Shown here piece after piece: positions 1 to 64,000 of a DNA stretch of 64,000 nucleotides. Source of the stretch: a virus. The stretch is taken from IMG/VR virus record IMGVR_UViG_3300012952_000020, positions 13,537 to 77,536 of that record; one strand, 5' to 3'. Positions within the stretch are counted from its first letter, which is position 1. Each line of letters opens with the position of its first letter. Both the position numbers and the translations under genes were made by a program. Below the pieces are notes generated by a model. That model saw only the letters and a program-made list of their open reading frames with translations. It ran no database searches and was not told the origin of the DNA.

Positions 1-573
1 CCACTGCGGTATGCACTGGATTCGACCTCGCGACGTGACCGACAGGGGATTCGGTGACGAGTGGGTCGCAATCGACGGAAGCCCCGCTGACGGCTTGCCG
101 AAAACAACCTGCTCCAGAAACGCCCGCCGTGTCCATTGGGGCTTGTCTCGGAAACACTGCCCTCCGAACTCCACCAAGTCGAAGGCCATGAACTGACCTG
201 TCAACTTTCGCCGCTTCGACCAGTTGGTGCCGAACATGAACTCCCCGTGAAGCACGATCCGACTCCCGCCGACTGCGTACCCCGTGTCGTCCTCTCCCGA
301 GTCCCGAAAGTAGCCCCAAGGACTGAATGGGACCGCCAGCTTGAACTCATCCTTCAAGGTTCCGTTTCGGGAGTAGACCTTGACCGAGGTTCCCTCAATC
401 ACCATCTGCCCCCAGATGCCATCGCCTTTCAACTCAACGACGTTCCAAGGTGGCTCCGGGTTGCCCTTCCACTGGAGGACGCTCTGCCCTGCCGCCTCGT
501 ACTTGAATCGTACGTTGGTGAACTTCGGACGGTTCAGAACCATCCCCTCGTAGACCTTCTGCTTGGTTCCCAT
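1..573 (-). CDS. ATP-dependent DNA ligase (N-terminal adenylation domain; runs off window)
   Basis: Translated by hand from ATG at 573 (GGAGG RBS): motif I ELKGDG, VYSRNG, motif III VLHGEF, motif IIIa FMAFDL..G....P...RR.FLE. Absent from the ORF track because it has no stop in the window. Confidence 0.85.
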   Translation of the reverse strand, partial: MGTKQKVYEGMVLNRPKFTNVRFKYEAAGQSVLQWKGNPEPPWNVVELKGDGIWGQMVIEGTSVKVYSRNGTLKDEFKLAVPFSPWGYFRDSGEDDTGYAVGGSRIVLHGEFMFGTNWSKRRKLTGQFMAFDLVEFGGQCFRDKPQWTRRAFLEQVVFGKPSAGLPSIATHSSPNPLSVTSRGRIQCIPQW

Positions 574-998
574 CACTCACCTCCTTCGACTGGTCGTCGG
601 TACTCGGTGGGGAGTTCCACGACCTCCCCGTCATTTGTGACGCCGAGGTGCTCGTGCTCGTTCTCCCCTCCCCAGTCATTCAAGTCCTCTGCAATCTCCG
701 GGATCGTGAACATCACGTTTGCCCGAACAGCGCCGTTGCTTTCGGGGTCCATCGCCGTGATGGTCCTTGCCCCGATGTACCCGTCGTACCTCGCCAGCGC
801 CAAACTGTCGTTCTCACCTTCCAGCAACTCCCGCATACGCTCTGCGAGCCTTGCAACGGCGATGCCCATGTCCGTCAGACGTTTGCGTGGGGAGTAGTCG
901 AGGAAGTCCTCACCGCACTCCGTAAACTCCCCACTCATTTCATCGACCAGCCTATCGACCATGATCTCAATGTCCTCTCGTTCCAAGTTGCTACTCAT
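573..998 (-). CDS. hypothetical protein
   Basis: 141 aa acidic ORF, translationally coupled to both neighbours. Confidence 0.7.
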   Translation of the reverse strand: MSSNLEREDIEIMVDRLVDEMSGEFTECGEDFLDYSPRKRLTDMGIAVARLAERMRELLEGENDSLALARYDGYIGARTITAMDPESNGAVRANVMFTIPEIAEDLNDWGGENEHEHLGVTNDGEVVELPTEYRRPVEGGE

Positions 999-1729
999 TT
1001 CGCACCTCGCTTGCCGAACGCCTGCTCGACTTCTTCCTGTGACTCAAACCGTTTGAGGACCATTTGGGTCAACGTACCCTCTGGCGTGATTGCCGCCTCC
1101 GTCAGACTCTCTTTCAAGACTTGAAGGAACGGTGTGCTCGCTATCCGGGCAACACCGTTAGCCTTGTTCGCCTTGGCACAGTGCTCCGGGTCTTCCGTCG
1201 AGAACCACGTACGGCAGTTCCAAGGACGGTGCTCGTAGACTGAACAGGCACCATCGACCAACAGTGGACAGGGCGTGTTCGATGCCTGCGCTTCCCTGAA
1301 CATCGCCTTCGCCGTGCGCTTGTCATCCTTCTCCAGCATCCTTCGGACATGCCGTGGACCGAACAACGCTTTTCGGAAGTAACCTTCCTTGTCCTTGATT
1401 GGCGACTGCCCAGCGAACCGTTCCATCCACTCTGACATGTTGTCCTTGACCCGAAGACGAACTGGCTCCGGCAGGTTGTGGATTGCCACCGTCAGGACAA
1501 TCGCCTCTGCCGGATTGATCTCGACGCGCTCGTAGCAACAGGCTGTGCAGCCTACGCCGAGGCACTTGATTTCCGAGAGGCTTCCGTCTGCCTTCATCCT
1601 CTCGACCATACGGTCTGCCTGTTGAAACAGACCCATCACGAACTCGTAGACACGCTCCGTGATGTCCTCTCCGTCTGGTCCTTCGACCAGCGGCTTGCCG
1701 CCCACTCGGGGCATAATCAACTCATCCAT
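995..1729 (-). CDS. YkgJ-family cysteine-cluster (Zn/Fe-chelating) protein
   Basis: CxxxGCxxCC ... CPLL..GACSVYEHRPWNCR signature. Confidence 0.85.
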   Translation of the reverse strand: MDELIMPRVGGKPLVEGPDGEDITERVYEFVMGLFQQADRMVERMKADGSLSEIKCLGVGCTACCYERVEINPAEAIVLTVAIHNLPEPVRLRVKDNMSEWMERFAGQSPIKDKEGYFRKALFGPRHVRRMLEKDDKRTAKAMFREAQASNTPCPLLVDGACSVYEHRPWNCRTWFSTEDPEHCAKANKANGVARIASTPFLQVLKESLTEAAITPEGTLTQMVLKRFESQEEVEQAFGKRGAK

Positions 1730-1988
1730 TGGACACTCCTTTCAGTCCGGCTTGCTCGATGCTCGCCATCTTCCTGTTGAACTCGACCTTGGTGATGTGG
1801 GTTCCGATTGCCGAGCGCACGGTCAAGAAGATGCGCCAAGGTGTCATACCGAACTCGATGGTTGCCTGATCTACGAGATTCACCAGCGCCCTTGTTTGCT
1901 CGTCGGTGGAGCAGGGCCAAGCGAACCTCAACCAATCTCCGAACGTCGGGGCCTTGCCCAACGTCGGTTCCTTGTGTTTCGTACTCAT
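1722..1988 (-). CDS. hypothetical protein
   Basis: Start reassigned to MSTKHK at 1988 (GGAGG RBS, ATGA overlap). Confidence 0.6.
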   Translation of the reverse strand: MSTKHKEPTLGKAPTFGDWLRFAWPCSTDEQTRALVNLVDQATIEFGMTPWRIFLTVRSAIGTHITKVEFNRKMASIEQAGLKGVSNG

Positions 1989-2389
1989 GCTGTCCTCCAC
2001 TGCACTGTGGAGCGGAGCCATTTCCAAAGCCGGATGTACCAAGGGAGCCTGACGACCAGCGGTGCCGGGTGCGTCTTGCTCTCCTTCCACTCAAGGAACG
2101 GGACGCCGGGATCGACTCTCCTATACATGGCGTACTCCCTGCGGAGCATCGCCGTTCGACTGACCGTTCGGTACGACCAGCCTCCGTTGCCGTGGTACTT
2201 GCTCCACCCGTGTTGGGGAATACCGACCTGCAACCCAGCCTTGACGCACATGTCCCATACGCCTGACTTGGTTCGCCGTTGTCCTCCAGGTCCAGTGCTG
2301 GTGACTGGACCGAACACGAATGAACCGTCCTCCAACTCCGTCAGCCAAGGGATGCCTGTGTTCGTTGGTTCTCCAGTAGCCGCCCTCAT
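1985..2389 (-). CDS. hypothetical protein
   Basis: Coupled ORF with GGAGG RBS. Confidence 0.6.
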   Translation of the reverse strand: MRAATGEPTNTGIPWLTELEDGSFVFGPVTSTGPGGQRRTKSGVWDMCVKAGLQVGIPQHGWSKYHGNGGWSYRTVSRTAMLRREYAMYRRVDPGVPFLEWKESKTHPAPLVVRLPWYIRLWKWLRSTVQWRTA

Positions 2390-2580
2390 TGGACACCTCC
2401 CTTCTCCAAGTCACGCTTGTAGGACTGTGCCTGCATCCGTGAGCACCCACTGACGATGGGTCGGGCTTCTCCGTGAAAGACAACCCCTCGGTGTCCTTTG
2501 GGGAGATCCGACTTGCGGAAGACCGCCCAACTGTAACTGTCATCGCCATTGAACTTTCGCAACGTGTATGCCGGTTTCAT
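2386..2580 (-). CDS. hypothetical protein
   Basis: MKPAYTLRKF start at 2580, ATGA overlap with the upstream gene. Confidence 0.6.
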   Translation of the reverse strand: MKPAYTLRKFNGDDSYSWAVFRKSDLPKGHRGVVFHGEARPIVSGCSRMQAQSYKRDLEKGGVQ

Positions 2581-2807
2581 TCGACACCCCCGTTCTGCTC
2601 GACGTAGCACTCCTCGTACGCTGCCTTGTGACCTTCGTACGTGAAGTTGACTCCTGCATCTTCCAGCTTCGCCGTGGCACAGTCGTAAGCCGACCACCAG
2701 CGAGCCTCCTTTGCCGGTTGCGCTACCAGAATCCAGTAGCCCAATCCGACAACCACGATGGCTGCAAAGAACAGCCCTGCCAACAGTTCCTTTGTGCGCT
2801 CGCTCAT
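2577..2807 (-). CDS. small membrane protein
   Basis: N-terminal hydrophobic helix LLAGLFFAAIVVVGLGYWILV; GGAGG RBS. Confidence 0.65.
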   Translation of the reverse strand: MSERTKELLAGLFFAAIVVVGLGYWILVAQPAKEARWWSAYDCATAKLEDAGVNFTYEGHKAAYEECYVEQNGGVE

Positions 2808-3064
2808 GCTTCACCTCCACCGAAATACTCTGTGGAGTAGGTGACGATCCAAGGAGCGTTGCCCGCACCTTTCTGCATCGCCTTGTAGATGCACGTTTCA
2901 CCGAGGAACGCGACGATGGTTCCTGCGTCCTTGTCGTGCTCGACCTTGAAGCCCTCAAGCCACACCATGTGCTTCACGAGGTCCATCACCTCCTTGTGGG
3001 TTCCGAGGCACGAACGCCTTGGGCGTACTGGACTGTTTGCAAATCCTTTTACTGCTGCTTCCAT
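2804..3064 (-). CDS. hypothetical protein
   Basis: 86 aa ORF with GGAGG RBS. Confidence 0.65.
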   Translation of the reverse strand: MEAAVKGFANSPVRPRRSCLGTHKEVMDLVKHMVWLEGFKVEHDKDAGTIVAFLGETCIYKAMQKGAGNAPWIVTYSTEYFGGGEA

Positions 3065-3119
3065 TTTACTATCCTCCGTCCTCTCGGACTTCTTCGGGTA
3101 GGTTTACCCTTGTTTGTCA

Positions 3120-3185
3120 ATGACCTGTCTCATCAGCACGGGGAGGTCATCTTCCGTGGACTCCCCCCGAAGGGGGAGTTTCGAC
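3120..3185 (-). ncRNA. hammerhead ribozyme, type II, with loop I pseudoknot
   Basis: Minus strand: GUC-GAAA-CUCCCCC(UUCG)GGGGGAG-UC^-CACGG[AAGAUGACCUCC]CCGUG-CUGAUGA-GAC-AGGUCAU. Complete core; loop AUGACCU pairs with 3' AGGUCAU. Predicted cut between 3159 and 3158. Confidence 0.93.
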
Positions 3186-3187
3186 TG

Positions 3188-4576
3188 TTACTTCTTCCGC
3201 TGCTGCAACAGGTGAATCATCGCCTGCGTAGCAAGGTCCAACTGCCGACGCTCATGGGCAACGTCACCGTCATCCCCTGCGAGGTGAGCGACCTCGTGGA
3301 ACATGACCTCGATGGTGTCTGCCAAGTTGCCGACCGTCTTCCGACTCAGGCAGATGACCTTCTCCCCTGACTTGAAGGTGCCTCGCACATCATCACCCTC
3401 GAACTCCACGACGTTCACATGTGAGAGCACGTCGTACTCGAAAGTGTCCGTTGCGTCCGTTGCCTGAATCAACCTGCACGCATCGTCGATGTTCTCCTGC
3501 TCCTGATCCGTCAGGTCATCCCAACTGTACGTCTGCGTGACCGTCATCCTCCCGTCCCGCTTGGCGAGGTGGAAGCCTTTGATCCGGGTGTCCTGCTCCA
3601 GAACCTCCAATCGGCTTCTGCCTACCACAACGCCCTTCTTGCCAACGTGTGCCAGCTCCTTGGCTTGGGACAGGTTCTCAACTGGAACTGCGCCTTCACC
3701 GTGCTTCCCGAGGAACCGATCTCCGATGTGCTTGACCACTGTGGAATCGTTGACGAAAGCGTAAGCCTGCTGCGCCTCCATCGCATTGGGATTGTCCAGC
3801 ACCGCTTCGACGTGATCCCCGAACTCATCCGGCTCATCCCTGAAAGCGGCGACGGTCAGCTTGCCCAGCGCCCACTTCAAATCCCACTCGTCCACCAACT
3901 CACGGTCACGATTGGTTGCCCGTCGGAGGTCGTACCCGTAGGACAGATTGTCCGGTCGCTGCATCACCAGCACGCCCTTGTTGAAGATCATGCCCTTGAA
4001 CTCAGGCTGGAGTAGAATCCGCTCGCCCTCGTACCCGACCGTCTTCACCTTCTCCGGGTCGAACGCCTCGTTGGTGAACAGGAACCGATTGCGGAGAGCA
4101 TCGTACTCCTCCTGCGATACCCCGTACACCTTGACCAAGAACCCTTCACGCGGGTTCTTCAACTTTCGTGTACGGATGTGGAGCGTGTGACAGTCGAGGT
4201 CGCCGTGATGCCTAATCTCGGGAATCCACTGCTCGTCCATGTTCCGAATCACCATGTGGTATCGGCTCGACCGAGCGATGGTCAACATCGCCATCGGCAG
4301 TCCCTCTCCGAACTCACCAATCAGGTTTGCATCACTGCGGGAACCCGAATGGCCCATCGCCATCGCCTCTGCCGGAACCTTGATACCGAAGTTGTAGATG
4401 TTGACGCAGCCGACGAATCCCTGATGCTCCTGCTTCGGGTGAAACTCGACTTTCAGCTTGCCGAGTCCGTCATGCCTGCTCTCCTCTCCGTCCTTGCCGT
4501 TCGCCATCAACTCTCGCAGTGCGTGGTTGATGTTCCATCCCGGCTGATAGTTCATATCCAGTGTCGTCTTGATCAT
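3188..4576 (-). CDS. GHKL (HATPase_c-like) ATPase with C-terminal HEXXH zinc-metallopeptidase motif
   Basis: ALRELMANGKD (N-box), IYNFG, GHSGS..IGEFGEGL (G2 box); C-terminal FHEVAH...H. Confidence 0.8.
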   Translation of the reverse strand: MIKTTLDMNYQPGWNINHALRELMANGKDGEESRHDGLGKLKVEFHPKQEHQGFVGCVNIYNFGIKVPAEAMAMGHSGSRSDANLIGEFGEGLPMAMLTIARSSRYHMVIRNMDEQWIPEIRHHGDLDCHTLHIRTRKLKNPREGFLVKVYGVSQEEYDALRNRFLFTNEAFDPEKVKTVGYEGERILLQPEFKGMIFNKGVLVMQRPDNLSYGYDLRRATNRDRELVDEWDLKWALGKLTVAAFRDEPDEFGDHVEAVLDNPNAMEAQQAYAFVNDSTVVKHIGDRFLGKHGEGAVPVENLSQAKELAHVGKKGVVVGRSRLEVLEQDTRIKGFHLAKRDGRMTVTQTYSWDDLTDQEQENIDDACRLIQATDATDTFEYDVLSHVNVVEFEGDDVRGTFKSGEKVICLSRKTVGNLADTIEVMFHEVAHLAGDDGDVAHERRQLDLATQAMIHLLQQRKK

Positions 4577-4632
4577 GCTACTTTTCCTCCGTCCGTACCC
4601 TCCCCTCGGAGGGTGTTGGACTTCTATGGTTA

Positions 4633-4694
4633 CTCCCCTGTCTCATCAGTACAGGTAGGGGAAACTTCCTGTAGACCCCGTTAGGGGTTTCGAC
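4633..4694 (-). ncRNA. hammerhead ribozyme, type II, with loop I pseudoknot
   Basis: Minus strand: GUC-GAAA-CCCC(UAAC)GGGG-UC^-UACAGG[AAGUUUCCCCUA]CCUGUA-CUGAUGA-GAC-AGGGGAG. Loop UUCCCCU pairs with 3' AGGGGAG. Predicted cut between 4674 and 4673. Confidence 0.93.
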
Positions 4695-5722
4695 TATTTC
4701 TTGCTCGCCTTGCGCCTGATGTACTTGGCGTTCGCAGCCACTCGCTGCGACCTCGACTTCTTCTCGACCTTGACCGTTTCCTTCGCCACTCGAATCTTGG
4801 CTCCTGCGCCCTTCTCGATTGCGAAAGCGTGTGCCTTCGCCTCGGCATCGGCTCCGGTGAACCTCCACCACTTCCGACCGCCCTTGACCTTCACCTCGTA
4901 CCCGACGACCTTCTCGTACGTCTCCGTCGCTGGTCTGCGCTTGGGCAACGCCGACTGCCCCTTGGCATCTGCGTACCTTGCCCGCTTCCCACTGTGCCAG
5001 CACTTCTTGGGACCGACTCGCTTCTTGTGAGCCTCGACATCCTCGGGGGCGAAGAACTCTGCCGTTGCCACCAACCCTGTCGTCTTCTTGCTCCAGTCCC
5101 ACACGGCTGGGAGGACTGCCAACTTCCTTCCCCACTTGTCGGTACGCCACTTGGGTTCGTTGATGTTGTACTTGGGTACGTCTGCGGCTTCAATAACTGG
5201 GATGCGTACGAACACGATGGCGGGTGACTCGCAGGCGACCACGACCTCCAGAATGTACTTGTCAGCACCGGGCATCCGACTGATTCGGTGGGCGAAGTCC
5301 TTTCGGAAGTAGTCCTTGACCACGACCCACCGGCTACCGAGAAGGCACTTGTTTCCGCTCACCGTATCGGCAACCTTCTCCGTGCGCTTCGCCCTCGCAG
5401 CCTTCTTCCGACGACGGGTTGCTGTGGCCCGCTTCGCTGCTGACCGTCGGACCTTCTTCATCACGAACTTCTCAGCCTCGGTGTACACCTCGTCCTGCGT
5501 GTCGTGGTCTGCCTTGTTCACTGCGGCGACTGCTGCGGTGACCAACTGGTAGAATGTTTCCTCGTCCCTGTCGGGATTGCACTTGGGGTCGTTCTCGTTC
5601 GCCTTGTGGAACTTCGCACCCCACTTGGCGATCCACTTGTTGTGTCGCTCCGTGGGGGTCACGCCACGGGAGGTGGTCTGGTCAGTCCCCAAACCGGGCA
5701 TTGAGTTTCCGAGGCCGATCAT
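4694..5722 (-). CDS. hypothetical highly basic (Lys/Arg-rich) early protein
   Basis: 342 aa ORF, GGAGG RBS, downstream of a strong promoter. Confidence 0.75.
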   Translation of the reverse strand: MIGLGNSMPGLGTDQTTSRGVTPTERHNKWIAKWGAKFHKANENDPKCNPDRDEETFYQLVTAAVAAVNKADHDTQDEVYTEAEKFVMKKVRRSAAKRATATRRRKKAARAKRTEKVADTVSGNKCLLGSRWVVVKDYFRKDFAHRISRMPGADKYILEVVVACESPAIVFVRIPVIEAADVPKYNINEPKWRTDKWGRKLAVLPAVWDWSKKTTGLVATAEFFAPEDVEAHKKRVGPKKCWHSGKRARYADAKGQSALPKRRPATETYEKVVGYEVKVKGGRKWWRFTGADAEAKAHAFAIEKGAGAKIRVAKETVKVEKKSRSQRVAANAKYIRRKASKK

Positions 5723-5895
5723 GCTGCACCTCCACCGCCGACGATTGAATCGTACCCGGCGAGGTATCCGACGCTGTGGTCCTGTCGCTGCTTGCCAGCT
5801 TCGGCATCCTGTGCGCCCTTGGCGTAGTCCTCGTTCCAGTTTTCAACGAGTGGCGAACTCGGTGTCGGGAACTTGATTGTCAACTGCTGTGTCAT
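5719..5895 (-). CDS. small hypothetical protein (58 aa)
   Basis: MTQQLTIKF...GGGAA*; AGGAGG RBS; ATGA overlap with the next gene; below the ORF-track cutoff. Confidence 0.6.
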   Translation of the reverse strand: MTQQLTIKFPTPSSPLVENWNEDYAKGAQDAEAGKQRQDHSVGYLAGYDSIVGGGGAA

Positions 5896-5973
5896 TCGAT
5901 CCTCCTGCCTTTCGGCTTTCTACGGTTTTCATAGAGACTGCGTCTTTATCTCTTTCTCAATCTCTATATATAT

Positions 5974-6002
5974 AATATAGCATGTTTACAGGGGTTTGTC
6001 AA
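5974..6002 (-). promoter_or_regulatory. sigma70-type promoter with extended -10
   Basis: TTGACA-17 bp-TATATT preceded by TGC; nearly identical to the promoter at 32575-32603. Confidence 0.85.
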
Positions 6003-6055
6003 GCACTTTCTTTTACGCGATCACCCGAGCGTTTTCGCCGCGTCTGTGGGCTACT

Positions 6056-6520
6056 CTACGATTTTTGACCCGGAAGCTGGATCAAACCGTGCCGCATGTG
6101 AAACGCTGACTCTCCGGGGCCGGGAAACTCATCCGACACCCAAACTTCGACTCGTGGCTCTCCTCCAACCTCGGCGTAGACCTTGAGCGTGGCTCCCGCT
6201 ACCACCTGTGAATCGTCCGTCCAACAATCCTTCATGGCGTCCAGCACGATCTTCCTGATGTTGTCCATGTCCGGTCGAACGGTGGCCCAAAGAAATCCTT
6301 TGTGGTCCTTCTTCCGATGGTACTTCTTCGGTCGGGGTAGGACCGCGAGAATGTCAACTCGTACTGGACCCTCCAGCTTCTCCGTGATTGCCGCCCGAGC
6401 GAAGATACCAGCCTTGGTTTCCCACTGCTTCGTACGCTTGGGCGTGTACATCCCAAAGCGCCCTTGCCTCGGTCGTCCCTTTCCTATCGGAGCCAACTGG
6501 ATTGTGAACTTCTCCCTCAC
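6056..6520 (-). CDS. rusA: RusA-family Holliday junction resolvase
   Basis: GKGRPR...RPDMDNIRKIVLDAM...WTDDSQVV; GTG start at 6520 overlapping the upstream stop. Confidence 0.88.
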   Translation of the reverse strand: MREKFTIQLAPIGKGRPRQGRFGMYTPKRTKQWETKAGIFARAAITEKLEGPVRVDILAVLPRPKKYHRKKDHKGFLWATVRPDMDNIRKIVLDAMKDCWTDDSQVVAGATLKVYAEVGGEPRVEVWVSDEFPGPGESAFHMRHGLIQLPGQKS

Positions 6521-6900
6521 TCCTTCCCCCAAAGGCTCGGCAGGTACTTGCGCCACTGGAACCAAGGTCGCTCATACAGGTACAGGGTTTGGGAGTCGTG
6601 GTTGTACGCTTCCACCTCAAACGGATTCATCCTGTATGCCTTCTTCCCGCTGCGGTGCGTCACCAACCCGATGAGGAAGAACAGCCCGTACAGAATCCAC
6701 TGAAACACGAATAGCAACTCCAACTGCTGCCTGTAGTGGATCGTTTCGTGCCTCCGCGTCCGTTCGTTCATTTCGCCTCGACACCAAACAAAGAAGCCGA
6801 TGCTGATTGCCCAAATCTCAATGGGTGCAACCTTGCTCAACCAAACTGGAACCTTGCTGTTCTCCACCATGATGGGTGACAGCCACTTCTTGCCTTCCAT
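6517..6900 (-). CDS. putative zinc metallopeptidase-like protein
   Basis: RRHETIHYRQQ...NPFEVEAY (HEXXH plus downstream E). Confidence 0.7.
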   Translation of the reverse strand: MEGKKWLSPIMVENSKVPVWLSKVAPIEIWAISIGFFVWCRGEMNERTRRHETIHYRQQLELLFVFQWILYGLFFLIGLVTHRSGKKAYRMNPFEVEAYNHDSQTLYLYERPWFQWRKYLPSLWGKE

Positions 6901-8477
6901 TACTCACCTTCTGGATCGGGGTGTGATACCGATACCGATGTTGCCTCAATGACCTTCGCCGTGTTTGTAAGCCTGACCTCTTGTGGAGCACCTGACTCAC
7001 CGAACTGGTCGAGAGGACTGTTATCCTCTGTCTTCAACGACTCTGCTGGACTGGTCCCTCCTGCCCTACCGTAGCCGCCGAACATCTTGGCGATGATGCC
7101 TGAGCCTTTCGCCTCGATCTTGATTGTGTCCCTGTCGTCGGTCATAGCCTTTATCTGCCCGCACAGCCCGACAAAGTTCTTCAACTCCTTGGACACCTCC
7201 GGGTCGAGAAGACCGCCTTTGACACGCTCCGTAGCCAACGCAAACTGTAGCCTGTCGAACGCCTGCGTCATTAGCTGACGGAGCATCGACCCGAGATCGC
7301 CTGTCGTGGGTTGACCCGCTGCGTCTACAGGAGTGAACGGGACCGTACACTCTGAACCTTGCTTGAAGAACGGACACTTATCTGCGATGTAGCACTGGTC
7401 ACACCATCGACCAATCTTCGCCGTCTGATCCAACTCCCGCTTTTCGGGCATCGCCAAAGCCGTGATCTGCGGTCCTTCATCCAACGCCTTCACTACAGGA
7501 TCGTTACGGTGCTGCATGTCGATGACGGTTTGGTACTCACACCAGACCGCCGCGTTGTACCTATTGACTGCGTACGGATCGTCAGACACCAACTCGTCGT
7601 GACTGATGTGGTACTTCTCGCACATGTCCTTGATCCATGGATTCGTCCTACGAATGTCCTTGTTCTTACTGTCAGCCGTTTTCAACTCGTTGCCTTTGAG
7701 GTGGTACGTCACTCCGTACTGCTGCCCCGCCAGCCAAGAGGTTGAATCCACAGAGTAGAACGAGAGGTTCCTAAAGACCTCCTTGTTCGTCATGGCGAAT
7801 CCGTGAACCGGCTTCTGGTACTTGTTCGACATAGCCAGCAACGGCAGGTAGTCATCCCGAGGCCAACCACCAGCGAGTCCCAGATACTTCATGTTCGGGT
7901 TCTTACACCACTCTTCCCAAATGAGCATCCGAGCCGCTTGCCTCTGCGGTGCCGCGTCGTTCTGTGCATCCCAGCCTGACTCGCCTCCGAGAAGACCACG
8001 AGTAACCAGCGTGTTGTACTCGATGGACTTGTGATACACCGGGACCGGGTAGACCTCATCTGCCCACATGTCATCGCGCCATTTACGGACCTTGCCCATA
8101 CCGACGCCTTTGACAGCACCAATATCCAGTTCAACGTACTCGTTGAAAAACTCCCCGTACTCCTTCAACCATGCGTGGTACTTCCGCATGTATTCTTCCG
8201 GGGCATCCGTCTTCTGCGTTGTGCCTTGTTTGTGCTTGAACAGCGACGTGCTCAACTGACCGTGAGCCGAGAAGAACGTGTGAGCGCCAGAGTCGAGCAT
8301 ACACCACGCATCGATCTCCTTCATCTTCTCCAGCAAGGCGTGAAGCGTCGCCTTCTTCATACGCTTCATGTAGAAATACGACATGAGGATCTGCAACGGC
8401 TTGTCCGTGTACTGCCCTACATGGCACAAGTCCTTGAAGTGACTCTGACTTTGCGCTCCTGCGAGTAGTACCCTCAT
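6900..8477 (-). CDS. DpdA/TGT-like 7-deazaguanine DNA transglycosylase with Cys4 C-terminal extension
   Basis: SYFY, LDSGAHTF, VELDI, PVYH, VHGFAMT, YSVDSTSWLAG..YG motifs of TGT-fold phage enzymes; adjacent to folE/queD/queE. Confidence 0.75.
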   Translation of the reverse strand: MRVLLAGAQSQSHFKDLCHVGQYTDKPLQILMSYFYMKRMKKATLHALLEKMKEIDAWCMLDSGAHTFFSAHGQLSTSLFKHKQGTTQKTDAPEEYMRKYHAWLKEYGEFFNEYVELDIGAVKGVGMGKVRKWRDDMWADEVYPVPVYHKSIEYNTLVTRGLLGGESGWDAQNDAAPQRQAARMLIWEEWCKNPNMKYLGLAGGWPRDDYLPLLAMSNKYQKPVHGFAMTNKEVFRNLSFYSVDSTSWLAGQQYGVTYHLKGNELKTADSKNKDIRRTNPWIKDMCEKYHISHDELVSDDPYAVNRYNAAVWCEYQTVIDMQHRNDPVVKALDEGPQITALAMPEKRELDQTAKIGRWCDQCYIADKCPFFKQGSECTVPFTPVDAAGQPTTGDLGSMLRQLMTQAFDRLQFALATERVKGGLLDPEVSKELKNFVGLCGQIKAMTDDRDTIKIEAKGSGIIAKMFGGYGRAGGTSPAESLKTEDNSPLDQFGESGAPQEVRLTNTAKVIEATSVSVSHPDPEGE

Positions 8478-9658
8478 TTGCCAACCCTACCTGCGATGCG
8501 CGACTTATCCTGATCGGGGAGTTCCCCGTCCTTCCCTATCTTCCAATCCTTGACCGGAAGACCGCCACGACCATCCATCATATTTACCAACTTTGCCTTG
8601 TTTGTCAAGAACCGCTTTTCCACATCCTTGATGATGTACTGGGCGATTGCTTCTGCTACCCGACCTTGGTTGCTTCCGAACAACAGGTCACATCGAGACA
8701 GCCTCTTTGACCTCATTGGATCGACCGATGGCTTCTCAGCCCACTCCAATGCTGCGTCCACAACTATTCTGGCTTCCTCTGTTGCCGTGAACTGTAGGAA
8801 CACGTCCCTCCAACGGTACGAGTCATCCTCGGTATCGAACGCCGTGGTCGTGGGCAAACCCTTCAACCCTGCGCCGTGTCGGTCCTTCCACCACTCCCAA
8901 CTGTTGTACGCGATGACAGGTCTTCCCGTGGCGAGGAACATGAACAGGGCAGACCCGGTATCTCCTATGAGGACTGCCGCCTCATCGAAGTGATCCGTAA
9001 CATCGTCCTCTCCGCTGGTACATTCCACGTTGTCGTACTTGTTGACCACATCGAAAGTCTCCGTGAGAGATCCTTTGTCCGTGTGCGGGTGCATAGCCAC
9101 AACAATCTTGTAGCCCCGAGAACGATAGTAGCCTGCGTGGTTCTCGATGAACTCCCTCACCCATCGAAGGTGGGAACAGAACCGCTGATTCCACGTCGGA
9201 GCCAACAGGATTGTCTTGCCAGTAGCCTTGCCTTGGCGAACCGAATCCATCTGGACGTACCCGAGCGGCACCTGTCTGGACGTGTCAATGCCACGAGCCT
9301 CTGCCTGTTGGACTGCGTACCAAGATGCCACAAACTCACTGACCACCTGCTTTGGTTTGACGTGGTACGTGTGGTTCTTGTTTGAGCCGACTCCGTGGTG
9401 GATGTGGTAGACTGGGAGGTTCGCTTCCTCGACCTCCCTACGAGCGGCGAAGGTCCAGTTTGCCGTGATAGCTACATCGCCTTCTCGGAAGTCCGGCACA
9501 TCGTTACGCATCGCCTCGTAGTCCATCCAGTACGGTCGAATGTCCAAGTCAGGCTTCAACGCCAACAGTGCGTCTGCCACCTTCTGACACAGCACCAGCG
9601 TAGACTTCCTGTAATACAGCATCCAGATGACTGGACCTCTTTCCTCTTTAGTTGCCAT
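8474..9658 (-). CDS. CDP-glycerol:glycerophosphotransferase (TagF/TagB-like) family protein
   Basis: IHHG, LGYVQMD, ILLAPTWN, AMHPH, VLIGDTGSALFMFLATGRPVI motifs. Confidence 0.8.
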   Translation of the reverse strand: MATKEERGPVIWMLYYRKSTLVLCQKVADALLALKPDLDIRPYWMDYEAMRNDVPDFREGDVAITANWTFAARREVEEANLPVYHIHHGVGSNKNHTYHVKPKQVVSEFVASWYAVQQAEARGIDTSRQVPLGYVQMDSVRQGKATGKTILLAPTWNQRFCSHLRWVREFIENHAGYYRSRGYKIVVAMHPHTDKGSLTETFDVVNKYDNVECTSGEDDVTDHFDEAAVLIGDTGSALFMFLATGRPVIAYNSWEWWKDRHGAGLKGLPTTTAFDTEDDSYRWRDVFLQFTATEEARIVVDAALEWAEKPSVDPMRSKRLSRCDLLFGSNQGRVAEAIAQYIIKDVEKRFLTNKAKLVNMMDGRGGLPVKDWKIGKDGELPDQDKSRIAGRVGK

Positions 9659-10643
9659 TTGACTTCTCCTCAAAGCAATCCATTAGTTTCGACAGTACGC
9701 AGTCCATGTCGTACTGCTTTACTTTGTGCCAGCTATGTGGAGCGGTCAGGGCGTGCCTTACCTTCTCCCGAATGTCCGAGATCGAGAACGGGTCATACAT
9801 CCCGTCCTCCAGATACTCGGTGTAGGGTGCCATGCGTGGTGCCACGGGGCTTGCTCCAGATGCGATGCCCTCAATGACTGACAGGTTGAGCGTGTCCCAA
9901 CCTCCCGCAGTCACAACTACCTTTGAGCGAGCCAACAGATCCTCGTAGGTGCTGCCTCGGCACTCCATCAACACTGCGTATCCTAACCGCTGTAGGTACA
10001 CAGCCATCTTGACCTTCTGTGACTTGCCTCCCTCGGGACTATCCGCACTCTCACCTGTGGCGAATACTACTCGGTCGGAGAACGGCTCCAACGCCTTTGC
10101 CAGCAACGGCAACTGCTTCTCATGGGCGAACCTGCCTGTGACCGCAATCAACGTCTTCGGGGCTGTGGCTACGTCGAACCTACTAAAGTCCATCGGGAAC
10201 CCAATGATCTTTGCCTTGTCTGCTGCCTTGTCTCCGTAGTGCTTACGGATAGCCTGCTGGTGCGCCACGCTGTTGATCGTGACGAACTCCAAATCTCGAT
10301 ACAGTTGTGACTGGTCGGGGGTGCGAGCGCCCATCATCACGTCACAGAACTGACCTGTCTCTACGCCTCCGTGCGAGTGCGTAGCCACCTTCTCTCCCAT
10401 GCCCAGTAGCATGGGGATAGACCAATCGTCCGAACGGATGACGTACCACAGGTCAGCCTGCGGTGACGATTTCAGACTGTCTTGAACTGACTCCTTGGGA
10501 AGACCGAACACCTCAACCTGTGTGACTGTGTATCCTCGGTCCTCAAGTCCCGAGCAAACGGCCTTGGCGAAACCGCCAGACCAGTTTCCGGGTTGGGTCT
10601 GCGTGACGACGTTGATCCTATATCGCCCTTTCCTTGTTGCCAT
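9648..10643 (-). CDS. GT-B (GT4-like) glycosyltransferase
   Basis: GRFAHEKQ; DTLNLSVIEGIASGASPVAP..PYTE. Confidence 0.8.
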   Translation of the reverse strand: MATRKGRYRINVVTQTQPGNWSGGFAKAVCSGLEDRGYTVTQVEVFGLPKESVQDSLKSSPQADLWYVIRSDDWSIPMLLGMGEKVATHSHGGVETGQFCDVMMGARTPDQSQLYRDLEFVTINSVAHQQAIRKHYGDKAADKAKIIGFPMDFSRFDVATAPKTLIAVTGRFAHEKQLPLLAKALEPFSDRVVFATGESADSPEGGKSQKVKMAVYLQRLGYAVLMECRGSTYEDLLARSKVVVTAGGWDTLNLSVIEGIASGASPVAPRMAPYTEYLEDGMYDPFSISDIREKVRHALTAPHSWHKVKQYDMDCVLSKLMDCFEEKSNGN

Positions 10644-10668
10644 GTCTTGCTCCTATGTCTGGTGTTTG

Positions 10669-11439
10669 TCACTTGTTTAGCTCCGCGAATAGTGCCTCAA
10701 CCATTTTCACGTCTTCCGGGGTGTCGAACTCGATTACCGTTTTCTCCCCTATCTCTAACGCCTTGAAGGACATGTCGGACTCGTCAATCAGCTTGTCGAA
10801 CAGATCCTCGTAATACAGTTTGGAAGCGTAGGGACCGTACGCCAAGTGGAACGCTACTGCTGCTGGTGGAGACAGAAAGTAGATGCCTACTGTTTCGCCT
10901 CGACACTCAGCGGGTTCCAATCCCTTGCCGATACGCAGGATCTTACCGTCCTGCTTGCCGCCCTCCACGCAGATTGCTTTGACTTCTTCCTCTGCGACTG
11001 TGCTTGGGTCCAGCAACGCTGTGGATACGCCGTGCTCTGCCATGTCCCTAATCACTTCGCTGAACATTGGGTGGGCAATCACGAGGTCTGCGTTGGTGAC
11101 ATAGACTCCCTCAAAGCCGAGCATCGTCCTACCGCCAGAGTTTGGTACGAGATCGTTCATCCCGAGATCCAAAGACGCTGCGGTCTGCGTGGTTGCGTAC
11201 TCCGGGTTCACCACGAAATCCCAAGTGACGTTTGCCCAAGTCATCATCACTTCGTTCGCAGCATCCATCACCTTGTCACGCTTGTACCCGACTACAAATC
11301 GGACGTGATCAACGTGTGGGAGAAACGGCTCCAAAAGTCTGTCCAGCACAACACCGTAGTCATCGAACCGCATCAAGCACTTCGATGCCCCTCCGAGTCG
11401 TTTGGCTCTACCAGCCGCCAGCACAATAAGACCTTTCAT
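10669..11439 (-). CDS. NTP-transferase, LicC-like (phospho-alcohol cytidylyltransferase family)
   Basis: IVLAAGRAKRLG..KCL; NPEYATT...SL; NADL; EEEVK; EFDTPED. Confidence 0.82.
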   Translation of the reverse strand: MKGLIVLAAGRAKRLGGASKCLMRFDDYGVVLDRLLEPFLPHVDHVRFVVGYKRDKVMDAANEVMMTWANVTWDFVVNPEYATTQTAASLDLGMNDLVPNSGGRTMLGFEGVYVTNADLVIAHPMFSEVIRDMAEHGVSTALLDPSTVAEEEVKAICVEGGKQDGKILRIGKGLEPAECRGETVGIYFLSPPAAVAFHLAYGPYASKLYYEDLFDKLIDESDMSFKALEIGEKTVIEFDTPEDVKMVEALFAELNK

Positions 11440-11478
11440 ACCATCTCCTATATCAACTTGTCCTTGTTTGTCAAGAAC

Positions 11479-12024
11479 CTACAGCCTCTCCACCATGAAT
11501 GATTCGACGGGTCGGTCTGCGAAGTCCATCCTACGCAGGAACTCTGCCTGCGAGTTGTGAGACAAGATTGCTCTACGCTTTGTCCTCCAGTCATCCTCGG
11601 TTGGTAGAAACGACACGTTACTCTGAACTCCTATACCGAAAGTGGCGAACACTCCGTCCCACTTCTTGTCCTTTAGGTACTGCTTCACTGCTTTGTGGAC
11701 TTCCACATGCTCTGGGTGCAGATTCAACTCTCCGATATGACTGTGGGTCAGTACCATGTCCCACTCCTCGATACGCTGCTTCTGCAACTGCTCCTTCAAG
11801 TCTACAAAATCATCCCAACCATCCAGCATGACTGGTCGAGCGTTGTAGTGCTTGCACGCAGCCTCGAACTCGGCTTCCCTCTCGGGACTACCGTACTCTC
11901 CCTCACGCTCCGGGGAGCAACAGATGAACGTCAACTCTACGCCGAGCCGTTTCAACATAGACAGGGTGGTCCCAGCCCAAAGGCACTCGTCATCCGGGTG
12001 CGCTGTGATCTGTACCAACCTCAT
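11479..12024 (-). CDS. PIG-L/LmbE family deacetylase
   Basis: AHPDDE; R..EF; THS..GE..HPEH; HNSQ. Confidence 0.85.
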   Translation of the reverse strand: MRLVQITAHPDDECLWAGTTLSMLKRLGVELTFICCSPEREGEYGSPEREAEFEAACKHYNARPVMLDGWDDFVDLKEQLQKQRIEEWDMVLTHSHIGELNLHPEHVEVHKAVKQYLKDKKWDGVFATFGIGVQSNVSFLPTEDDWRTKRRAILSHNSQAEFLRRMDFADRPVESFMVERL

Positions 12025-12329
12025 TTCGCCGCCTTGTTGATAGCCTTAGACAAAGCCCGAAGATCCGATGCGGCTTCCTTGTTCATCGTTGTCGCCAGAA
12101 CCACGCCCGACGATGTGACCAGTTGGTGCTCTGCCTTGCCTGTCTTCTTGACCGTCTTCCGTTCCTTTGCAGTCGCCTTTCCCACAGATCGGACTACAGT
12201 TTCAGCCGCCTGCTCTCGATGCCCTGCAAGCACCGCTGGGCTGCCTTCGTTGGGAACATGGGTCAGTCCCTTGTCCTTCGTTACTGTCAGCACCTTCTGG
12301 TACTTGGTCTTGTTATACAAAGCGGCCAT
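12021..12329 (-). CDS. hypothetical basic protein
   Basis: 102 aa, AGGAGG RBS. Confidence 0.65.
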   Translation of the reverse strand: MAALYNKTKYQKVLTVTKDKGLTHVPNEGSPAVLAGHREQAAETVVRSVGKATAKERKTVKKTGKAEHQLVTSSGVVLATTMNKEAASDLRALSKAINKAAK

Positions 12330-13302
12330 TGTCGCCTCCTAAATCTGTCAAACCTTCCAAGTCAGCCTTGACCACATCGAATCCGGTGTGTGCCTTCTCC
12401 CAAGGACCGTGAACGTGGATCGGTTTGCACTCCATGATGAACTTGAAGGCACTATCTACTGTGTCGAACCTGTGGCTATACAAGTCACGGTACGACAGTC
12501 GGTTCGGCACGATGGGCATGGCTCCCAAGTAGCCTGCCTCCATAGCTGCGATACCGAATGTCTCCGATGGGGGCCAACAGACTACAAACTCTGCCCTGCC
12601 GAGAGCCTTGTAGTATTCGGACTTTGACGAGCAACGCTCCCAAGTCCTGTAAACGTGCTGACCTGATTCTTCCAGCTTGGCAATCAGCCTTTCACCCTCG
12701 GGGCTTACCTTGTCTGGTCCCGGTCGGTGAGGCCAAAGCACTCGAATCGACTTCTGGTCGCTCCGGTAGTATTCCAAGTCGTGCAGTGCAGCAGGAAACG
12801 GAACGACTCGAACCTTGAAGTCCGGTACGCCACGGTGCGTCATAAGCTGACGTTTGTGGTGCTCCGAGAAGACCAAGATCCTGTCGAGGCGACGAAGCCA
12901 GCCCCTCTCTACGTCTGCTGCCCAGTCGTTCATACCTGACCGATGCAACAGGTCGTGCCTTGAGTACGAGCCACAGTGCATGAAGCCTGCAACCTTCACA
13001 TCAAGACCTCGTGCGTCGAGCATATAGAAGACCTGCTCTAACGGGAACCACAGGTCGTGGAAGAACAAGCAGTCGTTCTCCTTGATTGCTCCCGCCTCGA
13101 TCAACTCCGCGATCTTGATGACCTGCGAAGCCTTGTACTTGTGGGTGTTGAACACATCCAGAAAGTCTCCGGTGCCGATCTCTCCCGAAACCGAGTCACC
13201 GTAAATCCAGCGTGTCTGCTCTCCCCAAGTTGCAGCGAACCACCTGTTCCAATCTGCCGAGTATCTACCTTCCAGTGGTTCTATCGGAACCGTCCATATC
13301 AT
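12313..13302 (-). CDS. GT-B glycosyltransferase of the type seen in phage 7-deazaguanine clusters
   Basis: IEPLEGRYS.DW, DFLD...KASQ, FHDLWFP, HCGSY, WPHR..PDK, ETFGIAAMEA...PNRLSY. Confidence 0.82.
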   Translation of the reverse strand: MIWTVPIEPLEGRYSADWNRWFAATWGEQTRWIYGDSVSGEIGTGDFLDVFNTHKYKASQVIKIAELIEAGAIKENDCLFFHDLWFPLEQVFYMLDARGLDVKVAGFMHCGSYSRHDLLHRSGMNDWAADVERGWLRRLDRILVFSEHHKRQLMTHRGVPDFKVRVVPFPAALHDLEYYRSDQKSIRVLWPHRPGPDKVSPEGERLIAKLEESGQHVYRTWERCSSKSEYYKALGRAEFVVCWPPSETFGIAAMEAGYLGAMPIVPNRLSYRDLYSHRFDTVDSAFKFIMECKPIHVHGPWEKAHTGFDVVKADLEGLTDLGGDNGRFV

Positions 13303-13317
13303 CGCACCCTCCTTTGG

Positions 13318-13992
13318 TCACTGCGGCTTGACCGCAAACCAAGAGACAGTGCCTACGTGGTCTTCGTGGTGACCGCTGGGTTGGTCCGTGAAGAACAGTT
13401 CCCAACCAAACTTATCTGCGTACAGGTCAACTGCTTCCTTGACCCTGTTCCATGCTCCCCGGTAGTTCCAGCGAATGTCACTGTAGTCGTGACCTCCGAT
13501 GATGCCTCCCGGCTGAACCTTTCTGTACCAACTGTGAATGTCCTGACGCACCGCCTCATAGGTGTGGTTCCCATCCAAGTAGACGAACGACAACGAATCA
13601 TCGTCCACCCACAGCGAAGCCTGCTCCGAGGTCATACGCTTCATCAACACTTTGCCTGATAGGTACTGCTCTACATTCTTCCGAGTAGCCTCCATGTTGG
13701 CACGGTGCTCTACGGTACTGCGGTTTCGACCAGCACGTTCACTGCGGTCTGTCGATGGACTCCAAGGTTGCTCCACGTACCTCGGTGGAAACTTCCACCA
13801 CTCGCCATCGGCGGGTACTGGGTCAAAGTGTGTCCAAGGATCTACCAACCATAGTTCCTCTCCGTCCCACCGTTCTGCCAGTACCTTGCTGTACTCGCCA
13901 CGATAAACGCCTACCTCGACTCCCTTGCCAACAAGCCCCAGCGAGTTCAACAAGTGCGGTAGGTCATCCCTGCTATCCAATCGGTGACTCAT
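13318..13992 (-). CDS. class I SAM-dependent methyltransferase (Methyltransf_24-like)
   Basis: VEVGVYRG, LVDPW, FVYLDGNHTYEAV..DI..W...V.PGGIIGGHDY; start reassigned to 13992. Confidence 0.87.
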   Translation of the reverse strand: MSHRLDSRDDLPHLLNSLGLVGKGVEVGVYRGEYSKVLAERWDGEELWLVDPWTHFDPVPADGEWWKFPPRYVEQPWSPSTDRSERAGRNRSTVEHRANMEATRKNVEQYLSGKVLMKRMTSEQASLWVDDDSLSFVYLDGNHTYEAVRQDIHSWYRKVQPGGIIGGHDYSDIRWNYRGAWNRVKEAVDLYADKFGWELFFTDQPSGHHEDHVGTVSWFAVKPQ

Positions 13993-14360
13993 TTCGATGG
14001 CCTCGCACAGAGCACAGCCCCGTTCTCTCCATCCTCCGTCACCTTGACTACATAGGCTCGGTCCTCTCCCCACTGACTTGAACAATAGTCCAAGATCCAC
14101 TGCGCCATCATTTCACACGACTTGCCGAGGGGCCAAGTGGGGTACGACTCTCCGATGAACGCATCCAGCTTGTCGAGTGCGTACAGGTACTCTACATCCC
14201 GGTCGTCGTGAAACTGCTGGATTCGTACAGTGACGTGGAAGACGTGCCTGTGCATATTCCGAAGGTGCTCATGGGGATGACCTTCTGGTGCTCCTGCCCA
14301 CTGGTGCATCCCTTTGAACCGCGTAGTGATCTCCGCGTAGCTTTCCGTTTTCATTCCCAT
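13989..14360 (-). CDS. QueD-like T-fold protein, DpdL-type (putative CDG decarboxylase)
   Basis: HQW..AP, LRNMHRHVF (LxxxHRHxF), HDDRDVE, SCE, EDGENGA. Confidence 0.75.
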   Translation of the reverse strand: MGMKTESYAEITTRFKGMHQWAGAPEGHPHEHLRNMHRHVFHVTVRIQQFHDDRDVEYLYALDKLDAFIGESYPTWPLGKSCEMMAQWILDYCSSQWGEDRAYVVKVTEDGENGAVLCARPSK

Positions 14361-14361
14361 A

Positions 14362-14565
14362 TCAATCGCCTCGCTTACAGGCTTCAAGCTCCTGCACTAA
14401 TGCTGACATGTCCTCTACCGTTGCGAACGGGACTCGCTCGTCTGGACACTCGCAAACATGCTCCGGGGCGTTAGCCACGAACGAATGGAGAAGCCAGTAC
14501 CCACTTACTGCCAAGATGACTGCCCCCAGCGTGAAGTGGATCTCAATGTCCCGTTTTGTACGCAC
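14362..14565 (-). CDS. small membrane protein
   Basis: One TM helix; AGGAG RBS. Confidence 0.5.
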   Translation of the reverse strand: MRTKRDIEIHFTLGAVILAVSGYWLLHSFVANAPEHVCECPDERVPFATVEDMSALVQELEACKRGD

Positions 14566-14567
14566 AC

Positions 14568-15470
14568 CTACTCCTTCACCGGGAGCGAGTCTGACACGTA
14601 CTGTTCAATCTCAAACTTTGGACGCCACCTGTAGACAATCGTGGCTGGTCTGGACGCTGGGTAGCACCACTCCTTCGGTACGCCTCCTGTCCTCTTTGTG
14701 ACGTTGGCTGCGTATCCGAGTGACCGAACCAAATCTACAAGTTCGTCCGGCGAGTAGTGCTTGCCCTTACAGGCATTGATCACTGGCTTCGGCAACGACT
14801 TGGGTAGCTTCTCCGCAACGTCAGCTACGAGTGAAGCCACATCCTCAACCGACACCATGTCGAACCGATCCAGTCCGTTCCTCTCAAACACTACTGGCGT
14901 GGAGTCGAGCGCAGCACTGATGACTGATTCAACGATTCCATATCGTGAGTCGATACGCTGCCCTTTGCCGTATACCACCTTGGGCAACCTGATCGATGCC
15001 CACGGTTGCTCCCCTTGGGACAGCATCTTTTCACAGATCAGCTTGCTCCGTGACGGCCAATCTACTGCGTTGTCTCCGTTCACCTCATTGTGGGGGTCCA
15101 GCGAAGATGACGGTCCAGTGATGCTCGCCTCGGACAGCATAATCAAACTCGCTGCGGGGAGGTGGCACATCATCGCCGTGGTTATCGCCGTATCTACCGA
15201 CACAATATCCATAGGTGGATCGTCCGTGAGCGACACGCCAGCACAGTTGATAGCCACTGCATAGGACGCTTGCACCTTCCAAGTCTCCGGCTTCGTTGCA
15301 TCTACCAGCTTTACGGAAAGACGGTCATGTCCTTCCAGCCTGCCTTCCTGTCCTGTGCGTAGGTCATCCCACACCTCAACCCAATAGCCTCGCTCCAGTA
15401 GCTTACGCACTACAGCGGTGCCGATGAATCCCAGCCCTCCGATGACCAAAATAGGACGGGTACTACCCAT
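14568..15470 (-). CDS. NAD-dependent epimerase/dehydratase-like extended SDR (atypical active site)
   Basis: ILVIGGLGFIG, DDLRTG, VVYG, RFDMVSVEDVA; YxxxK reads PSRSK. Confidence 0.78.
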   Translation of the reverse strand: MGSTRPILVIGGLGFIGTAVVRKLLERGYWVEVWDDLRTGQEGRLEGHDRLSVKLVDATKPETWKVQASYAVAINCAGVSLTDDPPMDIVSVDTAITTAMMCHLPAASLIMLSEASITGPSSSLDPHNEVNGDNAVDWPSRSKLICEKMLSQGEQPWASIRLPKVVYGKGQRIDSRYGIVESVISAALDSTPVVFERNGLDRFDMVSVEDVASLVADVAEKLPKSLPKPVINACKGKHYSPDELVDLVRSLGYAANVTKRTGGVPKEWCYPASRPATIVYRWRPKFEIEQYVSDSLPVKE

Positions 15471-16023
15471 TCTTGCCTGCCTCGATAAGACGAAGGAACT
15501 CAGTCTTGTCGATTGACTCCGACGTTGGACGAATAGCGTGGGTACTGGTGTGCGTACCGTGAACTTGCACCCCTCGCATAGACATGCACATGTGCTCCGC
15601 TGACAGGAAGACGGCCACACCCTTCGGGCGCAGCCTTTCCGTGATGTAGTCAGCGATCTGAACTGTCAGTCGTTCCTGCACTTGTGGGCGTGCCGCAAAG
15701 TGCTTGACCACCCGTGCAAACTTGGACAGCCCCACTACCCACTTGTCGGGGATGTACCCGATGTGTGCTACTCCGTGGAACGGAACAAGGTGGTGCTCGC
15801 ACAAAGAGTAGAACGGGATGTGGGAAACCACGACCATTTGGTCACAGTCAACCCCATCCTGATCCTTCGGGAACACCGTCATCTTTGGTGGGTCATCGTC
15901 CAGTCGGATCAACTCGTCGTACATTTCAACTACACGGCGAGGTGTGTCCTTTAGTCCGATACGGTCGGGGTTCTCCCCCATACCCGCCAACAGGTTCCTG
16001 ATTACATCCTCATCAATCGGCAT
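15463..16023 (-). CDS. folE: GTP cyclohydrolase I
   Basis: GL.DTP.R, SLCEHHLVPFHG, GLSKFAR, QVQERLT, HMCMSMRGV. Confidence 0.97.
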   Translation of the reverse strand: MPIDEDVIRNLLAGMGENPDRIGLKDTPRRVVEMYDELIRLDDDPPKMTVFPKDQDGVDCDQMVVVSHIPFYSLCEHHLVPFHGVAHIGYIPDKWVVGLSKFARVVKHFAARPQVQERLTVQIADYITERLRPKGVAVFLSAEHMCMSMRGVQVHGTHTSTHAIRPTSESIDKTEFLRLIEAGKNG

Positions 16024-16027
16024 GTCC

Positions 16028-16489
16028 TTACCCCTGTTGTCCGGGCTTGAACGCTCCCGCCGCGTTCTTGACGAACGCAGAGTCCAACATCAAACCTGTG
16101 TTGCGAAGGATCTCCCCGATGGTTCGCACCGAACTGATCTGGTCAGCCACATCCATAGCCATACGCATGACCTCATGCGGAGTAGCCAAGTGGTGCAACT
16201 TCATGTCCTTCAAGTTGGTCACTGGGACGACCGTTCCGTTGTGCATCTGCACAAGGAGGACTGCGGTGTATGCTTCCGAATCCTCTGGAACGTCTGCCCC
16301 TGTTTCGATTGCGTCTGGACGGTTCCGGTTGGGGTCACTGTCACCCTCCGGTTTAGGAAGGGACTCTGTGTCCACACCACCGGCACCCTCAAACCCCTCC
16401 GGGTTCGCTGGTTCCGCCTTCTGCTCTTTGCCCTCGGCCTTTGCTTGCGACTTTGATACCGGCTGATCGCCTTCTCGATAGTTACCCAT
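16028..16489 (-). CDS. hypothetical protein
   Basis: Start MGNYREG at 16489; acidic low-complexity N-terminus. Confidence 0.65.
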   Translation of the reverse strand: MGNYREGDQPVSKSQAKAEGKEQKAEPANPEGFEGAGGVDTESLPKPEGDSDPNRNRPDAIETGADVPEDSEAYTAVLLVQMHNGTVVPVTNLKDMKLHHLATPHEVMRMAMDVADQISSVRTIGEILRNTGLMLDSAFVKNAAGAFKPGQQG

Positions 16490-16808
16490 GTTCCATAGCT
16501 CCTGTAGTTTCGGTTGGAATAAATCGGTACAGCATCCCGTCTTGTGGCTCACAAGAAACCTCGGTCAACTGAACCCTGCGTTGTTGTTTTGTGGAATACA
16601 AAAAGTCAGTGAGGACCGTCCACATAGCCCACACCATTTCCTCTGCCGTGTACCGCTTTTCAACCATAGACGGCCAATACTTTTGGGCAATCTCTCCAAG
16701 GTCTACGTCGAGGATACGCTGCTCGTCTGACAGTTCCTCGCACGACAAAACGACATGGAAAGTTGCCCTTGGTTTGTCAAGATGTATCGCCTGCTCCAGA
16801 ACGTGCAT
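16482..16808 (-). CDS. hypothetical protein, possible degenerate QueD/T-fold paralogue
   Basis: Coupled to queE (TAATG); YTAEEMV..MW..L...V.L..V resembles the QueD C-terminal TAE motif; no metal-binding His. Confidence 0.5.
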   Translation of the reverse strand: MHVLEQAIHLDKPRATFHVVLSCEELSDEQRILDVDLGEIAQKYWPSMVEKRYTAEEMVWAMWTVLTDFLYSTKQQRRVQLTEVSCEPQDGMLYRFIPTETTGAMEHG

Positions 16809-17500
16809 TACGGTACTCCCATAATCTTGTGCGTCTGGAGACTGATTCTCCACGATGGGTTGTCCCTGATGAACGCAAGACACGCCCGCAGATGCAACTG
16901 CTGACGTGTGGGATGCTGACAGTCTGTAGGCTGCACGAATCGCTCCGTGGCGTAGGTTTCCCAATCCAGTGGGTTGGCTGTTCCGGGTGTGGCATCGTAC
17001 ACAACCTTCACCTCATGGTACGGCTGGTCAACCACTGGCATGGGAGGCTTCGGTGACAAGACCACCCAATCCAAGCCCTCGGGGAGAGCCTTTGATCCGT
17101 TTGTCTCGACGTGGATCTGACAGCCGACCTTCTTCATCGCCTTCACCAGATTGTCGTCCAGTTGAAGGGACGGTTCGCCGCCCGTACACACCACAAGGGG
17201 AGGACCGTGGAGCCGCTGCTCCGCATCTCCGTTCTTCACCCAAAGACCCATAATCACATCGGTCAACTCCTCGGCTGTGTACTTGCCTCCGAGTGTTCCG
17301 TCAGTGCCTACAAAGTCCGTGTCACACCAACGAGCGCAAACACCCTTCTCCGCTGCCTTCTGTCTGTCCTCATGCTTACCGCTCCAAATGTTGCAGCCAG
17401 CAAACCGGACAAAGATTGCCACGGAGCCTGTGTGATGCCCTTCGCCTTGCAGTGTGAGGAAGACCTCCTTTACCGCGTACTTTTTCTCCCGTTTTGCCAT
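16808..17500 (-). CDS. queE: 7-carboxy-7-deazaguanine synthase (radical SAM)
   Basis: EVFLTLQGEG, FVRFAGCN...C...CDTDF, TGGEP, VETNG, SPKP, WRISLQTHK. Confidence 0.95.
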   Translation of the reverse strand: MAKREKKYAVKEVFLTLQGEGHHTGSVAIFVRFAGCNIWSGKHEDRQKAAEKGVCARWCDTDFVGTDGTLGGKYTAEELTDVIMGLWVKNGDAEQRLHGPPLVVCTGGEPSLQLDDNLVKAMKKVGCQIHVETNGSKALPEGLDWVVLSPKPPMPVVDQPYHEVKVVYDATPGTANPLDWETYATERFVQPTDCQHPTRQQLHLRACLAFIRDNPSWRISLQTHKIMGVP

Positions 17501-17707
17501 GTCTTATCCTGTGTCAACTGTAGTCTCGCAAGTACACGATGACCGACGCTCCTACCAATAATCCTAAAATGAAACTCATTTCTCGCACCGTTTACAGATT
17601 CGGGTCTTCACCCAAACGCCTACCACCGTGGATGATCCTGCCAGCCAAGGCCAGATCATGTGCTCCCCACAGCCACCTCCGAACAAATGAAATACGTGCT
17701 CCATACC

Positions 17708-18256
17708 TCAATAAATCCTTGCACTGTTTTTGTCGTTCTCACGAACCTCAACTGAATGAAGCCACACGCGACCGCCTGTTTCCTGTAGAAGCCAGTCATC
17801 GACCCACTTCTTGACAAACTCACAGGTTCCTTCCATGCCCACATCCTCGTACACTACGAGTTTGCAAGCACCCTTGGATTCCAGTTCCCTAAACTGTGGT
17901 ATCAGCGGGTCGTCAGAATCCAAAAGCAACGTGTGATCGAACACGTCCTCCAGCCACGCTTTGACAGCCTTCAGTTTCCCGAAGTCCATAACGAAGCCGT
18001 TTTCTGTTCGCTCCTTGGCACGAAACCAAAAGGTGAAACTTCTGCTGTACCCATGCACCAAAGCACAATGGTCACTGTGCTTGTGGCGGCGATGAGCACA
18101 AGGAAAGTTCCTGAACGTCTTTGACGACTCTATCACTGGGTGGTCGCTTGACTCGCTTCTTTTGCCCGTCAGCCACATACCGAATCGCCTGCACTGCTTT
18201 TCGTACCATAACACCACCTTTGCGAGATCCCTCGCACTCTCCCTGTCGTGGACCAC
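17708..18256 (-). CDS. queD: 6-carboxy-5,6,7,8-tetrahydropterin synthase
   Basis: CAHR...HCALVHGYS, VMDFG, FDHTLL, VRENDKNSA. Start uncertain (GTG 18256 or GTG 18136). Confidence 0.9.
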   Translation of the reverse strand: MVHDRESARDLAKVVLWYEKQCRRFGMWLTGKRSESSDHPVIESSKTFRNFPCAHRRHKHSDHCALVHGYSRSFTFWFRAKERTENGFVMDFGKLKAVKAWLEDVFDHTLLLDSDDPLIPQFRELESKGACKLVVYEDVGMEGTCEFVKKWVDDWLLQETGGRVWLHSVEVRENDKNSARIY

Positions 18257-18260
18257 ATGA

Positions 18261-18569
18261 TCACCGCCCAACATGGACGTACACCTTGATGGCCGTCTTC
18301 TTGTCGGTTCCGACCATTTCATCGGAGAAGCCGCAGGTAAACCACAGGTCCAAGCCCGAGGTAGCTGCCATGCCCCTTCCGATAGCCATAGACTTCATCA
18401 TCTGGTTCACGGCACCTGCGCCGATTGCGATGAGTGAAACCTTTGCCCGCTCATTGATGTACTTCACCATAGCCCCCGCTACTGACGTAGCGTTGGAGCC
18501 TCCGGCTACACGTAGCGTGATCTCTTCCCCGCGCCTTGCGGGTTCTGCTCTATTTGGACTCGTCATCAT
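18261..18569 (-). CDS. spoVS: SpoVS-family (Alba-fold) protein
   Basis: LRVA..S...SVAGA.....AIGAGAVNQ..K..AI.RG signature. Confidence 0.9.
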   Translation of the reverse strand: MMTSPNRAEPARRGEEITLRVAGGSNATSVAGAMVKYINERAKVSLIAIGAGAVNQMMKSMAIGRGMAATSGLDLWFTCGFSDEMVGTDKKTAIKVYVHVGR

Positions 18570-19042
18570 GATCTCCCGTATTCAGACGTTCTTCGGGTTA
18601 GTTCCCTACTAATAGCCTGGTACTTCTTCTCGTAGCCCCAATGAAGGGCTGACAGGACTTTGAGGTCGGCACGAAGACGAGCAGCCTTTTTCTGCTTTGT
18701 CCTCACCGCTCTCGATGCGCCCGTCATGTGACGACGATCCGTAACCGTGGTTTCCGTAGACATGGAATACCGAGCATCAAACTCCTGCTCGGCTTCGACT
18801 GACGCGATGGTGGTCGCGCCGTCGAGTATTGAAACTTGAAACTGACTGTACGAAGCCATAGCCGCCCAATACGACAGGTGCTCGCCCAACTCGTCTGCGG
18901 AAATGTCTCCCAATGACTCGGGAAAAGACTTCACATCCTTGGGTCGATCCGGCACGGGCATCCCCGCTGCCTTGGCTATTGCCACTGCCCTATCGTGCTC
19001 GCCTTCTACGAAAGCTGCCGCTATGTCCGATACAGTCGTCAC
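18566..19042 (-). CDS. hypothetical coiled-coil protein
   Basis: 158 aa helical ORF, coupled to neighbours. Confidence 0.7.
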   Translation of the reverse strand: MTTVSDIAAAFVEGEHDRAVAIAKAAGMPVPDRPKDVKSFPESLGDISADELGEHLSYWAAMASYSQFQVSILDGATTIASVEAEQEFDARYSMSTETTVTDRRHMTGASRAVRTKQKKAARLRADLKVLSALHWGYEKKYQAISRELTRRTSEYGRS

Positions 19043-19278
19043 TATCTTTTCTCCCTTCGTGGGTCATTCGCATTGAGGTATTCCAAAGACACGCCGAGAA
19101 GGTCATACCAACGGTTGACCTCGTACATATCGCCCTTTCGTAGTGCGCCTTGCAACTCAGTTATCCTGCTTTGCGCCTCAATGGTTTCGTCCTTGAACGC
19201 ACCATCACGCTTCCGCTTTGTCGGCTGCCGCTTGTCTGCGCTGAACGCTCCACTGTATCCATTCGATGTACTACTCAT
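19042..19278 (-). CDS. hypothetical protein
   Basis: Short coupled ORF. Confidence 0.55.
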   Translation of the reverse strand: MSSTSNGYSGAFSADKRQPTKRKRDGAFKDETIEAQSRITELQGALRKGDMYEVNRWYDLLGVSLEYLNANDPRREKR

Positions 19279-20257
19279 CACAACCTCTCACGCCACTTGC
19301 TTCAACCCAACCTTGTCTACCAGCTCCAAGTTCCCAACACGCAGAAACACCTTGGCACCGCTTGGCACGTTCTGACCTTGGGGTTTTGCACTCGGGGATT
19401 CTGACAGGGAGTTCCTCTTTTGCCAAAGCCTCTCTGTACTCGTCAATGCGAGCGTACAGACCAGCCAGCACCTCGGGATTGGTATTGCTCCAATAGTGCT
19501 TCTCAACACTGGTGTTCTTGTTGACGTAGATATTCCAGCCGCCTGTTGGCTTCTGGATTTCCTTGGGCCAACCCGGATTGAACGTGCCGTCCACGGTCAG
19601 GTTGGTTGGAACGCCTGACAGATACAACTGCAACTGTCGAGCGTGGGTGACTTTCGGCTCCTGTAGGAACCCGAACCCACGGTCGTTGATGGACTTGACC
19701 TCAACCAAAGCCGTAGACCCATCCTCCAATACGATGATGCCATCGCAGTGACCGCCGATGTTGTATTCCTCATTCCACATGGCGGGTTCCACGTAGGTCC
19801 AATCTGGACCCGGCATGAACCCAATCACAGGTTCCGGCATCTTGCCCATTACAAGAGCGTCCATCAGTGCCGTTTCGCCCGGAACCCACTTGCCCCACAG
19901 AAGACCTGCGGGACCGAGTACCTTGTGCTGGTACATCCAATGAACGCCGTGACCCATGTTGAAGATCCTCATCAACCGTGGGTCAGGATAATCCTTCCCT
20001 CCAAGCAACGAAGCCCCTGCTCCACCCTTTGATTCGGGCTTCGACAGATGCGCCAGTGCCTTGAAGCGTGGACACAACCCGCTGCTCACCTCGGATGGGT
20101 GAAACACGTCCTTGTCGTGCCAATCGGGATCGAACTTGGGTGCTCTCGCTGCACGAAGCAGGTGAGTGTCCAAAGTTTGAACTATAGAGTCCGGCTCGCC
20201 TACTTTATCGGCTGTAGCCTTGACCTTCCTAATAAGGTCTTTCAGTGCCATTGTCAT
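19271..20257 (-). CDS. Cas4-like PD-(D/E)XK exonuclease
   Basis: HPSE...CPR, G..VH, GHCDG, VEVKS, QLQLY, three C-terminal Cys. Confidence 0.85.
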   Translation of the reverse strand: MTMALKDLIRKVKATADKVGEPDSIVQTLDTHLLRAARAPKFDPDWHDKDVFHPSEVSSGLCPRFKALAHLSKPESKGGAGASLLGGKDYPDPRLMRIFNMGHGVHWMYQHKVLGPAGLLWGKWVPGETALMDALVMGKMPEPVIGFMPGPDWTYVEPAMWNEEYNIGGHCDGIIVLEDGSTALVEVKSINDRGFGFLQEPKVTHARQLQLYLSGVPTNLTVDGTFNPGWPKEIQKPTGGWNIYVNKNTSVEKHYWSNTNPEVLAGLYARIDEYREALAKEELPVRIPECKTPRSERAKRCQGVSACWELGAGRQGWVEASGVRGCDE

Positions 20258-20308
20258 TCTCCGTGTCTGATACTGTGTCTAATAGAGCGTGACTGTGAAA
20301 ATACAGTA

Positions 20309-20331
20309 TTACGCCCAACTTGGTTTGTCAA
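20309..20331 (-). promoter_or_regulatory. putative promoter -35 element and spacer (TTGACA-17 bp-TACTGT)
   Basis: Intergenic TTGACAAAC motif heading the nuclease/modification operon; -10-like hexamer at 20303-20308. Confidence 0.5.
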
Positions 20332-20352
20332 GATCCTTGTGAACATAGGACA

Positions 20353-20382
20353 AGCCCCGCCCCTCTTTCAAGGGACGGAGCC
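20353..20382 (-). terminator. GC-rich hairpin, possible terminator
   Basis: GGCTCCGTCCCT-TGAAAG-AGGGGCGGGGCT just after the stop; weak U tract. Confidence 0.4.
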
Positions 20383-20390
20383 TCTAACTG

Positions 20391-20741
20391 TCACAGGGTG
20401 CGCTTCTCCGTGTGCTTATTGTACGCATCGAAGCTAACGTCGAGCCAAAGATCCTGCGCTGGTGGGATGCCCTCCTTGAACCTGCGAGCGGGTTTCACGT
20501 CCGGCTTGACTGCAATCAGCCATTGGGTTCGGAGGTGACTATCTACTCGCCTGCCTGCCACATGGTCGTGGGGCATGGACATTTGAAGGAGGTGTACTCC
20601 ATCCGGGTCGAGGACTGCTGCCAGCTTGTCGATGCAAGCCGAACGATTCCTCGATTGACCTGCCTGCGAATCAAACGCAGCGTCCTTCGCCAACGCTAAA
20701 ATGCCTTCTGTGGTTGTTACCACGCACGTCTTCGGTTTCAT
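20391..20741 (-). CDS. hypothetical protein
   Basis: 116 aa, AGGAG RBS. Confidence 0.65.
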   Translation of the reverse strand: MKPKTCVVTTTEGILALAKDAAFDSQAGQSRNRSACIDKLAAVLDPDGVHLLQMSMPHDHVAGRRVDSHLRTQWLIAVKPDVKPARRFKEGIPPAQDLWLDVSFDAYNKHTEKRTL

Positions 20742-20750
20742 CCGTTTCTC

Positions 20751-21779
20751 CTATGCTGCCGCACGCCAGAACGAATCCGGCTTGGTGATGAGAGAACCAC
20801 CGAACCGTTCGATCTCCAGACGGTCGTCGTAACTCTCGACGTTCTGTGCAGCCCGTGTAAACGCATTGATGATCCCGAACCGATTGTCCTCCGGTTCCGC
20901 GTTGAAGGCAAGCAGCACGGCATCCGTCGCACGCTTGCTGTACTTGGACTTCTTCGTCAGCTTGCGAATAACGTCTTCCGGCTTCTCGATCTTTTCCTCT
21001 CGGGACTTCAACATGCGGTCCAACAACTGATCGCCACTGCGGAAGGCGTAGTTGATAGACTGTGTGAGCGCATACTTCACGTAGTCCACGTTCACATGCT
21101 GGTGCCGTTGACGAATCATCCTGTCCACGACAACCTGTGCGTCGTTGGTACAGGACTGACGGAAGATGAACGGTTCGCATGAGAGCATACGAGCACCGAC
21201 CTCCGAGTTGCCGATGGTGAACCCAACCTTCAACTCCATTCCGTTGCCGCCCGGTGACGGGTCTGGAATCGACAGGTCATCGCACGTCACCTTCAAGTAG
21301 AACTGCTTGTCCGATACCGAGTAGCTACGGATGGTGTGCGAGAACTTGCCCTCGGTGAGATCGTGTACGATTCCCACTATGTCCTTGTCATCAATGACCG
21401 AGTAGGAATCAGACAAGAACCCACGAACGGCACGACCTTTGGCTCGCACCAGAAAGTTGGAGGACTTGCGACTGGTCATCGCCCGACTGGTCATCTGCGC
21501 CAACCCGTGATTGAGCATAGCGTCCGACAACGCAGGCTTGGTGTCCCTGACCTTTCGGTAGTACCCGACCGGAACATCCATCCGACCGCAAACCTGACCC
21601 TCGGCATGTTCGGTCAACGCAAAGTGCTTGAACTGCTGTGGGCCTTGGGGCGAAGCCGTTACCAACTCACCCTCCTTGAATGTCATGTCCAATGCCTTGG
21701 ACTCAAAATCGAACTTGTGGGTGTCGTTCGACTTGATTGAAGCGGCTACGGTTTCCCATGAGCCTGATCCGTAATACAT
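20751..21779 (-). CDS. DUF932-like domain protein
   Basis: LT.HA..Q.C....P..YY, LVR....RGFLSD.Y, GF..GNSEVG.....P...R..CTN; start at ATG 21779. Confidence 0.7.
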   Translation of the reverse strand: MYYGSGSWETVAASIKSNDTHKFDFESKALDMTFKEGELVTASPQGPQQFKHFALTEHAEGQVCGRMDVPVGYYRKVRDTKPALSDAMLNHGLAQMTSRAMTSRKSSNFLVRAKGRAVRGFLSDSYSVIDDKDIVGIVHDLTEGKFSHTIRSYSVSDKQFYLKVTCDDLSIPDPSPGGNGMELKVGFTIGNSEVGARMLSCEPFIFRQSCTNDAQVVVDRMIRQRHQHVNVDYVKYALTQSINYAFRSGDQLLDRMLKSREEKIEKPEDVIRKLTKKSKYSKRATDAVLLAFNAEPEDNRFGIINAFTRAAQNVESYDDRLEIERFGGSLITKPDSFWRAAA

Positions 21780-21911
21780 ATCTATCTCCTGTGTCTTATG
21801 ACGTGACTGGTTCAGTTTTGACGGGTTTGTCAATAACCGATGCCCGAAGGCGTGTGGGCTTTCCACCCCACTCGAAGGCTTGGTACAGGTGCCTCGAACC
21901 TGTTTGGCTGA

Positions 21912-22859
21912 TTAGCCGTTGACGACCATCGCCTCGTCAGCCTCCTCCGACTCCTCACCGTCGTCGAAGTCACTGGCTCCCTCTGCGTCATACGCATCGA
22001 CCATGTACTCGAACACTTGGTTGAGGTGCTGGAGGTCATCGACGGGGAGCGAAAGCCAGTCAATCGCACGAACCGCTTGGATCGACAATCCCGACAACTT
22101 CTCGTCCGTCACGCCCTTGGCGATGAGGTCACACAGGGACGTGAGGATGGACGCCGCGATCTCCGTGGGGTTCACATCATCCACGTCATCCGCTTCGACC
22201 ATGTCGTCCTCAAGATCCTCGTCGTCCAGCGCCTCGGGGTTGTTCGCCGCATCAATGCGTGCCAACTCCTTGTCCACCAGATCCGACAACTTGGTGACGG
22301 TAAGCCCAGCGGCAATATCAATGAACCGCTCCTGCTTGTCCTCGGGCAACTCGGAAATCTTCCGAGCCTGATTCACAGTGACACGTTCTTCGGCAACCGC
22401 CTGCTGAACGTCCTCGCTGTACTCCAGAAGTGCGAGCCGCTGCGTGTACAGCGTCTTGCTCCAACCGAGGGACTCGATGACTTCCTTCTCAAGCATCCCG
22501 GCGTCCAGAAGACGACGAGCACCGTGAGACTCTTCCATCGGGTTGAGGTTTCGACGAGTCACGTTCTCCTGCAAGTTGAGCAGAATCAACGCTCCCGCGT
22601 CCGTCTTGGTGGGGTACACCATAGCCGGTACGGACTCGACGCCGATCTCGGTTGCCGCTGCAAAGCGACGGAATCCGTAGACCAGAGCGTACTTGCCGCC
22701 CCGCTTCTTCTGGACACCGATGGGGGTCTGGACTCCGATGCTCCCGATGGAAGCAACGAGATCGCTCACGTCACCCACTTCGGTACGAGCGTTGAAGCCC
22801 GAATCCACTTTGATGTCACTAAGGTTGATGGTTTCCTGTACTGGATTGATTGTAGCCAT
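21912..22859 (-). CDS. ParB/Spo0J-family protein
   Basis: FNAR, SI...GVQTPI.V, LVYGFRRFAA, LQEN..RRNLNPMEE, HTH, acidic tail. Confidence 0.9.
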   Translation of the reverse strand: MATINPVQETINLSDIKVDSGFNARTEVGDVSDLVASIGSIGVQTPIGVQKKRGGKYALVYGFRRFAAATEIGVESVPAMVYPTKTDAGALILLNLQENVTRRNLNPMEESHGARRLLDAGMLEKEVIESLGWSKTLYTQRLALLEYSEDVQQAVAEERVTVNQARKISELPEDKQERFIDIAAGLTVTKLSDLVDKELARIDAANNPEALDDEDLEDDMVEADDVDDVNPTEIAASILTSLCDLIAKGVTDEKLSGLSIQAVRAIDWLSLPVDDLQHLNQVFEYMVDAYDAEGASDFDDGEESEEADEAMVVNG

Positions 22860-22876
22860 GTCGGTCTACTCCTATG

Positions 22877-23581
22877 TCAAGTGCCTTTCAATCGGCACGG
22901 TGTCGTGTGAGCCTGTTGTCTAAACAGTTTCTCGTGACGAACGACCTCGGAAGGGTTGTTCGCCAGCCCGCTTACGTGAATGACGGCCCACATGCCATCC
23001 TCGTTTACGAGCACTTCTGACTCCGACAGACTCAAGCCTTGACTATCAAGACTCTCGGCAAGCCTGCCCTCGTCCACTTCTGGACCGAACGCCTTTCCCA
23101 ACGGTGCTCGGTCAAACACAATGAGCCTGTGAATCGACTTGCCCATCCAAGGCTTCCATCGACCCACCGAAACCTCCTTACCAAACTCGGCTCGTAGCTT
23201 GGTTCTCACTAACATTGACACTCGCCCAACCTCCCAAGCGAACTCCGTATTCGCTACGGGTGTAGGCACTTCTACACTCTTGTCCTTTCGGACTGCGATT
23301 AGCGTTTCACTAACGCGAACGCTGTCGTACTGACCTTCTACCGAAACACGCATTTGAACTCGCCCTCCAGTTTTTATCAGCCTGCTGACCAGCACTTCTT
23401 GCCTATTCCGTTCAACAGCGACTTGCGTGATCAACATGTCGATCATGTCATTACGCATTGTCGCTGGTGTATCAGATGAGTACGCGAACTGCCTTAGCAC
23501 TTCTACCGAAGCCTTGGGATGGCCTCGGTCTTTCAACCACGTCCGAATGAAACGCCACCGCACTTGTCGGCTGCCCTTCAT
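22877..23581 (-). CDS. hypothetical protein
   Basis: Start moved to ATG 23581 because the track's TTG start lies in the -35 box. Confidence 0.65.
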   Translation of the reverse strand: MKGSRQVRWRFIRTWLKDRGHPKASVEVLRQFAYSSDTPATMRNDMIDMLITQVAVERNRQEVLVSRLIKTGGRVQMRVSVEGQYDSVRVSETLIAVRKDKSVEVPTPVANTEFAWEVGRVSMLVRTKLRAEFGKEVSVGRWKPWMGKSIHRLIVFDRAPLGKAFGPEVDEGRLAESLDSQGLSLSESEVLVNEDGMWAVIHVSGLANNPSEVVRHEKLFRQQAHTTPCRLKGT

Positions 23582-23609
23582 GTCTTCTCGCTTTGTTGAA
23601 TGTAAATAC

Positions 23610-23638
23610 ATTATATCAAGAAAACTGGGGTTTGTCAA
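23610..23638 (-). promoter_or_regulatory. consensus sigma70 promoter
   Basis: TTGACA-17 bp-TATAAT, perfect consensus. Confidence 0.9.
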
Positions 23639-23670
23639 GTACCTTGTTTTACTTGGGTTACTGGGTCAAA

Positions 23671-24198
23671 TCACGTAACCATAAGAGAACACTGGGGAAA
23701 TCGCCTGTAGACGTTGAACCCTGCGTGTGCCGGTTTGAAGACCAAGATGGCACTGCCTTTGGGTGCTCCGGCAACAGGTTCACCTGTGTCGGGGTGCAGG
23801 AACTTGACTCGTCCTGTGATGAATCGAACCTCTGTCATCCGAGGCCAAGCCTTTGCCCACCACAACGTGTCGGTGCAAGCTGACACAAGGACTACCACGG
23901 TAGATCCGAAACAAGCCTCCTTGTACGCACGGCGAACCCATCTGCCTACCTCCTTACCATACGGAGGGTTCAGCCAAATGGCTCCACCGTCACTCTGCTT
24001 CGCCCACTCCCCAAGGGGCTTAGACAATGCGTCATCCTCTTTAGTGAAGTACCTATCGCACTTGTGGTTACTGTCCGACGCTGCTGCGTCGAGCGTGAAA
24101 TGGAACTCGCCATCCAGCTTCTTGAACAGGCCCAATGGCGTAGCCCAATCCATACGGTCGCTACTATGTATGACCGACCACTTGTCCGATTTCTCCAC
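23671..24198 (-). CDS. phage DNA N6-adenine methyltransferase
   Basis: DWATP..F..LD.EF.FTLDAAAS, IWLNPPYG, RF..GR.KF. Confidence 0.92.
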   Translation of the reverse strand: MEKSDKWSVIHSSDRMDWATPLGLFKKLDGEFHFTLDAAASDSNHKCDRYFTKEDDALSKPLGEWAKQSDGGAIWLNPPYGKEVGRWVRRAYKEACFGSTVVVLVSACTDTLWWAKAWPRMTEVRFITGRVKFLHPDTGEPVAGAPKGSAILVFKPAHAGFNVYRRFPQCSLMVT

Positions 24199-24770
24199 TA
24201 TTCCTCCTCACCGAGCCACGCTTGAAACACGGGACCAACCTCTGGACAGTCATCGCTACTGTGGTGCGGCTTGAAGTCCCGTTGCCTTGACCTGTCGGGG
24301 ATGCTGTACGATCCCGTTTTCTCCTTAACCTTTTTCATCGTCGCTTCATCCGAGGACACCATGCGCCCATCGTTGAACCCGAAAGGCATCGCCACACCCG
24401 GCTCCAATACCCACAAGTGGTACTGGTTAGCCAAGTCGGTCATACGAGACTCAGCCGGAAACAACTCTACGCCTTCGCAAGTCGTCCCGCACAACTCGTT
24501 TTTGATCCTTTGGAGGTCGCGCCAATCACGGATGGTTGTACGCTCATGGGTCTTGATGGACAGGTGTACCATCTTCGGCATCTCCAAACCCTCGTTGGCT
24601 TCCTGCCTGTAGACGAACACCTGATAGAGACTGTTTACCCAAGTCTCCTTGGTGTCCACCCTCGGATCGCCTGTGTGAGTTATCGGAGTCCCGCGAGTGA
24701 ACGGGGTCCACTTCGTCAGCAGGTTCCTCGCCTTCGCTTTCGCCTTCTTCCTTCTGCCATATCCAGACAT
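24198..24770 (-). CDS. conserved phage hypothetical protein
   Basis: HLSI.....WRDLQRIKNE..G....VE.FP.ESR..D.AN.YHLW pattern; start at 24770. Confidence 0.75.
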   Translation of the reverse strand: MSGYGRRKKAKAKARNLLTKWTPFTRGTPITHTGDPRVDTKETWVNSLYQVFVYRQEANEGLEMPKMVHLSIKTHERTTIRDWRDLQRIKNELCGTTCEGVELFPAESRMTDLANQYHLWVLEPGVAMPFGFNDGRMVSSDEATMKKVKEKTGSYSIPDRSRQRDFKPHHSSDDCPEVGPVFQAWLGEEE

Positions 24771-24822
24771 GTCTTCTTCCTTATCTTGTGCCGTGTCATG
24801 TTTTGCCTTGTTTGTCAATCTC

Positions 24823-25563
24823 CTAACACCCGTCAGGTGTAAGGTCACGAAGCCTCCGAGTCATTGACTCTACTCTGGAGGTGTACGTTTCATTGTCCAC
24901 GCACCTGTTACCCTGATTGTAGTGACAGATGCCTTTCCTTCTGTCCCGTAGTCTACGGATGAACCTCGCACATACGCCTGCGGAATACTCTACGCTTTGT
25001 AGCTCCGCGCACTCGTCAGCGACGGTCCTTCCAGAATCTCGTAGCCAACTCCGATTGCCGGTGTAGCCATACGAATACTTTGCCTGCTGTTGAAACATCC
25101 CGCACGACCTTCCTTGGTCGCCAGTGACGTTCTCCGTCCACCGGCTCTCGACATACCCAACTGCTGCCAGTTCGTATACGTCAACACCTTCGTACAAGGC
25201 TGCGAGGATCATCGCCGCTGCGAACCTGCGAGCGTCCTCCAACTCCAACCTCGGTTGGACCTCCTGCATGGCGTTAGCCAAATAGTACACGTAGTCCCTG
25301 ACTCCTGCCTCATGTGCAGGGATGGACGTGTCTACGCAGCACTCTGGACACTTAGCACAGTGGTCCTCGACGTAGCGTTGATGCCAGTTCTCCTGCTCCG
25401 GGTCAGGCTCCGGTTCGGAAACTGGTTCCGAGGTGGGTGCCTCTGTGGTCGGTTCGGGAGGACTCTCCGGTTCCTCGCCTCCGCAACTGCCAAGGTAGCT
25501 AATGATGCCTACCGTCAACCCTGTCACTATTCCGTACACAAAGTACCGTGCTATCGCCTTCAT
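24823..25563 (-). CDS. membrane-anchored lytic transglycosylase (SLT-like)
   Basis: N-terminal TM, Pro/Glu linker, AV.YVESRW, GD...SCG.FQ, HYNQG. Confidence 0.75.
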   Translation of the reverse strand: MKAIARYFVYGIVTGLTVGIISYLGSCGGEEPESPPEPTTEAPTSEPVSEPEPDPEQENWHQRYVEDHCAKCPECCVDTSIPAHEAGVRDYVYYLANAMQEVQPRLELEDARRFAAAMILAALYEGVDVYELAAVGYVESRWTENVTGDQGRSCGMFQQQAKYSYGYTGNRSWLRDSGRTVADECAELQSVEYSAGVCARFIRRLRDRRKGICHYNQGNRCVDNETYTSRVESMTRRLRDLTPDGC

Positions 25564-25941
25564 CTAATCCTCCATAATCTCCTTCAGCACCGAGAGCGGC
25601 ATGAGCACCCAGTCCTTTTCTACATGGTTTGGTAAAGCCTCCAGAGTCACAACCATACAAGGCTTCTTGCCCGCCTTGTACGCCTCCCTGTTTACTTTAC
25701 GAATCAAGGATTCCGTCACCGTGAAACGGTCCTTGTTTGTCAACTTCGCTTCTATCAACAACCCTTCGGTTTGAACGTCACCCTTCTTTGAACCGAAAGG
25801 TGTCGCTCCCGAGTTGGGCGTGACTGTACCACGGACTTCCTTGGCTACTCGCCGTTCTTGCCTCTGGCTTCGATGACGATTGACCTTGGATTCTTCCTCA
25901 TCCCACATACGGGGCTTGGGTGTCTTGTCTCCGAGACTCAC
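25564..25941 (-). CDS. PD-(D/E)XK Holliday junction resolvase-like endonuclease
   Basis: QERRVAK...G...PNSGA...KGDV....LIEAK. Confidence 0.75.
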   Translation of the reverse strand: MSLGDKTPKPRMWDEEESKVNRHRSQRQERRVAKEVRGTVTPNSGATPFGSKKGDVQTEGLLIEAKLTNKDRFTVTESLIRKVNREAYKAGKKPCMVVTLEALPNHVEKDWVLMPLSVLKEIMED

Positions 25942-27077
25942 GACGATTCCTTACTCGTCGCCCAACCTGTTTCCCGTTCCATGACCTTGTTGGTCAGCAT
26001 CTCCAGTAGCTTCCTGTTCTCCGATGCCATGAGCATATTCGCAGCCTCGTTCGCTCCCTGCGCCTTGATGCCCTTTGCCATTTCGTACCAAGCGCCACTC
26101 TGCCTGACCAGTTTCCAGAAGACTGCAAGGTCGAGCACCTGTCGAGCGACGTTGGTGGAGCCTGCCACTCTTGCGGGAGCGTACGCATCCGTGAATACCA
26201 AAGTGAACCCTGCACTCCTATTCGGGGGTGCGGTCTTGTTCTTTGTGACTGCGATCTCCATCTTCAAGCCGACCGTCATTTCATCCTTGGACTGCAAGTA
26301 GCCGCGCTTCTTCACCTTGATGATCATGGACGAATGGAACCCTACACCCTTACCACCGGGACTTGTCTCGGGGCTACCGTACATGACTCCAATCTTCATA
26401 CGGATTTGGTTGATCAGGATGACGCTACACTGACCCGACCCTGCTCCAAGACCTCCTGCGTTGGTGGCACTCGTCCACTTACGCATAGCCTTGTTCATCA
26501 GTCGGGCGTGAACACCCATCTGCCACTTCTCCGCAGATTCCTCAATCTCCACTGACGGGGTTAGGGCAGCCACGGAGTCCACGACCAGCAGGTCACACTC
26601 ACCACTCCGAATGACTGCATCAGCCACGTCGATGCCTTGTTCTGCGAAAGCCGTTCGGATGACGTAGACATTATCCACGTCCACTCCGAGCCGTTCGGCC
26701 CAATCGTTCTCCCAACACCCTTCCGCATCGAACCAGACAACCCTACAGGGTTCCGCGTTCTTACAGCACCGTTTCGGGGTCTTGGTCATCGTCAACTCGT
26801 CCCAATCGAACATCGCACGACCACAGTTGCGGCAGTGCCTTTGGAACGCTGCCGCTGACTTCAAAGCCAGTGCGGTCTTACCTGACGAGTATTCCCCCAA
26901 CAGGGTGGTCATGCGACCCACTGGTATTCCACCGCCCGTGGCTACATCGAAGCCGAAAATACCAGTGGGTACACGTTGGACCCTCGATAGCAACTTGGCA
27001 TCTGCCGCCTTGGTGATGGTCAACGAACCATACCGTTTGTTGACCGATGCCAACAACTTGTCGAGTTCCCTGCTCAT
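25938..27077 (-). CDS. recA: RecA/UvsX-like recombinase
   Basis: PTG..GFD.A.GGG.P.GR, GEYSSGKT, DAEG, VVDSVAAL, ARLM, INQIR.KIGVMYGSPETSPGG, KNK.APP. Confidence 0.95.
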   Translation of the reverse strand: MSRELDKLLASVNKRYGSLTITKAADAKLLSRVQRVPTGIFGFDVATGGGIPVGRMTTLLGEYSSGKTALALKSAAAFQRHCRNCGRAMFDWDELTMTKTPKRCCKNAEPCRVVWFDAEGCWENDWAERLGVDVDNVYVIRTAFAEQGIDVADAVIRSGECDLLVVDSVAALTPSVEIEESAEKWQMGVHARLMNKAMRKWTSATNAGGLGAGSGQCSVILINQIRMKIGVMYGSPETSPGGKGVGFHSSMIIKVKKRGYLQSKDEMTVGLKMEIAVTKNKTAPPNRSAGFTLVFTDAYAPARVAGSTNVARQVLDLAVFWKLVRQSGAWYEMAKGIKAQGANEAANMLMASENRKLLEMLTNKVMERETGWATSKESS

Positions 27078-27078
27078 G

Positions 27079-27393
27079 TCACTCCCCGCGTCCGTCAGCC
27101 TTGGCACCACGAATAGCAGCGACCTGTTCGATCACCTCACGCTCGCACTTGTCCCAAGCCTCCTTGAAAGCGTCATCGACTTCCTCGGGGTAGCACGGAA
27201 GCTCCACGCCTGCGTCCACTCGACCCGACTCATAGTTGCCGAGGTTGAGCGTCAACCCATACGCCACTTTGACTGTAGCGTGCGGAGACTCAAACGACCG
27301 GACCTCGATCTGAACGTCCTTGTCTCCAATGGAGTTGCCTGCGTAGTGAGCCGATGCCCATACACGTCCTGCTGTCTTCTTCTTACCTGCCAT
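27079..27393 (-). CDS. conserved phage hypothetical protein
   Basis: GLTLNLGNYES.RVD pattern; AGGAG RBS. Confidence 0.7.
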   Translation of the reverse strand: MAGKKKTAGRVWASAHYAGNSIGDKDVQIEVRSFESPHATVKVAYGLTLNLGNYESGRVDAGVELPCYPEEVDDAFKEAWDKCEREVIEQVAAIRGAKADGRGE

Positions 27394-27428
27394 GTCTTTC
27401 TCCTATTTCTGTTGTCCTGTTGGACGGT

Positions 27429-27950
27429 TTACGCGGGGGCTGTGTCCTTCACACCACCCACAAGATTGTTCCACGCTGTGTGGACTGCATCAATGAACTC
27501 GTCGGTCAACTCCCAACGAGAATACTTCCTCTTGAACTCCTCGTAGACCTCTTTCAAAGCCTGCGCCTGATCCACGGTGTAGAGCCTGTGACCACCTTTG
27601 CTGGAGTAGATTGCCTGTGGCATGACTCCGAGCCGTTCCCACTTGCGTAGGGTCTGCGTGGAGATACGGAGCCGGTGAGCCATCTTCCCGATGGACAGCA
27701 TTTCCGTTACCACCTTATCCCCGTCAGGCAGGGTGATCCTCATTCGCTTACCGGGACGGTGGGTTCGGGGTACTGCGTTGGCTTCCGCTTCTGCCCTTTC
27801 CTCCTTCTCACGCTTGCGCTGCTCCGCTCTGCGGGCGAGCACCTGCTTCCGGTAATCCATATCGAACTTGTACCGATTCGCTTTCCTTTTAGCTATCCGG
27901 TCCTTGTTCTTCTCGTAGTAATCACGGTTGTAGTTTGCCGAGTTTGCCAT
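27429..27950 (-). CDS. MerR-type HTH DNA-binding protein
   Basis: SIG.MA..L.IS.QTLR.WE..G..P......GGHRLYT. Confidence 0.8.
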   Translation of the reverse strand: MANSANYNRDYYEKNKDRIAKRKANRYKFDMDYRKQVLARRAEQRKREKEERAEAEANAVPRTHRPGKRMRITLPDGDKVVTEMLSIGKMAHRLRISTQTLRKWERLGVMPQAIYSSKGGHRLYTVDQAQALKEVYEEFKRKYSRWELTDEFIDAVHTAWNNLVGGVKDTAPA

Positions 27951-28464
27951 TTTCGCCTCCCTTTATTGCAGCGGTGACTTGATCGGGTTTGACGACCCGG
28001 AGGGAATACTGAACCTTGCTGTCGTAGCAATCGGACAACTCGTCCAAGCTGACCCTTCCCTCTGCTACAAGGTTTTCGACCTTCTTCTCATCCGGCACGA
28101 ACTTGACCGACCCCGCTTCTTTCAACGGGATCTCCTTCTCGTTCAACAACGCCGTAAGGCGAGCCGGATTGATCTTGATGATGTGGGACGCTTGCTTGGT
28201 GACTTTGCCACCGTGCTCCATGACCTTTGTGGAACTGCCCTTCTCGTCCTGCGTTCCATCTTCCTCTGCGTGGGTCATCAACTCAGTACGGAGAGTCGCC
28301 TTGCGTGCCTTCGCCACCTTCTCGATGTGGTCGAGGATGCTCCAAGCAACGTGAATCTCCGGTGCGGTCATATCCGCTACTGGCGTGTGAAGCAGCCTTT
28401 CGCTGCCGTTGACGATTGCGGTCCCTTCCACGGCGGGACGCAGTACGAGTGCTTTTTCTGACAT
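27922..28464 (-). CDS. hypothetical protein
   Basis: 180 aa, AGGAG RBS, directly after a promoter. Confidence 0.75.
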   Translation of the reverse strand: MSEKALVLRPAVEGTAIVNGSERLLHTPVADMTAPEIHVAWSILDHIEKVAKARKATLRTELMTHAEEDGTQDEKGSSTKVMEHGGKVTKQASHIIKINPARLTALLNEKEIPLKEAGSVKFVPDEKKVENLVAEGRVSLDELSDCYDSKVQYSLRVVKPDQVTAAIKGGENGKLGKLQP

Positions 28465-28509
28465 GATGTTCTCCTATGACTGCCTTTCGGCTTGTCGTGT
28501 CTGTGATAC

Positions 28510-28538
28510 AGTGTATCGGGTTTTACTATGTTTGTCAA
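28510..28538 (-). promoter_or_regulatory. sigma70-type promoter
   Basis: TTGACA-17 bp-TACACT. Confidence 0.75.
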
Positions 28539-28544
28539 GTACCT

Positions 28545-29840
28545 CTACAGATACCCGAGGGCTGCGTACTTCTTCCGGCGACTACCCCAGTAGGCTCCGA
28601 GCACGTCAATACGGGCATCTACAAAGTCGAGCACCACTGGCTCCTGCTTCTCCGGGTGGTCACGCAAGATTCGCCCAACCGCCTGTGTCACCGAGGTCTT
28701 CGGGGTAGCCAACAACAGGGTGTCGAGGTCTGGAATATCCAACCCTTCCTGTGCCATCTGGTACGTCGCCACGATGACCTCTGCCTTTGCCGCCTCGTCC
28801 AGTTCTTCCTGCTTCATGCCTCCGACGTACTTCGACACAAGCATGTCGTCCCATTCCTTGTCCTCAAACAGACCGGCCAAAGACATGTGCATAATATCGA
28901 CATGCTTCCTCCGCTCCGTGAGAATCAGGATCTTCCTTCCCACCGCTGCCGCTCGGACTGCGTAGTGTAGGACGGACACTGTGCGTCGGTCATCCTCTGC
29001 AATCAACGAGATCAGCTTTCCTGTGTTCACCTCTCCGTTCCACCGGAACTTGTATTCCTCTGCCGGGATGTAGGTACTCAACTCGATCTTGTGGATCGTC
29101 GGGTTCAGTTGCTCCGTCCTCGGCATCGAGTGGGCCAATGGTCCGATGTGCTTGAAGAACACGCACTGCATACCATCCCTACGGTTTGGGGTAGCCGTAA
29201 GTCCCAACCGGAACTTGGCTCCAAACTGCACAATGGCACTCTGCCATGTGGGTGCAGCGAACCGATGCACCTCATCCGTGATGATCGTACCGAACGAATC
29301 GTACAACTCCTGCGGGTACTCCCTGTTGCTCGTAAGGGACTGGACCATAGCAATCACGAAATCACAGTCCTCATCTGGAACCTTGTCCCGTTGCCAAACA
29401 CCTACCTTGGCGTCCGGCAGGAACTCCTCGATTCGGTCCTTCCACTGGTCCATGAGGAACGTCTTGTGTACGAGCACGCATGTTCTTCTGTTCAACCTAC
29501 GTGCGATCTCCAATCCCATCACAGTCTTGCCTTGCCCGCACGGAGCGTGGAGGATTCCCCCGAAGGACTCTTCCAAAACACTCATAGTGTCTTGCACTGC
29601 TCCCGGTTGCTGACCTCGCAACCCAATGGGTTCCAATCCAGACTGCATGGGGTTTCCGTCTACTGTTTCCACCTTCTCCGAGAACCGCACATGAAGACTG
29701 CGTGGGATGAGCACCCAGCCTCCCTCTTGACGATACAACTGCACGTCCTGTCCGTCGTCCGTGCATACGGTCAACTCTGCTTGCAGAGCCGGTGTCCAGT
29801 GTTCCGGTGGCAACTTGAACCACCCCTTTTGCCTACTCAT
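28545..29840 (-). CDS. superfamily 2 (DExH) helicase
   Basis: APCGQGKT, DEVH, GLTATP.R, EGLDIP.LD, QAVGRILR. Confidence 0.93.
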   Translation of the reverse strand: MSRQKGWFKLPPEHWTPALQAELTVCTDDGQDVQLYRQEGGWVLIPRSLHVRFSEKVETVDGNPMQSGLEPIGLRGQQPGAVQDTMSVLEESFGGILHAPCGQGKTVMGLEIARRLNRRTCVLVHKTFLMDQWKDRIEEFLPDAKVGVWQRDKVPDEDCDFVIAMVQSLTSNREYPQELYDSFGTIITDEVHRFAAPTWQSAIVQFGAKFRLGLTATPNRRDGMQCVFFKHIGPLAHSMPRTEQLNPTIHKIELSTYIPAEEYKFRWNGEVNTGKLISLIAEDDRRTVSVLHYAVRAAAVGRKILILTERRKHVDIMHMSLAGLFEDKEWDDMLVSKYVGGMKQEELDEAAKAEVIVATYQMAQEGLDIPDLDTLLLATPKTSVTQAVGRILRDHPEKQEPVVLDFVDARIDVLGAYWGSRRKKYAALGYL

Positions 29841-31729
29841 TTTGCTGCCTCCCAGTTAGGGCCACTTGACGGTTCAGCGATGAGAGGTACGCGCAGCTTC
29901 ACTGCTGCTTCCATTTCCCTCTGGATAAGTCCTCCGACCGTATCCACCAAGTCATCCCGAACCTCAAAGATCAACTCATCGTGGACCTGCGATAGCATGA
30001 AGGCACCGTCCCTCCAGTAGCCCTCATCCTTGAGAGCACGGTCGATGTTCCTCATAGCCACCTTGATCACGTCCGAAGCCGATCCCTGAATCTTGGTATT
30101 CACTGCCTTGCGCTCCGCTGGTCCCTTCACCTTCCAGTCATCCGACTTGATCTCGGGAAGATACCTTCGCCTACCCAACAGGGTTGACGAATAACCAGTT
30201 GCACGGGCGAGCGTGATAACCCTGCCTTGATACTCTTTCACTGCGCTGTACTTCTGGAAGTACCGCTGCCACCAGACTTTCGCCTCGTTGACGGGAGCCT
30301 TGATCTGTGCTGCCAAGGTCTTCGGCGACATACCGTACATCAGACCAAAGTTGATTGCCTTGGCGTGCTGCCTCGTACAACCACAAGCATCTGCCGTCTG
30401 CTGGTGAATGTCACCTCCTTCCGTGTACACCTCCAGCATGGTTTCATCCTTGGAGAAGTGAGCCATCAGCCGCAACTCCACTTGAGAGTAGTCACAGGTC
30501 ATCATCGTGAACCCGTCCCTCGGAATGAACGCCTCCCTGATACTGACTGACGACTTACGTGGGATGTTCTGGAAGTTGGGGTTCCTACACGAGAATCGCC
30601 CTGTGCGTGTACCGATCTGTCGGAACGACGCATGTACGCGACCATCAGCCTGCACGTCGTCAATCAGCGACTCGGTGTACGTGGACCGTAGCTTCTGAGC
30701 CTTGCGATACTCCAAGATGAGTTCCGCAACCTCCTGTCCTGCCTTGGTCGTGCCACGAACGCCTTGCGCCCACTTCTGGACGTGGCTCTCCTTGGTCGAG
30801 TAGTACCCGTTCTTCCCTTTGGCTCCAATCGGGGGCCACCAACATAGGTGCTGGATGAACGTCCGGCAAAGCCACTGGGTAGAACCAATGTTTGCCTCTC
30901 CGTCCACGCCATTCGTCCGAAGCAGCGTACGGATGCGTTGGAGGATGACCGTCATACGGTTCTGCAAGTCCGTGGAAACCTTGGACAGATGGTCAACGTC
31001 AAGACGCATACCGTTCTGCTCCATTTCTTCCAAGATGAAGATGATCGGCATCTCCAACTCCCAGAACACCTTGACGCTATGCTCACCCATAGCCGCCAGC
31101 TTCCTGCCGAGGTCCGTGGATAGCCTGTCCAACCACTTCACGTCATCGCACGCATACTGCGTCATCGGTCCAACTGGGATAGCCCACACGGGAAGCACGC
31201 CCTTGCGTCTGCCACCTTGGACCCAGTTGTCCAGTAGGGTCGTGAACTCCAACATGGAGTACCCGTACATTTCCTTCACCAAGCCTTTCAGCCCGTGACG
31301 CTTCGTGTCCGTCTCCGCAGTCACCCACGAAAGGACCATAGTGTCACCGAGCCGAGCCTTGATGGTCGAGGGATCGATGCCGTCATTACGCATAGCCTTC
31401 AAGTCGAACTTCCAGTTATGCGCCCAAATCTCCCTGTCCTCTACGGAGAAGATTTCCTTCAAAGCCTCAAGCGCCAAGTCCAGCGGTGCGTTCTGAAACG
31501 CCGTGGACGATGCGGCATCGGGGAGCCTTTGTCCTGCTGGTCGGTGCCTCATCGGGACGTAGTAAGCCTGATCCCGTGTGGCTACCGAGAAGCCGACAAT
31601 CTGCCGGTCGAACGATAACCCGTCCGTTTCCGTATCAAAGGCGAGCCAGTTCTCGCCAGCCAACTTAGCCATCATCGCTTTGAGCGCACGACCTGTGTTG
31701 ACTATCTGGTCTGTCTTATACTGTGTCAT
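29837..31729 (-). CDS. polA: DNA polymerase family A with 3'-5' exonuclease
   Basis: FDTET, HN.KFD, YACDD; TGRFS..NPNFQNIP, DYSQVELR, KAINFGLMYG, QVHDEL. Confidence 0.97.
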   Translation of the reverse strand: MTQYKTDQIVNTGRALKAMMAKLAGENWLAFDTETDGLSFDRQIVGFSVATRDQAYYVPMRHRPAGQRLPDAASSTAFQNAPLDLALEALKEIFSVEDREIWAHNWKFDLKAMRNDGIDPSTIKARLGDTMVLSWVTAETDTKRHGLKGLVKEMYGYSMLEFTTLLDNWVQGGRRKGVLPVWAIPVGPMTQYACDDVKWLDRLSTDLGRKLAAMGEHSVKVFWELEMPIIFILEEMEQNGMRLDVDHLSKVSTDLQNRMTVILQRIRTLLRTNGVDGEANIGSTQWLCRTFIQHLCWWPPIGAKGKNGYYSTKESHVQKWAQGVRGTTKAGQEVAELILEYRKAQKLRSTYTESLIDDVQADGRVHASFRQIGTRTGRFSCRNPNFQNIPRKSSVSIREAFIPRDGFTMMTCDYSQVELRLMAHFSKDETMLEVYTEGGDIHQQTADACGCTRQHAKAINFGLMYGMSPKTLAAQIKAPVNEAKVWWQRYFQKYSAVKEYQGRVITLARATGYSSTLLGRRRYLPEIKSDDWKVKGPAERKAVNTKIQGSASDVIKVAMRNIDRALKDEGYWRDGAFMLSQVHDELIFEVRDDLVDTVGGLIQREMEAAVKLRVPLIAEPSSGPNWEAAK

Positions 31730-31768
31730 TAGATTTTCCGTTGTTTGTCAATAACCGTGTCTACGGAT

Positions 31769-31801
31769 AAAGCACCGCCGGGGCCGAAGCCCCGACGATG
31801 C
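31769..31801 (-). terminator. rho-independent terminator-like hairpin
   Basis: GCATCGTCGGGGC-TTCG-GCCCCGGCGGTGC-TTT after the SSB gene. Confidence 0.65.
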
Positions 31802-31825
31802 AGGTTTCCCAACCTTCCCTGTTGA

Positions 31826-32479
31826 TTAGAATGGAACGGGGTCTTCCGTTTCAGCGACCACCGCTCCGACAATGCCTTCAAGCTCATCCGCAGACTTGGG
31901 AGCGAAACAGTCGAGGTAGTTGTAAGCCTGAATCGACTCATCCAACTCGACCTTCTCCTCAAAGTCGTAGGAGTTGCCCACGTTGGGCGACTTGTCACCG
32001 AGCCTCGAAATGGTCACGGTACAGCCACGAAGACCTTTCCGCTTTGAAGCCAACTTCTGCAACAGCTTGTAGGTACTGCTGCTGGTCTTGACCACGTACA
32101 GCTTCAACTCATCCTTGTGCTTCGTTCCGTTACGGTCCTCCCACTCGCTGTGGTCGATGACCGTGTAGACCGCCACTTGCGAGGCACGGGAATCCGAGTT
32201 CTCACAGATGGGGCAAGTCTGACCCATCGGGCGAAGGCACGTAAAGAAGTTGCGCCAGTGACCGTTCAGTTGCATCTGGTGTTCCTTGACAACGAACGGA
32301 ACCTCCAGCTTGTACTTCTGACCGTCGTGAATGACTTCACGGGGTGTGGTGTCGTCATCTACAAAGGTGACGACCTTCTCCGCATCTTGCGGCATCCAAA
32401 AACGACTGACACGCGAAGCATCCTTCTTCCGCGTGTCTTCCTCTACGATGGCATCATAGCCAGTTGCAAACCATGACAT
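31826..32479 (-). CDS. single-stranded DNA-binding protein (gp32-like, putative Zn site)
   Basis: EH....FTC......CPIC; RLG....T/SY.F; acidic C-terminus EDPVPF; position in the replication module. Confidence 0.75.
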   Translation of the reverse strand: MSWFATGYDAIVEEDTRKKDASRVSRFWMPQDAEKVVTFVDDDTTPREVIHDGQKYKLEVPFVVKEHQMQLNGHWRNFFTCLRPMGQTCPICENSDSRASQVAVYTVIDHSEWEDRNGTKHKDELKLYVVKTSSSTYKLLQKLASKRKGLRGCTVTISRLGDKSPNVGNSYDFEEKVELDESIQAYNYLDCFAPKSADELEGIVGAVVAETEDPVPF

Positions 32480-32574
32480 GTTACATGTCTCCTTTTCTGT
32501 GGGGACTATACCCCGGTAAATAGAAACTCCCCGCCAACACGGACTTGTGCTGTCGGATCAGTGTCTCTAATATC

Positions 32575-32603
32575 AATATAGCATGTTTGACTGGGTTTGT
32601 CAA
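32575..32603 (-). promoter_or_regulatory. sigma70-type promoter with extended -10
   Basis: TTGACA-17 bp-TATATT preceded by TGC. Confidence 0.85.
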
Positions 32604-32630
32604 ACACTGCGATCTGACGCTATCTGGACG

Positions 32631-33767
32631 CTATTTACGGCGTCGTCGGCCTTTTCCTTTGATTCTGTCCGGCCTCGGTACGTTCCTACGCCTCATCATC
32701 TGTGATGACACTGGACCGGCTGTCTGGAGAAGATCGATCACTTGTGCTCCCAACGACGAGGGGTCTTTCATCTGCCGTCGAGCCTTGTTCCTCATTGTGG
32801 GGTCGTGGATACGGTCGTGCTGGAGTAGAGCGTTCCAGTTGACCGACAGGGTTCGGATACGTCTTCCGATTGACTTTGCCAACCAGCCGACACCCTCATG
32901 CCCTGCGTAGTCATTGTCGAACATGATGATCACTTCACTGCTCAACTGGAGCACCTTCTGTACTTGCCTGTCCGTCATGCGAACACCCATCGTAGCCATG
33001 ACGTTGTAGAAGGCACGCTTCTCCTTCAACTGCTGCCAAACACAGATTGCGTCGAACGCCCCCTCGACCAAGATGGTGGTCTTCGCCGGATCAGCCATGT
33101 GCTCGCCTACAAGAAACTTGCCCTTGTCGAAAGCCTTGACGATTCCACTCTCACTGCGGGCGGGCCAATAGTTCTTGTACCTCGGGTCGCCCTGATTGTG
33201 GATGATCCTTCCAATGGCACCGACGTAGTGACCGGACACGTCTTTCACGGGAATCAGCACTCTATGTTCACGCTTGTCGAACCCAATGTCCCATGCGAGA
33301 GCCGCGTTTTGGCCTATGCCTCGCTTCTCCAAGTAGGAGTGCCAAAGGTGGGAGTACGGCTCCCACTCCGCTGCGGGGTAGACTGGGTAGTCTTTCCCTG
33401 TGTATCCAAACTGCTGGTATCCCGCCGCATTGTCGAGGATCACATCCAGTTCCAGCTTGTCTACGTCACGGGCTTCCTGCACCAAGTCGTTTTCAATGTC
33501 ACCGAAGAACTCCAAATCCTCGAACAGCTTTGCGAGGTTGGCAGCACGGTATCCACAGGTGAAGCAGTGTACGAGACAAGAGTTATTCTCCCGTACCAGA
33601 ATCCCCATCGACGGCTTGTTGTCTACGTCGCCCTTGTGCTTCTTGGTGTGCTTTGCCATCGGGCAACTGATCATGAGGTTCTTGCCCTGCGGCAATACCG
33701 TCTTCACTCTTGGAAGCCGCTCCAACAATGAAATCACTGATTCTCTCTTCCAAACTTGCTCGCTCAT
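32631..33767 (-). CDS. DNA primase (CHC2 zinc finger plus TOPRIM)
   Basis: CP....H....D..PS.....HCFTCG; YL.KRGI; LVEG.FD; MFDND.AG; KDP. Confidence 0.92.
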   Translation of the reverse strand: MSEQVWKRESVISLLERLPRVKTVLPQGKNLMISCPMAKHTKKHKGDVDNKPSMGILVRENNSCLVHCFTCGYRAANLAKLFEDLEFFGDIENDLVQEARDVDKLELDVILDNAAGYQQFGYTGKDYPVYPAAEWEPYSHLWHSYLEKRGIGQNAALAWDIGFDKREHRVLIPVKDVSGHYVGAIGRIIHNQGDPRYKNYWPARSESGIVKAFDKGKFLVGEHMADPAKTTILVEGAFDAICVWQQLKEKRAFYNVMATMGVRMTDRQVQKVLQLSSEVIIMFDNDYAGHEGVGWLAKSIGRRIRTLSVNWNALLQHDRIHDPTMRNKARRQMKDPSSLGAQVIDLLQTAGPVSSQMMRRRNVPRPDRIKGKGRRRRK

Positions 33768-34101
33768 CTAACGCCTCTACTATGCTATCGGTGTGCATCC
33801 CAAGCGCATCAGACAACGACCTCTGGATAAGAGCCGCAACTGCTACAGCACCTCTACGGTATGCTTGTACCTCAACTTTTGTTTGTTTGTCAAGAAGCCA
33901 ACCCTCTTGATCCACTGGTCCCCAGTCAAAATCATCCTTGTCTATGTTCCAAATAACCTCTGCCATCTGCTCATAGAACGATTGAAGCGATCCACGCATC
34001 ATCGCCTCCCACCAGATGATCTTCTCACTCAAAGCCGTGGGGCGCATAAGCTCCTTACGCACGGCTTTGATGTACTCGTCGTCAAAACGAAACTGGCTCA
34101 T
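33583..34101 (-). CDS. hypothetical protein (3' end overlaps primase by ~185 nt)
   Basis: GGAGG RBS; fills the gap between helicase and primase. Confidence 0.55.
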   Translation of the reverse strand: MSQFRFDDEYIKAVRKELMRPTALSEKIIWWEAMMRGSLQSFYEQMAEVIWNIDKDDFDWGPVDQEGWLLDKQTKVEVQAYRRGAVAVAALIQRSLSDALGMHTDSIVEALDERASLEERISDFIVGAASKSEDGIAAGQEPHDQLPDGKAHQEAQGRRRQQAVDGDSGTGE

Positions 34102-35326
34102 CTTCCGCCTCCGTCAGACTGCTTGTCTGGTTCCCGATCTCCGTGAAGTCCATATTCTCCATATCCCATACAAGAGAGATCGTACCTCGCTCACCCTCAC
34201 GTTGTTTGAGTATTCGCAGTTCCATGATCCGGTTCAGCCGTTGGTCCTCGGTCTGGAACATGCCGAGAATCAAATCCGCTTCCTTCGCCACGTCTGCGTA
34301 CGCAATCTGTGAAGCGTCACCGCGAGAATCACTCGCTGACCTGTTGAACTGCATAGACACCACAATGGGGATCTGCGCCCGTTTAGCCAGCCGCTTCAAG
34401 TCACGGGCTACGTTGGTAATCCTCTGCCAAGAGGAATCGCCTCGTCGGTCGTCCTCCATCAAGTACATACCGTCGATGTAAACTATGTCCGGTTTGTACC
34501 TCTCGATCTTAGCCGCCACCAGCGATACGCCGCCGCCTTCCTCTCCGATGATGTAGAAGGGACGCTCGCCTCGGATCTTATCCATTTCCTCCTTCCACCT
34601 GCTCTCCGTGTGGAAGTCCAGCTTACCGCTACGGAGTTCCTGATACGGGAGTTTGAAGTTACGGGAGTCCAAGCGCCGAGCGATCTGGAAGGACGACATT
34701 TCCTTGGAGAACAGGATCGGCTTGTGTCCTGTCATCCAGTTGTGGTGAGCCATGACAACTTCAAGCCACGTCTTACCCACACCCTGTCGAGCCACAATGA
34801 ATACCAGTTCCTCCGGGTGGAAACCTTGCGTCGATAGATCCAGCGTCGGAAACCCTGACTCGATCCCGTCGATGCCCTTGGCGTCTGCTAAATCACGATA
34901 CTTCTTGAAGCGTTCATCTACTGTGTACGCCCAATCCACGTCTGCCGTTGCTGACCCCAAGTCGTCCACTTGTTGGACGGCTTCACGCATGATCTCCACG
35001 GCATCCATCGGGTCACCGTTTTCTGCGAGGATCTGACCTGCCTCCCTCATGTGCTCCAAGGCAGTGTTGTACGCGAACTTGTGCCTCAACTGACTCGCAT
35101 AGTAGCTCACCGTTTCCGTGGTGGGCATCAACTCGTACGAGGGGTGAGCCTGACTCAGTGCGTCACTTCCCGGCGAGACTCCATGTGTCCTGTAGTGCTC
35201 GATGCACCACTCCCACACCTCTCTTGACGGTCCATCGAAAAGACGTGCTGACAGGTTCTCGTCAATCGCCTTCCCCATTTCATCTGCGTGTACCACCCTA
35301 CTGATTAGGGCCTGTTCTATGTCCAT
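34082..35326 (-). CDS. dnaB: DnaB-like replicative helicase
   Basis: SGF..LD..T.G, ARQGVGKT, FSKEMS, YIDGMYLM, LK.LAK...IP.V...QFNR, KQREG. Confidence 0.93.
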   Translation of the reverse strand: MDIEQALISRVVHADEMGKAIDENLSARLFDGPSREVWEWCIEHYRTHGVSPGSDALSQAHPSYELMPTTETVSYYASQLRHKFAYNTALEHMREAGQILAENGDPMDAVEIMREAVQQVDDLGSATADVDWAYTVDERFKKYRDLADAKGIDGIESGFPTLDLSTQGFHPEELVFIVARQGVGKTWLEVVMAHHNWMTGHKPILFSKEMSSFQIARRLDSRNFKLPYQELRSGKLDFHTESRWKEEMDKIRGERPFYIIGEEGGGVSLVAAKIERYKPDIVYIDGMYLMEDDRRGDSSWQRITNVARDLKRLAKRAQIPIVVSMQFNRSASDSRGDASQIAYADVAKEADLILGMFQTEDQRLNRIMELRILKQREGERGTISLVWDMENMDFTEIGNQTSSLTEAEDEPVSF

Positions 35327-35712
35327 TTGCTATTGCTCCTTCGGTATCTGCTGCCTGACCAATCGAACAACACCGTCCGATGATCAACCAACCTGTTTCT
35401 GTCTGCTACGATAAACTCGACTGACTGGTTCGACGCACGGAAGCTGGAAAGTGCCTCCCCCGCTGTGCGGAACTCACGGACCTCAAAGAAGTAGTCCGTT
35501 GGGTCCAGCGACGAATCCACTGCCACATCCTCCTTGTCACCCATCCATGCGAGAACGAGTTGAAGGTGTGACCCTGCGCCCCAAAGCCAATCCTTGATTC
35601 CTTCACGGTAGACCCACGAAGGACGCTTCCAAAACTGCCACCACGGAGGGGTCTTCTTGACAAACACACAAGAAGCGTCAACCCACAAGGTTCCCGCCGT
35701 GGATGTGCTCAT
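35317..35712 (-). CDS. hypothetical protein
   Basis: Coupled ORF; start uncertain. Confidence 0.6.
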   Translation of the reverse strand: MSTSTAGTLWVDASCVFVKKTPPWWQFWKRPSWVYREGIKDWLWGAGSHLQLVLAWMGDKEDVAVDSSLDPTDYFFEVREFRTAGEALSSFRASNQSVEFIVADRNRLVDHRTVLFDWSGSRYRRSNSKWT

Positions 35713-35726
35713 CTTTCCCCTACGCA

Positions 35727-36368
35727 TCAACGCCTCCGCATATACTCGCCCATCTTGCGGGCGGCTGCGGCACGGCGCATGTCCGTACCCTTGACCTCTA
35801 CCGAGATCATAGACTCCATCGCTATTGCCGCCGCTGACTTGTCGTAGCGATCACGGAATGACTTGGGGTCCAAGTTGGTCGTGATGATGGTGGGCAAAAG
35901 TTCACGGCTCCTTTTCCGAATCATGTTCTCAAAACACAACTCAGCCCAACCGCTGCCTTTACCGCTGTACTCTTTGCCGAGGTCTTCAAGTAGGAGTACG
36001 TCTACTGATTCTACTCGCTGGACAATCGTTTGGCTCGGGTCGAACCGTTGTCCGTCGATGTAGGCTGACTTCAACACGTCGGACAGTACGCAGTAGCTAC
36101 TGTACCCCTTGTTGGTCAACTCCTTCAAAACCGCCGCTGCTGCGAAGGTCTTACCGACTGAGTTCGCTCCCCAAAGGAACAAACCCCAACCGCCTTCCCA
36201 GTTGGACTGGAAATCGTTGAGGTACAGTCGGATTGCGTCACGATGTACGCCGGGTTGAATACCGTCAAGCGTAGCCTGCCAGTACCTTCTCCCTATGTTC
36301 ATTCGCAACAAGTGTTCCTCGGTGAGTTCACCCCTGCTGCGCCTTACCCTTTGCTTTAGTTCTGCCAC
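35727..36368 (-). CDS. DnaC/IstB-like AAA+ helicase loader
   Basis: GLFLWGANSVGKT, LLLEDLGKE, R.R...PTIITTNL. Confidence 0.9.
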   Translation of the reverse strand: MAELKQRVRRSRGELTEEHLLRMNIGRRYWQATLDGIQPGVHRDAIRLYLNDFQSNWEGGWGLFLWGANSVGKTFAAAAVLKELTNKGYSSYCVLSDVLKSAYIDGQRFDPSQTIVQRVESVDVLLLEDLGKEYSGKGSGWAELCFENMIRKRSRELLPTIITTNLDPKSFRDRYDKSAAAIAMESMISVEVKGTDMRRAAAARKMGEYMRRR

Positions 36369-36861
36369 TGGTCTTCTTCCTTGTCTTTGTCTGTGTCTTC
36401 ACTGGTGTTACTGCTTCCGGTTCCTGCGTCTTGGCTTCTGCCTTCTTACGCGCTGCTGCCTTCTCCTGCTGTTCAGCCTTGGCTGCCGCTGCTGCTGCCT
36501 TCGCTGCTTCCTGTGCGGCTTTCACTTCGGCCATGCTCACGGGCTTGCGATCCTTTTCCAACGGGATCTGCTGGTCCTCGGTGAACTGCACATTCTGGAA
36601 GGGGATTCGATACTTGGTACACATGGCGTTGGCGTACCTGCGTCCGTCAGGTGCCTTGACCCTGTTTCGGTAAAGCTGCCTGCGGGAACCACGGCTGTCG
36701 GGTGCTGAAAGGATACGAATATCCCAATGCGTTCCATCCCCCATGCTGATCTGCATAGCCCGATGACGCTTCAATGCCTGATCGCTGATACGCTTTCCGT
36801 AGAACTGACCGATGCGTTCCTTCTTCCAGCGTCGGCGCTCCTCCAATGTCTTCTCATCCAT
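36328..36861 (-). CDS. hypothetical protein with Ala/Lys-rich C-terminus
   Basis: 177 aa, AGGAG RBS. Confidence 0.7.
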   Translation of the reverse strand: MDEKTLEERRRWKKERIGQFYGKRISDQALKRHRAMQISMGDGTHWDIRILSAPDSRGSRRQLYRNRVKAPDGRRYANAMCTKYRIPFQNVQFTEDQQIPLEKDRKPVSMAEVKAAQEAAKAAAAAAKAEQQEKAAARKKAEAKTQEPEAVTPVKTQTKTRKKTSGRTKAKGKAQQG

Positions 36862-36888
36862 TATCTTCTCCTTGGTTTGTCAAGATGT

Positions 36889-37914
36889 TTACCAGCCGAT
36901 CTCGCTGCCGTCCTCACGAGAAGTCGACTCATCAAACTGTGTTCCTGCGCCCTTCTTCTTACCCTTCCCGTCGAGCACCATCGGGAAGATTGAGTTCCTA
37001 TATCCCCAGAACAGGGGCATCGACGGATAGCCGTTCACATTCAGGCGACCTGAATAGTCCGTCCAACCACCTATTGCTTCCTTTATCACACGAGCGACGT
37101 TGGAAGCACCATAATGAGAGATCAAGTCCTTGGCGTGCTTACGATCCCTACTGGTAAACTTGGGTGGTGGGGTCTTCCATCCGGTTTCCTTCCACGCTAT
37201 GCCGAGAACCAGCTCCATGTCGTTGCAGTTGTACTGGCGAGGATCTTTCTCCAAGAAACTGCGTACCCTCTTTGCCGCTGTGGGAGAAGTCCTCGCCTTC
37301 TTCCTTCCTTTTGACTGGGCGGAAGCGACACTCATCGCCTGCTCAATGGTACGCGACAGCGTGCCAGTGTTGTTCTTTGGTTGTTGTACTATTCGTGTAC
37401 TTCTACTGGGTGATACTTGGGTAGCCTGAGTAGGTAAATCCGGGGTAGTCTCCTCGGTAACACTTACCTCCGGGGCATCCAGCAGTTCGATTTCCTGTGG
37501 GACCGCTTTCGCCACTGGCTTCTCGTCGGGGTGACTTGGGAGGGTTGCCACCTCTTTCAGCCGACTGAACAACGGAGAAAAGTCGTACTCATTGGAACGA
37601 CCTTGACGGCTTCGGGTCTTCAAGAGTCCCTTGTTCCGCAGTGAACGAATGTACGTTCTGATCGTCTTCTCACTCTTGCCGCTGTAGCGACAAAGCGTAG
37701 CGACCTTGGGGAAGGGTACTGAACCGTTCCACGCATAGTCGAGAACATGAAGGATCAACATCGCCTCTTCCATGCTGATTCCCAGCCTCACGTAGTGCTG
37801 GAGGAACGCACGCGAAACTGCCGTGAATCCCTTATCTGTCGTGCCTCCCCAATCAAGCATCACCATCTCCTTCGGACTCCAAGTCCTCGATGGTTGCCGA
37901 TCCCTCGGACTCAC
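36889..37914 (-). CDS. replication initiator protein (N-terminal winged HTH)
   Basis: F..V....L..Y..LG....E..L...PFP...TL...GKSEKTI..YI.SL..KGL; upstream of loader and helicase. Start may be ~37866. Confidence 0.75.
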   Translation of the reverse strand: MSPRDRQPSRTWSPKEMVMLDWGGTTDKGFTAVSRAFLQHYVRLGISMEEAMLILHVLDYAWNGSVPFPKVATLCRYSGKSEKTIRTYIRSLRNKGLLKTRSRQGRSNEYDFSPLFSRLKEVATLPSHPDEKPVAKAVPQEIELLDAPEVSVTEETTPDLPTQATQVSPSRSTRIVQQPKNNTGTLSRTIEQAMSVASAQSKGRKKARTSPTAAKRVRSFLEKDPRQYNCNDMELVLGIAWKETGWKTPPPKFTSRDRKHAKDLISHYGASNVARVIKEAIGGWTDYSGRLNVNGYPSMPLFWGYRNSIFPMVLDGKGKKKGAGTQFDESTSREDGSEIGW

Positions 37915-38077
37915 CCTTTACGATTGCGATTGCCTTCTGAACGTCAAAACCGTTCTCCGTGACCCATCGGCACTGCAAACCCCATGTGAACAGAGTTTGA
38001 AGCACTGTCAAAGCCAAAGAGCGACCGGCTTCCGAGTCCAGTTCAATGACGAGCCGTTTGTTGTCAACGGATAGCAT
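37853..38077 (-). CDS. hypothetical protein
   Basis: 74 aa, AAGGAG RBS. Confidence 0.6.
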   Translation of the reverse strand: MLSVDNKRLVIELDSEAGRSLALTVLQTLFTWGLQCRWVTENGFDVQKAIAIVKGESEGSATIEDLESEGDGDA

Positions 38078-38199
38078 GACTTACTCCTTTGTCTGGTTGC
38101 TGTGACTGAAAACCGGAATCCTCAAAACGACAGAGGCACCCAAGACGCGCCGAAACGTCGAGGATGCCCCATAGTGGTGCAGAATGACCGGCTATAAGT

Positions 38200-38228
38200 G
38201 TTGTATCATGCACGGGCGCACATGTCAA
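38200..38228 (-). promoter_or_regulatory. sigma70-type promoter for the replication operon
   Basis: TTGACA-17 bp-TACAAC. Confidence 0.65.
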
Positions 38229-38261
38229 GTAACTTTTACCAGTCAAAGCTACTACCCATTA

Positions 38262-38840
38262 TTACCAGTCTACGAGGGTGTACGTGAAGGTGCTACCGTA
38301 CTTTTCAGCCGACCGCTGACAAAGGGACATGAACACATCAAAGTCGTGGGGGTTCTGGAACACTTGGCAACCGGCACTGTACTTTTCGACCTGCCGACTG
38401 CCTCCTTTGGCTGTAGAAGACCTGTGGATGTTGATGCCGAAGTACCCTTGCGCCACCGCCTCGGGGTCGTGGTCAAGCACCTCATCCTTGTTGTTGTCAC
38501 GCCATACCTTGACACGACCTCCTGTCTGGACAAGAGCCAGATACTTACCCCTGTGCTTGCCGAGTTTGTAGACCCCTCGGTACTGACCGGGACACAGAAT
38601 AGCTGTGCCTTCAACTCGCATGGGGTGTTCAAGCCAATAAAGTCCGGGGTCCGTTGTGATGGGGAACTTGAGATCCTTCCACTCGTCATCCTGCTTGAAG
38701 ACGACATGCATCCAATCGTCAAACGTATTCGCCAACCGAGAGGGTGTACGAACACCGATGATGTTGAGGTTGTAGTCGCCGCGTGTGAACACGGCATGAC
38801 CCCTGCTTCCAAGTTTGTTGAGTATTGCTGGTACGCTCAT
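38262..38840 (-). CDS. putative L,D-transpeptidase-like peptidoglycan enzyme
   Basis: NIIGVR..N.FDD, TTDPG, L.PGQY, GINIH...SAGCQV (H...S.GC catalytic pattern); start 38840. Confidence 0.65.
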   Translation of the reverse strand: MSVPAILNKLGSRGHAVFTRGDYNLNIIGVRTPSRLANTFDDWMHVVFKQDDEWKDLKFPITTDPGLYWLEHPMRVEGTAILCPGQYRGVYKLGKHRGKYLALVQTGGRVKVWRDNNKDEVLDHDPEAVAQGYFGINIHRSSTAKGGSRQVEKYSAGCQVFQNPHDFDVFMSLCQRSAEKYGSTFTYTLVDW

Positions 38841-38871
38841 AATGATCCTCGTATCATATTTACATGGTTTG

Positions 38872-40218
38872 TCAAAAACCGTGGAAGCCTGTCGCCTCCC
38901 TGATCTCGTCAGTACGGTCTTCTCCATATAGAACATTCCCATCCCAGATGATGGTCCCATCCGATATGGGTACGGGGAACATGCTTACGTGCTCCTCTCC
39001 GTCAGGTGTGGTGGTCTTGTCCACAACTCCTAATCCTTGCTGCCAGTTCGATCTCTTACTGGAGCCGGGTACAGCGCCGTCGAGTGCTGTGATGCAGCCG
39101 GGTGACATGGAGTAGATAAACCTGCGACCGTCCTTTGTCTGGATAGTCCTCGACGCCATTTCCACTCTGTGAATGTGACCGAAGACTGTGGAGTGTGACG
39201 CTTCCCTAATAACTGCCTGCGTGGTTGCGCCTGACTTGCCTCGGACCACAACGCCGTGAAGGATATGCACGGTGTCGAACAGCCAGAAGTCCCCTTCGGG
39301 GTAGGGGCCGAGGTACTCAATGTCCAGCGACTCCAAGTCCAGCAGGGCAGGAACCGACAGTGCTGGAAGGTCACGATTCACGGCAGACAAATCCACGGCT
39401 TCCTTGACTGAATCACACATGATCTTCGCCAACCGAGCCTCATGGTTTCCTTCCAAGTAGATGATCCTCGCTGCGGGAGCGGCGAGCCTCAACTGTGACA
39501 GCCACCAGTGCAGTTCCAGCAACGTAGGTCGGGTCGTGAACGACAGATCGGACGTGGTTGTGTACTTGCCGAACGGTGCGAAGTCACACATGTCACCGAG
39601 CATGACAATGTACTGGGGTTGCATACGTTGAGCGACTTGGATTGCCAAGTCCCACGCCTTGCGGTCGTGCAGAGGACGGTACGTGTTGTCTCGCCGATTT
39701 ACACGGTATCCGTTCTGCGAGTCCGGTATGATCAGCGCCCGCTCTACGTCACGCTCGGAGCCACGGCTTGGCTGACGAGGTAGGGGTTTGACAGCCTTGA
39801 CAGGTTCCAGCATGAACGCCGGTATGCGCTCCAGCCAGACCTTGATCTGCCACATAGGAACCTGACCCTCCTTGGTCATGGCATCCCACTTGTTGGCTAC
39901 CCAGTTCTTGATTGCCCACTTGTTACGGTCAACCTTTGCCTCTTTCAGCAACTCATCAAGTGACTGGATTCTGCCTCGATTACTGATGACGGTCTGATCG
40001 CCGTCAGACTTTACGGTGATGTTCTTGCCTGCATCGGACATATCCGACACGTCATCTACAGCGGTAAGATCCGTCGCTTCGTAAGCCTTGACCTTCTCCC
40101 GCTGAATACGTCGATACACGGTCGAGCGGTTGATGCCCAGCATCTCCGTGATCTCCTTTACCGTGTAGCCTTGCTGTTTCAACTCCCATGCGGAAGCTGA
40201 CTTTGAACCTTTCTTCAT
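38872..40218 (-). CDS. N-terminal HTH plus calcineurin-like metallophosphoesterase
   Basis: GYT.KEI...LGI.RSTVYR; IIPDSQ, LGD..D, EGNHE, HG, FGHIHR, WQQG. Confidence 0.88.
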   Translation of the reverse strand: MKKGSKSASAWELKQQGYTVKEITEMLGINRSTVYRRIQREKVKAYEATDLTAVDDVSDMSDAGKNITVKSDGDQTVISNRGRIQSLDELLKEAKVDRNKWAIKNWVANKWDAMTKEGQVPMWQIKVWLERIPAFMLEPVKAVKPLPRQPSRGSERDVERALIIPDSQNGYRVNRRDNTYRPLHDRKAWDLAIQVAQRMQPQYIVMLGDMCDFAPFGKYTTTSDLSFTTRPTLLELHWWLSQLRLAAPAARIIYLEGNHEARLAKIMCDSVKEAVDLSAVNRDLPALSVPALLDLESLDIEYLGPYPEGDFWLFDTVHILHGVVVRGKSGATTQAVIREASHSTVFGHIHRVEMASRTIQTKDGRRFIYSMSPGCITALDGAVPGSSKRSNWQQGLGVVDKTTTPDGEEHVSMFPVPISDGTIIWDGNVLYGEDRTDEIREATGFHGF

Positions 40219-40221
40219 GGG

Positions 40222-40524
40222 TCATCCTGCGTTTACATCTTTGTCAGTGACAATGCCCAATAAGGCATAGCCGCAAATGTCTCGCCAAGGACTTTCCCCG
40301 AAAGCCTCCTTCCTATTTGCAAGGCGAAACAGCTTATCCAACACCCTCACTACTGCGAGCATGTCCTTATACTGGTGGGGTTGGACGCCGTTTGGGTACA
40401 GCGTTTTCAGAACGGTCGCTGCCTGTTGGAACGAGTCTCCGTATGCAGCACGCTTCTCGACTGTTAGCCTTCCGACTTCACATGCTGCCTGTAGTATTGG
40501 GTCGTCGACTGATGGTTCGGTCAC
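40222..40524 (-). CDS. nucleotide-modification-associated helical domain protein (Nmad/DUF1599-like)
   Basis: K...YGDSF....R..DKL.R......ES.W.D..GYALL. Confidence 0.65.
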   Translation of the reverse strand: MTEPSVDDPILQAACEVGRLTVEKRAAYGDSFQQAATVLKTLYPNGVQPHQYKDMLAVVRVLDKLFRLANRKEAFGESPWRDICGYALLGIVTDKDVNAG

Positions 40525-40772
40525 GGGTCACCGCCCTTTCTCAAATCATCAAACGCAGCCTTGAGATCCTCAAGGTCAACCTCGATGGTATTGAACTTGT
40601 GGGAGCAGGAAACGCACTGGCGGGAGCGAACCCTAAAGCCACCGGGGTCCCACCATCCGTAAACTTTACTGGCGACTTGAAGCATCTTCACTGACCACCG
40701 CCATTCCCGGTCGGGGTCGGGAAGACGAGAATCCTTGACCCTCGTAGCTTCTCCGCACTTCGGACATTCCAT
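40521..40772 (-). CDS. NrdR-like zinc-ribbon protein
   Basis: MECPKCG..TRV.DSR....R.RQC.SC..KF.TIE; no ATP-cone domain. Confidence 0.75.
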   Translation of the reverse strand: MECPKCGEATRVKDSRLPDPDREWRWSVKMLQVASKVYGWWDPGGFRVRSRQCVSCSHKFNTIEVDLEDLKAAFDDLRKGGDP

Positions 40773-40932
40773 TATCGCCCCCTTGTGGGGCCGCCGTGAG
40801 AGGAAACTTCTTTTGCAACCAACCAGACAACCATTCAACAGCACGCTGGCGTGCGGCAGACCTGTACCAAAGAGGTACGAGCACTACCGTAACCGCCAAA
40901 GCGAGCACTACTGATTGGTATGAAGTTTCCAT
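40666..40932 (-). CDS. possible small membrane protein
   Basis: N-terminal TM; overlaps the downstream gene by ~100 nt. Confidence 0.4.
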   Translation of the reverse strand: METSYQSVVLALAVTVVLVPLWYRSAARQRAVEWLSGWLQKKFPLTAAPQGGDNGMSEVRRSYEGQGFSSSRPRPGMAVVSEDASSRQ

Positions 40933-40981
40933 TGGTTTGTAAAGTCCTACTTACTCGCCCCGAGTTTATTCACAATACGTT

Positions 40982-41230
40982 TCATTCGCCCTCCTGCTCA
41001 CAACGCAACAGCGCGGCTTGCAAGCCTTGCTCATGTTGGAGTCTCCGTAGCATCCACCCTTTTGAAACGGTGTACGTCCCGTCGGGATTCTCCGTTATCT
41101 CACTACTGTCAACGACGACCACGGACGGGTCTGTGATCAAGTCCGGCCTGTGACAGCAGCCTGTCATGCTTTGCCCAAACAGAAGCAACATCAACAGCGT
41201 TGCCGCTGTTGAGTGCTTTAGCCAAGTCAT
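40982..41230 (-). CDS. lipoprotein, o-spanin (Rz1)-like
   Basis: Signal peptide plus lipobox-like MTGC; overlaps the upstream TM gene in the lysis cassette. Confidence 0.55.
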   Translation of the reverse strand: MTWLKHSTAATLLMLLLFGQSMTGCCHRPDLITDPSVVVVDSSEITENPDGTYTVSKGWMLRRLQHEQGLQAALLRCEQEGE

Positions 41231-41369
41231 TGAGTGCCTTATCATGTCGTTCTCCTGTAACCACCAACGGTGAGGGTTTTCTACCTGACAACCCTGACAG
41301 CCAGTTGATGAGCAACGGGAGCACGGCAGCGAGCAGACCTAAAAGGCCACTTGCTATGTCCGGTGTCAT
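41109..41369 (-). CDS. membrane protein, i-spanin (Rz)-like
   Basis: N-terminal TM, helical soluble part, follows holin and endolysin. Confidence 0.5.
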   Translation of the reverse strand: MTPDIASGLLGLLAAVLPLLINWLSGLSGRKPSPLVVTGERHDKALNDLAKALNSGNAVDVASVWAKHDRLLSQAGLDHRPVRGRR

Positions 41370-41378
41370 GGCGACCTC

Positions 41379-41759
41379 CTACGAAATCACCTTGTCACCA
41401 GTGGCACCCACTCCAGACATGGACGCGATCTCCTCATGGATGATCCGTTCCAAATCGTCTGGAGCCATCTTGGGCCACTGCTTGTCGAGCGTGGAAATAA
41501 CCCAGCCGAGCTTGTCCATGTCCTCGCCCTTGTCCTCCAACTTGAGTTTCTTCGCAGCCAGTTCTTCTGCCGCGCCGATAGCTGCACGCACAGCCTGACG
41601 AATGGCAGCGTCCTTGGTGAGTTCGACCTCAACGCCCAGCTTGGTAGCCAAACGCTTCAATCCCCAAGAGGACAACGCAGTGAGCATAACAGCACAAGCA
41701 GGAATGAGATATTCCAAAGTCCCGTGCCAAACCTGATACCAAAGAGTTGGTTCTTCCAT
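41379..41759 (-). CDS. putative holin
   Basis: N-terminal TM then AV.AAE......G..K....IE-type pattern of LL-H-like holins; adjacent to the endolysin. Confidence 0.65.
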   Translation of the reverse strand: MEEPTLWYQVWHGTLEYLIPACAVMLTALSSWGLKRLATKLGVEVELTKDAAIRQAVRAAIGAAEELAAKKLKLEDKGEDMDKLGWVISTLDKQWPKMAPDDLERIIHEEIASMSGVGATGDKVIS

Positions 41760-41769
41760 TTCTTATCTC

Positions 41770-42417
41770 CTATCTTCCAGTACGCTGGAAGTGCATATCA
41801 TCAGCCGTTCTCCAACGCCCGCCCCATGTCCAACCGGCATCCTCAAAAACGTGCACAAAGTTCATGCTCGTTTCATCTTGACGGAGCCTCGTCCCTTCCT
41901 TCTTACCGTAAGGGTTGAGTTTCCAATCAATGTCGAACGCGATTCCCCAAGAGTGGGTAGACAGAGACTTAGATGGATTCCACATAGTGTGTCGAGGCAC
42001 GTACATACCGATCTTGGCAGGTGTGTACTCCGACAGTCGGCACGCTTCTTCATACAAGCGCACCATTTCATCCGCTACAGCACGGTGGCACGAAATACGT
42101 TGACCAGTGTGCAGCTTTACACGAACGATATTCGCACGAACCCACTTCGGGTCGGGAATGATCCGACCCCCGTGACCCTCGCGCCATTCAAACGCACCGT
42201 AGACCCGAGCAATATCATCCCGCTTACCACTGGGGATGGGACACTCACCTTGGATGGCTTTGTCCACTGCACGGAGAGTGATCGGCCCTGCAAGACCATC
42301 GACCGTAAGCCCGAACTCCTCTTGGATAGCCCGAGCGCCACGTTCGATGATGTACATGTGTTGGGCTGGTGACCAGTCCTCTACTTTCTTTGCGTTGTAG
42401 TCAAACGGTTTTGTCAT
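41770..42417 (-). CDS. endolysin, M15 zinc peptidase with short peptidoglycan-binding segment
   Basis: GL.VDG.AGP.T; R......LS.HSWGIAFDI; WGG.W..D.MHF. Confidence 0.9.
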   Translation of the reverse strand: MTKPFDYNAKKVEDWSPAQHMYIIERGARAIQEEFGLTVDGLAGPITLRAVDKAIQGECPIPSGKRDDIARVYGAFEWREGHGGRIIPDPKWVRANIVRVKLHTGQRISCHRAVADEMVRLYEEACRLSEYTPAKIGMYVPRHTMWNPSKSLSTHSWGIAFDIDWKLNPYGKKEGTRLRQDETSMNFVHVFEDAGWTWGGRWRTADDMHFQRTGR

Positions 42418-42423
42418 GCACGC

Positions 42424-42720
42424 CTACCCTGTCTGCTGCTGGTTCTGCTCCAGAGCACTGACCTGGGTTTCCAGACGGACTACGCGCTCCTTGGAACTGT
42501 TGATCTCCTGCCAAATCTCGGCACGAGACTGACGCGCCCCTTCGTGAAGGGACGCATGCTGGTTCATCATCGTAGCCTGCGCCTCAAGACGAGCCTCAAA
42601 CTTGGCAGTCAAAGTCTCCATCAAGCCCGCAACCTTTTGGATGCGGGTTGACAGAAACCAGACCGCTCCGATGAGCGTGGTGATCATACCACCGATCTGT
42701 GCAATATCCTGCAACTCCAT
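42424..42720 (-). CDS. membrane-anchored coiled-coil protein
   Basis: N-terminal TM plus heptads ending ERVVRLE. Confidence 0.7.
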   Translation of the reverse strand: MELQDIAQIGGMITTLIGAVWFLSTRIQKVAGLMETLTAKFEARLEAQATMMNQHASLHEGARQSRAEIWQEINSSKERVVRLETQVSALEQNQQQTG

Positions 42721-42756
42721 AAGAAGCCTCCTCTGGATTGTCCCAGTAGAGACTCC

Positions 42757-43215
42757 TTACTCGTCACGCATGTTCGACGGAACTCGCTTGGCAGTTACAG
42801 CAACGATCACAGTACCGGGGTCACCATCACCGAGTACAGAAGTAACAGCAATACGCAGGTCACGAGGACGAACGCGCATGATGTCATCCTGTGTTCCGAT
42901 GATGTAAGACGTAGCACCGGTCATGGTAAGACCAGCACTGTCCTTCTCCCAAGGGATCGCAATCCACTCAGCAGTCTCGCCGTCAGCGGCGTAGCCCTTG
43001 ACTTGAAGTTGGAAGCTCGTGGCTTCCATATCAGCATCGCCACCGGAGTTACCACTGATAGTGATGTAGAGCGCACGACGCCGAGGATCGAATCCAAGGT
43101 TAGTCGAGTTGAGCGGTAGCGTGTTTGCTACCTCGGGGGTTGCGCCGTTTTCATCATCATCCCAAAAGGTGTTGAACGTGATGACCTTATGCTTTGTGCC
43201 GTAGTTACGAGCCAT
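42757..43215 (-). CDS. hypothetical (probable virion) protein
   Basis: 152 aa beta-rich; AGGAG RBS. Confidence 0.7.
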   Translation of the reverse strand: MARNYGTKHKVITFNTFWDDDENGATPEVANTLPLNSTNLGFDPRRRALYITISGNSGGDADMEATSFQLQVKGYAADGETAEWIAIPWEKDSAGLTMTGATSYIIGTQDDIMRVRPRDLRIAVTSVLGDGDPGTVIVAVTAKRVPSNMRDE

Positions 43216-43342
43216 TCTCTTCTCTCCTTGCCCTGAATGGGCGACAGTTTACGTCAGTCGGAGGACTGACAACCCGATTCGTAGAATCGGGAGGTTTATA
43301 GGACTATCCTTATCGTTTTCACTTTGTTTGTCAATAACACTT

Positions 43343-46300
43343 CTACTGATGGCCCAAGATGTGGAATGTCTCAAGAGCCTCTCCGTGGTGTTCTCCAGTA
43401 GCATCCTCACCGTAGGACGGACGCTTCTCGTTCGGACGGTTCACCTCAACAGTAGCGTTGATGTGGCAACCACTGAACGGTGGGTTCACGTTATTCGGTA
43501 CTGTTCCGTTGATCATCCGCTGTCCGTATCGCCCTGTGTATAGCACGAACAGAATCTCATGATCTCCGGGTGCGGTCAACTCCTCCACTGTGGGCATCTG
43601 ATCCATCAGTGTTCCAATGTCGCCTTCCTCATCCAGACCATGTGCTGCTGCGTTCTCTCGGACGTACCTCAACTCGGACACCAGATCGATCTCGATGCCA
43701 CAGTTGTTCTGCAACCTGTCCGTTTGAGCAACCTTGACCAGCGCACCATCACCGACACCGTGTTGGGTGTCCTGATAGGTGGCAGAGGCAAAGTCGAACG
43801 GGTCAGCGACATAGCAGTCACCGTGTGGCGCATTGGCGAACTCGTTATTGGCGAACTCTGCTGCACTCACATCCGTTTCCGTCATCGGGTCGGTATCGTA
43901 CAAGTACCCGGATGATGCAGGGACTCCCTCAACGTAGCCGCCGAGGTTGTCACTGATCATGGGGTACAGGTGGCCGGTGTACGCGTGATTGGGGTGGGCG
44001 TTGAATGGACCACCCCCACCGCCAGCAGCCGGGTGGATAGACTGGAAGTGAAGGAACGGCTTGTCTTCCATAGTGTCGGGTGCTGTGGGCCACTGGACCG
44101 CAGAACCGTTCTGCCTATCTCGGACAAGAAACAACTCCGTGAGGGATTTGGGAGCACTCGAACGACGAGTGTTGGGGTGTCCACCGCCTTGATAGGACGG
44201 GGAGTAACCACCACCGGGGCGAGCATGAAGGACGCGGAAAGAACAGTTCCAAAGTAGCTTTTGCGCCAGACCCGCATTGAACAACGCAGTGTACGTGTTC
44301 ATCAGGGGTTGCCACTCTACATCAGCAGTTCCGTTCCACGCAGCCTGCACCTCATGTTCCATTAGCTGGAAGGCATCGTGACAGGTGTTGCGGGGATCGC
44401 CGTCTTCAAGTGTAGACGGTACTGTGTCGAAGCCGTTTGGCAGGTTGGTGCCTGTCTTCCAATCGAACGAACCCATCGAGAACGTGAGTGGGTTTGCGTA
44501 GAAGGTACGAGCGCCATCGTAGCTGGAGTCGAGCACGATACCCGTACCAGTGTCACCGATGAACTGCGTATCCACGTCGAAGTCAGGCCCTTGGCCGGGG
44601 ATTGCGTTTCCGGGTCCGTCAAGCATGTCGCCGTTGAACTCTGAATCGTCATCATCAGACACAGACCAAGGGGAGGTGGCATCCCAAGTCAGCTTCAACA
44701 CATCCGCTGCTTCCATAGCATCACAGATAGCGGCCAAGGTCGTGGTGCCAATCTTGGCACGCATGACCGGAGCCTGCCAGTCGTAAGCTGACCGTGCGAA
44801 CAGTTGGTTGTCGTCGGGGAACCCGATGTAGCCACGGTTGTAGCCTTGAGTGCCTTGACCAAATCCAACGCCAGTGTAGTACGGACCAGTTGCTTCCGCT
44901 GCGGAGTACCAGTTGTTCTGGATCTCCACAATCTTGTCGATGAGCGGGAAGCCTTTGAACAAGTCCTCTCCTTCGGAGGACGACGGGTGGGTACGGAACA
45001 CGGGATGTAGATCCCACATATCGCCGCCCGTGTTCTCCGAGTAGTACCCCGAGTCGTCGTAGTAAATGTCACCGGAGTTCTCGCCCTTCAAGTACCACTT
45101 GAACGCAGGCATGAACGTAGGACCGGGCTTACCGTAGACACTGAATCCGGGGTACGCAAGCTGACTCGTCACACCGTCAGGAACAAACGGGAACGCTGCC
45201 AGATTGTTCGGGACTGTGATAGTCGCCCCATCCACGTTGACCGTACCAGAGTACGTTGTAGACGCCGTGCCGGGGTTGGTGTTGTGATTACCAAGACGAG
45301 GAATCTGCGACCATAGCTGCGTCGTCCCCAGTTCGTTTGATGACGCGAAGTCGTCCAGACCCCAGTAGTCCAAATCGTTTACCGATTTCAGACCTTGTGT
45401 GGATGACTGCTCACCCAAGAACTGATCCGTGGGTTGCGTCGTGATCGTGGGGATAATCAGTGACCGCTCACCCCATCGGTTGTAGACGGGATAGGCTACG
45501 CCATCAAACTGTGGGTAGGAATCCGCGCCGCCGAACAGGGAAGCGTTCTCGTCCCAGTCACCGTGAGGGAACCTAATGGATTCCATGAACGGGTGATACC
45601 AGTGGACGAATGGTTGGAACGCATCGGGGATCGGAGTGTCGCGCCAATCTCGGTCGCCAATCTCCAAAGCCACGTTGGGGTCCATTGTTCCGAAGGCTGC
45701 GTTTTCGCCGCTGTTACCTCCGGGTTGCCCGAGGTCCGGTGACGTAGCGATGATCTTGGGAAGACCGTCCTCATCAATCAGGTTCTCCGTAATCCACTCC
45801 AAGTTGACTCGTTCAATGAACGAGAGCAGCCCGTCAAGCATGGACATTCGACCTTGCAGGACGTTGTGCTGGTGCTTGGGCAGGGTTGCCCAGTGCGTCA
45901 GAGACAACGGTTCAAACCGAACGAACAGGTTGAGAGTGTCAACCAAAGCGTTGGTCTTTGTGCCTGTGGGAGCACCGTCAGCGTCCAGCGTTTCGGGGCC
46001 GGGATAGTAGTCGCCAATGTGATAACGAAGGCGAGCCACGGTGCATCGGTTCTCCCATGTGTCGAGTGGGTTCACCTCGTCCGTGGGGAGAGTAGGGAAC
46101 CGGCCCCAAGGACCAGCTTCCATATCCATACGCACGTCAGCCTCGATAACGTCCTGATTCACGTCTGCGGGGTTTGACACATCCGCTACGTTGATAGCGT
46201 GATGACCCCAACGGATCAGATCGTTAGCCTCCAGACCTTCGCCCGGAGTTTCATCAGCGTCGCCTTCACCCGGTGGGAAGTTGGACAAGCTGGCAGGCGT

Positions 46301-49036
46301 GGCGACTGTGCCGTCCGAAAGGACACCAGCTCCAACTCCGTAAGACTGTAGATTCACTGGGGAGTTGCCGTGCTCGTCTTCCTCGGGGTGTCCGTACGGT
46401 TGGCTAATGTCCTGACCACTGACCATAGAGGTGTCGAGGAACGCTGCCGCCGAAGCCATGATGAAGCCGTCGTAGGAGTTGCCGCTAACATCGCCAGCGC
46501 CGTCCTGTGACTGCTTCCAAGTACGAGGTAGTGAATCAGCCTCGGTGGTGTCGTAGTACATCACCCGCCAAGGCGCAGCCACATGGTAGTTGAACATGTC
46601 CATCTGGACATGCCCTTGTGTCTTGATTGCCAGCTTTCGGAACATCAACGCTTGCCGCATGAGTTCCGCTTGTCGCTGACCGTCAGCCGTTCCACGCTGC
46701 GTGAAGTCCGGCTCCGTGGATGAACCCGTTGCCTTTGCATAGTCCTGTGCTGCAAAGTTGTAGAAGCCCCAGCCTTGCTCACTGTCTACGGTGATCTCAT
46801 CACCGCCACGAGTAATATACTTACCGTATCCGGGGATGAACTCTCCAGACCACCAGTGACCTGATCGAACGCCATCCTCGATTGTGACTACACCTGTGCC
46901 TGCGTCCTGCGAGACACCTCCGACCAGCGGGTCGATTGAGCATACGGTTCCGACAGACTTATCGGTCGGGTTGAGTGACGTGTTGTCAGGAGTGTACGCG
47001 AACACTTCCGCAGACTGTCCCGAAGCGAACAGCGCCGTAGTATCTCCGTTTGCAACGTACTGATTTGACGAGGGTAGTCCGTAGGCTGTGTCCTCGATGA
47101 GGTTGCCGGAGTTGTCACGCTGCTGCCCGAAAGCCCACTGCGCTGACATACCCATCTGGTGTCCAAGACCCGACTGGTTCAGATACCAGTTGGTAAGACT
47201 GGAGATCCCGCAACCGAGGGACTGGTACTGGAGAGGGATGTTTCCGTGTCGGTCATACAGCGCCGTGATGCCACGAGCAATCGGCGCACCGCCGCCCGCT
47301 TTCTCAGCCGTAGTCATGCCTACGACCGCTGTAGCGTTTACAAGTGAGCGAGACATTTCCGCTACACCCATGACAATCTTGGGTGGCTGCATCATGCCGC
47401 CCATAAACAGGAGGCCAGTATCTCCGGGGTTCATGCCCCCATTAGTGACGATGTTGTTTTCACGACCGTACATTCCCACCATTGGGATAGACATGATTCC
47501 GCCTCCATCATCCCAAAGAGGGTGCAGGAGGCCGGGAATAAAGTACGGAGATAGAACGTCGTCGTCGTGAAGATCCGTGGAGGTTGGGTCCATCCGCTTC
47601 CAAGGAGGCATAATCCAAGCGAGCGGTACAATGTGGGACTCTGCCCCGCCACAAGTCTCTTGAAGCAGACAGTGAGCCGCAGTCCACCAACGGTCAGACG
47701 AGAACTCAACGTCGCCTGTCCCGAAGCCTTCCGAAATCTTCATAGCAAACGACGGAGTTGCGCCGAAGTTGCCGGGGCCTTGATCGAACCACTGTGATAC
47801 TGCGGTGCCTGACCCGTCGGGGTCAATGGCAGGAACCTGTGTAGCGGTATGCCGCAAAGCCTCGATGGGGTCTACTGCATAGTCAACGATCAAGGAGTTA
47901 CCTACCGAGTGGTAGTGAGGCTCCTTGTTCATGTCATCCAGTAGGCGTGCGAGGTGCCACTCTGTGATCGGAGACAGACCCGGCATGTCCGTGGTCATGC
48001 TCCACTTGGAGAGGCACATACGAACGCAGTAACGAACCTGTGTTCGGTGGGTAGTCTCCATGCCGAGAGTAACGTCCAGAAGATCCTCATCCTCGTCAGA
48101 CGAAATGTCCTCATTGAAGACTTGAACGTACATCATCGGGTAGCGCACAAGACCTGCGTAGGTCTGGTCAGCAGCCTGCGCTCCGGTCATGGCATCGAAC
48201 TGGGCTTTCCAGTTTACAAGGTCGTTGCCCGGAATGATGTAGTACTCATCACCTTGAGCCAAAGCAGCCGGTAGATTCGTGAGCCACTGCACAGAGGTAG
48301 CCGTGTAACCTGTAATGTCACGGACCTCGCCAGCGTTCGCACCAGTGACGAAATAGATTCGACACGCAGACTCTTCTACTCGAAACTGAAAAGCAGCCGG
48401 TGTCGCTGTGCCTGCTGGAAGCGGCTCGTCGTGAACCGGACCTGTCGGTCCCGAAACTACAACTTCACGGTAGCCGCCTGCCTCGGTCGATGTGCCGAGC
48501 AGGTTGTGACTTGCCGTGAACATCTTATTCTCATCGAACATTTCGTCGATGAGTCCTGCCCCGGCTGCCGTGACCTTGCCGTGGAACATGTGGTTAGCCC
48601 ACGGGCGCATCGTGGCCCCTGCTGCTCCAAGGTCAACGATCCGGTGCCAGTCAAAGATGATCTGCGATTCCAGATTGGCCGTGTCGATCTCGTTACTGTT
48701 GTCGAGCACTCCGAGGGGCGTAAGGAGAGAACCCATCGTGACTGCAAAGTTACAGTTGTTCGCATCGACCTCACCCTCGATACCGCTACCTCCGATAGCA
48801 CGAGAGACTGGTACAACAGTCCACTGCCTGTTACCGAGTACGGTCTGTGGGGTTTGATCGCCGCGAACAGCCATCTGTGCGACGTGCTTGGTCTGATTAG
48901 CTGCCAAGTCCTGTGCGTCGTTCAGATCCACATCGAGGACGGGCGACCCCTGCTGGAAGCGCACGTCCTTATAGTTCTTACTCTCGTCAACCGTACCCGT
49001 TCTGGACAGGTTCGGCTTGTTTGTAGGGTTTGCCAT
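43343..49036 (-). CDS. very large tail/baseplate-attached protein (fibre-like; DUF6519-like N-terminus)
   Basis: K.Y..V.FQQG.PVLD.DLN.AQD N-terminus; 1897 aa, rich in Gly/Asp/Thr; in the tail module. Confidence 0.75.
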   Translation of the reverse strand: MANPTNKPNLSRTGTVDESKNYKDVRFQQGSPVLDVDLNDAQDLAANQTKHVAQMAVRGDQTPQTVLGNRQWTVVPVSRAIGGSGIEGEVDANNCNFAVTMGSLLTPLGVLDNSNEIDTANLESQIIFDWHRIVDLGAAGATMRPWANHMFHGKVTAAGAGLIDEMFDENKMFTASHNLLGTSTEAGGYREVVVSGPTGPVHDEPLPAGTATPAAFQFRVEESACRIYFVTGANAGEVRDITGYTATSVQWLTNLPAALAQGDEYYIIPGNDLVNWKAQFDAMTGAQAADQTYAGLVRYPMMYVQVFNEDISSDEDEDLLDVTLGMETTHRTQVRYCVRMCLSKWSMTTDMPGLSPITEWHLARLLDDMNKEPHYHSVGNSLIVDYAVDPIEALRHTATQVPAIDPDGSGTAVSQWFDQGPGNFGATPSFAMKISEGFGTGDVEFSSDRWWTAAHCLLQETCGGAESHIVPLAWIMPPWKRMDPTSTDLHDDDVLSPYFIPGLLHPLWDDGGGIMSIPMVGMYGRENNIVTNGGMNPGDTGLLFMGGMMQPPKIVMGVAEMSRSLVNATAVVGMTTAEKAGGGAPIARGITALYDRHGNIPLQYQSLGCGISSLTNWYLNQSGLGHQMGMSAQWAFGQQRDNSGNLIEDTAYGLPSSNQYVANGDTTALFASGQSAEVFAYTPDNTSLNPTDKSVGTVCSIDPLVGGVSQDAGTGVVTIEDGVRSGHWWSGEFIPGYGKYITRGGDEITVDSEQGWGFYNFAAQDYAKATGSSTEPDFTQRGTADGQRQAELMRQALMFRKLAIKTQGHVQMDMFNYHVAAPWRVMYYDTTEADSLPRTWKQSQDGAGDVSGNSYDGFIMASAAAFLDTSMVSGQDISQPYGHPEEDEHGNSPVNLQSYGVGAGVLSDGTVATPASLSNFPPGEGDADETPGEGLEANDLIRWGHHAINVADVSNPADVNQDVIEADVRMDMEAGPWGRFPTLPTDEVNPLDTWENRCTVARLRYHIGDYYPGPETLDADGAPTGTKTNALVDTLNLFVRFEPLSLTHWATLPKHQHNVLQGRMSMLDGLLSFIERVNLEWITENLIDEDGLPKIIATSPDLGQPGGNSGENAAFGTMDPNVALEIGDRDWRDTPIPDAFQPFVHWYHPFMESIRFPHGDWDENASLFGGADSYPQFDGVAYPVYNRWGERSLIIPTITTQPTDQFLGEQSSTQGLKSVNDLDYWGLDDFASSNELGTTQLWSQIPRLGNHNTNPGTASTTYSGTVNVDGATITVPNNLAAFPFVPDGVTSQLAYPGFSVYGKPGPTFMPAFKWYLKGENSGDIYYDDSGYYSENTGGDMWDLHPVFRTHPSSSEGEDLFKGFPLIDKIVEIQNNWYSAAEATGPYYTGVGFGQGTQGYNRGYIGFPDDNQLFARSAYDWQAPVMRAKIGTTTLAAICDAMEAADVLKLTWDATSPWSVSDDDDSEFNGDMLDGPGNAIPGQGPDFDVDTQFIGDTGTGIVLDSSYDGARTFYANPLTFSMGSFDWKTGTNLPNGFDTVPSTLEDGDPRNTCHDAFQLMEHEVQAAWNGTADVEWQPLMNTYTALFNAGLAQKLLWNCSFRVLHARPGGGYSPSYQGGGHPNTRRSSAPKSLTELFLVRDRQNGSAVQWPTAPDTMEDKPFLHFQSIHPAAGGGGGPFNAHPNHAYTGHLYPMISDNLGGYVEGVPASSGYLYDTDPMTETDVSAAEFANNEFANAPHGDCYVADPFDFASATYQDTQHGVGDGALVKVAQTDRLQNNCGIEIDLVSELRYVRENAAAHGLDEEGDIGTLMDQMPTVEELTAPGDHEILFVLYTGRYGQRMINGTVPNNVNPPFSGCHINATVEVNRPNEKRPSYGEDATGEHHGEALETFHILGHQ

Positions 49037-49049
49037 GCTGTGTCTCCTT

Positions 49050-49622
49050 CTATGGCTCCAAGAACTCGATCTGGATCGTCCGAGTGATGGTCAATGTTGC
49101 GTCCTTATTGATAAGCGGGTGAACAATCCAGTTCAGAATATGCCCCGAGTCCGGTAGACCAGTTGCGAATCCACAGAACAAACCAAACTCCCGCATGGCA
49201 CCGTTAGCGTCAGCCGGGAGGAACGTCGATTCTATCTGAATCATACGGGAAGGACCAGCCACAACAGGGTGCGCTGGGTCGTCAGCGTCCAAAAAGGACA
49301 TATCAGAAGCGAGGATCGACTGACGATAATACTCTGTGGTTAGGGTCGTGTCTGCACGATCCTGCGGCACGGTTCCGGGCGCAAGAGCATCCCAAGCTAC
49401 ATCGCCACTTCCCACAGCGATGTACGAAATGCCCTCGAAAGGTACGGGAACCTGCCCAGCGGGTAGCTCATCCCAACGATGAAACAGACCGGCAGCGATG
49501 ATGGGGGCGACGTTCTGGATCTGGTTGTGGGTCCACTCGGTTTCCTCAACAAGCTCACCGTCACGGTAATACTTATCTTTCCACCTACCAATCATTCCCA
49601 GTCTTGCTCGCTCTTTGTCCAT
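49050..49622 (-). CDS. tail-fibre/collar attachment protein
   Basis: YIAVGSG...D..L..E..R...F...ANG..REFGLF.....I.K pattern. Confidence 0.7.
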   Translation of the reverse strand: MDKERARLGMIGRWKDKYYRDGELVEETEWTHNQIQNVAPIIAAGLFHRWDELPAGQVPVPFEGISYIAVGSGDVAWDALAPGTVPQDRADTTLTTEYYRQSILASDMSFLDADDPAHPVVAGPSRMIQIESTFLPADANGAMREFGLFCGFATGLPDSGHILNWIVHPLINKDATLTITRTIQIEFLEP

Positions 49623-49675
49623 TATCTGTATCTCCTAATCATGTTTCACTTGGTTTGTCAATAACCGTGTCACGC

Positions 49676-52600
49676 TCAATCGCCGCCGTCGTTGACGAAA
49701 TCACCACCAGAGTTGTCTCCACCCCCGCCGCCGAAGTTGTTGTCCCCATCCAAGGAGTTGTTCATACCGGAACTGCCAATGACGATGACCCGAACTGCTG
49801 TTGCTGTGTTTCCGTCGGAGTCAGTAGCTTTGTATCCTAAAATGTACGAACCTTCCACACTTGTATCCCCGGTAAACGTGGTTGCTTCGGAGTCAATGTT
49901 CACTTGAACATTACCATCCTCCGCATCAGTGGCGAAAGCACCAGCTTCCTCGTAGCCGTGATACTGCTGGACGAACGCTGGGTTCTCTCCGAGTATGTGG
50001 ATCACCGGGTAGTTGTCACTCACCACAACTACGTTGCGGTAGGCCAGTGTTTCGTTGCCTGCGTTGTCAACCGCTTTGTAGGCGACTGTGTAAGAGCCTG
50101 CAACGCTGTTGTTCACTTGCGAATCGTCTACGCTGACCAGATCCGTAACGTCACCGTCCTGTGCGTCGTGTGCTGTGTAGCCCGGTTCAACCCAAGACTC
50201 TGCCACGCTGATAGTGACCGTTCCTCCGGTCAACGTGATCGTCGGTGGGGTGTTGTCCGAAACGACCACAGTTCTCGATGCCGTAGCCGTATTGCCCGAC
50301 GAGTCTTGGACTGTGTAGGTCACGGTGTAAGTGCCTGCCACGTTTGAGTTTACAGGATCGCCTCCTGTTACGATGGCTGCGGTCAGGTCGCCGTCCACTG
50401 CGTCAACCGCTGTGGCTCCTGCGTCCGAGTATTCACCGCCTCCCTGACTAATCGTGACCACCGACTCCCCGGTGACTGTGATGATGGGAGGTGACAAGTC
50501 TTGTATGGTAACTGAACGAGAGGCTGTGCCTTCGTTCCCTGCCGCATCATCGACAGAGTACGTGATGGTCCAGACTCCGGGTTGTGGGTCCGAGGCGTTC
50601 CAACCCTCGTCGTCGGTGTAACTTGTGATGCTCCCAGTAAGGTCCGTGCCGTCATCATCGACTGCTGTGGCTCCGGGGTCCACCCAAGCGGTGCCTGTTT
50701 GGTGCGTAACCGCATCCCCGCCAATCAACGATATGACGGGTGCTGTCGTGTCTTGATCCACGATTTCTACTGTGCCGGAAACGATTGCGCCGATAGGTAC
50801 GCCGGTCATCGAGTCGGAAGGCACCACTCGGACTGAATGAGAGCCGGGTGCCACGTAGATAGTAGCCGCGTAGCCACTCAACTCACCATTCACGGTGATC
50901 CAATCTCCGTTATCGACAGAGTAGTTCCAGTACGTTGTAGTACCTGTGGATACAACGAACGTGGCTGATGCACTGTCTCCGTTGTCTACGAGGCTGACGA
51001 TATTGATAGTGTCCTGTGGGACGATGTTGACTGTTCGGATAGCTGTGACCGCTGCGTTGTTCGCCGCATCCTTCACGTCGTACAGGATGGAGTACGCCCC
51101 GAGAGTGTTCACATCTACCACGTCGCCGCTGATAGCCACGTTAGCCGTGATGTTCCCGTCCTGATTGTCCGTAGCCGAGTATCCGGGTTCAGACCACGGA
51201 ATAGCCATGTTCCAACTGACGGTGCTTCCCTGCTCCAAGGTGATGATGGGAGCCGTAGCATCCACAACTTGAACTGTGCGGGTAGCTGATCCCTTGTTGC
51301 CCGCCGAATCGGTGGCCTCATATACGATTGAATAGGTGCCGACCGCACTCATGTTCACGCCGTTCACCACGACGATAGACGCTGTGAGGTCGCCATCGGC
51401 TCCATCCACCGCAGTCGCTCCGGGGTCGTTGAACTGGGTATCCGCGTGCAGGGTCATCGGGTTTTCACCAGCAAGCGTGACCACTGGAGCCTGCGTATCT
51501 TGCACAACCACGGTTCGGGTCAACGATGGAGCGGGGTTCCCCGCTGCGTCAGCCACGGTGTAGGTGACTGTGTATGAGCCTTGGACAGCCGTATCAACGG
51601 AGGACACGGCTGCACCGTCGAGAGTTGTGGTGACAACTACTGCGCTGGTCAGATCCCCGTCATAGTTATCCGAAGCGGAGAATCCCGGTTCGGTCCAATC
51701 GTAGCCAACCTCTGCCGTGTAGTAGGTTGATCCTGTGAGGTTGATGACTGGTGATGTGCTATCGACCACGTTGAAGGCACGCTGTGCCGTGGTCACATTA
51801 CCTGTCGAGTCAGACACGGTGTAAGTGACGATGTACGAGCCTTTGGTTTCGGGGTCTACTTGAGAGTAGTCCACACTCACGGAGGACGTGAGATCGCCTT
51901 CCAATGAATCCTCTGCCGTGAACCCCGGCTCGTCTGCTGCCGTAAACGTGGTCTTGGCTTCCCAAGTCATCGGGTTGTCTCCGAGCAGGGTCAGCACGGG
52001 TGGGTGCTCGTCCGGCATCGGCATAGTCCATTGAGCCTGTGCGTAAGCCAAGTGCGTGTCACCTACACTATCTGCTGCTACGTTCAGCCAGTGATAACCA
52101 CCCGACATTCCGACAATGGGGATCAGCACAGTGTTCGTACCGAACTTTTGATTCCAGCTTGTGTAGCCTTCGTCCATGTACCAAGACCAGTGGTCAGTAC
52201 CGTCGCCGCCAAAGGACACTGTGAACTGGAGGTGGGTGGGGAGGTTGCCTTCGCCCTCTCCATAAACCAAAGAAATAGAATCCACTACAACCCAAGGCTC
52301 GACTCCCTGCGGCACCGTGGGGGTGTCGTCCTGTGGAGGTGCCGGGGGCATGTGGTCTGCCGTACACTGTGCGTATCCCGCATCGTACCCAGCTTGGTAC
52401 TGTGTGGCGTTGTCTGACGTTATGTCTACCGAAGCTACGCCTGCCGTGAACCCTTCTGCGTGTCCTCTTGTGTACCCCGCAGTGTCACCTTCATTGACAC
52501 CTCGATTGTATCCGAGAGCATCACCTTCAGTGTTACCTTCCGCTTTTCCACGGGTATAGCCTTCCGCATCACCTTCCGCACGAGAAGTGTTCCGAACCGC

Positions 52601-52798
52601 CGCGTCAACCTGTGATGCAAGGACGGTCGTGTTTGTTTCCGTGATCTTAGGTGCCTTGAGAACGAAGTGATCCGTGTGATCAGACTGGTCATACGTTCCT
52701 GATGGGTGCTGCACACCTGTTGGATCTGACACGTCGGAGAGCCAGTAAACCAACTCTCCGCTTGTCACGTTCTTGCTTCGGTTTAGTACGCTTCCCAT
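49676..52798 (-). CDS. virion surface protein with 8 DUF5011-like Ig repeats
   Basis: Eight P(V/I/T)(I/L/V)xxxG...(E/D)PG..A.D..DGD.T...G.Y...Y...D..GN....R.V.V units; N-terminal GxxxG repeats. Confidence 0.85.
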   Translation of the reverse strand: MGSVLNRSKNVTSGELVYWLSDVSDPTGVQHPSGTYDQSDHTDHFVLKAPKITETNTTVLASQVDAAVRNTSRAEGDAEGYTRGKAEGNTEGDALGYNRGVNEGDTAGYTRGHAEGFTAGVASVDITSDNATQYQAGYDAGYAQCTADHMPPAPPQDDTPTVPQGVEPWVVVDSISLVYGEGEGNLPTHLQFTVSFGGDGTDHWSWYMDEGYTSWNQKFGTNTVLIPIVGMSGGYHWLNVAADSVGDTHLAYAQAQWTMPMPDEHPPVLTLLGDNPMTWEAKTTFTAADEPGFTAEDSLEGDLTSSVSVDYSQVDPETKGSYIVTYTVSDSTGNVTTAQRAFNVVDSTSPVINLTGSTYYTAEVGYDWTEPGFSASDNYDGDLTSAVVVTTTLDGAAVSSVDTAVQGSYTVTYTVADAAGNPAPSLTRTVVVQDTQAPVVTLAGENPMTLHADTQFNDPGATAVDGADGDLTASIVVVNGVNMSAVGTYSIVYEATDSAGNKGSATRTVQVVDATAPIITLEQGSTVSWNMAIPWSEPGYSATDNQDGNITANVAISGDVVDVNTLGAYSILYDVKDAANNAAVTAIRTVNIVPQDTINIVSLVDNGDSASATFVVSTGTTTYWNYSVDNGDWITVNGELSGYAATIYVAPGSHSVRVVPSDSMTGVPIGAIVSGTVEIVDQDTTAPVISLIGGDAVTHQTGTAWVDPGATAVDDDGTDLTGSITSYTDDEGWNASDPQPGVWTITYSVDDAAGNEGTASRSVTIQDLSPPIITVTGESVVTISQGGGEYSDAGATAVDAVDGDLTAAIVTGGDPVNSNVAGTYTVTYTVQDSSGNTATASRTVVVSDNTPPTITLTGGTVTISVAESWVEPGYTAHDAQDGDVTDLVSVDDSQVNNSVAGSYTVAYKAVDNAGNETLAYRNVVVVSDNYPVIHILGENPAFVQQYHGYEEAGAFATDAEDGNVQVNIDSEATTFTGDTSVEGSYILGYKATDSDGNTATAVRVIVIGSSGMNNSLDGDNNFGGGGGDNSGGDFVNDGGD

Positions 52799-52799
52799 C

Positions 52800-55148
52800 T
52801 TACGTCACCATGATGTAGGAAGTTCCTACGTGTCCGAAGTCCGTTGGGTCAGCCTCGTTATCCAACTGGATACGGACCTCGTATGTCTTCAACGTGTCTT
52901 GAAGGTTTCCGGGGTCCGAGCCTACCGTGAGAGCGCCGGTCAACACCTGCTCATGGGTTGCCGACTCCGTAGTCTCCAAGCTGGTCGTGTCCACTTCCTC
53001 TCCATCGGTGAGGTTGTAGAGAAGCACTTGCAGACCAAGGCCTGAGCCTGCGGTAGCACCGCCAACCACAATGTTTGCTCCAAAGTGAAACTCTCGTGAG
53101 CCACTGTAGGTGGTCGGGTCGAATGTGAACTGTCCAACAGACGCCGAGGTCGATGTTTGATCCACAAGCTCCGATGTTGACAACGTAATGAACTGTGGCA
53201 TGAACTCGCCCTCCTCAAAAATGTCACATAGATACTCTAACCAGTTATGGTGTGTTCTGAACTCGTAGGAGCCGAGAACGCTCCCCCAAGGGTACTCTGG
53301 ATGGGGCCAAGAGTACAGATGGCAGACCCCCGGTGTGGAGTCGTGAGCCACGTCAGTACCCAACGGCATCCACGACTCGGTGTTCAGACCTTCGATGAGT
53401 CCTGTAGCCGAATCGAAGCCCAAAGGCTTCCAAGGTTCCTCAACATCCAGCAGGTCTACCATCACTTGGAACGCTGCGTAGTGCATAGCGAACAGTGGGG
53501 CGATCCTGTAAATCTTCCGTACGATGACCTCGGTGAGCGGGATGAACGCTCCGGTGGTCTTCAAGTAGTCCGGTGGCTCCAGAACGATTGCAACACCGTT
53601 GTTGTTCTGCCAAGGCCAGCCTACGCCGCCGTTGTCGATAATGATTTCACTGGATGGGAGGTAGGTCTTCCTGTCTCGTACTGTTCCTGTCCCTTGTGCG
53701 TAGATGGGGTCCGTCGAATCGTACAACGTAAGGAACGGTAGGGAGGCGACCTTCTCACTCCAGACACCATCGCCAATCTGATACAAGGTGCCGCCCGTAC
53801 CGGCATCGGTCTGTGCAGCCGACAAAGGCCCAATACGAATCGTGGTTTCATTTATGACCTCATGCAGATGACAAATCCGATTGAGGTCGTCAGGGAGTGC
53901 GCCTTCGTGTCCGTCGATCTTTACTGCAAGTGTGCTGGTCGGTCCTACTTCCAAGTGGTGAGCACTGTCCAACTCCACAACAGCAAACTCATCCGGCCCA
54001 ATCGTTACTGGGGTGGATGACAGAATGGCGAAGGGAGACTCGATTGCCTCGGGTGACGGTGCTTCTGCATCTACCCAAGCTACATCCCCGTCAGGGGGTC
54101 CACCGGGATCTCCGGGTTTGACTGCTCCGTCGTACGGGGTGTGCGGGTTCTGCGTGAGAACCCACTTCCAGCCTTCGTACACGGAAATGTCCCATCCGGT
54201 GACTGTCTGGAGCACCAACTCCAAAGCGTCGATTGTGCCTTTCGATTTCCAGAGCGGGACCGCCTGCTCTGTCTCGATGCGTCGCCGCGTTTCCGGCAAC
54301 TCGTAGTTAGTCGGCCAAGCAAGCAGCCAATCAATATACGGAAGGCGAGCAAAATCAACATCGCCTACGTCTATGCCCTTGGCCTTGAAGAAGTCCACTT
54401 CTTCTTTCACAGTATCCAGTATGCGACCCATAGCTTGAGTCATCCGGTATACCGAATCATCCCCTTCCTTGAAGTCCTTGATCTTCCAATACCGTGGAAG
54501 GTAGTTGAACAGTTCGTCACCGTGGGGCGAGTAGTTTTCACCTGTACCATCATCACGAAAATGCTGCCCGTAAGCCCAACAACGGGAGTGACCGTTTCGG
54601 GGGTCAAACCACCAAGCGATAGGTGCCGAGGTTTCAAAGTACGCCGTGTAGTAGTAGACGACGCCGGACACGATTTCGTGGTCCAGAAACGCAAACTCAT
54701 CGAGATAGGCTTCCCGCTCGATTTCCTCGTCGGGGTCTGCCCCTCCGAATGATACGTTGCCGCTGTAGTCAGCCTCGTAGACCAGCGTGCCTTTATCTTC
54801 CGGCTGCGGATCGTGAACGCCTGCCGTGTAGGTGACATCCAAAATGTCACGAGAAAACTCACGAGTCTTCCTGTAGATGCGAACCTTACCTGTGAACACC
54901 AGCGGGGGATTCAACGCATCGCCAGCGTAGTCAGCCGGGAAAGCCCACGTCAGCTTCAAGTAGGGACCGGCTACCACCAGTGGATGATCCGTTGTTCCGA
55001 CGTTGGAATCTACGGGCATGTTTCCACGGGCGCACCGCAGCGGAGCACCAATAACCATGTTGGTCTTTCGACCTGTGGTTGTGCCTACTCCGTCGCTAAC
55101 AAATGCCGCTTGCCAAATGTCAGCCTCTCTGCGGGTATCGTCAGCCAA
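52800..55148 (-). CDS. baseplate wedge / tail protein I-like
   Basis: LF.YLP..W, LPY..WL..W, RR......LW.SKGT...LE; TTG start at 55148 with GGAGG RBS. Confidence 0.78.
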   Translation of the reverse strand: MADDTRREADIWQAAFVSDGVGTTTGRKTNMVIGAPLRCARGNMPVDSNVGTTDHPLVVAGPYLKLTWAFPADYAGDALNPPLVFTGKVRIYRKTREFSRDILDVTYTAGVHDPQPEDKGTLVYEADYSGNVSFGGADPDEEIEREAYLDEFAFLDHEIVSGVVYYYTAYFETSAPIAWWFDPRNGHSRCWAYGQHFRDDGTGENYSPHGDELFNYLPRYWKIKDFKEGDDSVYRMTQAMGRILDTVKEEVDFFKAKGIDVGDVDFARLPYIDWLLAWPTNYELPETRRRIETEQAVPLWKSKGTIDALELVLQTVTGWDISVYEGWKWVLTQNPHTPYDGAVKPGDPGGPPDGDVAWVDAEAPSPEAIESPFAILSSTPVTIGPDEFAVVELDSAHHLEVGPTSTLAVKIDGHEGALPDDLNRICHLHEVINETTIRIGPLSAAQTDAGTGGTLYQIGDGVWSEKVASLPFLTLYDSTDPIYAQGTGTVRDRKTYLPSSEIIIDNGGVGWPWQNNNGVAIVLEPPDYLKTTGAFIPLTEVIVRKIYRIAPLFAMHYAAFQVMVDLLDVEEPWKPLGFDSATGLIEGLNTESWMPLGTDVAHDSTPGVCHLYSWPHPEYPWGSVLGSYEFRTHHNWLEYLCDIFEEGEFMPQFITLSTSELVDQTSTSASVGQFTFDPTTYSGSREFHFGANIVVGGATAGSGLGLQVLLYNLTDGEEVDTTSLETTESATHEQVLTGALTVGSDPGNLQDTLKTYEVRIQLDNEADPTDFGHVGTSYIMVT

Positions 55149-57045
55149 TGCCGCCTCCGTATGAGAATCCAATCTCGTCAGGGTTCAGACGGTCGCCTTG
55201 GTAGATAGTGGCTACGACAACCTCATAAGGTTCCGCAGCGATGTTACCCAGTTGGTAGTCAACGGTGAACACCCACTCATCGCCCGACCTCGGCATGAAG
55301 CCTGCGTCGGTCTGGATCGTGACGGTGAACTGGTTGCGCTCAACAGGGACGTTCTTCTTGATCGTGTTTGGGTACTCGATGATCTCGTACGCTGTGCCGT
55401 CGCCCATGAACCTTCTGACTTGACCGTGTTTGTCAAGAACTGGTCCTGTGACCTTGCCGTGCAGTTCGTAGACGATTCCGTTCTTCCACTTGATGGTGTA
55501 CGTGTCAGCGTTGATCTGACCGTGCATGTCCGTGATGCCCATTACTGCATTGTCGAAAGCCGCCTCGTAGCCACGCTTGAACCTACCCACAGGGAGTCGG
55601 TGAAACTGGGTGATGTTACAGAAGTCCACACCACGGCAGTTCTCCACAATCTGTGTGAGTCGAGACAGGGGAACCCCGATACCGAAGTCCTCCGTAAGTG
55701 TGCGAAAATACCGGACAAGTTGGACCTCAATCTCTGTACGAACATCCGATTGGAGGACGTTGGGTAGGCACATTACAGTGCCTTGGATGTAGGGTCGGAT
55801 CACGGTCGGCTTCTCTACAAAGAGCCTTGTGGGTACTGGCTTTCGCTCGGTGAGGAACCTTCCGACCGCACCGATAAGGCCGGTGCCGCTATCCAGATCG
55901 GGGAACCACTTGCCAGATGGCACTGGGTTGTCTCCATCGGACAGCACATAGACCGCTACCTCAAACGGGTTGTCAGTGTGTGCCGCCCTTGCAGCCTTCA
56001 CACCGCCACCGGGGATGGTTCGGGTCAGTGTTTCAAAATCCTCTAAAGTCACTGCACGGTTTAGCGCACGCAAAGACAGAGGACCGTACTTCTTGGCGTC
56101 CTCAATAGGCTCCGCGTTCGCACCGCCAGACGGTTGCTCCGGGTTGGTGAGCGAAGCCAGCCCTGCAATAGTTGGGGAGACTGATACCAGCGTGCCGACA
56201 CCTACTTGGTTGCCTTGCGCTCCACCGCCGATGCGGTAGTCGGCTACTACGCTTGCTCCGATGGGAGGTAGCTTTCCGTTTACCCCGTCACCGAAACGGA
56301 GAGACACTCGACCGAAGGAATCCGTCTCGTAAATATAGACCTCATCTTCCGGCTCGTTGCCCAAGAAGTTCGATCCGTCACCTTCGATGCCGCCGAGATC
56401 CCACTTGACACCATCCACATAAATGTTGAGCGGGGAAGTCCCATCGGGGTTGAAGCATAGCGGGTACTGGGAAAGCGTGAATCGTTGTGACGCAGACCCA
56501 TCTGACGTGCCTACGCCCTCGCCCGCAACCGTTGTGCCGTGAACGAGGACAAGCCGTGGCTCATCCCCTGTCGTGTATGTACCGGCAGGACCGAGCATGA
56601 TGCTTTCAAGCAACTCGAATGTCTGTGAAGCTGACCCCGCCGTTGGCGTAGAGGTCACTTTGAGTCCGGCAGGAAGGATCACGCCCGCAGCAGTCGTCGT
56701 GACTGTTACAGGAACAGACGCCGCAGCAGCCGGGGAAAGCCTGTAGCCGATAAGCTGCAACAGTTGGACGACGGAAGACCGCTCTTGTGCGGTCAGCAGA
56801 TACGATTCGTTCTGAACTCTATCGAGGTGATACGAGAGTACGTCACCGACGTACGACATAGCCTCCAGAAGCACGACTCCGGGATCGGACGGGTAAAAGT
56901 CCGTCCACTCTGGGGTGAGAGACTGGACGAGTTCGATCAGTGCGTCACGGATTGTCTCATAATCACGAGCCGTTGGGTCGAGTTGTACTGGGAGTCCACC
57001 GAGAGAGGACGCTGTGATGGACCGTGGCCCTTCATTTATACTCAT
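55141..57045 (-). CDS. baseplate J-like wedge protein
   Basis: RDYE.I...L....PEWTD..PSDPG..LLE, FGDG..G..P, GG...E, RAVT.EDF. Confidence 0.92.
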   Translation of the reverse strand: MSINEGPRSITASSLGGLPVQLDPTARDYETIRDALIELVQSLTPEWTDFYPSDPGVVLLEAMSYVGDVLSYHLDRVQNESYLLTAQERSSVVQLLQLIGYRLSPAAAASVPVTVTTTAAGVILPAGLKVTSTPTAGSASQTFELLESIMLGPAGTYTTGDEPRLVLVHGTTVAGEGVGTSDGSASQRFTLSQYPLCFNPDGTSPLNIYVDGVKWDLGGIEGDGSNFLGNEPEDEVYIYETDSFGRVSLRFGDGVNGKLPPIGASVVADYRIGGGAQGNQVGVGTLVSVSPTIAGLASLTNPEQPSGGANAEPIEDAKKYGPLSLRALNRAVTLEDFETLTRTIPGGGVKAARAAHTDNPFEVAVYVLSDGDNPVPSGKWFPDLDSGTGLIGAVGRFLTERKPVPTRLFVEKPTVIRPYIQGTVMCLPNVLQSDVRTEIEVQLVRYFRTLTEDFGIGVPLSRLTQIVENCRGVDFCNITQFHRLPVGRFKRGYEAAFDNAVMGITDMHGQINADTYTIKWKNGIVYELHGKVTGPVLDKHGQVRRFMGDGTAYEIIEYPNTIKKNVPVERNQFTVTIQTDAGFMPRSGDEWVFTVDYQLGNIAAEPYEVVVATIYQGDRLNPDEIGFSYGGGIG

Positions 57046-57434
57046 GTCGATTCCTCCTCAAGTAGAACAATCAGATCATCAAACTCTCCTGACGACTTGA
57101 TAGCATACGAAACCTCAATCTTGAGCGTACCGTTCACTGTGTCAGCCGTAGCGTTCACGCCGTTCACCATCACCCGAGGCTCGTAACGATAGATAGCCTC
57201 GGTAACGAGATTCTTTACCAAGGTGACTGTCGTGGAGTCGAGATTACGGAACAACGCACTAAGGCCCAGCGTACCGTACTCTGGATTCATAGCACGATCC
57301 TCTACGGAAGTCAGTATCAGTGCCGACAACATGTCCTTCATCTTGTCCTTACCGCTGGCACGCTCCAAGTGGCCCAAACCACCAAAGCGGAGCGGAAATG
57401 CAAGCCCCTTCTGTACTGTAGTTGCACCCGGCAT
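57042..57434 (-). CDS. gp25/GPW-like baseplate protein
   Basis: G..FP, LI.T...DR.M.PEYG, I..YEPRV. Confidence 0.88.
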   Translation of the reverse strand: MPGATTVQKGLAFPLRFGGLGHLERASGKDKMKDMLSALILTSVEDRAMNPEYGTLGLSALFRNLDSTTVTLVKNLVTEAIYRYEPRVMVNGVNATADTVNGTLKIEVSYAIKSSGEFDDLIVLLEEEST

Positions 57435-58660
57435 TAGTCACCTCTCCCAAACTTCTCTTTATATGCGTCCTTCTTCGACTTGCCTGCCTTCTTTGCGGTG
57501 GTGATGCCTTCATCACCAGACTGACCAATCGCATCGCCAATGCTGGCTCCTTCTGCCACCTTGACTCCTGTTTCCTTCTCGATGCTGGCAATCATCACGT
57601 CTTCGGCAACCTTTGTGACGCTTCCGGGGTCCTGTGCGAACCCAATCAGCGCCTTGAACACTTCGATTGCATCCCCAGCCGCCGCTTGCATGTGCAAAGC
57701 TACGCCGCCTGCCACCATCATGTCTCCAACACCTTCAAAGGGGTACTTCTCACTGTTCTTGCCTTCCTTGATCGCACCGGAAATGGACCGAGTTGACCCT
57801 GTTCCGGTGACTTCCAAGACGTGAAGACCTGTCAGCGAGACAAGTAGGTCGATGATGGTGATGACTGTCTCAACCAGCTTCTCCGACAACTCAATCAACT
57901 TGTCGATCTTCTTTCCGATGGCCTCGATCAGCTTCTTGATGTACCCAATCTTGTCCAGATTAGGCTCCAGCATCTCCCTGACAGCCAGCAGCGTGTTGAC
58001 GACTTCCTTGAATGGACCCCAATCTGCCAATCGAACAGTTGTCCAGTCAGGTGAGGTGCCGCCTCCGGGGATCAGGGTCGGAGGGTACTGCGGTGGGTCG
58101 CCCAGCAAGTCCTCAAACTTGGACCTGCCCTTGTGATCGGACATGTTGACTTTGATCGGCTTACCGAACAACTCCATGATGGCTTCAATGATGTCCAGAA
58201 TCTTGGTGTAGTCGGGAACAGCCGCCATAGCCACCCAAGTCATAAAGAAGTTGCCTTCGCTGTCTCCAAAAGGACGTTGAGTGTCCTTCTTGTCGTTGAA
58301 GGCTTTACTGATGCGGTCCACAAACTGGTCGGGGTTATCCGCAGACCTAAATGACTCCGGTATGTGCATACAAAATGAGATCGAGGTTCCTATAAAGAAC
58401 TCGATAGCCGCGTCGATAGCAAAGATGGCCGCTTCAAGCGCCAAAGCCACAAGGTCCGATATTCCCAGCAGGATTGCCGCGACAATATCGAGCACAACCT
58501 TGACGATCTCCAACAGGGTTGTGAGCACTTCCAAGGTATCAGCCAGCACATCGGAGACAGACTGCACCGCCTCTGGAATCAGAGCCGACAGGTTTAGCTC
58601 CGTCCAGTTGATGCTGTAGTCAGGCTCCAAGCCTGTATCTATTACCTCGTTGTGTGGCAC
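57434..58660 (-). CDS. hypothetical baseplate-region helical protein
   Basis: 408 aa, amphipathic/hydrophobic helices. Confidence 0.7.
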   Translation of the reverse strand: MPHNEVIDTGLEPDYSINWTELNLSALIPEAVQSVSDVLADTLEVLTTLLEIVKVVLDIVAAILLGISDLVALALEAAIFAIDAAIEFFIGTSISFCMHIPESFRSADNPDQFVDRISKAFNDKKDTQRPFGDSEGNFFMTWVAMAAVPDYTKILDIIEAIMELFGKPIKVNMSDHKGRSKFEDLLGDPPQYPPTLIPGGGTSPDWTTVRLADWGPFKEVVNTLLAVREMLEPNLDKIGYIKKLIEAIGKKIDKLIELSEKLVETVITIIDLLVSLTGLHVLEVTGTGSTRSISGAIKEGKNSEKYPFEGVGDMMVAGGVALHMQAAAGDAIEVFKALIGFAQDPGSVTKVAEDVMIASIEKETGVKVAEGASIGDAIGQSGDEGITTAKKAGKSKKDAYKEKFGRGD

Positions 58661-59139
58661 TATTCTTCTCCCTGCTCCAACCGCTGACGCCGCTGTTCCT
58701 CTACCAGAGCGTGACGCGAGTTAGAATCGGCCTGTATCGCTTTCAGCCTGACGTGTTGGGATAAACCCATCACCTTCATCGCGTCCTTCTTGATGGTCAG
58801 CCACGCGACCAAAGCAAACAAACCCTGTAGCCTGTTCGTGATGCCCTCGTGTACCTTCAAGTCCTCTCCCTTGCGGGTCTTGTTGAAGAACTCCCCAATC
58901 TGGTTGGCGTCCTCTGTGAACTTGGTCAGCCATTGTTCTGCGTCTTCTCCGTAAATCACCCAAGGGGGTTGAGCCACCTTGTCCAAAGCGATGCCTTGTT
59001 GACGCAGCTTGTCAGCCAACGCCATAAGTTTCTGCCCTTGCGGGCTATCCATCTTCTCCATGAAGCGATCACTCAACTCCTCATTGAGTGAGTGTACTGT
59101 CGTAGGTTTACCGTTGTTTGTCAAGGTCTTCGTTTTCAT
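58660..59139 (-). CDS. hypothetical protein
   Basis: 159 aa, coupled ORF. Confidence 0.65.
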   Translation of the reverse strand: MKTKTLTNNGKPTTVHSLNEELSDRFMEKMDSPQGQKLMALADKLRQQGIALDKVAQPPWVIYGEDAEQWLTKFTEDANQIGEFFNKTRKGEDLKVHEGITNRLQGLFALVAWLTIKKDAMKVMGLSQHVRLKAIQADSNSRHALVEEQRRQRLEQGEE

Positions 59140-59423
59140 GCGATAGTCCCTGTTCCCGATCCGGCACCCACACCCGGAGTCGTGGTTGAGCCTGTCTGTG
59201 CGGCTGGTGAGCCTGCCGTGACTACAACCTGACCCGGCGCAACCGTAGTGGTGACTGCTGTAGTGACTACACCCGTCTTGATGTACGCGTCGATAGCTGC
59301 CGCATAAGCCGCCGCCTTGGTTTTGATATTAGCCTGCACAACTGCGTCGGGGATGGCCGGAGCCATCGAAGCCAAGTCTGCTGCTTCGATTGCTGCTGCG
59401 AGTACGTTAGGGACCATTGGCAT
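59136..59423 (-). CDS. hypothetical virion protein (spike-associated)
   Basis: A.AID.YIK...V.T....G...G.G.I pattern; AGGAG RBS. Confidence 0.65.
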   Translation of the reverse strand: MPMVPNVLAAAIEAADLASMAPAIPDAVVQANIKTKAAAYAAAIDAYIKTGVVTTAVTTTVAPGQVVVTAGSPAAQTGSTTTPGVGAGSGTGTIA

Positions 59424-59433
59424 GTGTCTTCTC

Positions 59434-60888
59434 CTATGTCTTTGACAAGTAAACAAGATCCGAGAGGATCATGGGGTTAGCCTGTGCCGACGATGGCACA
59501 AGAAAAGTCGATTGTAACGTGGTGAGCGCCGTAGTTGCAGCTACGCTTGATGCCGCAAGCACGGGATTCGGACCACCAAATCCCGGCGTAGCCCCTCCGG
59601 TACTCATAGTCGAAAAGAACGTGAGCATGGTTGCGTGGAGCGTTTGCAGGTACAAATACAACTGCTGCCCCATGACCATTGGTTCCTGAATAACGGGAAC
59701 TGCTGCTGGTCCTGTGGGGATCGTGAGATTGCCCAAGAAGATGTGCGGCCCGATGCTGGCTACGTTTGGAACAGGAAGTGACGCTGGCGGTGGCGCAGTT
59801 GAAGACGTAGGCATGATCTCCATGCCGATATTCACTGCAATACCTGTAGAGTCTTGACCGGCAATCGTGACCAGCCCGTTCTGCCCAACAATAGACAGGG
59901 TGTTTGCTATCGGGTTCCCGATGTTGTCCGAGTTGGAGAACGAGAACAGACCTGTGGCTCCCGAAGCTATGTTCACGTTACCCATAGAGCCGAGGTTCAT
60001 GTGACCGCTTGCCGTCATCTCGATATTTGACAGTGCGTCTACTCGATAGGTGCCTTCCACATCCATAAGCACAGAGCCGCTCACATTCTCGGTGCGAGTA
60101 GACCCGTAGTCGATAACGGTTTCTGCCCCGTAGGTGATGACGTATGTACCGCCTACGTTGATATGGTAGTCGCCTGCGATGTTCTCCGTTTTCGTGCCTT
60201 GAATCTCGTTGACGTATGACCCATCACAGTACGCCGACATTTGCTTGCCGAAGGTATGCACCTTGCCCGCCGCACACGTATTGATGGAACCGTCAGCCAG
60301 TATCTCGATGAAGGCACCGGACTTGTGCTGGATCTGTACGCGCTCCTCACCCTCGGTGTCGTCAAACTCCAAATAGTGACCGGAAGGCGTACGCATCATA
60401 CGGACGTGCGGATACTGACCTTGGAAGTTGGACTCAGGTACTCCGTCGTTACCTCTCATGCTGCCGTCGAGATCGGAGCCATCAGGCAACCCTTGGCAGT
60501 GAAGCGGGATCGGGTTGTTGTTGCCTTGGTGCTCCACACTCTGCTCAATAGGAGATCCGTCAGACGGTCTTCCCACTGACGCATTGGTCCAAAAGCCTCC
60601 TGCGTAAATCGGGTTTCCTGCAAAGCCCTGTTCAAACTCAACCCAGACCAAAGAACCCACTGGCGGGATGAACAAGAAGCCTCCGTCCATAGCCCCAGCC
60701 ATAGGGGTACACGGAAAGGCCCAAGGTGACGCATCGTCACCGTACACAGGTTCACAACGAACCTTGATTCTACCCAGTTGGCGTGGGTCGTTGTTGTCCA
60801 AAACCAACGCTCGGTACTTGCCGAAAAACTTACCGGCGAACCGTTCAAAGAACTCTGGTGCGCCCAACAGGTAACTGGTGTCGCTCAT
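59434..60888 (-). CDS. baseplate spike (gp5/VgrG-like OB fold plus beta-helix)
   Basis: GKYRA.V.DN.DP..LGRIKV, P..GS.VWVEFE.G...PI..G, TPSGH.LEFDDT.G.ER. Confidence 0.9.
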   Translation of the reverse strand: MSDTSYLLGAPEFFERFAGKFFGKYRALVLDNNDPRQLGRIKVRCEPVYGDDASPWAFPCTPMAGAMDGGFLFIPPVGSLVWVEFEQGFAGNPIYAGGFWTNASVGRPSDGSPIEQSVEHQGNNNPIPLHCQGLPDGSDLDGSMRGNDGVPESNFQGQYPHVRMMRTPSGHYLEFDDTEGEERVQIQHKSGAFIEILADGSINTCAAGKVHTFGKQMSAYCDGSYVNEIQGTKTENIAGDYHINVGGTYVITYGAETVIDYGSTRTENVSGSVLMDVEGTYRVDALSNIEMTASGHMNLGSMGNVNIASGATGLFSFSNSDNIGNPIANTLSIVGQNGLVTIAGQDSTGIAVNIGMEIMPTSSTAPPPASLPVPNVASIGPHIFLGNLTIPTGPAAVPVIQEPMVMGQQLYLYLQTLHATMLTFFSTMSTGGATPGFGGPNPVLAASSVAATTALTTLQSTFLVPSSAQANPMILSDLVYLSKT

Positions 60889-62627
60889 CACTCACCTCCA
60901 GAGGTAAAGGTGACGACCTCGCCCCTGCCATTGATGTTGACCATAGTGGTGGGAGTGCTACTGCTACTGCTGCTTGAACTGGAACTCGAACTGCTGCTGC
61001 TGCTACTACTGCTACTGCTGCTACTGCTTCGGTTCCCTCCGCTTCCTGTTGACGGTGCGCCAGCGGTACACTCCAAGGTAGTGTTGAAGGTAGCACTGTA
61101 CGCATGGGTGACTTTCTTTACTGTGTATGCCCCGTCCACCTTGGCTCCACACCCAGATAGGTCTACTCCCATCTGTGGTCGGAACATCGGCGCACCCAAC
61201 TTTAGCTGGATGGTCAGACTTTTCAGTCTACCCTCCCGCAGAACCCTACGCCTTCGGACTCTAACCCTGTCACGGCCACTCTCATCCTCGCCCTCTGGCA
61301 CCATGCACATATTGTTGACCGGATCGTAGAACGGAGAACCGGATTGGCTTGAACCGGACTGCCCCCAAAATCGAGAAGACGTACTGGCAACCGGGGTGAC
61401 GGTGACTGCCCCCAAGTAGTCAATCGTGACTCTCGACTCGCTGGTGCCTCGGCCACTGCCTTCCAAGTTGCCTGCCTCGTTTACAAGACACTCTGCGTCC
61501 TCATCTGACGCAGCCGCGTACGAGGTTGGCATATCATCGAACGGATAGGACTCCGGGGTACTCTCCCCGAGGCTGGCTGTGGAGACAACGGAGTCCGACG
61601 TTTCAAACCCTGTCGGTGCGGTGTAGCCCCCGACGTTGCTTGTGGTGGGACTATTGAAACTTGCGTAGGACGACGCCAGTTGGTTCGCTTGACCTGTCAC
61701 GCCAGTTACACGGCTTAGGCTTGTACCGCCGCCAACGAGTCCACTTGTGATATACGAGTTTGCCGAGAATGAGCCGACACGCATATCGGTCCCGTCAGAA
61801 GCGATGACTACGTTACCTGCCATATCAACCTGCGACCCGTCAGCCCGAGTAGCTACTGGATCTCCGATAATACCTCCAGCCATGTCTGACGACTGTGGGC
61901 GTTGCCTCGTCTGCCTCGGGACATAGGACACTCGGGGCTTTCGATACTTGACCTTGATCTGCATGGCTTCCGCATCAGCCTGATTGTAGCGGATCTGAAC
62001 TCGTCCGAGGCTTTCCCTGCTGAACGGTGGAGCCAGTGTCATCTTCCCATCCGCGATGGTACACATCCAACCGAACTGTGCGGCCAGCGTTTGTGCGAAC
62101 CGAGCGTCGGACTCGCCTCCTTGCACCAACGGGTTCTCGTCGTCTACAGCGTAGTCCAAGTCTGCGGTTCCCCAACGACCTTCCTCAATGACCAGCTCCA
62201 AGTTGTTGTCAGCGCACAGGGACTCAAACATTTCACGGATGGTTCCGCTGGTGTGTACCCTGCGGCGACCTCTCGATGAAAGCCTGCCGCCTTCCTTGCC
62301 TTTGACCTTCAACTTGATCCCGCCTTTGGCGAGGTAGTCGAACTCAATCAACTCGATCTCGAACGGACCCCGTTCCTCGAACATGGTCCTGTAGCCCACG
62401 AAAATCTTTACGTTGTGCTGGAGAGCGAACAAAGGACTATCGAAGAACAACATGTTCGGGTCTTCGATAGCGAACTCGATAGTCGCCTTCTTGCCTGTTT
62501 CCTCGACCATTGTAAGGTAGAGCAGATTTTTGACGTAGATATACGGCAGTTGCTCACCGTTGATGCTGATGCCGAAAAACGGTTCCAACTCACGGAGGTA
62601 CTGCGGTGTGTAGACTTCGTACTTCAT
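60888..62627 (-). CDS. baseplate hub / late control D-like protein
   Basis: VGY, Q..ESD..F...LA..FG, G.Y.V.KV.H......T.L; position between the LysM gene and the spike. Confidence 0.82.
   Translation of the reverse strand: MKYEVYTPQYLRELEPFFGISINGEQLPYIYVKNLLYLTMVEETGKKATIEFAIEDPNMLFFDSPLFALQHNVKIFVGYRTMFEERGPFEIELIEFDYLAKGGIKLKVKGKEGGRLSSRGRRRVHTSGTIREMFESLCADNNLELVIEEGRWGTADLDYAVDDENPLVQGGESDARFAQTLAAQFGWMCTIADGKMTLAPPFSRESLGRVQIRYNQADAEAMQIKVKYRKPRVSYVPRQTRQRPQSSDMAGGIIGDPVATRADGSQVDMAGNVVIASDGTDMRVGSFSANSYITSGLVGGGTSLSRVTGVTGQANQLASSYASFNSPTTSNVGGYTAPTGFETSDSVVSTASLGESTPESYPFDDMPTSYAAASDEDAECLVNEAGNLEGSGRGTSESRVTIDYLGAVTVTPVASTSSRFWGQSGSSQSGSPFYDPVNNMCMVPEGEDESGRDRVRVRRRRVLREGRLKSLTIQLKLGAPMFRPQMGVDLSGCGAKVDGAYTVKKVTHAYSATFNTTLECTAGAPSTGSGGNRSSSSSSSSSSSSSSSSSSSSSSSSTPTTMVNINGRGEVVTFTSGGE
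60957..61028 (-). repeat. poly-serine tract (24 codons, mostly AGC/AGT)
   Basis: Direct reading of the low-complexity (gct/act)n run. Confidence 0.9.
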
Positions 62628-62637
62628 CGTGCCTCCC

Positions 62638-62982
62638 TCACATCACCGAAGGCACCAACCCCACTCTCGTTATGCTTGGGACTGTCAGAACTGTGTTTGG
62701 TTCAAGGTCGAAGGCATATCCGATTGCGGGGTTATGATCCGATATGACCCACCACAGCTTTGCGTCACGGTAGAACCGTTGCGCCAGCCCTGCGAGTGTG
62801 TCTCCCGGCTTGGTCACGTACTCAAACGAATCGTCTGCTGGCTTCCATGTGGTGTACCTCCTTGGAACCACACGATCTCTACGTGTAGGCGTAGCTTCCA
62901 GACTGGACTCATCTTGAGCGTAGATGTTGTATCGACGGATACCCCATCTGCGATACCTGCTGCGTCGTGAGAACTGTGCCAT
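62638..62982 (-). CDS. LysM / tail protein X-like baseplate protein
   Basis: Y.TK.GDTL..LA.RFY.D..LWW.I.D.NP....L..P; start 62982. Confidence 0.85.
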   Translation of the reverse strand: MAQFSRRSRYRRWGIRRYNIYAQDESSLEATPTRRDRVVPRRYTTWKPADDSFEYVTKPGDTLAGLAQRFYRDAKLWWVISDHNPAIGYAFDLEPNTVLTVPSITRVGLVPSVM

Positions 62983-63506
62983 TAGGACGATCCTCCTCTG
63001 CTGCGGATACCTTGAATGTGGGCAACTTCCTCGTCCAGACCCCAAGAGGTCAGGGTGAAGGAGACTGCCACGGATGCGGCTACGGGATCGAAGTCCCGGT
63101 TGAACATAGTGTAGTCGATGCCGATGCTGTTGATGACCCCGTTCCAAACGCGAGATCCCAATACCAGCTTGCATCGACCCGGAGAAACGAACTGCGGGGC
63201 AGACGCCGAAAAGTCTGATCCCGGCTGGGCAAACAACTTCAACTTAGCGATGTTCTCCAACAGGGCAGCCGAACCGCCGTTCTCTCTACAGTTGAGAAAC
63301 AGGCTGAACGAAATGACGGTTGGGCTGAACGCTTGAAACGACGCAACGGGAAGATACTGCCCCGGCGCATTGGACAAGTTCCACTTGACCGATACGCTCT
63401 CTTTTACGAACTGGGGATTATAGAGGAAGTCGTACGAATCCACCTCTGATCCGTTGTAGAACCGAATCAGCCTCCCTTTCGTTACTGGCGTTTCGCCGTG
63501 CGCCAC
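62982..63506 (-). CDS. tail tube initiator (CIS tube-like) protein
   Basis: F.YNP......V.W.....PG...P, P..C.L..G......I......Y.MF...P..A.V. Confidence 0.75.
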   Translation of the reverse strand: MAHGETPVTKGRLIRFYNGSEVDSYDFLYNPQFVKESVSVKWNLSNAPGQYLPVASFQAFSPTVISFSLFLNCRENGGSAALLENIAKLKLFAQPGSDFSASAPQFVSPGRCKLVLGSRVWNGVINSIGIDYTMFNRDFDPVAASVAVSFTLTSWGLDEEVAHIQGIRSRGGSS

Positions 63507-63535
63507 TCAAAGTCTCCCTTGGTTTGTCAAGAACC

Positions 63536-64000
63536 TCATAGGTTCCTCTTTTCTAACTCGTCTTCGATTATCTCACTCATTTTGCTTGCAAGCCACCTAT
63601 TGAACCGAGCGGCTTCTGCACCGTCCAGAGAATCGACGTTCATCTTGAAGTCGCCAGTCTCCACTTGTGCGTTCACCGTGATGGTCGTTGATCCTGCTGC
63701 TGTGGCTCCTGGTCCCGAGTCGCCTGTGACTGACGCCGCCTCTGTGCTGGTTCCGGTCGCTGCTCGATCTTCCTGTGTTCCGAACAAGCCGCCAACCAGA
63801 CTGCCCACGTTTGGTCCACCTGCTGTGGCTGGTTGAGGACCGCCGAACATACCTGCGATTGCGGAACCTACCGAATCGAGCGCACCTCCGTTGTCCACCA
63901 AAGAGCCTACAGCGTCGGCAAGACCGCCGAACCAACTGCCTCCGCTATCCTGCGTTACCGCTGCGGGTGGCTCCATAGCTGCGCCAACGTCAGCCGCAAC
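63536..64000 (-). CDS. C-terminus of probable tape measure protein (partial)
   Basis: Gly/Ala-rich frame open to the window edge, directly upstream of the tube initiator. Confidence 0.6.
   Translation of the reverse strand, partial: VAADVGAAMEPPAAVTQDSGGSWFGGLADAVGSLVDNGGALDSVGSAIAGMFGGPQPATAGGPNVGSLVGGLFGTQEDRAATGTSTEAASVTGDSGPGATAAGSTTITVNAQVETGDFKMNVDSLDGAEAARFNRWLASKMSEIIEDELEKRNL

Follow-up and report, generated by a model that had tools for sequence, protein, structure and literature searches.

Three type II hammerhead ribozymes in one operon of an uncultured marine phage, two of them on either side of a GHKL-HEXXH gene

[quoted passage not shown] 2011, PMC3088659). In that work, every ribozyme in three tandem arrangements was active in vitro, and for one of these arrangements cleavage was also seen in E. 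coli; the type II architecture is defined there by a loop I that forms at least 4 bp with the nucleotides just 3' of stem II. In Desulfovibrio vulgaris, cyPhyRNA-seq of total RNA captured the termini (2',3'-cyclic phosphate and 5'-OH) left by three type II hammerheads (PMC8782182). According to Weinberg et al. 2019 (PMC6765202), the biological function of hammerheads in bacteria and phages remains largely elusive. Here we analyzed a window of 64,000 nucleotides from the IMG/VR virus record IMGVR_UViG_3300012952_000020 (positions 13,537 to 77,536), for which an earlier note had proposed two type II hammerheads around one gene. We found three copies, termed HH-A, HH-B, and HH-C, which lie on one strand within a few kilobases, each in an intergenic gap, and flank single genes or gene blocks. 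As in the clusters of Perreault et al. (PMC3088659), same-strand hammerheads, type II copies included, carry a pseudoknot between loop I and the 3' tail and occupy phage intergenic gaps next to genes of varied identity. The D. vulgaris trio is similar in that its type II copies have phage-like genes in their vicinity and in that two of the copies share a strand at a distance of ~310 nt; it differs in its location on a bacterial chromosome and in its captured ends, whereas the copies described here are predicted from sequence (PMC8782182). The layout has thus already been described for phages, and what is new is the instance around a GHKL-HEXXH gene in an uncultured marine phage. The locus is a clean and compact example of it, with three ribozymes, one isolating a single 1.4-kb gene.

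Retrozymes and viroid-like RNAs are non-coding units that fold into rods holding their ends together. In the twister-flanked Tornado system, RtcB can close ribozyme-cut RNAs, and circle-forming designs add a complementary stem that brings the ends together; no such end-joining stem was found in the 1,515-nt piece that would be excised here. In RiboJ, a hammerhead followed by a hairpin directly precedes the ribosome binding site (RBS), and the leaders after HH-A, HH-B, and HH-C resemble this order of hammerhead, hairpin, and RBS. With retrozymes and viroid-like RNAs, the locus shares a unit bounded by two hammerheads with ligatable ends (de la Pena et al. 2020, PMC7761336). Those units are described as circularising repeats of ~150-1,000 nt with type III or type I hammerheads (PMC7761336). 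In contrast, the unit analyzed here is coding, spans 1.5 kb, has type II hammerheads with an open stem II of 3 bp, and lacks terminal complementarity: neither an end-joining rod or stem nor direct repeats at the unit ends were found, and the flanks are not repeated.

Architecture of the ribozymes and of the operon

By hand reading and structural parsing, both hammerheads were confirmed at the sites given in the earlier note, on the minus strand (Table 1). Its description of two complete hammerheads flanking one gene was borne out, since the core, the three helices, and the pseudoknot between loop I and the 3' tail are present in both. As a bracket, the pair stood only in part: the two copies are real, but they are not a closed pair, and HH-C follows on the same strand of the same operon, 4.6 kb downstream and 1.4 kb beyond the window. 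The catalytic core of HH-A and HH-B consists of CUGAUGA, GAAA, GUC, and C17 and that of HH-C of CUGACGA, GAAA, GUA, and A17, so that all three copies contain CUGANGA, GAAA, A15.1-U16.1, an H17 other than G, and G10.1-C11.1. In each of them, stems I and III are closed by loops, stem II is open-ended and closes with G-C, and the pseudoknot reaches the 4 bp of the type II definition.

TABLE 1 Features of the hammerhead-bearing operon (window positions, with genome coordinates for the ribozymes)
Feature	Window position	Strand	Genome coordinates	Details
HH-A, hammerhead type II	4632..4695	-	G000 18168-18231	Predicted cut C4674/U4673; C17 = 4674; GAAA 4691-4688; CUGAUGA 4649-4643; stem II 3 bp, GUC 4694-4692 with GAC 4642-4640; stem III 5 bp, ACCCC/GGGGU, UAAC loop; stem I 6 bp, UACAGG/CCUGUA; pseudoknot 7 bp, loop I UUCCCCU with tail AGGGGAG 4639-4633
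HH-B, hammerhead type II	3119..3186	-	G000 16655-16722	Predicted cut C3159/C3158; C17 = 3159; CUGAUGA 3136-3130; stem II 3 bp, GUC 3185-3183 with GAC 3129-3127; stem III 8 bp, UUCG loop; stem I 5 bp, CACGG/CCGUG; pseudoknot 7-8 bp, loop I AUGACCU with tail AGGUCAU 3126-3120
HH-C, hammerhead type II		-	G000:C1:12019-12095	Stem II 3 bp; stem III 10 bp; stem I 8 bp; pseudoknot 4 bp
Candidate sigma-70-like promoter	5974..6002	-		TTGACA, 17 nt, TATATT, with TG; 11/12 hexamer matches
Upstream ORF, 342 aa	4694..5722	-		TAG stop 4696-4694; HH-A stem II begins with its G
Leader of HH-A 3' product, 97 nt	4577..4673	-		By hand reading and fold: 5' stem I hairpin/pseudoknot, hairpin closed by GUCC...GGAC, then RBS GGAGG 4590-4586
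GHKL-HEXXH ORF (P0001), 462 aa	3188..4576	-		TAA stop 3190-3188
Downstream ORF, 86 aa	2804..3064	-		RBS GGAGG 3077-3073; would head the HH-B 3' product
TTGACAAAC repeat	3112..3120	-		Its first T is also the final base of the HH-B pseudoknot tail

The covariance-model check suggested in the earlier note gave a divided result. With Rfam family RF02276 (Hammerhead_II; gathering cut-off, 37 bits), HH-B scored 40.1 bits (E = 3.1e-8 in a single-family genome search) and passed, whereas HH-A (29.5 bits; E = 1.9e-5 per genome) and HH-C (34.7 bits; single-family E = 7.9e-7 per genome) remained below the cut-off. The locus thus resembles the family in core, helices, and tail, with HH-A spanning the entire model (1-66) and HH-C likewise aligned in full length, and departs from it in that only HH-B reaches 37 bits. 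HH-A was detected only by a 201-nt search or by the single-family genome search and was absent from the search of the whole window at E <= 10.

The covariation claimed for stem I, stem III, and the pseudoknot held. Between HH-A and HH-B, six pairs differ on both sides and keep their pairing (two in stem I, one in stem III, and three in the pseudoknot), a comparison of two sequences only that was made without statistics on stems taken from the structural parse; an alignment with MAFFT misplaces stem III of HH-B, and the parsed stems were used instead. Chance matches were assessed in several ways. (i) Our own type II descriptor gave five matches in 221,534 bases, three of which are in this genome, and none in any of 20 first-order Markov resamples. 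(ii) The pattern CGAAA-N20-50-CTGATGA occurred twice against a shuffle mean of 0.28, and 4 of 100 shuffles contained at least two. (iii) When the loops were shuffled, the 7 bp of the HH-A pseudoknot were reached by 1,751 and the 8 bp of HH-B by 95 of 20,000 shuffles. The 4 bp of HH-C, which adjoin stem II, are at chance level (5,801/20,000). The pseudoknot alone is therefore weaker evidence for the hammerheads than the descriptor and core controls.

These data also bear on the proposal that the motifs are inactive in vivo and act only as intergenic hairpins, for instance as exonuclease barriers or protein-binding sites. The scores of HH-A and HH-C below the Rfam cut-off would fit it, and some clustered hammerheads are possibly non-functional according to Perreault et al. 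(PMC3088659). Nevertheless, all core nucleotides required for catalysis are present in the three copies, the stems covary while the core is fixed, and a copy at the same junction is retained in a homologue locus (L011) whose GHKL protein is only 38% identical to that of the locus under study. We regard inactivity as very improbable.

The three hammerheads are all on the coding strand of one operon. They start 0, 2, and 8 nt past a stop codon, and 55, 54, and 33 nt separate their ends from the next ATG (HH-A, HH-B, and HH-C, respectively). The placement at or just past stop codons given in the earlier note for HH-A and HH-B is thereby confirmed: HH-A shares the G of the TAG, and stem II of HH-B begins 2 nt past the TAA. 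The candidate promoter of Table 1 is the sole promoter-like site within window positions 1-8000, no terminator-like site was found on the minus strand between it and the hammerheads, and judged from its hexamers it likely starts the transcript that carries HH-A and HH-B. The 342-aa and 86-aa ORFs had no Pfam or PHROG match. Elsewhere in the operon, the gene for an ATP-dependent ligase-like protein of 351 aa adjoins that for a PNK-like P-loop protein of 229 aa. The phage context is evident from PHROG matches to RusA and to a DpdA/TGT-like family and from the virus record itself; a blastn search of window positions 2000-8000 against phages found nothing.

The repeat TTGACAAAC is present in 22 exact copies in the window, 20 of them on the minus strand, and in 29 copies in the genome. 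When one mismatch was allowed, 32 matches were obtained against a shuffle mean of 17.2, and none of 100 shuffles reached 32. It is a possible promoter -35 element. For the copy after HH-B, a function as a working promoter was not supported, with no -10-like hexamer at a spacing of 16-18 nt.

Probable processing of the operon transcript

We consider it probable that the three type II hammerheads cut a single minus-strand transcript of the phage operon into linear mRNAs. This reading fits because there are three same-strand hammerheads, because they are placed at stop codons, and because the layout matches the published one; it had been the alternative in the earlier note and is now the best reading of the locus. 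Transcription of the operon probably begins from the promoter at 6002, and each ribozyme would fold and cut itself cotranscriptionally. We infer four linear pieces and an effect on expression: (i) a piece with the 58-aa and 342-aa ORFs; (ii) a piece of 1,515 nt with the GHKL-HEXXH gene alone; (iii) a block of ~4.6 kb that includes the ligase-like and PNK-like kinase genes; and (iv) the genes beyond HH-C. The second piece, from 4673 to 3159, has the length and content given for it in the earlier note, and as a predicted product it would contain the RBS and the whole ORF. Upstream pieces would end 20-42 nt past the stop codon in the hairpin of stem III with a 2',3'-cyclic phosphate. In downstream pieces, the start codon would be preceded by a leader of 75-97 nt that carries a 5'-OH and the stem I/pseudoknot structure at its 5' end. 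The stability and translation of neighbouring cistrons would likely be uncoupled in this way. Whether a 5'-OH end stabilises or destabilises the mRNA depends on the RNases of the host. A nested-fold estimate, with pseudoknots outside the model, did not indicate that the RBS becomes more accessible on cleavage: the mean unpaired probability of the SD/AUG region in cleaved versus uncleaved RNA was 0.38 versus 0.54 for HH-A, 0.51 versus 0.63 for HH-B, and 0.46 versus 0.46 for HH-C. Since these values are not higher after cleavage, a benefit for translation is without computational support.

Abutment on the upstream stop codon is the rule not only at this locus but in the whole subtype with a GUC/GAC stem II, for which we retrieved 147 matches in at least 119 IMG/VR loci. 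The layout recurs in other phages, since 19 locus-strands carry two to seven same-strand copies spaced by 260-1,810 nt. Among the 138 matches with an upstream open frame, the stop codon lies between -6 and +4 nt from stem II in 107, and in 51 of all 147 the G of a UAG opens stem II. The median distance is 1 nt from the stop to the ribozyme versus 26 nt to the next start codon, and the upstream gap is shorter than the downstream gap in 113 of 128 cases. Judged by title, none of the papers listed in a literature search concerns hammerheads that abut stop codons, which does not prove that such an account is lacking, and Perreault et al. 2011 use the term 'stop codon' 0 times in their main text (PMC3088659). 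Taken together with the junction copy of L011, the abutment argues that the ribozymes set the 3' ends of mRNAs immediately downstream of coding regions.

The same placement raises the idea, which would refine transcript processing rather than replace it, that cleavage is gated by translation. A ribosome terminating at the upstream stop codon would sit over stem II, GAAA, and some of stem III, and cutting would depend on ribosome traffic over the upstream gene. In addition to the class-wide distances, the 0-8 nt between stop and stem II at this locus speak for gating, as do the 1, 0, and 12 nt at the homologue loci L011, L012, and L007, respectively; in L007, the ribozyme is immediately preceded by an 8-bp hairpin with the UGA in its loop. 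However, the compactness of phage genomes and the need for a short, hairpin-ended 3' untranslated region predict the same placement, and in folds of HH-A, HH-B, and HH-C with 45 nt of upstream sequence, no alternative hairpin was seen that encloses the stop codon or masks the site of cleavage. We consider gating unlikely, although it deserves more credence than the other alternatives.

Proposed closure of the excised piece into a circle

The earlier note had favored a retrozyme-like circle, in which joining of the ends of the 1,515-nt piece would yield a translatable mRNA that carries a chimeric hammerhead. Closure could be achieved by host RtcB, by the reverse reaction of the ribozyme, or, after end-healing, by the PNK-like kinase and the ATP-dependent ligase of the phage. 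If true, this would be a protein-coding circular RNA from a DNA phage and would matter a great deal. The part of the claim that stands is the topology: the GUC/GAC stem II is common to the 5' half of HH-B and the 3' half of HH-A, the cut has stem III on its 5' side, and stem I and the pseudoknot are wholly in the 3' half. Moreover, RtcB joins 2',3'-cyclic phosphate and 5'-OH ends (PMC8782182), and the operon itself encodes the adjoining ligase-like and PNK-like proteins.

No test that was run supported the circle. (i) The ends would be held by a helix of only 3 bp; the duplex of the terminal 110 nt has a predicted energy of -49.1 kcal/mol versus a shuffle mean of -50.9, and 183 of 300 shuffles equal or exceed its stability; in the linear minimum free energy fold, no pair joins the first 120 nt to the last 120 nt. 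(ii) The GUC/GAC stem II is common to at least 119 viral contigs and is thus not special to HH-A and HH-B. (iii) None of the 14 homologue loci with both flanks evaluable is bracketed by two hammerheads. (iv) The record, 78% complete, yielded no RtcB, RNA_ligase, or RVT_1; a 2',3'-phosphoesterase was likewise not found, and the matches of the ligase-like protein are to DNA ligase families. (v) Perreault et al., whose paper also raises the idea of circles or splicing, detected no circular or spliced products, with the data not shown there (PMC3088659). Because a third hammerhead is present in the same operon, serial processing is favored over the circle. The sequence gives no support to a circular mRNA, and we judge it extremely improbable.

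The GHKL-HEXXH gene and its homologue loci

P0001 comprises an N-terminal and middle region like the GHKL ATPase of Hsp90 and a C-terminal HEXXH (SprT-like) region. It matches phrog_6077 (function unknown; E = 9.3e-42). The label given to it in the earlier note was supported at the level of the family. HATPase_c was found in 6 of 16 family members (best E = 1.7e-5) and SprT-like likewise in 6 of 16 (best E = 2.7e-4), whereas P0001 itself had neither at E <= 0.1 and matched only DUF6782 (E = 0.064); a match to HtpG had an E value of 0.12. The family alignment shows no variation in G87, F89, G90, E91, and G92 of the glycine-rich motif of the ATP lid and almost none in E22, N26, and D29 of the N-box or in H427, E428, H431, and H441 of the HEXXH region. 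The structure predicted for P0001 (pLDDT 87.3) gave Hsp90 chains as the best Foldseek matches (E = 3e-8; TM 0.38). P0001 thus shows the ExxxNxxD N-box, the glycine-rich ATP lid, and the Bergerat fold of GHKL proteins, and with HEXXH and H441 it may be a SprT-like zinc metallopeptidase.

To what extent the ribozymes accompany this gene was assessed at 28 homologue loci by Rfam E-value searches, which can miss weak copies (HH-A itself was missed twice), and therefore also by a descriptor scan. This check, suggested in the earlier note, revealed no bracket at any of the 14 loci with both flanks evaluable; single hammerheads were seen in L011, L012, and L007, and none in the other 25 of the 28 loci within the DNA searched. 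This DNA included the whole records of L004 and L005, without a hammerhead at E <= 1, and 8.7-11.3 kb loci only for L016, L027, and L030. The descriptor scan added no further copy and missed that of L011, in which stem II is bulged. P0001 alone as the query found no related loci in viral contigs, and the alignment of its family found nothing in genome contigs. The site of the hammerhead differs among the three loci, being upstream of the gene in L011, one gene further upstream in L012, and downstream in L007. In L011, it lies between homologues of the 342-aa ORF (35% identity over 153 aa; E = 9e-15; in the same place before the hammerhead) and of the GHKL gene, and its stem III is ACCCC/GGGGU, 5 bp, like that of HH-A.

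The differing neighbours would be expected if hammerheads marked the borders of exchangeable cassettes and the GHKL-HEXXH gene were a module moving between phages. Genes beside the hammerheads vary among the relatives (L012, L007, and L011), and the identities of flanked genes are not constant in the account of Perreault et al. (PMC3088659). Against such cassettes, the GC content of 0.56-0.58 is no anomaly beside 0.54-0.61 in the neighbours, no integrase or reverse transcriptase is linked to the gene, and 25 of the 28 loci are without a hammerhead in the DNA searched. Furthermore, HH-A and HH-B are not direct repeats and share, beyond core and stem II, only the leader stretches AGAAGUCC and GGACGGAGGA. 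Cassette exchange appears highly improbable, and processing of the operon transcript remains the preferred reading.

A search for sequencing runs that contain this DNA listed none of RNA. Short contig pieces from four runs, two of which are apparently one data set filed twice, reach neither ribozyme and match the locus only inside the 462-aa ORF.

Hammerhead ribozymes on the minus strand

The source record, a 77.5-kb linear IMG/VR virus genome with an estimated completeness of 78%, of which the window covers bases 13537-77536, carries two complete type II hammerheads in the window, HH-A and HH-B, which the earlier note had described and which we confirmed base for base by a minus-strand reading and a structural parse. 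Both contain the CUGAUGA and GAAA core elements, the GUC cleavage triplet and the G10.1-C11.1 pair; stems I and III are closed, stem II is open and has 3 bp (GUC/GAC), and loop I pairs with the bases directly 3' of stem II in a pseudoknot of 7 to 8 bp. Cleavage is predicted after C4674 in HH-A and after C3159 in HH-B, and the piece between these sites agrees in size and contents with the 1,515-nt excised RNA proposed previously, including the RBS (GGAGG, 4590-4586) and the entire ORF (4576-3188).

Coordinates of the ribozymes and of selected genes (window positions, or positions in the whole record where marked G000)
Feature	Position	Strand	Details
HH-A	4695-4632	minus	read on sequence and structural parse
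HH-B	3186-3119	minus	read on sequence and structural parse
HH-C	G000:C1:12019-12095	minus	type II hammerhead; 34.7 bits, E 7.9e-7 (genome search)
ATP-dependent ligase-like gene	G000:C1:13057-14112	minus	351 aa; PF01068, 30.8 bits; KxDG motif
AAA_33 P-loop gene, PNK-like	G000:C1:12371-13060		229 aa; outside the window, directly after the ligase-like gene
RusA-like resolvase	6056-6565	minus	phage marker
Queuine tRNA-ribosyltransferase-like (DpdA/TGT-like) gene	6900-8477	minus	phage marker, phrog_887

Several observations bear on the reality of these motifs. (i) A check against the Rfam Hammerhead_II model (cut-off, 37 bits) placed HH-B above the cut-off with 40.1 bits, whereas HH-A matched over the full model but remained below it with 29.5 bits. 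HH-A was missed by the whole-window E-value search and was recovered only by a narrow search and a single-family genome search (E 1.9e-5), indicating that speed filters lose such copies. (ii) Our own descriptor, which demanded the core together with minimum lengths of 3 bp for stem II and 4 bp for stems I and III, matched five times in 221,534 bases, three of these in this genome, and not once in any of 20 Markov resamples. (iii) Six base pairs are changed on both sides between HH-A and HH-B and pairing is retained in all six, as the earlier note had argued from stems that differ and yet pair. (iv) The pseudoknots on their own are weaker evidence: that of HH-A was equalled by 1,751 of 20,000 loop shuffles and that of HH-B by 95 of 20,000.

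A third copy on the same strand, HH-C, is located 4.6 kb downstream of HH-B, 1.4 kb beyond the window, and brings the number of ribozymes punctuating the operon to three. Its core is CUGACGA and its cleavage site GUA, and stems II, III and I measure 3, 10 and 8 bp, respectively; the motif starts 8 nt past the stop codon of an ORF of 91 aa and is followed after 33 nt by the next ATG.

Stop codons and the GUC/GAC subtype

A search of IMG/VR with an exact pattern for the type II hammerhead bearing a GUC/GAC stem II gave at least 119 stretches, in which 147 matches were counted. The identical stem II of HH-A and HH-B, although present as previously reported, is therefore, judged from these loci, a property of the subtype and no adaptation of the pair. 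Among the matches listed, 19 locus-strands carried 2 to 7 same-strand copies 260 to 1,810 nt apart, and locus L073 harbored an array of up to 7 copies inside 3 kb.

That each copy begins at or just after a stop codon was borne out well beyond this genome. For 138 of the 147 listed matches, an open frame of 60 codons or more ended no more than 400 nt upstream, and 107 of these 138 had their stop between -6 and +4 nt relative to stem II. Within the same list, the stop was a median of 1 nt upstream of stem II, as opposed to a median of 26 nt for the next start codon; of the two gaps, the upstream one was the shorter in 113 of 128 cases, and the G of UAG opened stem II in 51 of 147; 138 of the 147 contexts were distinct. 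These counts thus indicate that starting right at the upstream gene's stop codon is a rule of the class, which we did not find in the accessible text of Perreault et al. 2011 (PMC3088659) or of the hammerhead and prophage literature searched.

The gene between HH-A and HH-B and its relatives

The ORF between the two ribozymes encodes a 462-aa protein, P0001, which matched phrog_6077, a family of unknown function, and no Pfam family at E <= 0.01. Sixteen relatives were found, 15 of which were aligned with P0001 (alignment A1; P0017 omitted). Conserved in A1 were ExxxNxxD (E22, N26, D29), GxFGEG (G87, F89, G90, E91, G92) and HEVAH...H (H427, E428, H431, H441). HATPase_c and SprT-like were each detected in 6 of the 16 aligned sequences and neither in P0001 itself; its AlphaFold model (pLDDT 87.3) had Hsp90 chains as top structural matches (E 3e-8, TM 0.38). 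Given these motifs, family matches and model, the GHKL-HEXXH label assigned earlier appears reasonable.

We scanned 28 distinct loci encoding P0001 relatives with our descriptor and, at E <= 1, with the full set of Rfam families; L009, which is one contig with L004, was excluded. A type II hammerhead was present in three of them, each on the strand of the GHKL gene. In L011 it is located 324 nt upstream of the GHKL gene and begins 1 nt past the stop of a homologue (35% identity, E 9e-15) of the 342-aa ORF that precedes HH-A; in L012 it is a gene further away on the upstream side, and the first position of the model overlaps the last stop base of an unrelated 533-aa ORF; in L007 it lies 13 nt past the stop of the GHKL gene itself. 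Among loci with 150 nt or more of sequence available on the relevant side, 2 of 24 had a hammerhead in the available upstream DNA and 1 of 18 had one downstream, and none of the 14 loci covered on both sides had the gene bracketed. The L011 copy shares with HH-A both the gene junction and the ACCCC/GGGGU stem III, with GHKL proteins only 38% identical, which argues that the ribozyme at this junction is retained by selection; such conservation does not argue for a two-ribozyme unit.

In L007, an 8-bp hairpin (GUGGAGGG/CCCUCCAC; 1385-1413) terminates 5 nt ahead of the hammerhead match and carries in its loop the UGA stop codon of the GHKL homologue, whereas folds of HH-A, HH-B and HH-C revealed no stop-codon hairpin masking the cut site.

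Proposed fate of the transcript

Ribozyme-based processing of a polycistronic transcript, which the earlier note had offered as its alternative, is supported by sequence and precedent. Perreault et al. 2011 (PMC3088659), in its accessible part, describes prophage single genes or short blocks flanked by multiple hammerheads as well as the type II loop I/3'-tail pseudoknot, reports three tandem arrangements that cleave in vitro and one that cleaves in E. coli, and already proposes mRNA processing; Weinberg et al. 2019 (PMC6765202), likewise in its accessible part, repeats the idea and calls the biology largely elusive. Sharing both the flanking of genes by several hammerheads and the pseudoknot, the layout here is, by comparison, a further instance of this arrangement. 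The three ribozymes would cut co-transcriptionally. The resulting linear messages would terminate in the stem III hairpin, 20, 29 and 42 nt past their stop codons, and each downstream piece would carry the stem I/pseudoknot structure at its 5' end, 97, 94 and 75 nt ahead of the next start codon. The sequences show the motifs together with their placement, covariation and recurrence, while cleavage in vivo, linear products and consequences for message stability and translation are inferred; by a nested-fold estimate, the RBS was no freer after cleavage.

Closure of the 1,515-nt piece into a coding circular RNA, in contrast, is not supported, and we consider it very improbable. It is formally correct that the joined ends would rebuild an intact chimeric hammerhead. 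However, the duplex between the last and first 110 nt of this RNA reaches -49.1 kcal/mol, no better than shuffles (mean, -50.9 kcal/mol; as stable or more so in 183 of 300), its MFE fold has no pairs between the first and last 120 nt, and only a 3-bp helix would hold the ends together; these tests speak against efficient closure. One lead speaks for closure: adjacent ligase-like and PNK-like genes between HH-B and HH-C may constitute a pair that heals and seals nucleic acid ends, on DNA or RNA. The look-alikes of the PNK-like protein include N4BP2-type and CNPase-type PNK-like domains. The ligase-like protein (5' part of the gene, window 1-576) nevertheless resembles DNA ligase, its best NCBIfam matches, each well short of the cut-off, being to NHEJ and LigD ligase domains, and no 2',3'-phosphoesterase was identified. 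Nor did RtcB, RNA_ligase or RVT_1 match in the record (78% complete by estimate). According to the accessible text of Perreault et al. 2011 (PMC3088659), the circle idea was raised for similar arrangements and neither circular nor spliced products were detected, and cyPhyRNA-seq recovered unjoined 2',3'-cP and 5'-OH ends from D. vulgaris type II hammerheads (PMC8782182, accessible part).

The genes surrounding HH-A and HH-B are on the minus strand. The sole sigma-70-like promoter in positions 1-8000 (6002-5974) is on the ribozyme strand, and no minus-strand terminator-like site was seen in the interval from this promoter to the ribozymes. In each leader, a small hairpin stands immediately 5' of the RBS. 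A 21-nt stretch comprising the hairpin GCC-GAAA-GGC and the SD sequence AGGAGGA is common to the HH-C leader (G000, about 11985-12010) and the GHKL leader of L011 (1405-1437) and may be a conserved pre-RBS hairpin module.

The DpdA/TGT-like gene and, upstream of it, genes for a TagF-like glycerophosphotransferase and a GT4-like glycosyltransferase lie at 6900-11439 on the minus strand. A fluoride riboswitch match at 25448-25518 on the plus strand (22.9 bits, cut-off 34; E 0.05) is probably due to chance. The sequence TTGACAAAC is strongly over-represented and strand-biased: it occurs exactly 22 times in the window (e.g., at 6002, 8608, 11474, 23638, and 32603), 20 times on the minus strand, and 29 times in the whole record. 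No -10-like hexamer follows the copy adjoining HH-B (3112-3120). Most sites are immediately upstream of genes; three copies have TATAAT or TATATT 17 nt on and many others TAnnnT-like hexamers, and TTGACAAAC is probably the -35 part of phage promoters.
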